From Methanothrix sp. (GTDB lineage Archaea; Halobacteriota; Methanosarcinia; Methanotrichales; Methanotrichaceae): a stretch of DNA of 44,424 bases. The stretch's first letter is position 1; each line of letters begins with the position of its first letter. Made by a program: the position numbers and the translations under genes. The notes under the pieces are model-generated. The model saw nothing but the letters and a program-made list of their open reading frames with translations. It ran no database searches and was not told the origin of the DNA. Of this stretch, positions 1 through 44,424 are shown one piece after another. The DNA lies in NCBI GenBank assembly GCA_040770465.1, contig JAXGJB010000020.1, positions 1 to 44,424 on the forward strand, written 5' to 3'.

Positions 1-2
1 TT

Positions 3-479
3 CATTACTTACTAGGTGATATCCGTTCAATCAGCGCATTTTCAAAGCCCATATTTAATAAGTACGTCGAGGATTATGTATCAACGAACTTGCTTTTTAA
101 AAATGATGTATTTGGATCGCTGCAGGTTTCCTGGTCGATCAGGAATTACAGATTGCCTGAATTAAAAATTAAGATTCAATTGGATGAGGGGTCAATTGAA
201 GTAACGGAGAAGTACATTACAGTCTATTCAGAATTGAATGTCGATGGTTTGAGGAGGGGGTGGAATACCTTTTACAAACAAGATTTAAAGAAGGATGTAT
301 ATATTAATATTGCTGGGCCGGAATATACGCTGGAAGATTCTCATTTGATCGAATGCATAATGCAAAATACACCAACAAGATGCGATTTTACTGAAGCAGC
401 TAAGACAAATAGTGTCATCGACCATATCTATTCATCGATAGCTAATGGAAATACCAAGCAAGTTGATTATGAGGGATAA
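3..479 (+). CDS. Gfo/Idh/MocA-family oxidoreductase, C-terminal part (5' end outside window)
   Basis: Frame is open from base 3 (HYLLGDIRSISAFSKP...VEDY...GSLQVSWS...) into ORF 90..479. The ending (F..AAKTNSVIDHIYSS) is typical of Gfo/Idh/MocA C-terminal domains. Glycan-locus context. Confidence 0.7.
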   Translation, partial: HYLLGDIRSISAFSKPIFNKYVEDYVSTNLLFKNDVFGSLQVSWSIRNYRLPELKIKIQLDEGSIEVTEKYITVYSELNVDGLRRGWNTFYKQDLKKDVYINIAGPEYTLEDSHLIECIMQNTPTRCDFTEAAKTNSVIDHIYSSIANGNTKQVDYEG

Positions 480-480
480 G

Positions 481-1332
481 ATGGAATTGATTCTTGGTCA
501 TAATCAGTTCATCGGGGTGAGCCATACTTCTGAGGATAGAAGTATGGAGCTTCAAAGAAAGTTTTATGATGCAGAGAATATATATAAAATTGTAGAAATG
601 GCATCCAACGTGGGCTTCAAGAATATGATTATAGAAACACATCCGAAAATGCTTGATTTCATTAATATTTATAAGAAGAATCAAACATTTGATATGGACT
701 TCTATCTACAGGTACCCAATATCCAAGGTTACGTAAGCGAGATGAGTGAAAAAGGTTTGTCCGGATTGATCTTAGAGATGGTTCGTAGAAGTGGTGTAAA
801 GTCCTTATCATCTATTGCTATAAAGAATATGCTAGGTGTTGCAAAGAGAGATTACACCACTTTGGCTAAATCGGCTCTGCAATTGGAGGTTTCTCCATTT
901 CTTGATGTGAATATTAAAGCTTTGCTACTGCATAATGTAAGTACCGATTTGCTTCTATCTCTTCGCGTTCCAATAGCGTTTTCTGAATATATGGAATATG
1001 TCAGGGACGATCTAGATCTCGACTATGGATTTGTAACTCTTAACTTTAGTTTATTTAAGTCCTGCTTCGAAGAATGGGGTTTTGGCCAATCGTTGGTTAT
1101 GACACCTCTCAACGTTAAAGGATTTGATATGAATCCTTCCAAGGACGTTGTTGAAAAGGACGTAAATTCTTATAAGGGAAACATAATAGCAATGAATCTT
1201 CTGGGTGGGGGTGCTTTTTCCGTTAAAGATTCCTATAATTACATAAAATCATTCGAGAATGTTAAGCATTCTGTTATAGGGGCGTCATCCAGTGAGCATC
1301 TGGAAGAATTAATCGGTGTTTTCTGTCAATAG
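481..1332 (+). CDS. Conserved hypothetical protein, possibly aldo/keto-reductase-like TIM barrel
   Basis: ORF 445..1332, likely ATG at 481 right after the upstream stop (MELILGHNQF...). The C-terminal IAMNLLGGG...VIGASSSEHLEE resembles AKR-fold proteins. Confidence 0.5.
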   Translation: MELILGHNQFIGVSHTSEDRSMELQRKFYDAENIYKIVEMASNVGFKNMIIETHPKMLDFINIYKKNQTFDMDFYLQVPNIQGYVSEMSEKGLSGLILEMVRRSGVKSLSSIAIKNMLGVAKRDYTTLAKSALQLEVSPFLDVNIKALLLHNVSTDLLLSLRVPIAFSEYMEYVRDDLDLDYGFVTLNFSLFKSCFEEWGFGQSLVMTPLNVKGFDMNPSKDVVEKDVNSYKGNIIAMNLLGGGAFSVKDSYNYIKSFENVKHSVIGASSSEHLEELIGVFCQ

Positions 1333-1839
1333 GTGGAATATATGAAGATATGCTTATCCTGTTCGACCGGGGGACATCTGGATGAATTATCGAGTATTTT
1401 TGGTGCATTAGAAGAGTACGATATATTTCTTATAACTGCTAGGTCTGAAACGACAAGTAAATTGTCTAATAGAGTTAAAACCTATTTTATAAATAATGAA
1501 CCAAAAGCCATCAAGTCAAATGATCATAATATTTATAGGAATTTATACATATTATCTTTAGTTGTACATAATATTTTTCTCATCCCTTCATGTCTAAGAG
1601 TTTTATTGAAGGAAAAGCCAAACGTTATAATAGGATGCGGAGCCGAAGCTACACTCGTAGTATCATACATAGGAAAACTCATGGGTTCGAAGATAGTCTA
1701 TCTAGAGACACTAACCAGAGTTAATGATATTTCCTTGACTGGAAAGTTATGCTATCATATCTCCGATGTCTTTTTGGTTCAGTGGGAAGGTCTTTTAGAC
1801 AAATATAGACGTGCTAAGTATTGGGGGAAGGTTTTGTGA
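1333..1839 (+). CDS. Alg14/PssD/Cps14F-like glycosyltransferase subunit
   Basis: Motifs KICLSCSTGGHLDEL, KPNVIIGCGA, VYLETLTRV..SLTGK, FLVQW. Confidence 0.9.
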   Translation: MEYMKICLSCSTGGHLDELSSIFGALEEYDIFLITARSETTSKLSNRVKTYFINNEPKAIKSNDHNIYRNLYILSLVVHNIFLIPSCLRVLLKEKPNVIIGCGAEATLVVSYIGKLMGSKIVYLETLTRVNDISLTGKLCYHISDVFLVQWEGLLDKYRRAKYWGKVL

Positions 1840-2336
1840 TACTAGCAATCATGGGTTCCGAAGCATCTTTATTTGAGTTTGATAGATTAATCGACGAATT
1901 AGATGAAATTGCTTCTACAATCGATGAAGAAATTATAATTCAAATAGGAAATGGCAATAAAGCACCTAGAAATGCTAAGTATTTTAGATTTTTGCAGGAT
2001 CAAGAATTCAACGATTGTTGTTCTTCCTCACGAATTATCATAAGCCACGCTGGAATAGGATCGATAATTACTGCGCTGCGGTTTCACAAGCCGTTGATAA
2101 TTGTGCCTAGAATGAAGAAATACGGGGAGCATATAGATGACCATCAACTTGAAATAGCTTCGGAAATGGGTCGGATGGGTCATATTAAGGTAATTTACGA
2201 TATAAAAGATCTTAGATATGCTATTAGTAACGCCTGCTTACCTACACAAAATTTTACTAATTCGAATAGAGCCAAATTGATAATGAATATGCATTCTTAT
2301 TTGAAAGAAATTGAATTAAAGCTATCTGAAAGATAA
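1836..2336 (+). CDS. Alg13/PssE/Cps14G-like glycosyltransferase (GT28 C-terminal)
   Basis: Motifs FDRLI, IIISHAGIGSI, IIVPR..KYGEHIDDHQLEIA. GTG at 1836 overlaps the upstream TGA. Confidence 0.9.
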   Translation: MILAIMGSEASLFEFDRLIDELDEIASTIDEEIIIQIGNGNKAPRNAKYFRFLQDQEFNDCCSSSRIIISHAGIGSIITALRFHKPLIIVPRMKKYGEHIDDHQLEIASEMGRMGHIKVIYDIKDLRYAISNACLPTQNFTNSNRAKLIMNMHSYLKEIELKLSER

Positions 2337-2514
2337 GTGGAGGCTGAGATGTCTAATGTCTACAATTCAGAGGGCAAGCATATGGAGCTACGAAGGCGCT
2401 CTACTAATTCACTCTTACAGGCCTGGTCTTGGCCGGCTTTGGCATGGGGCTACTATCCCTCTGGGACTATAACGAGTTGTTGCACATGAAAATCCTCTTG
2501 TAGGATGAAATTAT

Positions 2515-3399
2515 ATGTATGTATTGATAACACCTGTAAAGGACGAAGAAGCATATTTATATGAAGTAGCAGGTTCTGTGGTTAAGCAAACTATGAGGCC
2601 AGAATTATGGGTTATTGTTGACGACGGCAGTACTGATAAAACGCCTGAAATAATTAATAGTTTGACGAATAGATATGGATGGATAAAAGTTCTGACCCTA
2701 CCTTTACATGATCGAGACATAAAATATCATTATTCGTATGTATGTAAGCAAGGATTCGATTGTGCTCTAAAATGCTGTGAAGAATATAATATACATTATG
2801 AATATATAGGACTTCTCGATGCAGACACAGTACTGGTTAGAAATTATTTTGAGCAACTTCTGAATGAATTTAAAAATGACTCCGCGCTTGGCATCGCCAG
2901 CGGCGGGATTTATTATTATAAAGATAATAAGCTTAAGTGGGAACGATTTAATGAGAATCTACCAGTTGGGACTGGACGTCTCTGGAGAAAAGAGTGTTTC
3001 TTTGATACAAATGGGTATATTATTGAAGTGTCTCCAGATACTATATCTAATGTAAAAGCGTTATTACGAGGTTGGAAGATAAGACAATTCAAGGATATTG
3101 TTTGCATCCAAACCAGATATACAAGTAGTGCAGAAGGATTATGGAAGGGTTATAAAATAAATGGATATATGTCCTATTACTTAAATAAACATCCAGCGTT
3201 AGTCGCTCTTAATTTTGTTTATTTTATATTCAAAAAACCATATTATATAAGCATCGCATATTTGTACGGGTATTCAACGTCTATATTTAAAAGAAATAAT
3301 AAAATAGCCGATGAAGAAATAAGAGACTATTTCTGGAGAGAACGTCTTAGGGAATATAGATTAATGTTTATAAATTATGTGAAATCAAAATTTCTATGA
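2515..3399 (+). CDS. Family 2 glycosyltransferase
   Basis: Motifs YVLITPVKDE, IVDDGSTD, LLDAD. Confidence 0.9.
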   Translation: MYVLITPVKDEEAYLYEVAGSVVKQTMRPELWVIVDDGSTDKTPEIINSLTNRYGWIKVLTLPLHDRDIKYHYSYVCKQGFDCALKCCEEYNIHYEYIGLLDADTVLVRNYFEQLLNEFKNDSALGIASGGIYYYKDNKLKWERFNENLPVGTGRLWRKECFFDTNGYIIEVSPDTISNVKALLRGWKIRQFKDIVCIQTRYTSSAEGLWKGYKINGYMSYYLNKHPALVALNFVYFIFKKPYYISIAYLYGYSTSIFKRNNKIADEEIRDYFWRERLREYRLMFINYVKSKFL

Positions 3400-3449
3400 A
3401 GGTATAAAACTTAAGGCTCTTCTCTATTCCCTGTATATGAGGTGATGTT

Positions 3450-4475
3450 TTGGATGTGAAAGCTTTGCTTGCAGCTGTGATAGATAAACCTCGCTTTTTA
3501 GATGCTTATGGCTATGTCAGAAGGGAGATTACAAAATCGCAGGTTGCCATACTAATGTATCATCGGGTATCTCCAAAAATAGATCCCTGGTCTCTTAGGC
3601 CTTTGAGCCCCCAAAGCTTTGAAACACAAATGAGATATTTCAGTTTGAATTATGAAATTATCTCTTTAAAACTGTTAATAGAATATATTGTGCAGGGAGA
3701 ACCTTTCCCAAAAAAAGCCGTTGTGATTACTTTTGACGATGGATATAAAGACAATTATCGATATGCATACCCTATCTTGAGAAAATATAATATTCCAGCA
3801 ACCATTTTCCTCACCACGGGCCACATTGGAACAGGTAATCTCTTCTGGTGGGATAAAGTAAGTTATATTGTCCAACATACAAGTTTAGATGAGCTAAACC
3901 TGGGCGAATACGGATCATTTTCTCTACGATCCAAAAAAGAGAAATATCGCACTAAATCGAAATTAATTGAAGGATTGAAGAAGCTGTCCAAAGAAGAAAA
4001 AGATCTCTTTATAAATAATTTGCTTATAATTACTGGTGAGGCGATCCCTGATGATTTAGGTGGAGAGCTAATTTTATCCTGGGATGAGATCAAGGAAATG
4101 AGCTGCGATGGAATCTCATTTGGAGCCCACACGGTTAATCATCCCATTCTAACAACTTTGCCATTCGATCAAGCTAAAATGGAGATAATTCAATCGAAGA
4201 TGGATATTGAGAAGAATATTGGCCATCGGGTGAACGCATTTTCTTATCCACATGGCGACTTTAGCCCAGATATCGCTGAATTGGTAAGGACGAGCGGCTT
4301 TGAATCTGCAGTTTCCATTTCACCCAGTTGCCTTATAAGCCCTAATGATTCCTTGTATGAGCTTAGTAGAATCGGTATTGAAGAAGAGTTCAGCAAGTCT
4401 AAAGTTATGCTATCTGGCCTATGGGGAGATATGAAATCCATATCATATGGAGATTATCGAATTATATCAGATTAG
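3450..4475 (+). CDS. Polysaccharide deacetylase (CE4/NodB)
   Basis: Motifs ILMYHRV, VITFDDGY, FGAHTVNHPIL, FSYPHG. Confidence 0.93.
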   Translation: MDVKALLAAVIDKPRFLDAYGYVRREITKSQVAILMYHRVSPKIDPWSLRPLSPQSFETQMRYFSLNYEIISLKLLIEYIVQGEPFPKKAVVITFDDGYKDNYRYAYPILRKYNIPATIFLTTGHIGTGNLFWWDKVSYIVQHTSLDELNLGEYGSFSLRSKKEKYRTKSKLIEGLKKLSKEEKDLFINNLLIITGEAIPDDLGGELILSWDEIKEMSCDGISFGAHTVNHPILTTLPFDQAKMEIIQSKMDIEKNIGHRVNAFSYPHGDFSPDIAELVRTSGFESAVSISPSCLISPNDSLYELSRIGIEEEFSKSKVMLSGLWGDMKSISYGDYRIISD

Positions 4476-4590
4476 GTCTCAATTGATTGATGCGCTGCTG
4501 CTAATTGTTATCAAATAAAAAGATGAGATGCCAAAGAAGAAACATAGTATATCCATATAGGGGGTAGGGGAAACGAGGAATAATTTTGAC

Positions 4591-5220
4591 TTGAATGTTA
4601 AGCTAAAGCGATTATTTCGCACAAGTTACATCTCAGCTGCAAAAAATTTACTAGCTAGAGTTGGTCTGAAATACGAGAATGGCATTGTTTATGAGAGATA
4701 TTTAAATATCGAAATACCTGAGGTGATAACAGAAACATATATTGACGTGAACCTAGTTTCTATAGATGAAATAAAATCAGGAAAATATCAGGGAATCAAG
4801 TTGGCATCTAGAGACGATCCTTCAACGCATAATGAAGCATTAGAAAGATTGGTCTCTGGCGATGTTGGTTTGATAGCCAAGATGGATGATACTATTTTGG
4901 GCTATTGTTGGTTATATTTTCGTAAATCTAAATATGAGGAAGCATTTGAGATGGAGCTAATATTTAATGATGATGAGGCTTTGATATACGATCTAGTAGT
5001 AGTCAAGGAATTTAGGAGATCTGGGGTTGGCAAGAAGCTGAATGAGAATGTATTACGTTATCTAAAGTCTGAAAATTATAAAAAAGCTTTGGTGCTTATA
5101 AGAGTTTACAATATCGCTTCAATAACGTCATTTGAACGATTTGGTTTCGAACCTATAAAATACATTACATTAAAAAGAATATTTTTTGTTAAAAGGGTAA
5201 GGGAACACATCATAAGATAG
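4591..5220 (+). CDS. GNAT-family acetyltransferase
   Basis: Acetyl-CoA motif (V..EFRRSGVGK) and N..S...FERFGF. Confidence 0.85.
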   Translation: MNVKLKRLFRTSYISAAKNLLARVGLKYENGIVYERYLNIEIPEVITETYIDVNLVSIDEIKSGKYQGIKLASRDDPSTHNEALERLVSGDVGLIAKMDDTILGYCWLYFRKSKYEEAFEMELIFNDDEALIYDLVVVKEFRRSGVGKKLNENVLRYLKSENYKKALVLIRVYNIASITSFERFGFEPIKYITLKRIFFVKRVREHIIR

Positions 5221-5242
5221 CTCAATATACAGGTGAAATCAA

Positions 5243-6298
5243 ATGATTGTCGAACCACTAGATGATGAGATTGAATGGGACAACTTTGTTGCAGATTCAC
5301 CGGATGGAACATTTTTCCATACAATAAAATGGAGAGATGTTATAGAAAGATCATTTCCTTATCAAAGTTCGTATTTATGCATCAGAGATTCGAGTGGCCA
5401 ACTAGTAGGAGTGTGCCCATTCTTTATAACAAAAAAATTATGGCCGTTTAAAGTGTTGGACTCGTTACCTGACTCTGACCTTGGTGGGCCTTTGTTCAAG
5501 GAGGAATACAAAAAAGATGCCGCAAAGGTTTTGGTTAATTACTTGATCGAGTTAGGTGCTAATAAAGGAATTGCATACACAAAAATGAGGCTTTCAGATT
5601 TAGAAGCCTGTGAATACTTGAGAACTAATGATTCGAAAGTTGATGATGCCAGTGGAACAATGATCTTGGACCTTTGTGAGACGCCAGTCGATTATATTTG
5701 GAATAATGTATTTGAACATAAGCAAAGGAAGTACATTAACAGATTCGATCACGATGGATTTAAGACGACTAATGGTACTGACATGCATGAGTTAGAAATA
5801 TTTTATAATTTGTACTGCAATAATTGGGGAAATGGAGGAACCCCGTTTAATTTAAAATATTTAGAAAATATCTATAATTTGCTATATCCAAGCAATTTTA
5901 GTATCACTCTGATCGGAAACGATGATAAATGTATAGGTGCAGGATTAAATTTCATTTATAGGCAGAAAAAAACTATGTACATGGCGGGAGTCGCTCTCGA
6001 TAAGGAGATGTCAAGCAGATATAAAATATATTATAAATTAAGATGGGAGACTATCAAATATGCTCATTCGATGAGATATCATTATGTCAGCCTAGGACCT
6101 ACGTCCTCAGATAAGTCTGAAATCCATCATAATATAAAACGCAAATTCGGAGCCAGATTTGATCAGGAGTATTGCCTATATATAGTTAATAATAACTACT
6201 TATTTTCATTACGTGCAAATGTAATAAATATCGGGCGAAACGCAAAAAAAATTTTACCGAATAGAATGTATAATGAATTCGGCAGGCGCCTATTATAG
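5243..6298 (+). CDS. FemAB-like double-GNAT protein
   Basis: N-terminus EWDNFV...GTFFHT..W and C-terminal Y..LG...K.KFGA, typical of FemAB-related EPS proteins. Confidence 0.8.
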   Translation: MIVEPLDDEIEWDNFVADSPDGTFFHTIKWRDVIERSFPYQSSYLCIRDSSGQLVGVCPFFITKKLWPFKVLDSLPDSDLGGPLFKEEYKKDAAKVLVNYLIELGANKGIAYTKMRLSDLEACEYLRTNDSKVDDASGTMILDLCETPVDYIWNNVFEHKQRKYINRFDHDGFKTTNGTDMHELEIFYNLYCNNWGNGGTPFNLKYLENIYNLLYPSNFSITLIGNDDKCIGAGLNFIYRQKKTMYMAGVALDKEMSSRYKIYYKLRWETIKYAHSMRYHYVSLGPTSSDKSEIHHNIKRKFGARFDQEYCLYIVNNNYLFSLRANVINIGRNAKKILPNRMYNEFGRRLL

Positions 6299-6313
6299 GG
6301 GAGATTTAAAATC

Positions 6314-8557
6314 ATGCATTCAAATAAGGGTATAAAAAAAAATAATTTTTTATTATTAACTTTATTATTATTATTATTAGTATTAAGTAATATATTTATA
6401 TTTCTAGATATTCTTGTATTACGATTAGTATTCGGGATAATTTTCTACTCAATTATACCAGGAGCTTTAATTCTAAGCATATTAAATTTAGGAAAAGTTA
6501 GATCTGTAGTGAGTTTTATATTATCTTGGGGATTGAGCATATCTCTTATAATTTTTTCAGGCCTATTAATAAATTATCTATATCCACTATTCGGGTATAA
6601 GGCGCCTTTATCTACAAACTCTCTCGTGATCTCATTTAATATTATTATTCTAGTTCTAATATTGACAGTCTTTTGGAGAGGAAATTCTAACTATTTTACT
6701 AATATATTTGATTTCCATATCGGCGCAAGAGAGAAAATTTATCTACTCCTTCCAGCTTTTTTCCCTTTTGCTGGGATCCTCGGCATATATATTATGAACA
6801 CCAAGGATAACAATGCCCTGCTCATTGTGTTGCATTTACTGATTGTCGCCTATGTAATATTTATATCACTGAATCATGAACGAGTACCTGAACGGGTTTA
6901 TGCCCCTCTTATATATTTGATAAGTATTTCACTGGTGTTACTCCTGCCGCTTCGTTCAAATCATTTAATTGGTGTAGATGTTCATGCCGAATATTATATA
7001 TTTCAACAAACTGTTCAAATTGGACATTGGAGTGTAATCCATAATAGGCCCCTAGACGCTTGCTTAAGCATCTCTATCCTTCCTGCAGTTTATCAATCAT
7101 TTCTCGGAATCGATCCAGAGCACACCTTTAAAATATTATATCCAATTTTATTCTCGGTAAGTCCTTTAGTAATATATGTAATATCTAACAAGTACATGGA
7201 AGGCAGTTATGCGTTCTTGGCCTCAGTTTTTTTCATGTCACAAAACAGTTTTTTGTGGACAGCAGCAGGCCCTCGCTCCAGGTTAGCGGTTCTATTCTTT
7301 GCCTTGGCTTTAATGGTATTATTTAGCGACGAGGTGGATGATATAAGAAAAAGACTGTTATTTATAATTTTTGCCTTATCTTGCATTGTTTCTCATTACT
7401 CTACGGCTTATATATTCTTTATCTTATTGCTTAGCATGTTGTTAGGAATGCGGATCATCCGCTGGGTGTGCTTATCCGGAAAAAGTCCGATTAATTATAA
7501 AAATCATTTAAATGGACATTCGAACTCCTTAAAGATAACTTACGAACTTTCTTGTTCGTTATTGAGACCTCATTTTACCTCTGGGATGCTAGTAATTATA
7601 TTTATAGCTATCTTCTTATGGTATAGCCAAATTACGGGGGCGGCTTTTGATTACGGAGTTAAATTCATAGAACAATCTCTATTATCGCTACAAAATCTTT
7701 TCGTTATAGAATCGAGGGATGATGAGGTCCAAGCAATTTTTGGACAACATCTAGAATCTGAGGGTATAGCTCGAAGAATCGAATTTATTTTTGTTTGGCT
7801 AGCTATTGCCTTTATAGCTATCGGTGTGTTGACCACATTAGCTAGGTATTGTAAGTGTGTAGCGCATGATGATGCCTTGAACAAAGGGTTCTATTCTAGC
7901 TTATTCTATAGAAGATTAGATGTGGAGTTCTTCACTGCCTCTGTTATCTGCTCAGCCCTGTTAGTGATATCAATAGCTTTGCCCTTTGTCTTGAAAGGTT
8001 ACAGTATGCAAAGGACTTTCTTTCAGACGATGGTCGTTTTATCAATATTTTTTGTTATCGGTGGCATAACTATCGCTGAGGTTCTTCATTTTCCCAAGAG
8101 AGGACACTTAATGGTGCTTTTTGTTCTTATAACTTTTTTTATGTCAATTACAGGTGTAACTTATCAGATTTTAGGTGATCCAAGATCTATTATATTCAAT
8201 ACAGATGTAGATGCATTTGATTCATTTTATATATATGATCAAGAAACCTTATCTGCAAAATGGTTAGGTAAGAAAATTGAACCTGAGTCGAATGTTTATG
8301 CTGATTTCAGCGGACATTCTCGGGTTGTCAGTCAAGGTCTTATTTCTATTTATTCTACATATAATATAGTGCGCTATTTTGAACGTGATACTAATTTAAA
8401 CGGATATATTTATTTACGCAAGTACAATATTGCAGATGGAAAGCTTATTGGACCCAGGCCGAATGAAGAGCAGGATTTTATTAGGTATTTGGACAGGATT
8501 TCAATAAATGATAAATTGTATGGTTCTGGAGCGTCAGAAATATGGAAAATAAGCTGA
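6314..8557 (+). CDS. Multi-pass membrane protein, DUF2206-like (putative GT-C/polymerase-like)
   Basis: 747 aa with many TM segments. Motifs GVDVHAEYY, LSISILP, SHYSTAYI as in archaeal DUF2206 proteins. Confidence 0.75.
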   Translation: MHSNKGIKKNNFLLLTLLLLLLVLSNIFIFLDILVLRLVFGIIFYSIIPGALILSILNLGKVRSVVSFILSWGLSISLIIFSGLLINYLYPLFGYKAPLSTNSLVISFNIIILVLILTVFWRGNSNYFTNIFDFHIGAREKIYLLLPAFFPFAGILGIYIMNTKDNNALLIVLHLLIVAYVIFISLNHERVPERVYAPLIYLISISLVLLLPLRSNHLIGVDVHAEYYIFQQTVQIGHWSVIHNRPLDACLSISILPAVYQSFLGIDPEHTFKILYPILFSVSPLVIYVISNKYMEGSYAFLASVFFMSQNSFLWTAAGPRSRLAVLFFALALMVLFSDEVDDIRKRLLFIIFALSCIVSHYSTAYIFFILLLSMLLGMRIIRWVCLSGKSPINYKNHLNGHSNSLKITYELSCSLLRPHFTSGMLVIIFIAIFLWYSQITGAAFDYGVKFIEQSLLSLQNLFVIESRDDEVQAIFGQHLESEGIARRIEFIFVWLAIAFIAIGVLTTLARYCKCVAHDDALNKGFYSSLFYRRLDVEFFTASVICSALLVISIALPFVLKGYSMQRTFFQTMVVLSIFFVIGGITIAEVLHFPKRGHLMVLFVLITFFMSITGVTYQILGDPRSIIFNTDVDAFDSFYIYDQETLSAKWLGKKIEPESNVYADFSGHSRVVSQGLISIYSTYNIVRYFERDTNLNGYIYLRKYNIADGKLIGPRPNEEQDFIRYLDRISINDKLYGSGASEIWKIS

Positions 8558-8660
8558 TTATGCCGATAAGCAAGTGGTTAGGAGAAGACTTAGTCGCGAA
8601 GGGATTCCCCATTACGAACAAGCTCAATAAAATATTATATTACGCCGTCTTATTTTAAAA

Positions 8661-8897
8661 TGAATACCAGCAGCTTGCTGCGGTTGGGATGGTCAAGAAA
8701 ACGTCTTAAGGATTGTTGCGATCGCGTAAATTGTTGAGCCGAGAAAGATGACGGTAGACGCAATCAGCAATATATGTTGAGACACAAGGAACCCCCGAAG
8801 AGAAGGAAGGCTATAAGCAGATGAATTGTTAGAATTCGAATAGCTTATGACCGGCGCGAACATGCCCCGCTGCTTGCAGCGGGGTGCGCTGTTTGAC
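8661..8897 (+). mobile_element. Internally deleted IS200-type element (two terminal hairpins plus tnpA 3' remnant)
   Basis: Hairpins ccagcagcttgctgcgg (8667-8683) and ccccgctgcttgcagcgggg (8865-8884), followed by tttgac. 8773-8832 reads YVETQGTPEEKEGYKQMNC*, like a Y1/TnpA C-terminus. Confidence 0.7.
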
Positions 8898-9036
8898 TCA
8901 AAAGCTGGATCTGCTGAGCCTGCAACTCTATTCGATTGAGAAGCAGTAGGAATAGCCTCTTAAGTAGCTCTTTATCATCGAAGTCGATCTTCTCGACATC
9001 GAGATTTATAATTTCCGTTTCTATTTCCTCCTTCAC
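8898..9036 (-). pseudogene. Truncated N-terminus of a probable transposase (leucine-zipper-like start)
   Basis: MKEEIETEII...LLKRLFLLLLNRIELQAQQIQLL runs straight into the IS200 hairpin. Resembles coiled-coil N-termini of IS66-like transposases. Confidence 0.4.
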
Positions 9037-9110
9037 AAAAATGTAAGTCTAGTTATTTGTATTTATAATTATGTATATGTTTAGGTGGGGGCGTTTAACT
9101 TTGCTATTAA

Positions 9111-10121
9111 TTAGGTTTTTCGAAATCTTCGATAGTTTTGAAATTTAAGTTTTGCAAAGGAGAGCATCCTTATACTTCTTAAAATTAACTTTATCATATA
9201 AAATGGTGTATAAGATAATATATGGATCTTACATTTATTTCTACGGTAACAGGGAGACGTCACGGATGATAATAATGACCTTCCTCTTGCACCATGGCCA
9301 TGAAAGGTGTTAAATAATGCGAGCGAAAGAATACACAGTTCACAAAACTTCATTAAGTCCTCTACGTCATCCCTTCTTAAAAGTTCATCGTCAGAAATAC
9401 TAGAGATGTAATAAGGAAATGGACTAACTGAATAAACGGTTGTATGATATAATCTTTTTAAGGGGAATTGGTGAATTGTTGAACAAACAATTGGACTGTA
9501 AGCTGCATGATACTTAAGTGCAATTTTTCCCCAAAGCATTACATCTTCATTAACTTTTAAGTTGATTAGATAACCACCTACATCAGTAAGAGCATCTTTA
9601 CGAGCAGCAAAAGAAGATGAATTGAAGGGGAAAGCAAGGTTGCCTGATCCAGAAAAGTCGACTATCGCTTTAAAATACGATGAAAAAAGCCTGTCTCCAT
9701 TGTTCTTATCGTAAATTTTCTTTACTATGGAGCCGCTCGGGTAATGTATCTGATATGCTGTGCCATAGAGACCAGCATCGGGATACGATGCCCTTAGCCG
9801 TAATATCGTATCGAGGAATCCTGGTAACCATTCATCATCTGCGTCTAGAAACGCAATTAGATCGGATTGAGATTCTTTGATCCCTCTGTTTCTCGCTGCA
9901 GAAACACCTTGGTTCGGTTGCTGGATAAGATGTATCCGATGGTCATAAAACCCCCCTACAACCTTCGCTCCTTGATCTGTAGAGCCATCATCTACCACAA
10001 TCACCTCGAAGTCTTGAATTGTCTGGGCGAGAACTGAGTTAAGCGCTCGCCCAATATAGGGTTCCATGTTGTAGAGGGGGATGACGATAGAGACCGCTGG
10101 AGTATCTTGCATTTCAGTCAT
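9111..10121 (-). CDS. Family 2 glycosyltransferase
   Basis: Motifs VSIVIPLYN, VVDDGSTD, NQGVSAARN.G, FLDADD. Confidence 0.93.
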   Translation of the reverse strand: MTEMQDTPAVSIVIPLYNMEPYIGRALNSVLAQTIQDFEVIVVDDGSTDQGAKVVGGFYDHRIHLIQQPNQGVSAARNRGIKESQSDLIAFLDADDEWLPGFLDTILRLRASYPDAGLYGTAYQIHYPSGSIVKKIYDKNNGDRLFSSYFKAIVDFSGSGNLAFPFNSSSFAARKDALTDVGGYLINLKVNEDVMLWGKIALKYHAAYSPIVCSTIHQFPLKRLYHTTVYSVSPFPYYISSISDDELLRRDDVEDLMKFCELCILSLALFNTFHGHGARGRSLLSSVTSPCYRRNKCKIHILSYTPFYMIKLILRSIRMLSFAKLKFQNYRRFRKT

Positions 10122-11367
10122 CTCCGATGATCTGTCTCAGCATTATTCCGGCATTATGTCCAGCTTTCTGTGTCTGGGGGATCTGTTTTGATAGTTCTTT
10201 TTTGATTGTATTGCTATCATTCAACATGGATTCTATTCGATCGGAAACCGATTCTATATTTAGATTCGATGGCTCTAGGCAATAATCTGTGTGGCCAAAT
10301 AGATCCCGGTTGATTCCCTGTGCCTTGATGCTATAAGCGAAGCTTAAAGTAGGCACCCCCGATGAGAGAGCAGCGATCGTCGAGTGTGTCCTTGCCCCCG
10401 CAAATAGGACCATTTTGCTAATTATCCACTTTGTCTCTGCAGCATTATACTCGGGCGGGACAAGGGTTATTTTGCAATTTTTTTTATGGACGAAAGAAAG
10501 GGCATGTTGCATAAACACGTAGTCGTTTGAGTATGGAATTGTTACATGAGGTATCATGCATATGGGCATTTCAGTTTTTTGTGCCACATCTCTGATAATT
10601 GTTCCAGCCCTCTTCGCCCATGCTTCAAGATCGCCATTAGTGACATATTTTGCCATTAATGGACTTAGGTTAATACCTATTGTTTCTTCATCAATTGAAA
10701 GAATGTTCTCGATATTATCTGGTTTTTCCGGATCCATAAGGAATGCTGGATCTGAAATATGGTAGACATTTTCAGCTATGTTAATTCCTTTGAGGTAATT
10801 GACCGTCAAGGATTCTCTGGCGAAGATTGCTGTGATTTTTTTAAGGTGTTGGCTTATGTATTCCTCGTATTCAGGAATTTTATCAAAAGGACCGATAGAG
10901 GCGCCCCAAATGGCAAGAGGCCTTTCCCTTTCGAGAACGAAATCGTCTAAATCAGTGAAGAAGGTAGGAACACCATAATCTAGTGAGTAGTTGTCCCCGC
11001 CAACTGATAGAACTGCAGACGCTTTGTCGAGATACGGAAGCATATTGCTATATATTTGGTATCTTAATGCTTTTTGGTTAAAGAATAGCCGATATATATA
11101 TGACCATGTCTCAGGTTTCCAGAAGTTCTGAATAGCGTCTCTTTTTCGAAGGCGCCAAAAAGGAAGGTGGTAAATCGCATCATCAATCTCCTGAAGGCTC
11201 TGCTTTTCATACTGTTCTTTAGAAGAGAAGTTAGTTAGGCATACAAATTGAGGATCCACGAAATACTTCCTCAGTATCTTCGTCGTTCCCCGCACAATCG
11301 CCTCGCATCCTCTATTCTCGTATGGACCATTTCCTGCTAGGATGAACAGCGTTCTATCCTCATTCAT
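10114..11367 (-). CDS. Polysaccharide pyruvyl transferase family protein
   Basis: Motifs NRGCEAI, GGDNYS, GASIGPF, ARESLT, GARTHSTIAA...VPT...AYS.K. Confidence 0.9.
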   Translation of the reverse strand: MNEDRTLFILAGNGPYENRGCEAIVRGTTKILRKYFVDPQFVCLTNFSSKEQYEKQSLQEIDDAIYHLPFWRLRKRDAIQNFWKPETWSYIYRLFFNQKALRYQIYSNMLPYLDKASAVLSVGGDNYSLDYGVPTFFTDLDDFVLERERPLAIWGASIGPFDKIPEYEEYISQHLKKITAIFARESLTVNYLKGINIAENVYHISDPAFLMDPEKPDNIENILSIDEETIGINLSPLMAKYVTNGDLEAWAKRAGTIIRDVAQKTEMPICMIPHVTIPYSNDYVFMQHALSFVHKKNCKITLVPPEYNAAETKWIISKMVLFAGARTHSTIAALSSGVPTLSFAYSIKAQGINRDLFGHTDYCLEPSNLNIESVSDRIESMLNDSNTIKKELSKQIPQTQKAGHNAGIMLRQIIGDD

Positions 11368-11369
11368 GT

Positions 11370-12746
11370 TTAAATGCCCCCAGATCTCTTTTTAATATCC
11401 AGAAGAGCCCTCACAGGGTATGTTAAAATCCCTTTTATGTGTCTGCTGCTCGCGAGCTTCTTCATATCCGGCTGCATTAAATCCCGGAGACTTTCTGCAT
11501 CCGGGAAGCCTTCAACCCAGGCATTCCTACTTCTCGCCAACATTTGATCCTTCATAAAGACCTCACGCCTTAAAAAAGGATCTCTTGCTATCCCTGGAAC
11601 CACAGCCACTCGCTTCTTCGGCACCTTCTGCTCCCCATTCTGATTGAGATAAAGCCGGTATGCCAGATGCTGACGTTTGACAGCAATAACTCCTCTCTGA
11701 CTCTCCACCACCTTCGCGATGGGAATTTGGTCAAGAGATATATCTTCCCCGTGGGCGATCACCTCCTGGACCTGTGGCGATCTCACCAGCACAATGCTCG
11801 TCCCGCGACTATCTCGCGAATACTCAGAAAGCCACGCATCCATGAATGCGACATCAGCGCACTCGGCAAAGACGTCGTCGCAGTAGTTGCAGGCTCTGGG
11901 GGTAAACCATCGGTTCGTCCAGGCCTCGGCGATCCCTTCGTTAAAGAAGATCCTCCGCTCATCTCCATCCGTGGAGGTGAAAGCAAAGTAAAAATTATTT
12001 GCTGGCTGATCCTGTCTCTTTCCGCGATATCGGACCACCTTCACCTTTCCCGGTAGACCTGCGAGAGAAGCGATATACTCGGTGAAGTGACGGCTCTTCA
12101 GCTGCCCGCAGACGAGGCCGACGGTGACGACGACGCGCTCTCTCAGCTTTGGATTCTTCTGCTGCGCCAACCGGATCGCCTTGATGAAGCAGGGAAGGCC
12201 GATCACTGCATAACGCCCAGGCGTTTCGAGGATATGCCTGGTGACCTCCGACATCTCCACCGGGTAGTAGGCAGAGCCAGCTCCGGCCCTCACGCTTTCG
12301 GGGGTGTCAAAGACAACGAAGTTGAAGAGCCTCTCAGGATCGCCGGTGGGGGCGACGCATACCACGTGATCGACTACACCCTCTGCGAGCAGCTTCTCCA
12401 GAAGCCAGGTCGCCACCCCCCCCGAGGCGCTGATCGGGCGGTACTCGTCTGCATAGCCCACATAGGTGGCGAGATGGTATCCAGCCTCTGGATGATGGCT
12501 GATCCCAGGCACGTCCCCATAAAGCGACTTACCGATCGTGTCCTCGTCCTCGTCATGGTCTGCAAATGGGCAGATCTTCAGGCAGAGGCCGCATTCCGCG
12601 GAGCATGAAGCCACTTCTGTTGGGTTATACTCGCCGTACCGATTCCATGCCATCTCAAGGACTTCTTCAGGGCAGAGGGCGGCGCAGAAACCGCAACCGA
12701 TGCAGAGGTCATTTTCTACGATCTCTGTAATTACAGTCCGCTTCAT
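11370..12746 (-). CDS. FrhB/FdhB-domain Fe-S protein (F420 hydrogenase beta-subunit-like), EPS-associated
   Basis: Two ferredoxin motifs (CIGCGFCAALCP, C..ECGLCLKICP) plus SASGG, GLPC, GLVCG and C.YC.D...ADV...DAW. Confidence 0.88.
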   Translation of the reverse strand: MKRTVITEIVENDLCIGCGFCAALCPEEVLEMAWNRYGEYNPTEVASCSAECGLCLKICPFADHDEDEDTIGKSLYGDVPGISHHPEAGYHLATYVGYADEYRPISASGGVATWLLEKLLAEGVVDHVVCVAPTGDPERLFNFVVFDTPESVRAGAGSAYYPVEMSEVTRHILETPGRYAVIGLPCFIKAIRLAQQKNPKLRERVVVTVGLVCGQLKSRHFTEYIASLAGLPGKVKVVRYRGKRQDQPANNFYFAFTSTDGDERRIFFNEGIAEAWTNRWFTPRACNYCDDVFAECADVAFMDAWLSEYSRDSRGTSIVLVRSPQVQEVIAHGEDISLDQIPIAKVVESQRGVIAVKRQHLAYRLYLNQNGEQKVPKKRVAVVPGIARDPFLRREVFMKDQMLARSRNAWVEGFPDAESLRDLMQPDMKKLASSRHIKGILTYPVRALLDIKKRSGGI

Positions 12747-14299
12747 GAGAAAAATCTCCTGATCTTTGAAGGAAGGTAGGATTTGAAGAGCCCGCGCTCA
12801 AATCCGTTTAGGCCGAACGACCACACCGATGCAAGGTATGCAAGGGTTATGAACACGAATGCGACTACAAGCTCCGCAAGAAGGGTTATGCCAGGCATGA
12901 AAGAAGCAAAGATTGTAGCTAAGATAAAGATAAGAATTGCAGCCAAGACTCCGGAGAGCATCGATCGGGTAAAAGTGTGAACTTCAATCCCCAAGATCTT
13001 TGCCGCATACCAGGGAGTGAAAAGAGCGTTCTTTATTGTGAGGACGATCGCTCCCGCAGCAGCGACGCCGTAGTATCCCCAACCGGTCAAAAGCGGCAGG
13101 GCAACGGCGAGGGAGATATTTCCGATGCCCATCACGAGGGTTAAAACTCCCGGCACTCGAATACGGTTATAGGCCACATTGATCGAGAAGAGGGGCAAAA
13201 CCGCAAGATTAACTGACAAATGAAAGATCAGGAGCAACATGAGGGGAGAGAGATTAGAGAACTCCTCGCCGACCCAGACGGTGAGGAGTTGTGGGGCAAA
13301 TCCGCAGATAACCCCGATAGGGAGGGCCATGGCAAGCCCCATAAGCTTGACGGCGCTCTTTGTGATCCGGATCAGGGAATCGGTCTGATCTCGGGCGTAG
13401 TAGGAAAGGATCGTCGGCGTCAGGACTCCTGAAAGCAGTCCCGCGACAGCCCGGAGGAGGATTACCCATTGGAGGGCGATGGCATACCTTCCCGCAGGAG
13501 TCGCGCCAAAGAGAAGATTGACGACGATTAGGTCGATCGATAGAAAGAGCAGGGCACCTATCTGGTTGACTGTAACCCACCACCCCATCCCGCAGAGATC
13601 TTTAACCCTTGTGCGATCGAAGGCGTGAATCGATATTCTGAGATGGGGGCAGATCTTCCTGGCAAGGACGACCGAAACCCCTGATGCCGCCATTGCTCCG
13701 ACAAGGTGAGCTCCGCCGATGAGGGCTAGGTCAGGGCCGAAGAGGGTGAAGGAGAGGACGATCAGGCCTGTCTGGACGACGAGGTTCGTGAGGTTTACGA
13801 GGTTCTGGAGGTCGAGTCGGTTATAGGCGAAGAGCTGGACGGCGAAGTTCGCAGCCCATGAGCGGATCAGAAAGGCGGCACAGACTCCGAGGAAGAGGAG
13901 GACCGCTCCAGTCTCCTGCTCGGCTGGTACGTGGAAGATTGAGGGGACAAACCAGGCAACGACGATTACTATCGGTACCATTAGGAGGATGACTGCAGAT
14001 AGGCCGAATAAGGCGGTGTTGAATGTGCGGTTCGCAGCTGTATAATCCTCTCTCTGGAGATCTACGGTGAGGAATCTGGAGACTGCGATATTTAGAGACT
14101 GGACGACGATCGCCACGTATCCAGTTATAGAGGTCGCCAGGGGGATGAGCCCGTAGGCCGCGACCCCGAGCTTGGATACGAAGTAAGGAACCAGGAGTAG
14201 TCCAATGACGACATTTGCTAAAAAGAAGATGATATTTGCCAGAAGGTTCCTAGGAAGTTGATCTGCAAAACTTCTGAAGCTGGCATTATTATCGGACAA
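12743..14299 (-). CDS. Wzx-like oligosaccharide flippase (MOP superfamily)
   Basis: 518 aa with roughly 12-14 TM segments. Motifs LG...YGL, D.IVV..L.G....G.Y. First gene of the minus-strand glycan operon. Confidence 0.88.
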   Translation of the reverse strand: MSDNNASFRSFADQLPRNLLANIIFFLANVVIGLLLVPYFVSKLGVAAYGLIPLATSITGYVAIVVQSLNIAVSRFLTVDLQREDYTAANRTFNTALFGLSAVILLMVPIVIVVAWFVPSIFHVPAEQETGAVLLFLGVCAAFLIRSWAANFAVQLFAYNRLDLQNLVNLTNLVVQTGLIVLSFTLFGPDLALIGGAHLVGAMAASGVSVVLARKICPHLRISIHAFDRTRVKDLCGMGWWVTVNQIGALLFLSIDLIVVNLLFGATPAGRYAIALQWVILLRAVAGLLSGVLTPTILSYYARDQTDSLIRITKSAVKLMGLAMALPIGVICGFAPQLLTVWVGEEFSNLSPLMLLLIFHLSVNLAVLPLFSINVAYNRIRVPGVLTLVMGIGNISLAVALPLLTGWGYYGVAAAGAIVLTIKNALFTPWYAAKILGIEVHTFTRSMLSGVLAAILIFILATIFASFMPGITLLAELVVAFVFITLAYLASVWSFGLNGFERGLFKSYLPSKIRRFFS

Positions 14300-14344
14300 T
14301 ATATTTCTCCATCATAATAATATGTATATCAATCTACGTGCGTC

Positions 14345-14390
14345 TAACCCGACCTGAAGGTCGGGGTTTTCGTGATCCGATGCCCTCTTA
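14345..14390. mobile_element. IS200/IS605-type end hairpin remnant
   Basis: aacccgacctgaaggtcggggtttt palindrome of the kind found at archaeal IS605 ends. A second hairpin cccgatccc-gaa-gggatcggg lies at 14488-14508. Confidence 0.55.
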
Positions 14391-14588
14391 AGTAAGAATA
14401 ACGCGCCATGGCCTCAAATACCGCGATATCGCTCCAACTTCCGCCCCCGGGCAACATCCTACGCGGTCTATCTATCCCCGCATACAACCCGATCCCGAAG
14501 GGATCGGGCGCACGCCCTCCGATTGGCCCCCAGAAGAATAGAATATTTTGAGAACTGTCACAGGGGCCGCAGACCGCCCCCCGAATGA

Positions 14589-15164
14589 CCACCCGCGCCT
14601 CCTATCATGGGATCAATTCGGCCCGGATGGCTCCGCCCCTCGGAAGGACGACCGCCCTCTCGATGGCAGTGGTTCTGCGCCACAGCTCAAATACGTTTCG
14701 ATCCGAGGGCGAGGGTGTACGGTCCCGATCCAGAAGCGAGGGTGTGGAGTCCTGATTCAAGCGCAAGGGTGTAAAGTTCAGATCCGAAGGTGAAGGAGCG
14801 GTCCTGATCCAAGCGCAAAGGTGTATAGTTCAGATCCGAGGGTGAAGGTGCGGAGTCCGCGCAAAGGTGTATAGTTAAGATCCGAGGGTGAAGGTGCGGA
14901 GTCCTGATCCAAGCGAGAGGTTGTATAGTCCCGATCGAAGCGCGAAGGTGTAATCCCGATCCAGGCGCCCGGGGTCCTCCAGGCGGCCGGGTCGGCTCCC
15001 CCGAGGGCGGCGGCGGAGGAAGGCGGCGGCCCCCGAATAAGACGGCCCCCCTTTTTGCGGAAGAGCGGTGGCCAGCTATCGGTTCCGCCTTCCCGAGGTC
15101 GAAAGAAGCGAGGCCGAGGCCGCCGGTCGGGATCGATGATAAAAAGAGCTTATACTCCAGCCAC
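14589..15164. repeat. Dispersed intergenic element, copy 1 (about ten 27-bp GATC-initiated units at 14700-14957)
   Basis: Aligns by eye with 19181-19664, 23021-23265, 25257-25523 and partly 16079-16235. Confidence 0.9.
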
Positions 15165-15896
15165 TCAGATGATCCCCTTCTCCTTCAGGGCCGTCTCGAT
15201 CCGCTCAAGCCGCATATCGATGTTGCCCTTCATGTCGGTCCGAAGCCCCCGGACCTCTCCCGTCGTCTCGTCCTGCTTGTCGAGCATCTGATCCTGCTTG
15301 TCGAGCATCTGATCCTGCTTGTCGAGCATCTGATCCTGCTTGTCGAGCATCTGATCCTGCTTGTCGAGCATCTGGTCCTGCTTATCGAGCATCCGGTCCA
15401 TCTTGGAATCGATCCCCTTGATCGCCATTATGGTCTCGTCCTGCTTGTCGATCATTATATCCTGCTTGTCGAGCATCTGATCCTGCTTGTCGAGCATCTG
15501 ATCCTGCTTGTCGAGCATCCGGTCCATCTTCTGCCCCAGATCGGAAAACCCGAACCTGGTGACGTCTATCAGCTCTTTGAGGAGCTCGGCGGACCTGTCG
15601 AGCCTCGCGTCCGTCTCCAGCTCATCGACGAGCTTTGAGAAGGCCTTGAACTCGCCGCTGGCATCTTGCCGCTCCACCTCGACATCGTATACGTCGATGA
15701 GGGCGTTTTTGACCTTAAGGGCGGAGGCGAACCGGTCCAGAGCCGCAGCATCTCCCTCGGCGACGACCTGCACCCTCCCGTCGGGGAGGTTTCCAACCCA
15801 CCCGGTGATCCCCATATCCCGGGCCAGGGCTATGACCTTGGACCTGTAGCCGACCTTCTGGACCCGCCCCGAGACTAAGATCACAAACCGCTCCAT
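15165..15896 (-). CDS. Acylphosphatase-domain/coiled-coil protein (type A head, 4+6 MLDKQDQ heptads)
   Basis: SGRVQKVGYR...GWVGNLPDGRV.V.AEG is the acylphosphatase signature with Arg and Asn retained. TATA-like cttatatc lies ~25 bp upstream and an oligo-T tract follows the stop. Confidence 0.88.
   Translation of the reverse strand: MERFVILVSGRVQKVGYRSKVIALARDMGITGWVGNLPDGRVQVVAEGDAAALDRFASALKVKNALIDVYDVEVERQDASGEFKAFSKLVDELETDARLDRSAELLKELIDVTRFGFSDLGQKMDRMLDKQDQMLDKQDQMLDKQDIMIDKQDETIMAIKGIDSKMDRMLDKQDQMLDKQDQMLDKQDQMLDKQDQMLDKQDQMLDKQDETTGEVRGLRTDMKGNIDMRLERIETALKEKGII
15271..15522 (-). repeat. 21-bp coding tandem repeats (6 units at 15271-15396, 4 units at 15439-15522)
   Basis: Unit tcctgcttgtcgagcatctga on the + strand, counted directly. 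Confidence 0.95.
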
Positions 15897-16235
15897 AGAT
15901 GGAGGTCTGGGGCTTATTTTGATATAAGTCTTCTCGTCCCCGGCAGGAGAAGGGGGAGGAGGTATCTTCTAGCGTCGGGTGACGTGCCGGGGAAGGTGGT
16001 GGCGGAGCAGACGGTTGGGAGTGAGAAGATTCGGGGAGAGGGGAGAAGGAGAGAGGGCCAGGGAGCGGGAGGCGGCCGGCCCGGCTCCCCCGAGGGCGGC
16101 GGCGGAGGAAGGCGGCGGCCCCCGTTTGCGGAAAGAGCGGTGGAAGCTATCGGTTCCGCCGTCCCGATGTCGAAAGGCGGTGAGCAGAGGCCGCCGGTCG
16201 AGATCGATTATAAAAAAGAGCCTATGCCCCAGCCC

Positions 16236-16318
16236 TCAGAGGATCCCCTTCTCCCTCAGGGCCGACAACACCCTCGCCGCGGTCCCGCCTCCATCCGGCG
16301 GGGGCGGACTGTCGAGGG
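16236..16318 (-). pseudogene. 3' remnant of a type A acylphosphatase-coiled-coil gene
   Basis: tcagaggatccccttctccctcagggccgac matches the 3' end of 23266..23892 (SALREKGIL*). Confidence 0.8.
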
Positions 16319-16399
16319 CGGAAAGGCCGGTGGCGGGATTGCTGGGGCGCCGCCATTCCCACCCCCATCACTCCCGACGCTCCCGATCAATCACCAGAA

Positions 16400-16407
16400 T
16401 TTATAAA
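16400..16407 (+). promoter_or_regulatory. Archaeal TATA box (repeated at 19827-19834 and 20988-20995)
   Basis: ccagaaTTTATAAAtcaa occurs three times. At 20988 it is ~29 bp upstream of the ATG at 21024. Confidence 0.7.
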
Positions 16408-16435
16408 TCAATGGAAAACCTCTCTTCTGGATGGG

Positions 16436-16590
16436 ATGATAGCCGCGAAGCCAGGATTAAGAGAGATAAAGTCCAAGACGTCGGATATCGGGCCCTACTC
16501 CTCGACCTCGCCCTGGAGCTGGGGATCGAGAGTTTACCGCCAAGGGCAAAATAAATGGTGGATAGGAGGTTGTATTCCGGCGGAAAAGGA
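16436..16590 (+). pseudogene. 5' remnant of a type C acylphosphatase gene
   Basis: Encodes KVQDVGYRALLLDLALELGIE, matching 21024..21350, with frameshifts and a stop. Confidence 0.8.
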
Positions 16591-16617
16591 AGATTCCATA
16601 AAGGAGGCGGTCTTTCT

Positions 16618-16815
16618 GTGAATAAGGCACAAAGCGAGTATGACCATATGACCCTGATCGAGAGACGCATCATCTATTTGTCTGGAGCGAGGTTGCGGGA
16701 GACGGACAAAAAGAGATCTGCTATGGAGAGGCAGGATGCGATCAGGAGAGGTCACCAGGCCACAGCAGGATGGGATAGCGTCTCACAGATCAGGAAGTGG
16801 CGCGAGGCTCGATGA
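16618..16815 (+). CDS. Putative antitoxin (VapB-like position)
   Basis: aaggagg RBS, GTG start, 65 aa, DSV..IR..R tail. ATGA overlap with the PIN gene. Confidence 0.7.
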   Translation: MNKAQSEYDHMTLIERRIIYLSGARLRETDKKRSAMERQDAIRRGHQATAGWDSVSQIRKWREAR

Positions 16816-17253
16816 ACGTACTTGACGCCTCGGTGATCCTGAAATGGTTTTTGGACGAGGAAGGGACTTCCCAGGCCCTCAGGCTCCGGGAGGAGTTCTA
16901 CAGATGAGAACGTGAGATAGTGGTTTCCGGATCTCCTGTTGATGGAGGTGGCCAATGCTTTGAAATATAATCCAAGCTTCACCGCCAAAGAGATCAAGGA
17001 AGCCATTCAGACGTTATTTGATATCGGAATCGTGATCATTACACCAACATATTCTCTTCTGGCAAAGGCCGTCGATCTGGCAAAGACCCTCGATGTAACC
17101 TGTTATGATGCCGTATATCTCGCTTTGGCGGAGGAGATTGGCTTTGAGTTCATCACGGCCGATAAGAAGTTCTGGAATAGTGTGGCTGAAAGAGAGGGGC
17201 CAACGCCATCGGTCATACTATTGACGGACCTTGATGAAGATTCCCCGAGATGA
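16812..17253 (+). pseudogene. vapC: VapC/PIN toxin pseudogene
   Basis: Same as 20244..20684 but with GGA>TGA at 16905-16907 and an extra T near 16925. Confidence 0.88.
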
Positions 17254-17457
17254 GTCGCATACTGCCCAACGTGACCATCGTCTCACTTTTTGACTGCCAT
17301 ACTGGCAGCAAGAGCAGAGAATATACAAAACCTAGGATATAAGACCGCCCCGATCCATCACTAAAATTGGAGCCATAAGACTGCCTTCCGATCCTGGACC
17401 GAAGTCACGAAGGACGGCTTGATCGCTGGGACAGAAGCTCAGTCGAGCATCAGCGAA

Positions 17458-17820
17458 TCAAATCGGCCTTCTCCTGTACCGCCCCAATTCCACGATCACT
17501 ATAGCCTTTGTCAACTTGCCTTTCTCGATAGAATTCAGGAAGTTCTTCAATTCTCGGTTCAGTTCCTTCGCCGTGAACATATTGGGGAACCTGAGAACTA
17601 TAGCCCCAGGATGATCGGGATACCTGAGCACCTCTCCAAAATCGGTGTCTCTTGTCACTATGATCCTCTTTGTTTTGATGGCATAATCGATGATATCCTG
17701 ATCCTTTGCTGCCCTCATACCAATATCTCTGACGTCCTCGATATCGTAACCCAGAGATCTGATCAACTCTCCCGTCGATCGGGGCATATCTGCGTCGAGG
17801 AGGAATTTTGGATCAGGCAT
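17458..17820 (-). CDS. DUF5615/VapC45-like PIN protein
   Basis: Motifs KFLLDADMP, D.DI..YA, IVTRDTDF. Lies downstream of DUF433. Confidence 0.85.
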   Translation of the reverse strand: MPDPKFLLDADMPRSTGELIRSLGYDIEDVRDIGMRAAKDQDIIDYAIKTKRIIVTRDTDFGEVLRYPDHPGAIVLRFPNMFTAKELNRELKNFLNSIEKGKLTKAIVIVELGRYRRRPI

Positions 17821-18034
17821 AGGCGCCGATCTCTTCCAAAGCTACGATCTTCGCCGCATATCCCAGGGAGGCCAGTATATCCTCCTTTTCTATATCGTAC
17901 TCGGACGCTATTTCTGCCGGGTCCATCCCACCGGCAAGAGCTCCCAGAATCAGATCTACGGGAACCCTGGTCCCTCTTATGATCGGCTTTCCGTGCCTCA
18001 CTTCGGGATCGATGACTATCCTATCTTCGAACAT
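17813..18034 (-). CDS. DUF433 antitoxin-like protein
   Basis: RIVIDPEVRHGKPIIRGTRVPV...EDI.A.L.YA. Confidence 0.9.
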   Translation of the reverse strand: MFEDRIVIDPEVRHGKPIIRGTRVPVDLILGALAGGMDPAEIASEYDIEKEDILASLGYAAKIVALEEIGAYA

Positions 18035-18220
18035 ATCCTACCTCACCGAATTGAAATCCGCAAAGCTTAATCCCTTCTTCTCTTCCATCCATACCTTATA
18101 ACGTATCTCTTCCAGATCTTCCAGCTCCTCTCTGCCGATGGCCAGAACTTCTCTGGACTTTTATAAAAGCGCCCATGCCAACCCATCCACCTCTCTCTTT
18201 TCCAAGATTAATATCTCCTG

Positions 18221-18466
18221 TCAAATGGTGAGCTCCACCTCGCCCGCGGGGATTGGCCTGGCCAGGAGCTTTCCCTGATGGAACTTCTTCATGATCACGT
18301 CAATCTTCCTTGATACCTCGGGGGTGAAATAGGCCTCGCCGCAATCATCACAGATATAGGCAGGGACTTCCTTGATGGAGATGATCTCACCCTCCACCTT
18401 GACCAAGAACTCCGTCTTGCCCTTGAGAAGCTTCCCACCGCAGAGGCTGCATTTATCTGGGATCAT
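18221..18466 (-). CDS. YgiT/MqsA-type zinc-finger protein
   Basis: CSLCGG...VPAYICDDCGEAYF. Probable start MIPDKC at 18466. Confidence 0.88.
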   Translation of the reverse strand: MIPDKCSLCGGKLLKGKTEFLVKVEGEIISIKEVPAYICDDCGEAYFTPEVSRKIDVIMKKFHQGKLLARPIPAGEVELTI

Positions 18467-18471
18467 ATTGA

Positions 18472-18786
18472 TCAGAGTCTTCTTTTCTTGTAATTTATCC
18501 ATTTTTCTTCGTCAGGCATATATATTGTGATTATTCTGGCGTGGTCTTCGCACTCTGCTACCACAAGATGAAATGGAATATGTTCCGAAAACCCTAAGAT
18601 CAAATGGGAGGGACGAGGGTGATCATCTGCATATTCTTCAATCACCTCTCCATCAACGACCATTTTCCGCATGTCCTCGGTTGATATATTCCTCTGAAAC
18701 ATCCTAGCTCTGGCGTGATTTGATATGAGGAACTGGTCCCGTTCAATTAAGGATCTTATGCAGGTCAGAGTAGAACTCATACTCAT
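18472..18786 (-). CDS. DUF4258 protein (putative RelE/BrnT-like toxin)
   Basis: SNHARARM..R.I...GEVIEEY.DD...LILG...HLVVA...IITIY.PD...W. Paired with the YgiT finger. Confidence 0.85.
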   Translation of the reverse strand: MSMSSTLTCIRSLIERDQFLISNHARARMFQRNISTEDMRKMVVDGEVIEEYADDHPRPSHLILGFSEHIPFHLVVAECEDHARIITIYMPDEEKWINYKKRRL

Positions 18787-19010
18787 ACAAGGTTCTTGAA
18801 GGGCTTTGTCGCTGGAGCTATCCCATCGGGCAGAGGATCTCCGTGCTCAAAGATCGATTCGATGAGATTTCGAGCCACGTCCTGAGCTATCTCGACGGTA
18901 TCGGATATCGTCCGTCCCTGGGCCACCAGTCCCTGCAGATCGTCGCTGGTCGCAAGATACATGCCCTCTTCCAACTTTTCAATCTTCAAAGAGACCAGAT
19001 ATTCAACCAA
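18783..19010 (-). CDS. HicB-like antitoxin
   Basis: IEKLEEG.YLATSDDLQGLVAQGRT..D..E.A. GAGGTGA RBS at 19017-19023. Confidence 0.8.
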   Translation of the reverse strand: MVEYLVSLKIEKLEEGMYLATSDDLQGLVAQGRTISDTVEIAQDVARNLIESIFEHGDPLPDGIAPATKPFKNLV

Positions 19011-19230
19011 CCCACGTCACCTCAACAGAGAAATGGAGCTATTACCTGATAAAGCTGATTATAGATCCCCGCTGAAAGCCCTTCGACCGACATCCTGACA
19101 TGCGAGGCGCAATACCGTCCAAGACTGACGAGGATAGAACATCTTGAACGTCGCAAGAATGGCAGAACATCTCTCGAATCCCACCCGCGCCTCCTATCAT
19201 GGGATCAATTCGGCCCGGATGGCTCCGCCC
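19011..19230 (-). promoter_or_regulatory. Duplicated 220-bp leader/promoter (second copy 22851-23070)
   Basis: Near-identical copies offset by 3840 bp, each with a TATA-like tataat and a GAGGTGA RBS pointing into a TA cassette. Confidence 0.75.
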
Positions 19231-19664
19231 CTCGGAAGGACGACCGCCCTCTCGATGGCAGTGGTTCTGGGCCACAACTCAAATACGTTTCGATCCAAAG
19301 GTGAAGGTGTATAGTCCTGATCGAAGCGCGAGGGTGTATAGTTCAGATCCAAAGGTGAAGGTGTGGAGTCCTGATCCAGGAGCGAAGGCGTAAAGTCCTG
19401 ATCCAGGCCCGAGGGCGTATTGTCCAGATACAGGCGAAGGTGTGCCGTCCTGATCGAAGCGCGAAGGTGTAATCCCGATCCAGCGCCCGGGGTTCTCCGG
19501 GCGTCCGGACCGGCTCCCACGAGGGCGGCGGCGGAGGAAGGCGGCGGCCCCCTTTTTGCGGAAGAGCGGTGGCCAGCTATCAGTTCTGCCGTCCCGAGGT
19601 CGACAAGAGGCAAGCAGAGGCCACCGGTCGGGATCGAATATAAAAAGAGCTTATACCCCAGCCC
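19181..19664. repeat. Dispersed intergenic element copy (seven ~27-bp units at 19292-19476)
   Basis: Aligned by eye with 14589-15164. The last unit gatcgaagcgcgaaggtgtaatccc is identical in both copies. Confidence 0.9.
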
Positions 19665-19745
19665 TCAGAGGATCCCCTTCTCCCTCAGGGCCGACATCAC
19701 CCTCGCCGCAGTCCCGCCTCCATCCGGCAGAGGCGGACGTCGAGG
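19665..19745 (-). pseudogene. 3' remnant of a type A acylphosphatase-coiled-coil gene
   Basis: Matches 23266-23345. Confidence 0.8.
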
Positions 19746-19863
19746 GCGGGTCGGCCGGTGGCTGGATTGCTGGGCGCCGCCATCCCCACCCCCATCACTC
19801 CCGACGCTCCCGATCAATCACCAGAATTTATAAATCAACGGAAAACCTCTCTTCTGAATGGGA

Positions 19864-20025
19864 TGATAGCCGCGAAGCGAGGATTTAAAGGAGAAAAGGT
19901 CCAAGACGTAGGATATCGGGTCTTCCTCCTCGACTTCGCTCCTTGCTGGGGATCGAGAGGTTTGCCGCCAAGAGCAAAATAAATGGTGGATCGGAGTTGG
20001 TATCCGTTACGGCGGAGGGGGAGAT
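19864..20025 (+). pseudogene. 5' remnant of a type C acylphosphatase gene
   Basis: Encodes GEKVQDVGYRVFLLD. DNA follows 21024-21185 and then diverges. Confidence 0.8.
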
Positions 20026-20049
20026 GTCATAAAAGGAGGCGGTCTTTCT

Positions 20050-20247
20050 GTGAATAAGGCACAAAGCGAGTATGACCATATGACCCTGATCGAAAGACGC
20101 ATCATCTATTTGTCTGGAGCGAGGTTGCGGGAGACGGATAAAAAAAGATCTGCTATGGATAAACAGGATGCGATCAGGAGAGGTCACCAGGCCACAGCAG
20201 GATGGGATAGCGTCTCGGAGATCAGGAAGTGGCGCGAGGCTCGATGA
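20050..20247 (+). CDS. Putative antitoxin (VapB-like position)
   Basis: aaggagg RBS, 65 aa, ATGA overlap with vapC. Confidence 0.7.
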   Translation: MNKAQSEYDHMTLIERRIIYLSGARLRETDKKRSAMDKQDAIRRGHQATAGWDSVSEIRKWREAR

Positions 20248-20684
20248 ACGTACTTGATGCCTCAGTGATCTTGAAATGGTTTTTGGACGAGGAAGGGACT
20301 TCCCAGGCTCTCAGGCTCCGGGAGGAGTTCTACAGAGGAGAACGTGAGATAGTGGTTCCGGATCTCCTGTTGATGGAGGTGGCCAATGCTTTGAGATATC
20401 ATCCAAGCTTCACCGCCAAAGAGATCAAGGAAGCCATTCAGACGTTATTTGATATCGGAATCGTGATCATTACACCAACATATTCTCTTCTGGCAAAGGC
20501 CGTCGATCTGGCAAAGATCCTCGATGTAACCTGTTATGATGCAGTATATCTCGCTTTGGCGGAGGAGATTGGCTTTGACTTCATCACAGCCGATAAGAAG
20601 TTCTGGAAGAGTGTGGCTGAAAGAAGGGGTCCAACGCCGTCGGTCATACTATTGACGGACCTTGATGAAGATTTAACGAGATGA
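20244..20684 (+). CDS. vapC: VapC/PIN toxin
   Basis: Motifs VLDASVILKW, EVANAL, YDAVYLALA, ITADKK. Confidence 0.92.
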   Translation: MNVLDASVILKWFLDEEGTSQALRLREEFYRGEREIVVPDLLLMEVANALRYHPSFTAKEIKEAIQTLFDIGIVIITPTYSLLAKAVDLAKILDVTCYDAVYLALAEEIGFDFITADKKFWKSVAERRGPTPSVILLTDLDEDLTR

Positions 20685-21023
20685 GCCGCATACTGCCCAA
20701 CGTGGCCATCGTCTCACTTTTTGACTGCCATACTGACAGCAAGAGCAGAGAATATCTCCGACTCCCAGCCGGAGATGCGGTGGGCCGGCGTGGCAACAGC
20801 GCGTTGGCGGCGTAGCGGGAGGAGAGGCGGCCGGACCGCCAGAGGCCGGGGGGCGCCGCCCGGTGCGCGGGCTTCGGGTGCCCGCCATCGTCATCTCCGC
20901 AAAAATCCGAGGCGTCCTGGGTCTCCATCCCACGACGTCCCCGCCGTCCCGTCCGCCCGCGCCCTGCGACCCGATCCATCTCCAGAATTTATAAATCAAC
21001 AGAAAATCCCTCTTCTGGATGAG

Positions 21024-21350
21024 ATGAAGCTCAAAGCCAGGATTACAGGAGAAAAGGTCCACGACGTCGGCTATCGGGTCTTCCTCCTCGACCTCGCCCT
21101 GGAGCTGGGGATCGAGAGGTTTGCCGCCTACAACAGAATCGACTGCGGATCGGAGGTTGTATCCGTCATGGCGGAGGGGGACGATGACCAGATCGCCGCG
21201 TTCCGAGAGTTGGTCGCGTCGATGAGGCCCGACGACGCCAGGGTATCCAATGTGACCATCGAAGACTACGACGGCAGGATCGTTTCCACGACGGACTATA
21301 GCCAGTCGCTCATGGTCCAGATCGTCAGCGATGGCCTCCTCAACCTCTAG
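21024..21350 (+). CDS. Type C acylphosphatase-domain protein lacking the coiled-coil tail (possibly truncated)
   Basis: MKLKARITGEKVHDVGYRVFLL...V.VMAEGD. TATA at 20988. Similarity to paralogs ends at MVQ (21320). Confidence 0.75.
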   Translation: MKLKARITGEKVHDVGYRVFLLDLALELGIERFAAYNRIDCGSEVVSVMAEGDDDQIAAFRELVASMRPDDARVSNVTIEDYDGRIVSTTDYSQSLMVQIVSDGLLNL

Positions 21351-21533
21351 CGGATCGAACGCTATAAGGCGACGATTGGCTGAAACCGAAGGCGAGCCCA
21401 TAGAAAATCTATTTTTTCTCACAGTACCGGCTCGTAACAGATCAGAGCCGATCTGCCATCAGAAAGGCTGGAAAAGGCGGAAGGGCTCCGACCAACATCC
21501 TCACATGGCAGAAGAGTCTACTATTGGTGAGAT

Positions 21534-22160
21534 ATGCAACGAGTCGAGATCATCGCTTCTGGACAGGTCCAGCGGGTCGGCTTCCGGGACCTGGTCGAAA
21601 CGATTGCCCAGGACCTAGGTCTCTCGGGGACGGTCGAGAACCAGAAGCCCTACGACGTCAGGATCGTGGCCGAAGGGGAGGAGGAGGCTCTGAAGGAATT
21701 CATAGCAGGCCTGAAGGTGGCGAGAGGGCCGATCCGGGTACGGGATCTGGAAGTCAGTTGGGAAAAGGCCACCGGCGAGTTCCCCTACTTCCAGATCCTG
21801 AGAGGAGATTGGCAGGAGGAGCTGGTGGAGCGTTTCGACGTATCGGCGTGGCTGCTTTACAGAAGCATAGAGATCGGCGAGGAGAACCTGGCGCTTGGCA
21901 GGGAGAACGTGGCCATAGGAAAGAAGATGCTGGAAAAGCAGGACACTACAATATCTATCCTCAAAAATATCAAAGAGGATACCTCCGAGATAGGAGCCAT
22001 AAAGGAAGAGGTCTCAGCTGCTCGATATGAGGCACGCCGCGAGAGGGAGGAGATCATATCTACCCTCAAGAGCGGCAGCCTGGAGGAGAAGTACGAGCAG
22101 CTCAGCCGGGAGATCGCTGAGATCAAGGCCGCCATCGCAGAGATTAAGGGCAATGGTTAG
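21534..22160 (+). CDS. Acylphosphatase-domain/coiled-coil protein (type B head, one heptad unit)
   Basis: SGQVQRVGFR...GTVEN...V.IVAEG followed by a helical tail. ggtga RBS. Confidence 0.88.
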   Translation: MQRVEIIASGQVQRVGFRDLVETIAQDLGLSGTVENQKPYDVRIVAEGEEEALKEFIAGLKVARGPIRVRDLEVSWEKATGEFPYFQILRGDWQEELVERFDVSAWLLYRSIEIGEENLALGRENVAIGKKMLEKQDTTISILKNIKEDTSEIGAIKEEVSAARYEARREREEIISTLKSGSLEEKYEQLSREIAEIKAAIAEIKGNG

Positions 22161-22311
22161 CTTGAGCTCGGCGGTCGGAGTCGGCGCCATCTTGGCGCGG
22201 GACTCATCAAGGGGTGATGGCGGGGATCATCTTGATTTTTTGCATCAATCAGAGATCCTCCGCTCGACGGGACCGGGAGCAAATATCCCCGGAACGCCGA
22301 ACAAACCGAGT

Positions 22312-22536
22312 TCAGGCCTCCGCCTCTTCCTCTATTTTTATAATGATCTCTTGAAGAGGCTTCGATCTTATCAGCTTTGAGGCATTGATGATCTCGATTC
22401 CTACCATCTCGCCCTTCTCGCCATGATCGATCAAGACGCCACGATCCACCTCGATGGTATCAACTATCTTGTTCTCCGAGAAGTTTAGATATAGAACATC
22501 ATATTTTGGATCATACGAAATCTTCATCAAGATCAT
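22312..22536 (-). CDS. DUF2283 protein (antitoxin-like)
   Basis: KISYDPKYDVLY...VLID....G..VGIEIINAS. Confidence 0.88.
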   Translation of the reverse strand: MILMKISYDPKYDVLYLNFSENKIVDTIEVDRGVLIDHGEKGEMVGIEIINASKLIRSKPLQEIIIKIEEEAEA

Positions 22537-22784
22537 CTCAAATATTTCTGAATTTTTGAGGTGCTATATGCGCTTATTACAACAATAGCATCTTTCTCAT
22601 CTTCATATATAACCCTTAACAACTTTCCACCCATCAGCTTCTGCGCGACTCTCCGCCTTTCGTCTTCAAAATCGAGATGGTCCGGATTTCCGATCGTCTC
22701 TTCGACAGCCTCTGGCGATATGCCCCTCTCTTTCAGACGATCCGACGCATGTTGGATGAAGATGATAGTTTTCATAGGAACCAT
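22533..22784 (-). CDS. DUF4258-like putative toxin
   Basis: HASDRLKERGIS...V...I.NPD...LLRVIYE...VVISAY. Confidence 0.8.
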   Translation of the reverse strand: MVPMKTIIFIQHASDRLKERGISPEAVEETIGNPDHLDFEDERRRVAQKLMGGKLLRVIYEDEKDAIVVISAYSTSKIQKYLR

Positions 22785-22860
22785 CGCGTTCGAAATGCTG
22801 CCGAGCCCGTGGGATCACCTGAGCGGCGGTCAAGGCTGGAAGTTGGTATACCCGCGTCAC
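22785..22860 (-). pseudogene. Possible HicA N-terminal remnant
   Basis: YQLPALTAAQVI...HFER directly after the GAGGTGA RBS resembles HicA starts (LP.LT..EVI). Confidence 0.35.
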
Positions 22861-23020
22861 CTCAACAGAGAAATGAAGCTATTACCTGATAAAGCTGATT
22901 ATATCTCTCCGCTGAAAGCCCTTGGACTGACATCCTGACATGCGAGGCGCAATACCGTCCACGACTGACGAGGATAGAACATCTTGAAAGTCGCAAGAAT
23001 GGCAGAAGATCTCTTGAATC

Positions 23021-23265
23021 CCACCCGCGCCTCCTATCATGGGATCAATTCGGCCCGGATGGCTCCGCCCAAGGGTGAGTGTGTAGAGTCCCGATCCAGG
23101 CGCTCAGGGCCCACTGGGCGGCCGGGCCGGCTCCCCCGAGGGCGGCGGCTCCCTTTTTGCGGAAGAGCGGTGACCTGCTATCTGTTCTGCCATCCCGTGG
23201 TCGAAAGGCGCGAGGCCGAGGCGGCCGATCGGGATCGAATATGAAAAGAGCTTTTACCCCAGCCC
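23021..23265. repeat. Dispersed intergenic element copy (internally deleted, one partial 27-bp unit)
   Basis: Same start (ccacccgcgcctcctatcat) and same type of end (aaagagct...ccccagccc) as the other copies. Confidence 0.85.
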
Positions 23266-23892
23266 TCAGAGGATCCCCTTCTCCCTCAGGGCCGACTTCA
23301 CATCGCTGAGGTCCGCCTCCATCCGGCTGAGGCGGACGTCGAGGCTCTCTTTCAGGTCGGTCCGAAGCCCCCGGACCTCTCCCGTAGCCTCGTCCTGCTT
23401 GTCGAGCATCTGGTCCTGCTTGTCGAGCATCCTGTCCATCTTGGAATCGATCCCCTTAATCGCCTCTATAGTCTCATCCTGCTTGTCGAGCATCTGATCT
23501 TGCTTGTCGAGCATCCTGTCCATCTTCTGCCCTAGATCGGAAAACCCGGACCTGATGACGTCTATCAGCTCTTTGAGGAGCTCGGCAGACCTGTCGAGCC
23601 TCGCGTCTGTCTCCCCCCTATCTACGTGCTTCGAGAAGTCGTAGAACTCGCCGGTTGCGATAGACCGCACCACCTCGACATCGGAGACGTCAATGAGGGC
23701 GTTCTTGACCTTCAGGGCGGAGGCGAACCTGTCCAGGGCCGCAGCATCTCCCTCGGCAACTACCTTCACCCTCCCGTCGGGGAGGTTTCCAACCCACCCG
23801 GTGATCCCCATCTCCTGGGCCATGGCTATGACCTTCGACCTGTAGCCGACCTTCTGGACCCTCCCCGAGACGGAGATCACAAACCGCTCCAT
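23266..23892 (-). CDS. Acylphosphatase-domain/coiled-coil protein (type A head, 2+2 heptads)
   Basis: Close paralog of 15165..15896. True start MERFV at 23892, with the same TATA-containing upstream region. Confidence 0.88.
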   Translation of the reverse strand: MERFVISVSGRVQKVGYRSKVIAMAQEMGITGWVGNLPDGRVKVVAEGDAAALDRFASALKVKNALIDVSDVEVVRSIATGEFYDFSKHVDRGETDARLDRSAELLKELIDVIRSGFSDLGQKMDRMLDKQDQMLDKQDETIEAIKGIDSKMDRMLDKQDQMLDKQDEATGEVRGLRTDLKESLDVRLSRMEADLSDVKSALREKGIL

Positions 23893-24188
23893 AGGAGGAG
23901 TTCTAGGTCTTATTTTGATATAAGTCTTCTCGTCCACGGCAGGATAAGGGGGAGGTGGCATCTTCAGGCGTCGGGTGACGCGCCGGGGAGGTGGCGCCAT
24001 ACCAAGCAGGTAGTGCATCTTGATGGGCAGGACGCGGGCCCAGGGGGGCGAGTCGAGAGCCCCCATGAAGATCGGCTCCTATCCCGAGCCGCAGTCACGG
24101 ATGACGGCTTGATCGCCGGGACAGAGCTCATGGGATGAAGTGCCCTCTCCAGAACTCTTATATTGATTCGGCGCCCCTTAGTATCTCA

Positions 24189-24455
24189 ATGAGCTCAATC
24201 GCCTCTGAAGAAGTGGATCCCATCATTCGCAGGTCCTTGCAGAGGGAGATCGGACTCTTGGAGATGAACAAAAAGCTAACAGATGACGAGATCACAGATT
24301 TTGAGCGTAAATACGGGATGGATTCAAACGAGTTTCTGAGGGCATATGAGCATGGTGAGCTCGGTGATGCTCAAGATTGCTTTGAATGGTGGGGATTGCT
24401 CAGAGGGCGGACTGCGATCGAAGATGAGCTGAAGAAGGCAAAAATGGTGTTATAA
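24189..24455 (+). CDS. Small antitoxin-like protein (FE.KYGMDS.EF...GELGD...EW; TumA-like)
   Basis: Motif recalled from small TA-associated proteins. No cognate toxin is evident next to it. Confidence 0.55.
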   Translation: MSSIASEEVDPIIRRSLQREIGLLEMNKKLTDDEITDFERKYGMDSNEFLRAYEHGELGDAQDCFEWWGLLRGRTAIEDELKKAKMVL

Positions 24456-24472
24456 AATGGGAGTGGTGTAGC

Positions 24473-24715
24473 ATGGGTGAGAGCGTTACGGTGGAGATTG
24501 ATAAAGCCACTTACCAGGAATTTGAACAGCTGGCGAGATCTCGAGGAACAAAGCTCGAAGAGACCCTGACTGAGGCCATACAAGCTTACCTCGAGCAGAA
24601 AAAAGCGTATATGAAGGATCCTTTCTTTCAAATAGGAAAAGCCGGTCGTTCGGGCCTAGGGGACCTTGCGGAAGCTCATGATGAGTATCTCTATGAATGT
24701 GATAATGAGGGATAA
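24473..24715 (+). CDS. Ribbon-helix-helix/CopG-type antitoxin
   Basis: VTVEID...L..LAR.RG....EAI..YL...DP...G..DLAEAHDEYLY. Lies upstream of a PIN gene. Confidence 0.8.
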   Translation: MGESVTVEIDKATYQEFEQLARSRGTKLEETLTEAIQAYLEQKKAYMKDPFFQIGKAGRSGLGDLAEAHDEYLYECDNEG

Positions 24716-24727
24716 TGAGGGATAATG
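24701..24727 (+). repeat. 10-bp tandem repeat (gataatgagg x2.7) across the antitoxin stop and toxin start
   Basis: Read directly from the sequence. Confidence 0.9.
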
Positions 24728-25138
24728 TCCAAAAGCATCTTCATCGATACAGGAGCTTTCTTGGCTCTTGAGGATGAATCGGATAACCATCACGAGGACG
24801 CTATTCGCTTTCGGGATAAAGTTCTTCTCCCAGGAAGCTACGAGTTCATCACCACATCCTATATTTTAGACGAAACGCTGCCGCTAATTCGGAGACGTTT
24901 GAGCATCTCTGCCTCTATCAGTCTCTCAAAGAAAATGAGAAATAGCCAGATTGTGAAGATTCTATGTATCTCCGAGGAAGTTGAGGAGAAAGCACTCGAT
25001 CTTTTTGAGAAATACGATGATAAGACCTTCAGTTTCACAGACTGCGTAAGCTTTGTGATAATGAGAGATTTAGGAATACAGGAAGCGTTTACGTTTGACG
25101 AGCATTTTTTACAGATGGGATTCATACGAAGACCCTAA
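24725..25138 (+). CDS. vapC: VapC/PIN toxin
   Basis: Motifs IFIDTGAFLAL, ILDET, SFTDCVSF, AFTFDEHF. Confidence 0.93.
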   Translation: MSKSIFIDTGAFLALEDESDNHHEDAIRFRDKVLLPGSYEFITTSYILDETLPLIRRRLSISASISLSKKMRNSQIVKILCISEEVEEKALDLFEKYDDKTFSFTDCVSFVIMRDLGIQEAFTFDEHFLQMGFIRRP

Positions 25139-25256
25139 TTCGTGAAACTTAAGCTATGATCTATATAAAACCCGAATAGCCGACAGGTTTCCTTTTGTAA
25201 GCTTTTCTATAAAAAATCTGTGTGATATCTCACCAGTTCTCTTGGACGCCCGAAAT

Positions 25257-25523
25257 CCTCGAAAGGACGACCGTCCTCTCGATTCCAGTGGTTCTGCGCC
25301 ACAGCTCAAATGCGTTTCGATCTGAGGGCGAGGGTGTACGGTCCTGATCCAGGAGCGAAGGCGCAAAGTCCCGATCCATGCGCCCAGGGTTCTCCGGGCG
25401 GCCGGGCTGGCTCCCCACGAGGGCGGCGCCCACCCCCCCGTTTGCGGAAGAGCGGTGGCCAGCTATCAGTTCTGCCGTCCCGAGGTCGACAGGTGCGAAG
25501 CAGAGGCTGCCGATCGGGATCGA
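25257..25523. repeat. Dispersed intergenic element copy (two 27-bp units at 25319-25372)
   Basis: Aligns with 14638-15136. Confidence 0.85.
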
Positions 25524-25950
25524 TTTCCAGGTCCAGCAGCTCAACAAGGGCATCCCCGCCATCTTGCGAATCCAAACGACCCAGGAAAAGATGCTCGATA
25601 AGCAGGACCAGATGCTCGATAAGCAGGACCAGATGCTCGATAAGCAGGACCAGATGCTCGATAAGCAGGACCAGATGCTCGATAAGCAGGACCAGATGCT
25701 CGATAAGCAGGACCAGATGCTCGATAAACAAGAGACTACAATATCTATTCTCAAAAATATCAAAGAGGACACCTCCGAGATAGGAGTCATAAAGGAAGAG
25801 GTCTCAGCTGCTCGATATGAGGCACGCCGCGAGAGGGCGGAGATCATATCTACTCTCAAGAGCGGCAGCCTGGAGGAGAAGTACGAGCAGCTCAGCCGGG
25901 AGATCGCCGAGATCAAAGCTGCAATCGCGGAGATTAAGAGCAATGGCTAA
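25522..25950 (+). pseudogene. Headless C-terminal half of an acylphosphatase-coiled-coil gene (7 heptads)
   Basis: DFQVQQLNKGIPAI...(MLDKQDQ)x6-MLDKQ followed by a tail nearly identical to that of 21534..22160. Six perfect 21-bp units at 25591-25716. The upstream frame is the repeat element. Confidence 0.8.
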
Positions 25951-26797
25951 GCTCGTTGGCGATAAGTCGGAATAGGTAGCTTCCGGTGAGACAGGCGTGA
26001 TAGCTCGACCCGCAGGCGATGAAGAAGACCCCAAACTCGGACCTCACCATCTCGGACTATCCTCTCGACTACAGCCATATCCTGGACGCAGGCTCTCTGG
26101 ATAGTCTCGGCCTGCTCTGTGATCTCCTTCAGCATGAAATGAAATAGTCGAAGCTCCCCGTCTTCGCCTCCTCTAGGTCCCATCATCCTATGGTGCTCAC
26201 CGGTCGGCTGACCTCGTCCAGATCGAGGTTGGAGAACTTGACGCCGTTCCTATCCGCCGCCACTAGGTCTCCGTTATCGAGGTAGACGCCGTCCTTGGTC
26301 CAGTCGAGGAAGGGCGCGACGTCGGAAGCAAAGAATGTTCCCCGATCTGATAGCCCAACCACCAGTGGCGAGTCCTTCCGGACGGCCACGATCTCCTCCT
26401 CGCTCTGGTGGACAGCTGGGATCGCAAAACTTCCCCTGAGCTCTTTGAATGCTTCGACGCAGGCATTCTCAAATGAGGACCCGTTCCAGGACGACGCAGT
26501 TCAGGACAACGTAGTATCCTGCATGGAGCCTATGCTGGAGAGATATGTCCTCGATGAGGTGAGCTATCACCTCAGAATCGGTGTCGCTTGAGAACCGATG
26601 CCACCTTTCAATCAGCCTCTTCCAGCCGGAGCCTCACTTCTATATCGTCGATCTTGCACACACCTTTTCTGATCTCAACCCGGTTCGAGACGGTTGCGAT
26701 CCCCATGGAATCCTGCCCCCGGTACTCGAGGTTCTTCGACCCTCGAGAGTATAGGCGAAGCCTTTTCGGACTCTATATATCCAAATATCCCGCACAT
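25947..26797 (-). pseudogene. glmS: Decayed, 3'-truncated glucosamine-fructose-6-phosphate aminotransferase
   Basis: MCGIFGYI start at 26797, with EYRG.DS.GIA, SPLVVG...FFASD, HFMLKEITEQ and IACGSSYHA in different frames. Confidence 0.88.
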
Positions 26798-26932
26798 TTC
26801 ATCCCTTCTCCAAGAAATCCCGGTGGGCTATTTATATGATCACTAATTTTTTCTTAGCTAGGAATCAGATTTTAGCCTTCCAGGCCTCCTATCATCGGTC
26901 ATCAAATCAGCGCTGGAGGCATCCAATTATGG

Positions 26933-27307
26933 CTAGAAGAACCTCCGCAGCGCCCAGTCGGGGACCCTGGCGTACTTCTGAACAATTTTGACGAAAAGCT
27001 CTTCCTGCTGGTGGCGATCCATGCCGTAGACATCATCTATTTCGTATTTTTTCATATCAAGAGCCATCAGCCGGATCTGGGCCTGGGCCAGCTTGAAATC
27101 CTCCTTCAAAGAGGTGATGATGTTTACGTAAAAACCGACGCTTCTCGGCTTCTCTGAAGAGAGGTTCTTTACGAGACCGCATTCGGTGCAGAATGGATGG
27201 GGTTTGAGGCCGCATTCGCGCCCCTCATAATAATGGGTCATCCAGACCTTCTCTTTGGTCCCGCAGCTTACGTGATCACATTGACCTGTCAGGAAAATCC
27301 CTCCCAA
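26933..27307 (-). CDS. Hypothetical protein with Cys/His motif
   Basis: 124-aa ORF with KPHPFCTECG. Start uncertain. Confidence 0.65.
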   Translation of the reverse strand: MGGIFLTGQCDHVSCGTKEKVWMTHYYEGRECGLKPHPFCTECGLVKNLSSEKPRSVGFYVNIITSLKEDFKLAQAQIRLMALDMKKYEIDDVYGMDRHQQEELFVKIVQKYARVPDWALRRFF

Positions 27308-27616
27308 ATCAGTCGACCTATTTCTAACAGATATTGACTCTGAAGTAGAATGGCCAATGATATTTAAAATGATCGATCTTTTAAAGAAAAAAACATTAGG
27401 AAAATATGATTTATGATAAAAGCAAAGTGATATTGAATTAGAACATCACTAGCAAAAGATAGCATGGGACTGAAGACATATTTATATAAATATCAATAAG
27501 AATTAATAACCGATAATACTTGCCGACTGGGTTAGGGTCGGCATAGTAGATAAGGACTCCGGCCTTTGAGCAGATTACAGAACTCGGACGGCCTCTCCCT
27601 CCCTCCTGAAGCCTGA

Positions 27617-29422
27617 TCACACCTCATTGAAGTCGCTTACCCGATCGACGATGTAAAGGACGATGTGCTTCAAAGATAGGTCTACGCTGGTCCTCCTTTC
27701 GATGGCTGGGTATTCCTTTTGGACTTCGGTGCCATCGGGTAGCACCGCCACCACGGCGACGGTCAGTTTCAAATCATATAGTCCGCTCTTGAGCGGTGTT
27801 ACATCCCAGGACCATCGTGCTATACCATCTGACTCCGCATCAATATCTAATGGGATGATCCGGAAGTTCTCGCCTACGAGGTCGGACCTCAATGACGCGT
27901 TGAGTTTCGCGATCTCTTGTTCCGACACCCCACGACCTCTGAGCCTTGAAAGCAGCTCCTCCTGGAAGCCCTTTGCGACGGCCGCATCAACCGTCTCAGA
28001 GACGCCAACGGTCATATCCTTCGGCGAGTAGAATGATATCGTCCCGAGTTCGAGACCTTCAAGCTCCGCCTCCACCATCTCCGTCAAGTTAAGCTCCGCT
28101 TCTGGGTCGGCGGTCTCTTCCCCCATCATCTTGCGAAAAGACTTGATGATCTCGTATTTCCACCAACCTCCTGAACTGCCACTTCTTATCGGAGATTCTG
28201 TGCCATTTATTGAGACGACGACTCTAGTATCATTGCCGAGAGGTTCTATGGCCATTCCATCGAGGGGCGCCTCTTCTGGGACCGCGGTTGAAACCTTCTC
28301 TTCGAAGACATCGGCAAAAGACTCATCGGCCGGCTCCGCCTCTGAACCGGCCTCTTCATGGGTTGCGGAGATGGGCTTTTCTTCAACATAGGTTTCAGCG
28401 GGGTAGGTCATCAATTCCGGTTCTGGCTCGAGGGTTGGTGTAGCAGTCAACTTTTCTGAGGCTTGGATCTGGGCAACTGATCCATCGTCCTCGATGTCGG
28501 AGGCTTCTTCTACTTCTTCTTGGATTAGCTTGCCGATATCACTCTCGTCTTGGACGGCTTGACCCTCACGATCGAGATCGGATATAGGAGCTTCCATATC
28601 CGAAGCCGTATCGTTTCTGGCTCCTTCATAGGATCCGACCGGATCGTAGGTCCCGACCGCCATAGGTTCTGTAGCTTTTTCTCCATCTTCAGAAGGCTCT
28701 TTCACGATATCCGTGAGATCCTCTGTCTTACCATCTGAAGATGGTTCATGGTCTTGGTCGTTTTCGGCCAGCTCGTTATCAAGGAACGTGTTTTCTTCAG
28801 AATTTATCAGCTCGAAGTCCTGATAGTTGCCACTGATAAGATTATCCATGATAGTGTTGTTCTTCGACGATTCGAGGACGACTCCAGACCATCGGTTATC
28901 TCTGATGGCGTTCCCAGATATGACGTTTTTTGAGGAGTTCTTGAGATATATGCCGCGCCAGCTATCTTGAACCACGTTGTCCTTAAGGACGTTGCCGCCA
29001 GAAGAACGGATAGCGATCCCGGTCCAGCTGTCGCGAACGTCGTTGCCGATAATTACGTTATTGCTGGATTGGACATCGATCCCGATCCTAGCGTTAATAG
29101 CTACAAGACCCTGGACCGTGACTCGGTCGGAGTTTACTGATATGGCAGATCCGTCGCCACCAGCGTCGATTACGGGCTTTAAGCCTCCTGTTTCCTCGCC
29201 TTTGAGGGTGAGCTGCTTGTTGACCATCAAGTTTTCTTGATATACACCGCTTTGAACCGAGACCGTATCCCCTTCGGCGGCGGCATCTATCGCCGATTGG
29301 ATCGTCTCGCCAGGAGCAACCGAGATCGTGGATCCTGAACCGATCGCTCCGGAAAAGAGGATCGCGACGAAACCCAGAATGACGACCTTAATCGGATATC
29401 CGGTTCTAGCCAATCCAATCAC
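27617..29422 (-). CDS. Secreted NosD/CASH beta-helix protein with acidic linker and C-terminal beta domain
   Basis: Signal-like N-terminus, TIQSAID...GVYQEN, repeated GI.L..S.NN.I..N. Confidence 0.85.
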   Translation of the reverse strand: MIGLARTGYPIKVVILGFVAILFSGAIGSGSTISVAPGETIQSAIDAAAEGDTVSVQSGVYQENLMVNKQLTLKGEETGGLKPVIDAGGDGSAISVNSDRVTVQGLVAINARIGIDVQSSNNVIIGNDVRDSWTGIAIRSSGGNVLKDNVVQDSWRGIYLKNSSKNVISGNAIRDNRWSGVVLESSKNNTIMDNLISGNYQDFELINSEENTFLDNELAENDQDHEPSSDGKTEDLTDIVKEPSEDGEKATEPMAVGTYDPVGSYEGARNDTASDMEAPISDLDREGQAVQDESDIGKLIQEEVEEASDIEDDGSVAQIQASEKLTATPTLEPEPELMTYPAETYVEEKPISATHEEAGSEAEPADESFADVFEEKVSTAVPEEAPLDGMAIEPLGNDTRVVVSINGTESPIRSGSSGGWWKYEIIKSFRKMMGEETADPEAELNLTEMVEAELEGLELGTISFYSPKDMTVGVSETVDAAVAKGFQEELLSRLRGRGVSEQEIAKLNASLRSDLVGENFRIIPLDIDAESDGIARWSWDVTPLKSGLYDLKLTVAVVAVLPDGTEVQKEYPAIERRTSVDLSLKHIVLYIVDRVSDFNEV

Positions 29423-30090
29423 CGCCCCAGCCAGCCAAGAAATTTCGGGGCCTTTCTTCGTATACGGCCGTGATTTTGCGCCCCCAACTTTTGGAGGGAC
29501 TCGGCTGCAACAGATCGACAGCGGGACGACTCATCATCCAATGCTCGGACGAGATGATCCGCAGCTTTCGGGTCTCCGATCTCGCCGAGAGCCCAGAGAG
29601 CACCAACCCGGACAGTTGGATCCTCATCATCAAGAATGACCTTTATCAGCGAATCTGTCGCCCTGGGGTCCCCAATCTCGCCGAGGGCCTGAGCCGCGGC
29701 GGACCTGACCCGCCAGCTCTTGTCATCCAGAGCCTGGATGAGGGGGCTTGTAGCCCTTAGATCGCCCGCGCTCCCAAGACCCCAGGCAGCACACCTTCGA
29801 ACGCTTGGATCCTCGTCCAACAGAGCTTCGACGATGAAATCTACGGCCCTTTCGTCTCCATTCTCTCCGAGGTCCCAGGCGGCTTTCGACCGCACTCTGG
29901 GATCCTCATCCTTGAGAGCATCGATCAGAATCTCAATCAGGATTGGGCTGTCTGCACGTCCGAGAAGACTTCTCCTGTTGTTGGGATCTGGATATTTATC
30001 CTCTCTAATCCAAGCCTCTCCACTTTCGCCCATAACCATAGTTCCTATTGATTGAAGCTTCAAGTAATTTACCCCGTAAGCAGTCTTCAC
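29419..30090 (-). CDS. HEAT (PBS lyase-like) repeat protein
   Basis: About five L.DED..VR..AA.ALG..GD repeats. Start uncertain. Confidence 0.88.
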   Translation of the reverse strand: MKTAYGVNYLKLQSIGTMVMGESGEAWIREDKYPDPNNRRSLLGRADSPILIEILIDALKDEDPRVRSKAAWDLGENGDERAVDFIVEALLDEDPSVRRCAAWGLGSAGDLRATSPLIQALDDKSWRVRSAAAQALGEIGDPRATDSLIKVILDDEDPTVRVGALWALGEIGDPKAADHLVRALDDESSRCRSVAAESLQKLGAQNHGRIRRKAPKFLGWLGR

Positions 30091-30099
30091 GGCAGATCA

Positions 30100-30247
30100 G
30101 CAGGATGCCCACGATTTCAATCGTGGGAGGCTGGAAGAATATTGCTGATCTTGAGGCTGCTGTAAACCAGCCCAGCTGGTATGGGATTTTTCTGCTTAGA
30201 TTCTAGGGCTATAGAAAGTCCCTCTCTTTAGGGTATAGGGTAGTTCT
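30100..30247 (+). mobile_element. Non-autonomous IS605/IS1341-derived mini element (tnpB 3' end/omegaRNA-region remnant)
   Basis: Hairpin cccacgatttcaatcgtggg (30108-30127). 30132-30173 reads WKNIADLEAAVNQP, like a TnpB C-terminus. Ends aagtccctctctttagggtatagggtagttc. Confidence 0.65.
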
Positions 30248-30320
30248 TCCTCTCGACCAAAGGTTGGGCGACGCCCTCCGCAATACCCGCTGCATCGCTA
30301 GCAAGCGATCCAGCCGAAAT

Positions 30321-30345
30321 AAAAACCACGACCCGGAAAACTATT
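30321..30345 (+). repeat. 25-bp direct repeat, copy 1 (copy 2 at 31191-31215)
   Basis: aaaaaccacgacccggaaaactatt versus aaaaaccacgatccggaaaactatt (24/25 identical). Confidence 0.9.
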
Positions 30346-30516
30346 CGTCATGGCCCTCCTCCCACCGGGGACAAGCGACCGTGAATCCTCCCACCGGGCA
30401 GATCGAGACATAGCCTTATGGCCGGAAGCCTCTATTCAGGGGTGGGGTTAGGGCGTTGCCAGGACGACCAGAGGTTACGTCTCCCCCTTCGGCCAAAAAA
30501 GGCTTTATCTCTGTCC

Positions 30517-31068
30517 TTAAGCTGCCTTGATCTCGGAGATGTTCTCCTTGATTTCGGCCACTTCCTGGCTCAGCAGCTCGTACTTCTTTTCGAGATCTTC
30601 GAGGGTCGTCTGCCTTGCCAGGGTGGATACGTCATTTTTGATGGAGGATACATCCTTTCTGATGATGGAAGTGTCTTCTCTAACACCTTCCAGAACGGTC
30701 AGGGTTTTTTCCTGCTTGCTGATCATTATATCCTGCTTCTTATCTATGCTTATAATGGCGGGTATGGCCTTGTTTATCTGTTCAAACTGCAGGAACTGCA
30801 TGAAGACCACAGCTTCCGTTACCTCTCCTTCAAACTCCTTCACCTCTATTTTATCGACTTGAGCGTGGAGAGGAAATGCAGATTTCACGAAGTCGAGGTA
30901 CCGATCGATTTTATCTTCAGCTCCACCGACCCGAACCACAATGCTCTCGTCGACGTTGAAAGCGAATACCTTTCCAATCCCCATGGTCATGGCGTTAACT
31001 AAAAGGAACGCTCTGTAGCCCACTTCAATGACTTTGGGTCCTCTTATTACGATCTCGATCGCCTTCAT
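30517..31068 (-). CDS. Acylphosphatase-domain/coiled-coil protein (type C-like head)
   Basis: GPKVIEVGYRAFLL...FN head, EQINKAIPAI linker, KQDIMISKQ heptad and LEKKYELLSQEVAEIK tail. Confidence 0.8.
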   Translation of the reverse strand: MKAIEIVIRGPKVIEVGYRAFLLVNAMTMGIGKVFAFNVDESIVVRVGGAEDKIDRYLDFVKSAFPLHAQVDKIEVKEFEGEVTEAVVFMQFLQFEQINKAIPAIISIDKKQDIMISKQEKTLTVLEGVREDTSIIRKDVSSIKNDVSTLARQTTLEDLEKKYELLSQEVAEIKENISEIKAA

Positions 31069-31242
31069 TCTGACTATCCTTTTATCTTATCAGTATTTTA
31101 TCTTTGGGGGGCGAGAGGCGCTGACCGGAAGCCCTCCCCTAAATATGGCTTGACAAAAGATCCAAGAGCTTGTCCACATTTGCTGGCGAGAAAAACCACG
31201 ATCCGGAAAACTATTAGTACCTTGAAATAGACCAGAAATACC

Positions 31243-32406
31243 GTGGCTCAGAAAAGGCCTTTTCACGTGATGATCATCCCGACTTTGGGCTGTCCCTCCA
31301 GCTGCAGCTACTGCTGGAGTTCCGACGAAAAGTCCCCCATAATGACCATCGAGACGGTGAAAGAGATCGTCGAATGGCTCAAGGTTTTCCGGGACGACCC
31401 CGTCACCTTCACTTTCCACGGCGGCGAGCCGCTCCTCGCCGGAGCCGACTTTTATCGACAGGCTCTGGCCCTGATCACCGAAGGCCTCCGGCCCATGAAG
31501 ATCGCCTTTGCCCTCCAGACCAACCTATGGAAGATGACCCCGGAGCTGGCCGACGTTCTGGCGGAGTACCAGATCCCCATCGGCTCAAGCCTCGACGGCC
31601 CAAAGGAGCTGAACGACCTCCAGAGGTCCGAGGGCTACTTCGACAAGACGATGGCCGGCTACAAGATCGCAAAAGACCACGGCCTATCCGTCCAGTTCAT
31701 CTGCACCTTCACCTCCTACTCGATCGATTTCAAGGAGGAGATATTCAACTTCTTTTTGGAGAACGGCCTCACCCTCAAGCTCCATCCCGCCCTCCCCTCT
31801 CTGAAGAGCGACGACCCCGATAAGTGGGCCCTCGCCCCCGAGAAGTACGGCGACCTCCTGGTCTACCTCCTGGACAAGTACCTGGAGAACATGGACAAAA
31901 TCGAGATCAGGAACATCAACGACCTCTGCCGATGCGTCTTCACCGGCCGGGGGACGGTCTGCACCTACGTCGACTGCATGGACGACACCTTCGCCGTGGG
32001 CCCCGACGGGAGCATCTACCCCTGCTACCGGTTCGTTGGGATGCCGGAATGGGTGATGGGCCACGTCCGGGACCGCCCCAGCCAGGAAGCCCTCAAAGGA
32101 TCAGAGGCCGGAAAGAGGATGCAGGAGTTCAAGAAGCGGGTGGACGCCGAGTGCAAAGGCTGCCGACACCTCCGATACTGCCGGGGCGGATGTCCCTACA
32201 ACGCCATAGCCCCCTCCGGCGGCGAGCTTCTTGGCGTCGATCCCCACTGCGTCGCCTACAAGAGGATCTTCGACGAGATCACCGACCGGTTCGAAAAGGA
32301 GATCTTCGGCTCCCTCGGCGCCTGCATGCCGACCCCGCCGTCGGTCTCTGGCCAAGGCGGAAAGCCTGGTATTATGGCTCTGATCCAGAAGATAATATCG
32401 GGCTGA
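31243..32406 (+). CDS. Radical SAM/SPASM enzyme (methanogen putative peptide-modifying family, TIGR04083-like)
   Basis: CPSSCSYC, FHGGEPLL, SLDGP, and SPASM motifs C...G.IYPC and C..C.....C.GGC. Confidence 0.85.
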   Translation: MAQKRPFHVMIIPTLGCPSSCSYCWSSDEKSPIMTIETVKEIVEWLKVFRDDPVTFTFHGGEPLLAGADFYRQALALITEGLRPMKIAFALQTNLWKMTPELADVLAEYQIPIGSSLDGPKELNDLQRSEGYFDKTMAGYKIAKDHGLSVQFICTFTSYSIDFKEEIFNFFLENGLTLKLHPALPSLKSDDPDKWALAPEKYGDLLVYLLDKYLENMDKIEIRNINDLCRCVFTGRGTVCTYVDCMDDTFAVGPDGSIYPCYRFVGMPEWVMGHVRDRPSQEALKGSEAGKRMQEFKKRVDAECKGCRHLRYCRGGCPYNAIAPSGGELLGVDPHCVAYKRIFDEITDRFEKEIFGSLGACMPTPPSVSGQGGKPGIMALIQKIISG

Positions 32407-32589
32407 TCGTTGCCGGCCCGGGATCAGGCCCTCATCAAATTTTTGCCATCTCCATCTCGAACCGCCGTTCGAATCTACCTCAGATCCGACCAATCCCTGA
32501 GATCAGGCCACTCTCTCAGATCCGATCTATCCCTTCGATCATCCCTCTTCCTCGACCGTCCTCTGACCAGCCCTCGCTTCTTTCTATTT

Positions 32590-33510
32590 TCACAGGATCG
32601 TCAGGATCGCGATGATCTCCAGGAAGTATATCGCCACCAGCATGCTCCCCTCAAACCTGGTGATCCGATTTCCCAGTACCATGAACCCGAGGAGGAGGCT
32701 GATCAGCACCACCACGGGTAGGGTGACGGAGACGAATGCCTCGTCGACGGCCAGCTCCCCAACCAGGGATGCCGATCCGAGGATTATCAGGGCGTTGAAG
32801 GCGTTCGCCCCCAGGACGTCCCCCATGGCGATGTCGCCCCGGCCGTTCTTGGCGGCGACGATGGCGGTGCTGATCTCGGGTAGCGACGTCCCCACCGCGA
32901 GAAGGATCACCGCCACCACCGCCTCCGACAAACCCAGAGTGGCGGAGATCGTCCGGATCGCCTCGATCATGTAGTTCGCGCCGACCGAGAGGAGAACGAT
33001 CCCGAGGAAGAAGAGCCCGAGGTATCTTGGGACGAGCTTCTCGCCCCCCTTCGACTCGCCCTTCCGGTGCTCTGAGACCTCGTGACGGATGAAGGAGAGG
33101 TAGATGGCGATGAGAAATAAGCCCTCGATCCAGGTTATCCTGTAGTCCAGAAAGACCACGTAGGCCGCCAGCATTGAGGCGAGGAGAAATGAGAGATCCG
33201 TCTCCAGGATCTTCCGGTCGATGTATATCCCGTAGAACATCGCCGCAGCTCCGAGGGCGAGGCCGGTGTTGGCCAGGATCGACCCGAGAGCGTTTCCGGC
33301 GGCGATCTCGGGCCTCCCCCCGTCGACGAGCATCGCCACGATGGAGGTTGAGAACTCGGGAAGGGCCGTCCCAAAGGCGACGACCGTCGCCCCGATGACG
33401 AACTCCGATACCCCCAGGACCTTGGCAAAGTGGACGGCGCTGTCGGTGATCGACTTCGCCCCGTAGTAGAGGGCGACCAGGCTCACGGCGAAGGTCAAAA
33501 ACTCCAGCAA
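32590..33510 (-). CDS. Ca2+/Na+ antiporter (CaCA, YrbG-like)
   Basis: Alpha repeats GTALPE and GTSLPE, about 10 TM segments. Confidence 0.93.
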   Translation of the reverse strand: MLEFLTFAVSLVALYYGAKSITDSAVHFAKVLGVSEFVIGATVVAFGTALPEFSTSIVAMLVDGGRPEIAAGNALGSILANTGLALGAAAMFYGIYIDRKILETDLSFLLASMLAAYVVFLDYRITWIEGLFLIAIYLSFIRHEVSEHRKGESKGGEKLVPRYLGLFFLGIVLLSVGANYMIEAIRTISATLGLSEAVVAVILLAVGTSLPEISTAIVAAKNGRGDIAMGDVLGANAFNALIILGSASLVGELAVDEAFVSVTLPVVVLISLLLGFMVLGNRITRFEGSMLVAIYFLEIIAILTIL

Positions 33511-33809
33511 GAATCAAGCCTCAGGAGGACCGTTGTTGGTCCTCATTAATTAATCAATCCATCTTCGACGCGACAGGGCGAAGGCGGAATGTTGGAAGGG
33601 GAAGGACCCGGATGCCGCCGAAACCCGGGGAAAATAAGATATATGGGATTGAATAGGTATTTTAATGAGGAGATACAAAGAATTTCCCGGTTAGAGCAGT
33701 TAGGGATCGACCAGGGGGTTCTTGGGGATGGACACGCCCCGAGATCGCCGGGCCGGGAGCTTTATGAGCTCTCCCTGCCTGGGATGGAGTAGCAACGGGT
33801 GGTCGAGGT

Positions 33810-36800
33810 TTGTACATCAAGGAGATAGAGCTCAGGAACTTCAAGTCCTTTGGCAGGAAGGTAGTGATACCCCTCAAAAACGACTTCATCGCCATCACCG
33901 GTCCCAACGGGAGCGGCAAGTCCAACGTCGTCGACGCTCTTCTCTTCGCATTATCCCTCTCGTCCAGCAGGGCGATGAGGGCCGAGAGGCTTCCCGACCT
34001 AATATACCGGGGAGACAACGGCAAAAACCCCGACTTCACCGAGGTTACCGTCAAGTTCGACAACGCCGAGAGGACCGTCCCGGTGGACGAAGACGTCGTC
34101 GAGATATCAAGGAAGGTCAGGCTTACAAAAAACAAGTACCAGAGCATCTACTATTTTAACGGCAACCCATGCACCCAGACGGAGATCCACGACCACCTCT
34201 CCCGAGCCGGGATCACCCCCGAGGGTTACAACGTGGTGATGCAGGGGGACGTCACAAGGATAATCGAGATGTCTCCCCTTGACCGGAGGAGGATCATCGA
34301 CGAGATCGCCGGGGTCGCCGAGTTCGACGAGAAGAAGAAGAAGGCCCTGGAGGAGCTGGAGGTGGTGAGGGAGAGGATCGACCGGGGCGACGTGATCCTG
34401 GAGGAGGTCGAATCTCAGCTCGCAAGGCTCTCGGAGGAGAGGGATAGAGCCCTCGCCTACCAGGCTCAGCGGGAGGAGAAACGCCGCCAGGAAGCTTTCT
34501 TGCTCCTGGCGAAATTGAAAGAGGCGGAATCAGAACTCTCAGAGCTGGAGCGGGAGAGCGAAGCCCTCCGGACGAGAGACGAAGAGCTATCAGGAAGCCT
34601 CGACCAGGAGCGGGCGGATCTCTCCCTCCTGGAAGAGGAGCTGAAAAAGCTCGCGGCCGAGATCACCTACAAGGGCGAGGACGAGCAGATCGAGGTCAAA
34701 CGGCAGATGGTGGAGAAGAAGGGCTCGATCGAGGCCGAGGAGAACAGAATCGAGATGGCCGACGTCGAGATCGCCGAGATGGAGGCCGAGCAGAGGTCCG
34801 ACTACCTGGAGGCCGACCGGCTCGGCCGGGAGTTGGAATCCCTAACATCGAAGGTCAGGGACGGCTCCATCCGCAAGGCGAGCATCCTCGCCGAGATCGA
34901 GGAGAGGGAAGAGACCCTCGACGGCTATCGGGAGAAGATCGCAAAAGCCGACGCAAGGTATGCCGAGCTGCGTGACCAGCTTTCCATCGTCAAGAAGGAG
35001 TGGGAGGATGCCAAGTCGAGGGTGGCAGACCTGATGCGGGAGAGAGACCGCCACCTCGACGCCGCTCGGAGGAGGTCGATCGAGGGGGAGGAGGCGGCCG
35101 TCGAGATCTCCGAGGCGAAGGAGACGATTGGGGGCCTGGGCCGGGAGATGGAAAGGATAGTTCGGGATCGTGGTGGCCTTGAGGACCGGATCTCCGCCCT
35201 CGAAGAGGAGAGAGACGACCTAGACTCCGCGCGGATATCGATAAGGCGGGAGATGGCCGGGGTCGACGAGCGGCTCCAGAAGCTCCAGATGGAGAAGGCG
35301 AGGGCAGAGGCTAGTTTGAGGTCCGGGGAGGGGTCGGGCTACAGCAGGGCCGTGGAGGCGATAAGGTCGGCCATCAGTCGTGGACAGCTCGCCGGCCTAT
35401 TCGGCACGATAGCCGAGCTCGGCGAGGTCGGCGAGGTCCACGCCACCGCCCTGGAGGTGGCGGCCGGGGCGAGGCTTCAGAGCATCGTCGCCGAGACCGA
35501 CGGGGACGCGGCCCGTGCCATCGAGTTTTTGAAGAGGTCGAAGGCGGGACGGGCCACCTTCCTCCCCCTCAACAAGATGGCCTCGGGAAGGCCCCCGGCT
35601 CCGCCGAACGAGGCCGGGGTCGTCGACTACGCCCTCAACCTCGTCGGGTTCGACCCCCGTTTCCTCCCCGCCTTCTGGCACGTCTTCAGGGACACCCTGG
35701 TGGTGCGTGACCTGGAGACTGCCAGGAGGATGATGGGCCGGTATCGGATGGTGACCCTGGACGGCGACCTGGTGGAGAAGGGGGGAGCCATGACCGGGGG
35801 CTCCTTCAAGTCCAGGCTCAAGTTCGCCGCCGACGAGAGGCAGAAGCTGGAGGAGGCGAATAGAAGGGTGGTGGCGGCCCAGGCCGAGAGGGAGGCCCTC
35901 ATCGAGAGGCTCGATCGGGTCGAAGGCGAGGTATCCACCGTCCGGAGGGAGATGGAAGATCTCTCCCGGGAGGTCTCGCGGATCGAGATCCGGGCCGAGG
36001 AGATCGACGGCCAGAAGCTCAGGCTCGAACGGTCGATCGAGGACCGGGAGAAGAGGCTCGCCGAGATGAAGGCCGAGGCGGCCGAGGTGAGAGAGAAGCT
36101 CGACTCCCTCGAGCGGGATATCCGTGGGGGGGAGTCTGAGTCCAGAGGCTGCGAGGAGCGGGTCGGGGCACTGGAGAGGGATCTTGCGGGCTCGGAGATC
36201 CCTGAGCTTTCAGCCCTCGCCGACGGCCTGGAGTCTGAGATCCGGGGGCTAGAGAGGCGGGTCTCCGAGATCGAGTCCGAGATCACCGGCGATCGGCTGA
36301 GGCTTGAGAGTTCACTTGCTCGAAAGGCGGAGCTTTCCACAAGAAAAGAGGCGCGGGAAGGAAAGAAGAGGGCGGCGATGGAGAAGAAGAACGCGGCTGC
36401 CGAGAGGATAAGAGAGGCGAAGCTCGCCCTAAGTGAGCTGGCCAAAAAGGAGAGGGAGATCGAGGAGGAGCTATCCGACCTGAAGGGCGAGAGAAGCCGG
36501 CTCCTCGACAGGACCATGGCCAAGAGCCGGGAGGTCGACACCATCGACCGGGAGCTGGACCGGGTCCGGGCCCGGATCGCGGCAGCCGAGGGGGCGGCCC
36601 GGGAGATGAGGTCCGCGGCCGACGACCTGAGGTCCGAGATCGAAGCTTGCGGGATCGACCTCTCCGAGGAGCCGCCCAAGAGCCAGACGATAATCCGGAA
36701 GATCAGCGCCCTGGAGCGGTCGATGCAGGAGCTGGAGCCGGTGAACATGCTGGCGATCGAGGAGTACGACCGGGTCTTCGACCGGCGTGAGACCCTCCGC

Positions 36801-37322
36801 GACCGGCGTGAGACCCTATCGAGGGAGCGAGAAGACCTCCTGGCGAAGCTCGACCGGTACGAGGAGATGAAGCGGGAGGCCTTCATAGCCGCCTTCGACG
36901 GGATCAACGAGAACTTCAGGGATACCTTCCATCGCCTCTCCGACGGCGAGGGGGAGCTGGTCCTGGAGAACGATGAGGACCCCCTCGCCGGCGGGATGAC
37001 GATCAGGGCTCGGCCCGCCAGGAAGGCCTTCCACCGGCTGGAGGCGATGTCCGGAGGCGAGAAGAGCCTAACCGCCCTCTCGTTCATCTTCGCCATCCAG
37101 AGGTTTCGGCCCGCTCCCTTCTACGCCCTGGACGAGATCGACATGTTCCTGGACGGGGCGAACGTCGAGAGGGTGGCAAAGCTGATCAAGGGGATCGCCG
37201 AGATGGCCCAGTTCATCGTCGTTTCCTTACGAAAGCCGATGATCCAGGAAGCGAAGTACGTCGTCGGGGTGACGATGCAGGAGAACAACATTTCCACCGT
37301 AACGGGGGTGTGTCTCAACTGA
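33810..37322 (+). CDS. smc: Chromosome segregation protein SMC
   Basis: GPNGSGKSN Walker A, hinge GRATFLPL, MSGGEKS signature, LDEID Walker B. Confidence 0.98.
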   Translation: MYIKEIELRNFKSFGRKVVIPLKNDFIAITGPNGSGKSNVVDALLFALSLSSSRAMRAERLPDLIYRGDNGKNPDFTEVTVKFDNAERTVPVDEDVVEISRKVRLTKNKYQSIYYFNGNPCTQTEIHDHLSRAGITPEGYNVVMQGDVTRIIEMSPLDRRRIIDEIAGVAEFDEKKKKALEELEVVRERIDRGDVILEEVESQLARLSEERDRALAYQAQREEKRRQEAFLLLAKLKEAESELSELERESEALRTRDEELSGSLDQERADLSLLEEELKKLAAEITYKGEDEQIEVKRQMVEKKGSIEAEENRIEMADVEIAEMEAEQRSDYLEADRLGRELESLTSKVRDGSIRKASILAEIEEREETLDGYREKIAKADARYAELRDQLSIVKKEWEDAKSRVADLMRERDRHLDAARRRSIEGEEAAVEISEAKETIGGLGREMERIVRDRGGLEDRISALEEERDDLDSARISIRREMAGVDERLQKLQMEKARAEASLRSGEGSGYSRAVEAIRSAISRGQLAGLFGTIAELGEVGEVHATALEVAAGARLQSIVAETDGDAARAIEFLKRSKAGRATFLPLNKMASGRPPAPPNEAGVVDYALNLVGFDPRFLPAFWHVFRDTLVVRDLETARRMMGRYRMVTLDGDLVEKGGAMTGGSFKSRLKFAADERQKLEEANRRVVAAQAEREALIERLDRVEGEVSTVRREMEDLSREVSRIEIRAEEIDGQKLRLERSIEDREKRLAEMKAEAAEVREKLDSLERDIRGGESESRGCEERVGALERDLAGSEIPELSALADGLESEIRGLERRVSEIESEITGDRLRLESSLARKAELSTRKEAREGKKRAAMEKKNAAAERIREAKLALSELAKKEREIEEELSDLKGERSRLLDRTMAKSREVDTIDRELDRVRARIAAAEGAAREMRSAADDLRSEIEACGIDLSEEPPKSQTIIRKISALERSMQELEPVNMLAIEEYDRVFDRRETLRDRRETLSREREDLLAKLDRYEEMKREAFIAAFDGINENFRDTFHRLSDGEGELVLENDEDPLAGGMTIRARPARKAFHRLEAMSGGEKSLTALSFIFAIQRFRPAPFYALDEIDMFLDGANVERVAKLIKGIAEMAQFIVVSLRKPMIQEAKYVVGVTMQENNISTVTGVCLN

Positions 37323-38029
37323 GTTCCGTCCTCGAGGTCCCGGACCTTCCCGAGCCCTTCGGCCTGGAGCCCGACCCCGTTCAGGTCCTCCTGGATCTCG
37401 CGAGGAAGGGGGAGATCGACCCCTGGGACGTGGACCTCGCCCAGGTGACCGAGAAGTTTCTGGAGAGGATCGAGGCGATGGGGGACCGAGACCTTCCGGC
37501 CCTGGGAAGAACCCTCCTTTACGCCAGCATCCTCCTCAGGATGAAGTCCGACTCCATCGAGGAGGGGGGCGAGGAGCCCGAGGACGACCTCTTCGACGAG
37601 TTCGACGACGAGCCCGTCTTCAGGAGGCGGACCGTCGAAGGTCTCCCGGCTCCGCCGATCAGGAGAAAGACGAGACGGCCCGTCACCCTCGACGAGCTGA
37701 TAGCGGAGCTGAAGAGGGCGGAGAACGTCGCCGAGAGGAAGGTCGTAAGGACGAGGGAGAGGCCCGAGCCGACGGTGGAGGAGGCGATGGAGCGGGCCCA
37801 CGAGGAGGGGATCGAGGACCGGATCCGCTCTCTTCGGGGGAAGATCTTCGAGATGCTCGGGACCGCGGATCGGGTCTCCTTCTCCGACGTCGGCGAGGGC
37901 GACATTTTGAACTACGTCTCGGTTCTGTTCATGGCCGGCAGGAGGGAGATCTGGCTTGAGCAGGAATCCCTCTTCGGCGAGCTATTTATACGCAGGCACC
38001 CCGACGGGAAGGGGGAACCGTCGGCGTGA
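37310..38029 (+). CDS. scpA: Segregation/condensation protein A (kleisin)
   Basis: Motifs IDPWDVDL, A..LLRMKS, RPVTLDELI, LEQE..FGE. Follows smc. Confidence 0.93.
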   Translation: MSQLSSVLEVPDLPEPFGLEPDPVQVLLDLARKGEIDPWDVDLAQVTEKFLERIEAMGDRDLPALGRTLLYASILLRMKSDSIEEGGEEPEDDLFDEFDDEPVFRRRTVEGLPAPPIRRKTRRPVTLDELIAELKRAENVAERKVVRTRERPEPTVEEAMERAHEEGIEDRIRSLRGKIFEMLGTADRVSFSDVGEGDILNYVSVLFMAGRREIWLEQESLFGELFIRRHPDGKGEPSA

Positions 38030-38041
38030 GGTGTATCTGAT

Positions 38042-39085
38042 TTGTCATCTGAGGACGAGGACCTGGCGGCGGTGGTGGAGGCCGCCCTCTTCGCAGCCGG
38101 AAGGCCCCTCTCGATCGGGGAGATCGCGGAGCTGACCGACCTTCCAGCCAGGACCGTCAGGGCTCTGGCCGAGGGGCTGGTCCGGGAGTACTCCGAGAGG
38201 GGGGGCGGGATCGAGGTTAGGGAGTTTGAGGACCGGTTCGTGATGCAGGTCCGATCCTCCGTCGCCGACCGGGTGAGCAAGGTCGGCCCCAGGGAGCTGG
38301 AGGCCCCGCTCCTGCGGACCCTTGCCATCATCGCCTACAACCAGCCGATAGCCCAGAGCGAGCTTGCGAGGCTCCGGGGGAACAAGAGCTACGGCCACGT
38401 CAAGGAGCTGGAGGATCTCGGCCTCATCCAGGCCGAGAAGGAGGGGAGGACGAAGATCATCACCACCACCAAGAACTTCGCCGAGTACTTCGGCCTCGAC
38501 TTCGACGATCCCGACTTCGTCAAGAGGGTTTTGAAAGAGAGAAAGAGGCTCGGTGTCACCCCCATGTACAGGAGCCTCGCCGAGAGGATGGGCCTTGAGT
38601 TTGCGGTCGTAAATCCTTACAACCCCTACAAAAACGACATCCAACTGATGAAGAGGCTTGACCTGTTGGTCATCGCCCCAGGCTATGAGGATCGGGCGAA
38701 AGAGCACTTTTCAGGCGAGCTTATCGGGGCGTCCGTCCGGACCTTCACCCAGCTGAAAGAGAGCATCAACCTGATCGCTGAGAAGGCGGGGCGGTTTGAT
38801 CACGAGAAGACCGAGGCACTTCTGGCGGAGATAGACGCTCTTATCGAGGATTATAGGGAGAGGGCGAGAGGCTCCCGGCCGATCAAGCCCCTCTCGCCGA
38901 TGATCGAGGAGATCGCCCTGGACCTGGGCGTTCCGACGGGCGAGAACGGGATCACAGCAGCCCCCGATTACAAAGAGCTGGCTGCCGAGATCCAGGTCCC
39001 GACCCACCAGCCCTACGATATGGACATCGTCGAGAGGATCAGGGAAAGGTACGAGGCGCTTTTGAGGGGATTGACGGACGATTGA
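38042..39085 (+). CDS. scpB: Segregation/condensation protein B with C-terminal extension
   Basis: VEAALFA, LRTLAIIAYNQP, TT..F.EYFGL, then ~180 additional residues. Confidence 0.9.
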   Translation: MSSEDEDLAAVVEAALFAAGRPLSIGEIAELTDLPARTVRALAEGLVREYSERGGGIEVREFEDRFVMQVRSSVADRVSKVGPRELEAPLLRTLAIIAYNQPIAQSELARLRGNKSYGHVKELEDLGLIQAEKEGRTKIITTTKNFAEYFGLDFDDPDFVKRVLKERKRLGVTPMYRSLAERMGLEFAVVNPYNPYKNDIQLMKRLDLLVIAPGYEDRAKEHFSGELIGASVRTFTQLKESINLIAEKAGRFDHEKTEALLAEIDALIEDYRERARGSRPIKPLSPMIEEIALDLGVPTGENGITAAPDYKELAAEIQVPTHQPYDMDIVERIRERYEALLRGLTDD

Positions 39086-39108
39086 AGTTTGAGACGAGGT
39101 GGATCAAA

Positions 39109-39504
39109 ATGGGAGAAGAGAATGAAGAGATGCAGACGTGCGATCGCTGCGGCCGCGAGTTTCCGGCCGAAGACCTGATCGAGGAGGGCGGGAGCCGGAT
39201 CTGCGAGAACTGCTACATCAGCGCCCACTCAAAGATCAAGGCCTGCGACCCCTGGGCCGTCCGGTCCAAGAAGATCCTGAGGGAGAAGGCGGGGCTCGTC
39301 GGCGCCGAGGGGCTGACCGAGATCCAGAAAAAGCTCTACGATTTCATCGTCTCGCGAGGCGGGGCCACGAGGGCGGAGATCGCAGAAGAGTTCGACCTCC
39401 CTGCCGAGGAGCTTGAAAACCAGTTCGCGATCCTGAGGCACTGCGAGCTGGTGAAGGGGCAGAAGCGGGAGGACGGCGTCTACATCGTCCCCTTCGAGGT
39501 GTGA
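39109..39504 (+). CDS. Zinc-finger/winged-helix hypothetical protein
   Basis: CDRC...CENC, CDPWAV and an HTH-like C-terminus. ATG at 39109 follows gaggtgg. Confidence 0.75.
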   Translation: MGEENEEMQTCDRCGREFPAEDLIEEGGSRICENCYISAHSKIKACDPWAVRSKKILREKAGLVGAEGLTEIQKKLYDFIVSRGGATRAEIAEEFDLPAEELENQFAILRHCELVKGQKREDGVYIVPFEV

Positions 39505-39597
39505 GGATATGGAATTTCTTTTTTGAAGGCTTATTCTGTCTCAAGAAGTAAAGACTTTGGTAGAATAATTCCACCTACAGCTAGTGCAATTTAGGAG

Positions 39598-41286
39598 ATG
39601 TTGCAATTGAATAAAATAGAGAACAAACTGATTCTATCAACAGCGATAGCTTTGATTCTGATCTCTCCTGTCTTGTCCCAGAATGAGGGGCTGACCTATG
39701 AGAATTCCCGTCTCAGCTCGGAACTTATGATCGTTGATTTTACAGATCGCGATCCGATTCATGAAGGTCAGAATTTGAATTATGAGCTTGATGATGGATG
39801 GTGCAATTGCAGCCTTGCAAATGCAAATGAAAGCAACTGCTCTGGTATGTATAGATCCCTGGCTGTTTCAAGAGGGGAGAGGGGTCCGGCATTACAGCTT
39901 CAATACGATTTAGGTGAGACTCCCGATTGCTGGGTCCAGGTAATTTGTGAATTCAATCCACCTCTAGATCTTTCAGCCTACGATCATATGCGTATAAATT
40001 GGACCGGAGATGACTCTTCTGCTAACTCTTTAGAGGTTTTATTGCCTTCGGTTGCAGATGACAACGGAAATCGCACACTTGCGCAAATTGTGTATAATCA
40101 TATCACCCAGAAAGATTGGCCGGGTCATCTGATCATACCATTCAGATCCCTCAAAAGCAACTCCGGCGGAGGACCAGATCTTAAAAATGTAGAACAGATC
40201 CTCATTTCGGTCAAGAACTACAATAATAAATCCGATACCGATCCTGATGATACCGGCGAGAACGGCAATATCACTATTGAGTGCATAAGCGTGCTCAATA
40301 TCGGCTCAAGGGTTATACCATCGGATTTCGAAAAGGTCGAAGCAAACGAAGCTGCGTCCAGAGCTGCGGCCGAGTGGCTTGCCTCTCAGCAACAACCGAC
40401 GGGACTTTTGACGTCCTGGGAGGAGGAACCCGTTTCAAAGGCTCACCTATATGATCAAGCTCTAGCTCTCATCGTCTTTAGCCAAGAAGGGATGTGGGTA
40501 AATGCAGATAAGCTGGTCGGATCGTTGTTCCGGCTGCAAAATGAAGATGGCTCCTGGTATAAGACATATAACCCCTCTGATATGAGAAATATCAGCGATA
40601 ATAAGTGGATTGGAGATATCGCCTGGACTGTCTATGCATTGGATCGTTATCAAGAGCTTGGTGGAGCTGATCCCAACGCCACAATCGCCATGGAAAACGG
40701 AGCAGACTGGATAGAAGGGCAGATAAATTCGAGCAACGGCTGTCTATTAGGAGCGCCTGCTGAGGGAATCATGGATGCATGGTGGGCATTGAAGGCTGCA
40801 GGGCGAGATGATGGAGCTGATTGGCTCAGAGTGTGCCTGCTGGACTCCTACTGGGACGAAGAATTGGGCCGGTTCATGTCTGGCAAAGACGATCCTAAAC
40901 CCGTCCTTGATGTTCAAACCTGGGGGGCATCTTTCTTAAAAGCGATAGGTGAAAAAGAGACGGCTCTGAGAGCTCTGAGCTATGCCAGGGAGGTCCTCAC
41001 CGTATCGTCTAAAGATGGGGAAGTAGTTGGATTGAGTGAACAGGCAGGCCCGTGGTCGGTCTTGAACGAGGGTACAGGACAATACATAGTGGCCGGAGGA
41101 GATGGGAGCAACTACTTCCTGCAGGAGTTGATCTCTCAACAGGAGCTAAATGGTTCCATGCCCGGGTCTCCGGATGACTTCAAGGGAAATGGTATTTGGG
41201 AGACTAGGATGCACGGTGTAGCCCCCACAGCCTGGTTATACTTTGCATCCAGCGATGGCCCATTTAATAATAGCATAGCCTCGTAA
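39598..41286 (+). CDS. Secreted protein with putative carbohydrate-binding beta-sandwich and (alpha/alpha)6-barrel-like domain
   Basis: Signal peptide. DLSAYD...W.G...IPF..L resembles CBM11/CIA30. LQNEDGSW-type repeats in the C-terminal half. Confidence 0.6.
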   Translation: MLQLNKIENKLILSTAIALILISPVLSQNEGLTYENSRLSSELMIVDFTDRDPIHEGQNLNYELDDGWCNCSLANANESNCSGMYRSLAVSRGERGPALQLQYDLGETPDCWVQVICEFNPPLDLSAYDHMRINWTGDDSSANSLEVLLPSVADDNGNRTLAQIVYNHITQKDWPGHLIIPFRSLKSNSGGGPDLKNVEQILISVKNYNNKSDTDPDDTGENGNITIECISVLNIGSRVIPSDFEKVEANEAASRAAAEWLASQQQPTGLLTSWEEEPVSKAHLYDQALALIVFSQEGMWVNADKLVGSLFRLQNEDGSWYKTYNPSDMRNISDNKWIGDIAWTVYALDRYQELGGADPNATIAMENGADWIEGQINSSNGCLLGAPAEGIMDAWWALKAAGRDDGADWLRVCLLDSYWDEELGRFMSGKDDPKPVLDVQTWGASFLKAIGEKETALRALSYAREVLTVSSKDGEVVGLSEQAGPWSVLNEGTGQYIVAGGDGSNYFLQELISQQELNGSMPGSPDDFKGNGIWETRMHGVAPTAWLYFASSDGPFNNSIAS

Positions 41287-41407
41287 TATCAAAAGCGGCG
41301 TATCTCGATTGCTCGTCGAGAATCTCCGCTCATCTCTTTTTTATCTATATAGTTCGAATTAAACCGACGAAAAGAGATTAGAACCACCGGGCATCATCGG
41401 ATTTCGG

Positions 41408-42217
41408 ATGGATGAAGAGACATTAGAAGATCTAGCCAGCTGGTTTCGCGATTACGTGAAGGCCTTCAAGTCCGGCGATCCCGAAAAAGACAGAAACATC
41501 CTTCTGAAGGAGGAGCACACCCGCCGCGTACGCCGGGAGATCCGCGAGATCGGCCTGGCGCTCGGCCTCGCCGACGAGGACCTCCGCCTCGCGGAGGCGA
41601 TGGCCTTATTTCACGACCTCGGCCGCTTCCCCCAGTACGCCACCTACGGGACCTTCTCGGACCGCCGATCCTGCGACCACGCCGCCCTCTCCGTCGAGGT
41701 CCTCCTGGATAACCGGGTCCTCGATCCTCTCGACCCATCGGAGCGGGAGCTCATCCTCAAGGCGATAAGGTACCACAACCGGGCCAGCCTCCCGGAGGAG
41801 GAGTCGGACCGTTGCCTCTTCTTCTCGAAGCTCCTCCGAGACGCCGATAAGCTGGACATCTGGGCCGTCCTCCTCGACTACTACCGGAGGCGCGAGACGG
41901 AAGGGTATCGGAACGCGGCTCTGGAGCTGGACCTACCCGACGAGCCGGGGATCAGCGAGGCGGTCCGTCGCGACATCATGGCTGGAGAGATCGTGAAGCT
42001 CTCCGGCGTAAAACGGCTCAACGACTTCAAGCTCCTCCAGGCGAGCTGGATCTTTGACATAAACTATCGGCCCGCCCTGGTGGCGGTCAGAGATAGGGGC
42101 TACCTCGATACGACCCGAGAGTTCCTCCCCCGATCCGAAGAGGTCGATCGGCTCATCGATCACCTCAAATCCAGGCTCGAAGAGAGGATCGAGACCGAGG
42201 ATGAGGATCCGGCCTGA
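41408..42217 (+). CDS. HD-domain phosphohydrolase
   Basis: Motifs EHT.RV, LFHDLGRF, DHA, I.YHN, LRDADKLDI. Confidence 0.92.
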   Translation: MDEETLEDLASWFRDYVKAFKSGDPEKDRNILLKEEHTRRVRREIREIGLALGLADEDLRLAEAMALFHDLGRFPQYATYGTFSDRRSCDHAALSVEVLLDNRVLDPLDPSERELILKAIRYHNRASLPEEESDRCLFFSKLLRDADKLDIWAVLLDYYRRRETEGYRNAALELDLPDEPGISEAVRRDIMAGEIVKLSGVKRLNDFKLLQASWIFDINYRPALVAVRDRGYLDTTREFLPRSEEVDRLIDHLKSRLEERIETEDEDPA

Positions 42218-42250
42218 TCGACGAGTTCTGTTTCAACGGCGATTTTTGTT

Positions 42251-44278
42251 TCAGCCGGTCGGATCGAGTCCGCTCCTTCTCTCGCCCCCACCGAGGGCCG
42301 CAAGATACTCCAGCACCGCCAGGACGAAGGCGGCGTGGGACCAGGTGAGGGGCAGAACCGACCTCGGGCTGCCGTCGTCGGCCACCTGTTCCGGCAAAAG
42401 GCCCGTGGTGGGATGGGCGTGGTCCGCGCACCACCCTATGAGGTCGAGGGCCCTCTCGAAATTCCCCACCGCCGCGTGCCACGAGGCGAGCCACAACGTG
42501 CAGATGATCCAGCTGTTCATCCGGCCGCCGTACTCGTCGCCTTCGTACCGGGCCACGCCCCCCGACGGCCTCGACAGCTCCCGCTCCACCGCCACCATCG
42601 TCCTTGCGACCCGCGGATCATCGGCGGAGAGAACCCCAAACCACCAGACCGCGAAGAGGGACGAGTCGATGGCCGGGTCGCCGACCGCCCGCCGAAACCG
42701 TCCGAGCCGATCGTCGTAAAGCAGGTCGATGATCGCCGACCGGACCCGCTCGGCTCCCGCCGCCCAGGCGTCGTAGTGGTCATCATCACCGAGGGCGAGG
42801 GCCAGCTCCGCCGCCCCCGAAAGGCCGGCATAAACGGCGCATGCGCTGTAGGTGAAGGCCCCCTTCCTCTCCTCCCAGAGGTCGAAGCTCGGTGGGGGGA
42901 GGCCGGAGTCGTCCAGGGTCCGGAGGAGCCAGCCCGCGGCTGGGGAGACGATCGACCCGAAGTACCTCCCGGCGGTCCAGACGTTTTTCGCAGAGAGCCA
43001 GTTGAAGTATAGGGCGAATAGGGGCAGCCCCGTCTCGTCGATCTGGATCATGGGCACCGGGTGCCAGGTGGACCCGAAATCCCCGGCCGGGGTGTACTTG
43101 TGGAGGAAGTAGCCCCGATCGGTGATCGTCCTCGCGAAGAATCCGAAGACCTCGCAGCTGAGATGGTGGTAGCGCGCCCGGTCGAGGGCGATGGCCGCCC
43201 AGGATGCGTCCCGAGGCCAGCAGTAGGAATAGAGATCGGCTCCGAACTGCCGGATCTCGGAGTCGGAAGAGGCGATCACTGATCCGTTCACGTCCATGTG
43301 GGCCACGGTGGCGATCAGGCTCCGATAGAAGATCTCGCGGACCCTCTCGGGGAGCCGGTCCATCAGCGTCGCCTCGGGAAGGACACAGATCCGTTCGAGA
43401 AAGGAGTTCCAGAAGTTGAAGACGGTCTTGTAGATCTTCGCCCCCTCACCCTTCTTGACTCGCTGGTGGGATCTCATCACGCTCTTATAGCTCTTTCCGA
43501 AGACGATCCAGAGGTGGACCCGCCTCGCCTCTCCCGGCAGAAGCCCCGATATCGTCCAGCCCAGGGTCGAGTCCACCGACCCATGGGCGACGGGGTTTCC
43601 GCTGAGGTCCCTCCCATCCATGATCTCCCTCCAGGTTCCTTCGAGCCCCCGCCACTCGGCGGTCCCCGCTGCAAACTGGTCGAACTTCGGTCGGCTCCCG
43701 TGGAGGATGTACCGATCGCGCTTGTAGTGGATCAGGACGTCCCGGTCCACCACCGCGGTCTCGCCTATCTTGCTCTCGAGAAGCCTGTAGTTCTGGTTGG
43801 AAAAGAGCCTCATGTTCCTCTTCGCCGGGGAGGCGTTCTCCACCTCGAAGATCCTGGAGAAGACGTTGGAGGAGGGATGGACTGCGTCGGTGAGGGTGAC
43901 CTTTATCCCCATGGCGGGATCGAAAAAGACCGTCTCCCCGATGTTCGATATGAGGCCGTGAAGAAAGCCCTCTTCATCGGGCACGGGATCGTTCGCCAGG
44001 GGTTGAGATCCCCTCAAAAACTCTGCGCGAAAGCTCGACTTGTACCTCTGCTGGGGGCTCCAGCCCTCAAACCAGCTGCATCGGCCAGCCCCATCCAGGT
44101 CGCAGATCCCCGACCTGACGGAATAGCCGTGGTTCTCAAGGCCGACGGCGGGGAAGTAGACGTCCCTGATCGTCCCCCTCTCATCCTCGCAGATCAGAAT
44201 CCTGCCGTTTCCGAGCACCAGAGGTCTCGTCAAAACCGATCTCCTCCAAGGGCGGATGAACCGACTTTTGTCGTCCAC
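42251..44278 (-). CDS. Glycoside hydrolase family 15 (glucoamylase-like)
   Basis: Motifs YSYCWPRDA, QIDETG, DLWEER, LLPEQV, PLTWSHA. Confidence 0.93.
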   Translation of the reverse strand: MDDKSRFIRPWRRSVLTRPLVLGNGRILICEDERGTIRDVYFPAVGLENHGYSVRSGICDLDGAGRCSWFEGWSPQQRYKSSFRAEFLRGSQPLANDPVPDEEGFLHGLISNIGETVFFDPAMGIKVTLTDAVHPSSNVFSRIFEVENASPAKRNMRLFSNQNYRLLESKIGETAVVDRDVLIHYKRDRYILHGSRPKFDQFAAGTAEWRGLEGTWREIMDGRDLSGNPVAHGSVDSTLGWTISGLLPGEARRVHLWIVFGKSYKSVMRSHQRVKKGEGAKIYKTVFNFWNSFLERICVLPEATLMDRLPERVREIFYRSLIATVAHMDVNGSVIASSDSEIRQFGADLYSYCWPRDASWAAIALDRARYHHLSCEVFGFFARTITDRGYFLHKYTPAGDFGSTWHPVPMIQIDETGLPLFALYFNWLSAKNVWTAGRYFGSIVSPAAGWLLRTLDDSGLPPPSFDLWEERKGAFTYSACAVYAGLSGAAELALALGDDDHYDAWAAGAERVRSAIIDLLYDDRLGRFRRAVGDPAIDSSLFAVWWFGVLSADDPRVARTMVAVERELSRPSGGVARYEGDEYGGRMNSWIICTLWLASWHAAVGNFERALDLIGWCADHAHPTTGLLPEQVADDGSPRSVLPLTWSHAAFVLAVLEYLAALGGGERRSGLDPTG

Positions 44279-44424
44279 CGTATTTTAACCTGATCTCCCC
44301 GGATGCGGCGTTCTGATCGGCGAGCGTAAACCCCGTTCGATCTTTGAAAATTAATCTTTTATATCAGTAGATGGTAAGTTATTATCCAGGGAGATTGTTA
44401 GCATGAAGGAGATTGAACTTTTGG

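Follow-up and report, generated by a model that had tools for sequence, protein, structure and literature searches.

Acylphosphatase-head genes and toxin-antitoxin modules in a probable flexible genomic island of Methanothrix

Introduction

Flexible genomic islands have been described beside cell-surface glycan clusters in aquatic bacteria and in Haloquadratum (PMC4033161, PMC4535781). As presented in the excerpts of these papers used here, such islands combine strain- or species-variable content with a fixed chromosomal place next to glycan biosynthesis genes; homologous recombination is proposed as the agent of change, and small cassettes, toxin-antitoxin (TA) genes and mobile-element debris accumulate in them. 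Integrons and integrase-less attC clusters (CALINs), archaeal ones included, offer a second comparison: according to the parts of PMC9668308 on which we draw, short direct repeats bound small variable cassettes, many of them carrying TA genes, and the integrase may be locally absent. The sole Methanotrichaceae entry in the portion of its supplement considered here is a single MAG from a different genus (Fen-7); its count is 2, presumably of attC sites.

Here, we analyse a 44,424-nucleotide stretch of Methanothrix sp. DNA (the window), which belongs to a 66-contig, 2.54-Mb, 95%-complete draft genome of the Methanocrinis/Methanothrix harundinacea group. Between 14.5 and 26 kb of the window, copies and fragments of one gene family alternate with type II TA modules, and this array of copies, remnants and TA modules is confirmed as real. 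The locus is probably a flexible, strain- or species-variable genomic island beside a cell-surface glycan cluster, reshaped by general recombination and carrying its TA modules as passengers. It shares the features listed above with known flexible islands, as far as those excerpts describe them, and differs from them in being dominated by one lineage-specific paralogue family with its repeated 3' flank, at a site marked by no tRNA gene and no integrase. It thus looks like a variable genomic island and not like a new dedicated cassette machine. The earlier note had taken it for a system not yet described, which is fair for the gene family, since our literature search for an acylphosphatase-head/heptad-helix family found no description, but less so for the locus, whose type fits known flexible genomic islands.

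A family with an acylphosphatase head and a heptad helix

Members of the family consist of an acylphosphatase-fold head followed by one helix of about 150 residues, built of MLDKQDQ heptads in variable number. Foldseek superposes the head on the solved acylphosphatases 3br8, 8jfs and 1ulr with TM scores of 0.91-0.94 on the target, an rmsd of 1.3-1.6 A and 37-45% identity. The head retains the phosphate-loop Arg and the catalytic Asn of canonical acylphosphatase (PF00708). The canonical enzyme is a single-domain protein of about 90 residues, encoded once in this genome (contig C4), whereas family members add the long helix, reach at most 70 bits in NCBIfam equivalog models with cut-offs of 86-131 bits, and match in every one of the 105 genomes searched from the order, usually several times (1-17 matches per genome). 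Heptad number is hypervariable among close homologues. A table of Borg elements includes a PF00708 protein with the 7-residue tandem repeat KLVEGQN (PMC9879509); as far as that table describes it, this protein likewise joins an archaeal acylphosphatase head to heptad repeats arising from DNA tandem repeats, but the repeat sequence and the host (elements of Methanoperedens) differ, the comparison being one of descriptions.

The count of three complete, two half and four remnant copies given in the earlier note was borne out by Pfam, tblastn and BLAST. The complete genes, which all match PF00708, are A1 (15165..15896, minus strand; 243 aa; E 5.8e-21; AF2 model), whose 21-bp repeat is present in 11.9 copies according to TRF; A2 (23266..23892, minus strand; 208 aa from a MERF start; E 2.5e-19), a type-A gene whose reading frame is open to 24066, the Pfam match being assigned to 23266-24066 on that strand; and the type-C member C (21534..22160, plus strand; 208 aa; E 5.8e-20). 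A1 is also matched by contigs from an RNA library. One half copy comprises a type-B promoter and gene (20970..21350, plus strand); its ORF at 20721-21350 matches PF00708 (E 7.2e-8), and the real gene, at about 21021-21350, encodes the head domain only in about 109 aa. The other half copy (25582..25950, plus strand), identified by TRF (98% matches), inverted repeats I1-I5 and tblastn, is a tail of seven near-perfect MLDKQDQ heptads followed by a C-type C-terminus; it is inverted relative to A1 and shares 65% protein identity with the tail of C (tblastn). A further member, outside the array, adjoins a conserved radical-SAM gene (30517..31068, minus strand).

The remnants are decayed gene pieces. 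Two type-A 3' ends, found by BLAST on the minus strand, lie at 16236..16333, where the last 27 or so codons include a frameshifted stretch, and at 19665..19761; such gene tails vary in their reach. Two type-B 5' remnants lie on the plus strand, each behind a type-B promoter region: the first (TTTATAAAT plus remnant, 16345..16575; remnant itself 16448-16575) was delimited by repeats D14 and D16-D18, the second (19772..20023; remnant itself 19876-20023) by repeat comparison and tblastn. Neisseria pilE/pilS and Borrelia vls are silent-cassette loci for gene conversion in which, as here, full genes share a locus with partial copies of their own family that lack promoters. Unlike those loci, the present one encodes proteins in which no signal peptide was seen by eye, and its partial copies are frameshifted and debris-like.

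Toxin-antitoxin modules

TA modules do lie among the family copies, as had been reported. The first vapBC (16555..17253, plus strand) has a truncated PIN gene (16939-17253, Pfam) that is a pseudogene, with an in-frame TGA and a 1-nt insertion relative to the second copy (20050..20684, plus strand), whose PIN protein of 151 aa is intact (20229-20684; Pfam E 4.3e-15). Three pairs occupy the minus strand: DUF5615 (PIN-like)/DUF433 (17458..18034; Pfam E 4e-23 and 1.7e-22), DUF4258/YgiT-type zinc finger, MqsA-like (18221..18786; Pfam, and NCBIfam TIGR03831 with E 4.5e-14), and DUF2283/DUF4258 (22312..22784; Pfam E 1.4e-17 and 1.7e-10). The HicB-like orphan antitoxin at 18783..19010 (minus strand) is a weak match, with HicB_lk_antitox (E 0.006) and DUF1902 (E 0.002) both under cut-off. 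On the plus strand follow a TumA-like orphan antitoxin (24135..24455; E 2.6e-7, below the curated cut-off), an RHH-like gene (24473..24715) and a PIN toxin (24725..25138; Pfam), in a block (24135..25138) that G025:C38 matches with 91% identity along 1391 bp. Neither vapB gene nor the RHH gene had a family match in the profile search, and all three are named from position alone.

A repeated segment that is the flank of type-A genes

The separators between island genes are five diverged copies of one intergenic segment, 62-95% identical and all on the minus strand, which were delimited by BLAST, repeat comparison and alignment and, for the two full copies, by TRF as well. Alignment recovers the recurring 'grammar' completely (A stop, T5 tract, conserved stretch, A5G5, GC-rich part, 27-bp repeats, leader) in two of the five: X1 (14535..15164; leader 14535-14699, 27-bp repeats 14700-14968, GC-rich 14954-15046, T-tract region 15047-15164) and X2 (19010..19664; leader 19010-19290, repeats 19292-19486, GC-rich 19472-19547, T-tract region 19548-19664). 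X3 (22850..23265) has a leader (22850-23070), GC-rich part and T-tract region but no 27-bp repeats; X4 (25208..25524) is truncated, with a short leader, 2-3 27-bp units and the GC-rich and T-tract parts; and X5 (16043..16235) retains the GC-rich and T-tract parts only. Co-oriented TA cargo follows X2 and X3 only, whereas X1 leads into the polysaccharide flippase gene (12743..14299, minus strand; Pfam Polysacc_synt), which closes the surface-glycan cluster (1-14.3 kb) and forms the left border of the island.

Comparison of the copies identifies the recurring segment as nothing more than the 3' flank that type-A genes carry. The T-tract and GC-rich parts adjoin an A 3' end in 7 of 8 copies (own alignment), and the sister-species matches listed for this part of the query all extend to position 684-691, crossing the stop codon and entering the A coding end. 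At their far ends, the flank copies stop at various points. The 'grammar' was probably carried along with the genes during segmental duplication. Among the matches, BLAST pairs 16071-17324 with 19500-20755 (92%, 1264 bp) and 19010-19230 with 22850-23070 (95%); E values run from 1e-25 down to 0, far beyond chance, and BLAST of the region against the whole 2.54-Mb genome places all repeat copies on this contig.

General recombination or a cassette platform

The earlier note also called the locus integron-like, and this reading is not supported. As that note had stated, no recombinase gene is found, nor any transposase gene, among window ORFs of 120 aa or more; no Phage_integrase match occurs on this contig, and the whole genome holds only three, weak or partial. 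The 13 short inverted-repeat pairs found do not recur at junctions as hairpin sites would, cassettes lie on both strands with their own TATA-like promoters, unit breakpoints are heterogeneous, and the 27-bp repeats are present in only 2 of the 105 genomes. Unlike integrons as described in the parts of PMC9668308 used here, the locus offers no IntI and no attC-like hairpins, and its repeat is a gene 3' flank of about 330 bp with ragged ends.

A broader version, in which this unit (type-A 3' end plus T-tract/GC-rich flank) serves a dedicated platform as recombination site, is improbable. A recombinase whose gene lies elsewhere would cut out and insert units of 1-3.6 kb, and the repeats would be comparable to attC sites of a cluster that lacks an integrase, or to the repeated ends of a target gene that tandem integrative elements leave behind. 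Five direct-orientation flank copies do bound units of about 1.1, 3.4, 3.6 and 2.3 kb (D3, D6, D12), TA genes are common integron cargo in the portions of PMC9668308 considered, and a type-A remnant sharing the frameshifted stretch occurs at least 10 times in four species, beside different neighbours, for which a site-specific process could be an alternative source. Yet besides the scarcity of integrases, the non-recurrent inverted repeats and the independent promoters on both strands, both unit ends are ragged, the remnant grading into diverged A sequence without a clear boundary, and the genome has copies at this locus only.

For the flexible island, we propose two kinds of building parts: the lineage-specific family, whose old paralogues fall into three or more types (A, B and C), and small type II TA modules. 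The agent would be general recombination, homologous and illegitimate, between diverged repeats of 100-1260 bp, with unequal crossing-over at direct repeat copies, replication slippage at the 21-bp and 27-bp tandem repeats, and probably no dedicated recombinase. TA modules may build up as selfish, loss-resisting passengers, and family members would be island residents whose role is possibly conflict-related.

Association with toxin-antitoxin genes

Among 30 family loci in five complete or near-complete genomes, 8 lie within 5 kb of PIN, HepT, ParE or DUF4258 (2.0 expected, p about 0.001) and 5 within 2 kb (0.83 expected). The enrichment for which the earlier note proposed a test is thus present, about four times chance, but for 22 of the 30 loci the surrounding 5 kb hold no such toxin gene: the link is statistical, not obligate. 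It could still reflect a functional tie beyond shared island residence. That the family proteins are TA partners or a defence or abortive-infection component, making the array a functional multi-gene conflict system, is nevertheless a reading to which we give little credence. Islands mixing family and TA genes recur in a second genus, and variation in heptad number would be expected under diversifying pressure. On the other hand, the complete same-genus genome G023 scores 0 of 3, G099 has five family genes in tandem with just a HepT fragment nearby, and no fixed partner gene was seen across 7 loci. Family and TA genes are separated by 0.2-0.6 kb, the former having their own promoters and T-tracts; one relative only was found among 2.9 million viral contigs; and no PADLOC model matches the family. 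The defence or stress role suggested earlier is hypothetical.

Variation among sister species and metagenomes

Comparison across assemblies shows that island pieces have been shuffled, duplicated, inverted, truncated and decayed, and that their order varies among sister species and metagenomes. Three sister species (G025, G022 and G024) hold the same cassettes or blocks in other orders, with cargo proteins mostly 86-100% identical. The left border is common to G025:C10, where the flippase homologue is followed by leader and T-tract/GC-rich repeat parts, and the right border (25970-29938) to G022:C31; G023 and G025 preserve synteny on the right side of the radical-SAM gene and differ throughout on its left. 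In Logan contigs from other studies' runs, one flank copy passes in register into another at hybrid joints (16166>19612, 15122>19624, 23070>14644), all on short-read metagenome contigs that could derive from related strains or species. Logan contigs also show copy-number changes in the 27-bp (skip of 127) and 21-bp (skip of 84) repeats. Together with the vapC pseudogene, these orders and joints support the earlier proposal that cassettes duplicate, swap and decay through repeats.

Several cassette blocks are 85-97% identical to sister species at the nucleotide level, against 77-87% for the core SMC-ScpAB genes. This excess, which also speaks for the cassette platform, is not predicted by vertical descent with local shuffling and needs either interspecies exchange or mis-binned short contigs; for the one G025 contig on which a core-like gene is present as well, identity of the repeat parts is no more than 81-82%.

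Could the exact order be an assembly chimera, with alleles of co-existing strains strung together and some duplicates, such as the two vapBC, not in one genome? Read depth gives this some substance: in sequencing run X1, depth is about 9 in contigs specific to copy 1 (16502-17335), compared with 37-62 in the adjacent parts and about 70 on copy 2, and sequencing run X5 shows the reverse (22-26 against 1.5-3). No contig among those listed spans the stretch, and the genome is a draft. We nonetheless regard a chimera as unlikely. The copies differ by 5-38%, too much for identical repeats that were collapsed or mis-joined; in the assemblies of three other species, single contigs carry multi-copy arrays built of these parts; and all 30 bins are covered in sequencing run X1, where 118 of 157 pieces reach at least 99% identity. 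Were the order partly chimeric, the polymorphism itself would still support a recombining island.

Comparable islands are found in Methanothrix G034 and G074, where family genes lie with HicAB, PIN, UPF0175, IS elements and glycosyltransferase genes, alongside duplicated epimerase-gene fragments.

Gene Copies and Toxin-antitoxin Modules of the Array

The array lies at ~14.5-26 kb of the window, which is the entire contig C20 of a 2.54-Mb genome (66 contigs, 94.9% complete) whose closest named protein relatives belong to Methanothrix harundinacea and Candidatus Methanocrinis. In the Pfam layout, it is preceded at 1-14.3 kb by a surface-glycan gene cluster (glycosyltransferases, deacetylase, pyruvyl transferase, and flippase), and followed by genes for a NosD/beta-helix protein, a HEAT-repeat protein, a further member of the array's gene family, a radical-SAM/SPASM protein, a Na/Ca exchanger and SMC-ScpAB.

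Pfam, BLAST, and tblastn bear out the earlier note's inventory of three complete, two half and four remnant copies of a single gene family. The complete members, A1 (15165-15896, minus strand), A2 (23266-23892, minus strand) and C (21534-22160, plus strand), all possess a PF00708 head (E = 1e-19 to 1e-21, Pfam). The half copies are a type-B head (~21021-21350, plus strand) and a lone tail (25582-25950, plus strand), and the remnants comprise two type-B 5′ ends and two type-A 3′ ends. The further member outside the array (30517-31068, minus strand) joins a type-B-like head to a C-like tail and adjoins the conserved radical-SAM/SPASM gene; G026, another genome of the order, carries an A1-like gene at the equivalent place.

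The toxin-antitoxin (TA) families named from sequence were largely recovered by Pfam and NCBIfam. PIN, DUF5615, and DUF4258 (twice) score above Pfam cut-offs, as do their partners DUF433, YgiT, and DUF2283; both genes called vapB and the gene called RHH have no family match, the HicB match is weak, and the supposed orphan antitoxin is TumA-like at an E-value of 2.6e-7, below cut-off. An in-frame TGA and a 1-nt insertion mark the first vapC copy as a pseudogene. Start and stop codons of paired genes overlap or abut and, as far as sequence can tell, the modules would classify as type II TA systems, that is, two small adjacent or overlapping genes, one of which belongs to a known toxin family.

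The Repeated Flank of Type-A Genes

The repeats themselves are real. When 14.0-26.5 kb was searched by BLAST against the entire 2.54-Mb genome, all copies fell on C20. They include a 1.26-kb duplication (16071-17324 and 19500-20755, 92% identity by BLAST) and a leader common to 19010-19230 and 22850-23070 (95%). As read from the alignments, what recurs is type-A 3′ flanking sequence. The stop codon is followed by ~20 nt, a T5 tract, a conserved stretch of ~100 nt ending in A5G5, and a GC-rich part; a type-A 3′ end, intact or remnant, adjoins seven of the eight flank copies aligned, and all the sister-species matches listed to the T-tract and GC-rich part run through the stop codon and reach the end of the A coding sequence. 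The recurring minus-strand order proposed earlier to precede a TA cargo, from type-A 3′ end through T tract, GC-rich segment and 27-bp repeats to the leader, is complete in flank copies X1 and X2 and partial in X3, X4, and X5.

The 27-bp units stand head-to-tail, vary in length from 20 to 27 nt and are degenerate, with 61-70% matches. Since they occur in only 2 of the 105 genomes of the order, namely the window genome and the sister species G025, they constitute a local oddity rather than part of a general system. Being degenerate and devoid of spacers, they do not form a CRISPR array, in which identical repeats alternate with unique spacers.

Several other identities were considered for these sequences and rejected. 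As a structured RNA, the flank shows no compensatory change at any of 25 predicted pairs across 13 copies (consensus energy -8.5 kcal/mol), and the 27-mer array folds no better than shuffled sequences (z-scores of -0.22 and +0.85 for the two strands). As coding sequence, the flank has no conserved reading frame: none is kept in copy X1 because the 27-bp units vary from 20 to 27 nt, and a 52-aa leader ORF has 7 of its 52 residues changed from one copy to another, although the DNA of the two is 95% identical. A dispersed MITE-like element is incompatible with the confinement of all genome copies to 14.5-25.6 kb of C20, and the "J" element (23987-24129), having only two copies in the genome, is not a recurrent site.

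Rearrangements in Populations and Sister Species

The locus is a real, recombining mosaic, as attested by hybrid joints in contigs of other studies and by reordered blocks in sister species. Contigs of four public sequencing runs were aligned to window 14.0-26.5 kb, the uncovered parts of this stretch in runs X4, X5, and X16 being left out of the evidence. In run X1, all 30 bins are covered and 118 of 157 pieces reach at least 99% identity, with none of the contigs listed spanning the stretch. Runs of other studies contain in-register hybrids of flank copies at the joints 16166>19612, 15122>19624, and 23070>14644, as well as a joint (19106>21530) that reproduces the sister-species arrangement, and the copy number of both the 21-bp and the 27-bp tandem repeats varies in them.

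The depth of the copy-1 vapBC is ~5-fold under that of its neighbors in run X1, and above that of copy 2 in run X5. Between the vapBC units at 16502-17335 and 19838-20671, contig depth is very unequal in runs X1, X4, and X5, and the direction of the inequality is reversed between runs. These differences indicate that strains or populations differ in the units that they carry; the exact order seen in the window may therefore be in part a chimera of strains. RNA-library contigs (run X16) map to A1, A2, vapB, DUF433, and RHH/PIN, which is compatible with transcription of the array genes, short of proof.

Comparison across relatives, as advocated in the earlier note, revealed the same blocks, rearranged, in G025, G022, and G024, which are further species of the same genus. 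The T-tract and GC-rich part recurs several times among them, and their short contigs carry the same cargo in other orders and orientations, with proteins mostly 86-100% identical. HicB, for instance, is followed by DUF4258/DUF2283 in the sister species, whereas DUF4258/YgiT follows it in the window. The left border on contig G025:C10 is a flippase gene and the right border on G022:C31 consists of homologs of window 25970-29938, so that the island occupies a single chromosomal place. The radical-SAM/exchanger/SMC synteny is preserved in G025 and the complete genome G023, with wholly different content to the left of it; a lone A-type gene is present in each of G023 and G026, either beside the radical-SAM gene or elsewhere. 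At the DNA level, the window and the sister species share 85-97% identity in many cassette blocks, compared with 77-87% in the core SMC-ScpAB genes, which hints at the exchange of cassettes between species. The short G025 contigs could, however, be mis-binned: on G025:C10, the flippase is 82% and the flank parts are only 81-82% identical to the window.

An Integron or a Flexible Island?

The earlier note likened the array to an integron, which the evidence does not fit: C20 encodes no integrase, genes lie on both strands with their own TATA-like boxes, and unit ends are ragged. The note's observation that a recombinase gene is absent was upheld, no recombinase or transposase family being matched by Pfam in window ORFs of at least 120 aa. 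As for an IntI tyrosine recombinase beside the array, C20 has no Phage_integrase match, and the three in the genome lie on C48 (with a stop), C51, and C24 (below cut-off). Cassettes of integrons each end at the 3′ side in an attC site, an imperfect palindrome of 55-140 bp; an inverted-repeat scan (arms of at least 12 nt, gap of at most 120) returned 13 pairs, none of which recurs at junctions. Integron and CALIN cassettes are co-oriented, mostly promoter-less and served by one promoter, whereas the genes of the array occupy both strands, and those of types A and B have TATA-like boxes of their own (TTTATAAAT at 16400 and 19827). A sharp att-like end of the A remnant was likewise rejected: upstream lies diverged A coding sequence into which the remnant fades, and at its far end the flank is broken off at various positions. 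According to the parts of the archaeal-integron study consulted, archaeal integrons are mostly integrase-less clusters and commonly carry TA genes, and its supplement contains one Methanotrichaceae entry, from another genus, with a count of 2, taken as attC sites (PMC9668308). All considered, it seems very unlikely that a dedicated cassette mechanism moves these units.

We consider that the locus is probably a flexible genomic island that general recombination and slippage have shaped and in which TA modules are passengers. A more elaborate reading, which we find improbable, casts the island as a methanogen cassette platform, either independent of recombinases or served in trans, and the acylphosphatase-head/helix proteins as conflict-system components. 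The conserved type-A 3′ end and flank would then be the crossover site at which units of 1-3.6 kb (TA modules and family genes) would be excised, exchanged between species and re-inserted, heptad slippage would tune stalk length, and partial copies would donate for gene conversion.

Among the principal acetate-using methanogens of digesters and wetlands are Methanothrix and its relatives, whose variable genome has, to our knowledge, been little studied. The locus illustrates in detail how such an island is assembled and reordered when no recombinase is visible.

A Family of Head-plus-stalk Proteins

A single protein search yielded 2587 proteins at E ≤ 0.001 among 5863 candidates; all names among the matches listed are "acylphosphatase," except for one "hypothetical protein." Family matches occur in all 105 genomes of the order (1-17 each), and named records also come from Methanospirillum, Methanoculleus, Methanocalculus, Methanoregulaceae, and some Nitrosopumilaceae MAGs. 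In Nitrosopumilaceae-labeled long-read MAGs of 2.7-3.2 Mb, relatives 35-57% identical occur several per genome (loci L070, L077, L081, L083, L085, L086, L089, and L092); this range is surprising, as the family otherwise occurs in methanogens. Homolog P0003 retrieves only archaeal "acylphosphatase" clusters from the ESM Atlas, and viral contigs returned no relative in a single-protein search and only one in an alignment search. In the literature consulted in part, one table line of PMC9879509 is the only trace found of the family and locus, and the portions seen of PMC8195603 and PMC4158269 contain nothing on either.

The AlphaFold2 model of A1 (pLDDT 88.8) predicts an acylphosphatase head at residues 1-90, with the beta-alpha-beta-beta-alpha-beta fold of ~90 residues, followed by a single helix at residues 92-239. 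All top Foldseek matches are acylphosphatases, solved structures fitting the head at TM 0.91-0.94. In 26 aligned members, G10, V12, G16, and R18 are invariant, and Q13, Y17, N36, and D39 are kept in at least 90%. The family thus retains the residues that serve as phosphate-binding loop Arg and catalytic Asn in acylphosphatase (PF00708). A homodimer prediction for A1 (score 0.28, mark 0.42) counts neither for nor against dimerization. Equivalence to the housekeeping enzyme was rejected, the best NCBIfam score being 70 bits against a cut-off of 100. Housekeeping acylphosphatase is a single domain encoded by one gene, whereas the family has an additional helix of 150 residues and 1-17 matches per genome; a separate canonical 90-aa acylphosphatase gene resides on C4. 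Among the best 120 of the 2587 homologs (P0001-P0120), protein length is 5 modulo 7 in 61, and heptad counts range from 1 to 12. Because lengths are quantized in steps of seven residues, the stalk must grow and shrink by whole heptads; its length is hypervariable, in all likelihood via slippage of the 21-bp repeat.

Proximity to Toxin Genes

Five complete or nearly complete genomes served to assess the proximity of the family to toxin genes, with PIN, HepT, ParE, and DUF4258 matched in six frames. Before counting, matches within 700 bp were merged, and five short stand-alone acylphosphatase matches and five PIN matches in frames of 605-611 aa were dropped; expectations and p-values derive from 5000 cluster-preserving shifts. 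A toxin match was found within 2 kb of 5 of the 30 family loci (expected 0.83, p 0.002), within 5 kb of 8 (expected 2.0, p about 0.001), and within 10 kb of 9 (expected 3.7, p 0.02). The neighborhood enrichment suggested as a check on the locus is therefore above chance. Twenty-two of the 30 loci have no such toxin neighbor within 5 kb (0/3 with one in G023), and in G099 five tandem family genes have nearby only a HepT fragment. Among seven further loci (ORFs within 2.5 kb, Pfam), three have TA-type genes and three an adjoining YdjM gene. With enrichment on one side and loci free of toxin neighbors on the other, it seems to us highly doubtful that the family is functionally tied to TA genes. 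The evidence does not fit a new defense system, and no PADLOC model matches the family.

A large archaeal family labeled only "acylphosphatase" thus consists of head-plus-stalk proteins with a hypervariable stalk, enriched near TA genes. Still unstudied, it is the most interesting by-product of this analysis. Should it act in conflict or signaling, it would represent an untouched target; should it have no such role, the locus would caution against taking repeat-bounded TA arrays for new "systems."

In two Methanothrix islands (G034 and G074), the ORFs listed, 122 of 156 candidates, mix family genes with HicAB, AF2212/PIN, and UPF0175, as well as with IS200/IS605 and IS110 transposases, a truncated integrase, and glycosyltransferase genes. 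A UDP-GlcNAc 2-epimerase gene is represented there by duplicated fragments. Gene fragments left between TA cassettes are therefore a trait of these islands, not of acylphosphatase-like genes alone.

Additional Observations

In several Methanothrix loci, a YdjM-family membrane protein gene lies beside or near family genes (L043, L044, L059, and L121:5028-5528) and is a possible recurrent neighbor.

Locus L123 (G034:C1:750001-762000) contains epimerase N-terminal fragments at 1-492 and 5758-6249 that are 98.8% identical, with TA and other cassettes between them and a C-terminal fragment further on; 9874-10104 likewise belongs to this set. A 156-bp palindrome-containing tandem repeat (CACAAAG x3 ... 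CTTTGTG x3) lies between its small genes, upstream of several (1489-2106, 4038-4551, 5031-5301, 8538-8954, and 10821-11122), and has no sequence kinship to the 27-bp repeats of the window.

Whole-window scans gave no Rfam match at gathering level and no tRNA or tmRNA. To the right of the array, two abutting ORFs of 79 and 68 aa without Pfam match (25947-26389, minus strand) look by eye like pieces of a broken larger gene. Two perfect short hairpins lie between the flippase stop codon and the leader of flank copy X1 (14340-14520); one is CCCGACC...GGTCGGG with a T run after it, the other CCCGATCCC...GGGATCGGG. G+C content is 31-43% in the first 11 kb of the glycan cluster against 47-67% elsewhere. 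This low-G+C block (1-11000), which encodes Alg14/Alg13-like, GT2, polysaccharide deacetylase, GNAT, and DUF2206 membrane proteins and abuts glycan genes of normal G+C, looks like a replaced or imported glycosylation island.
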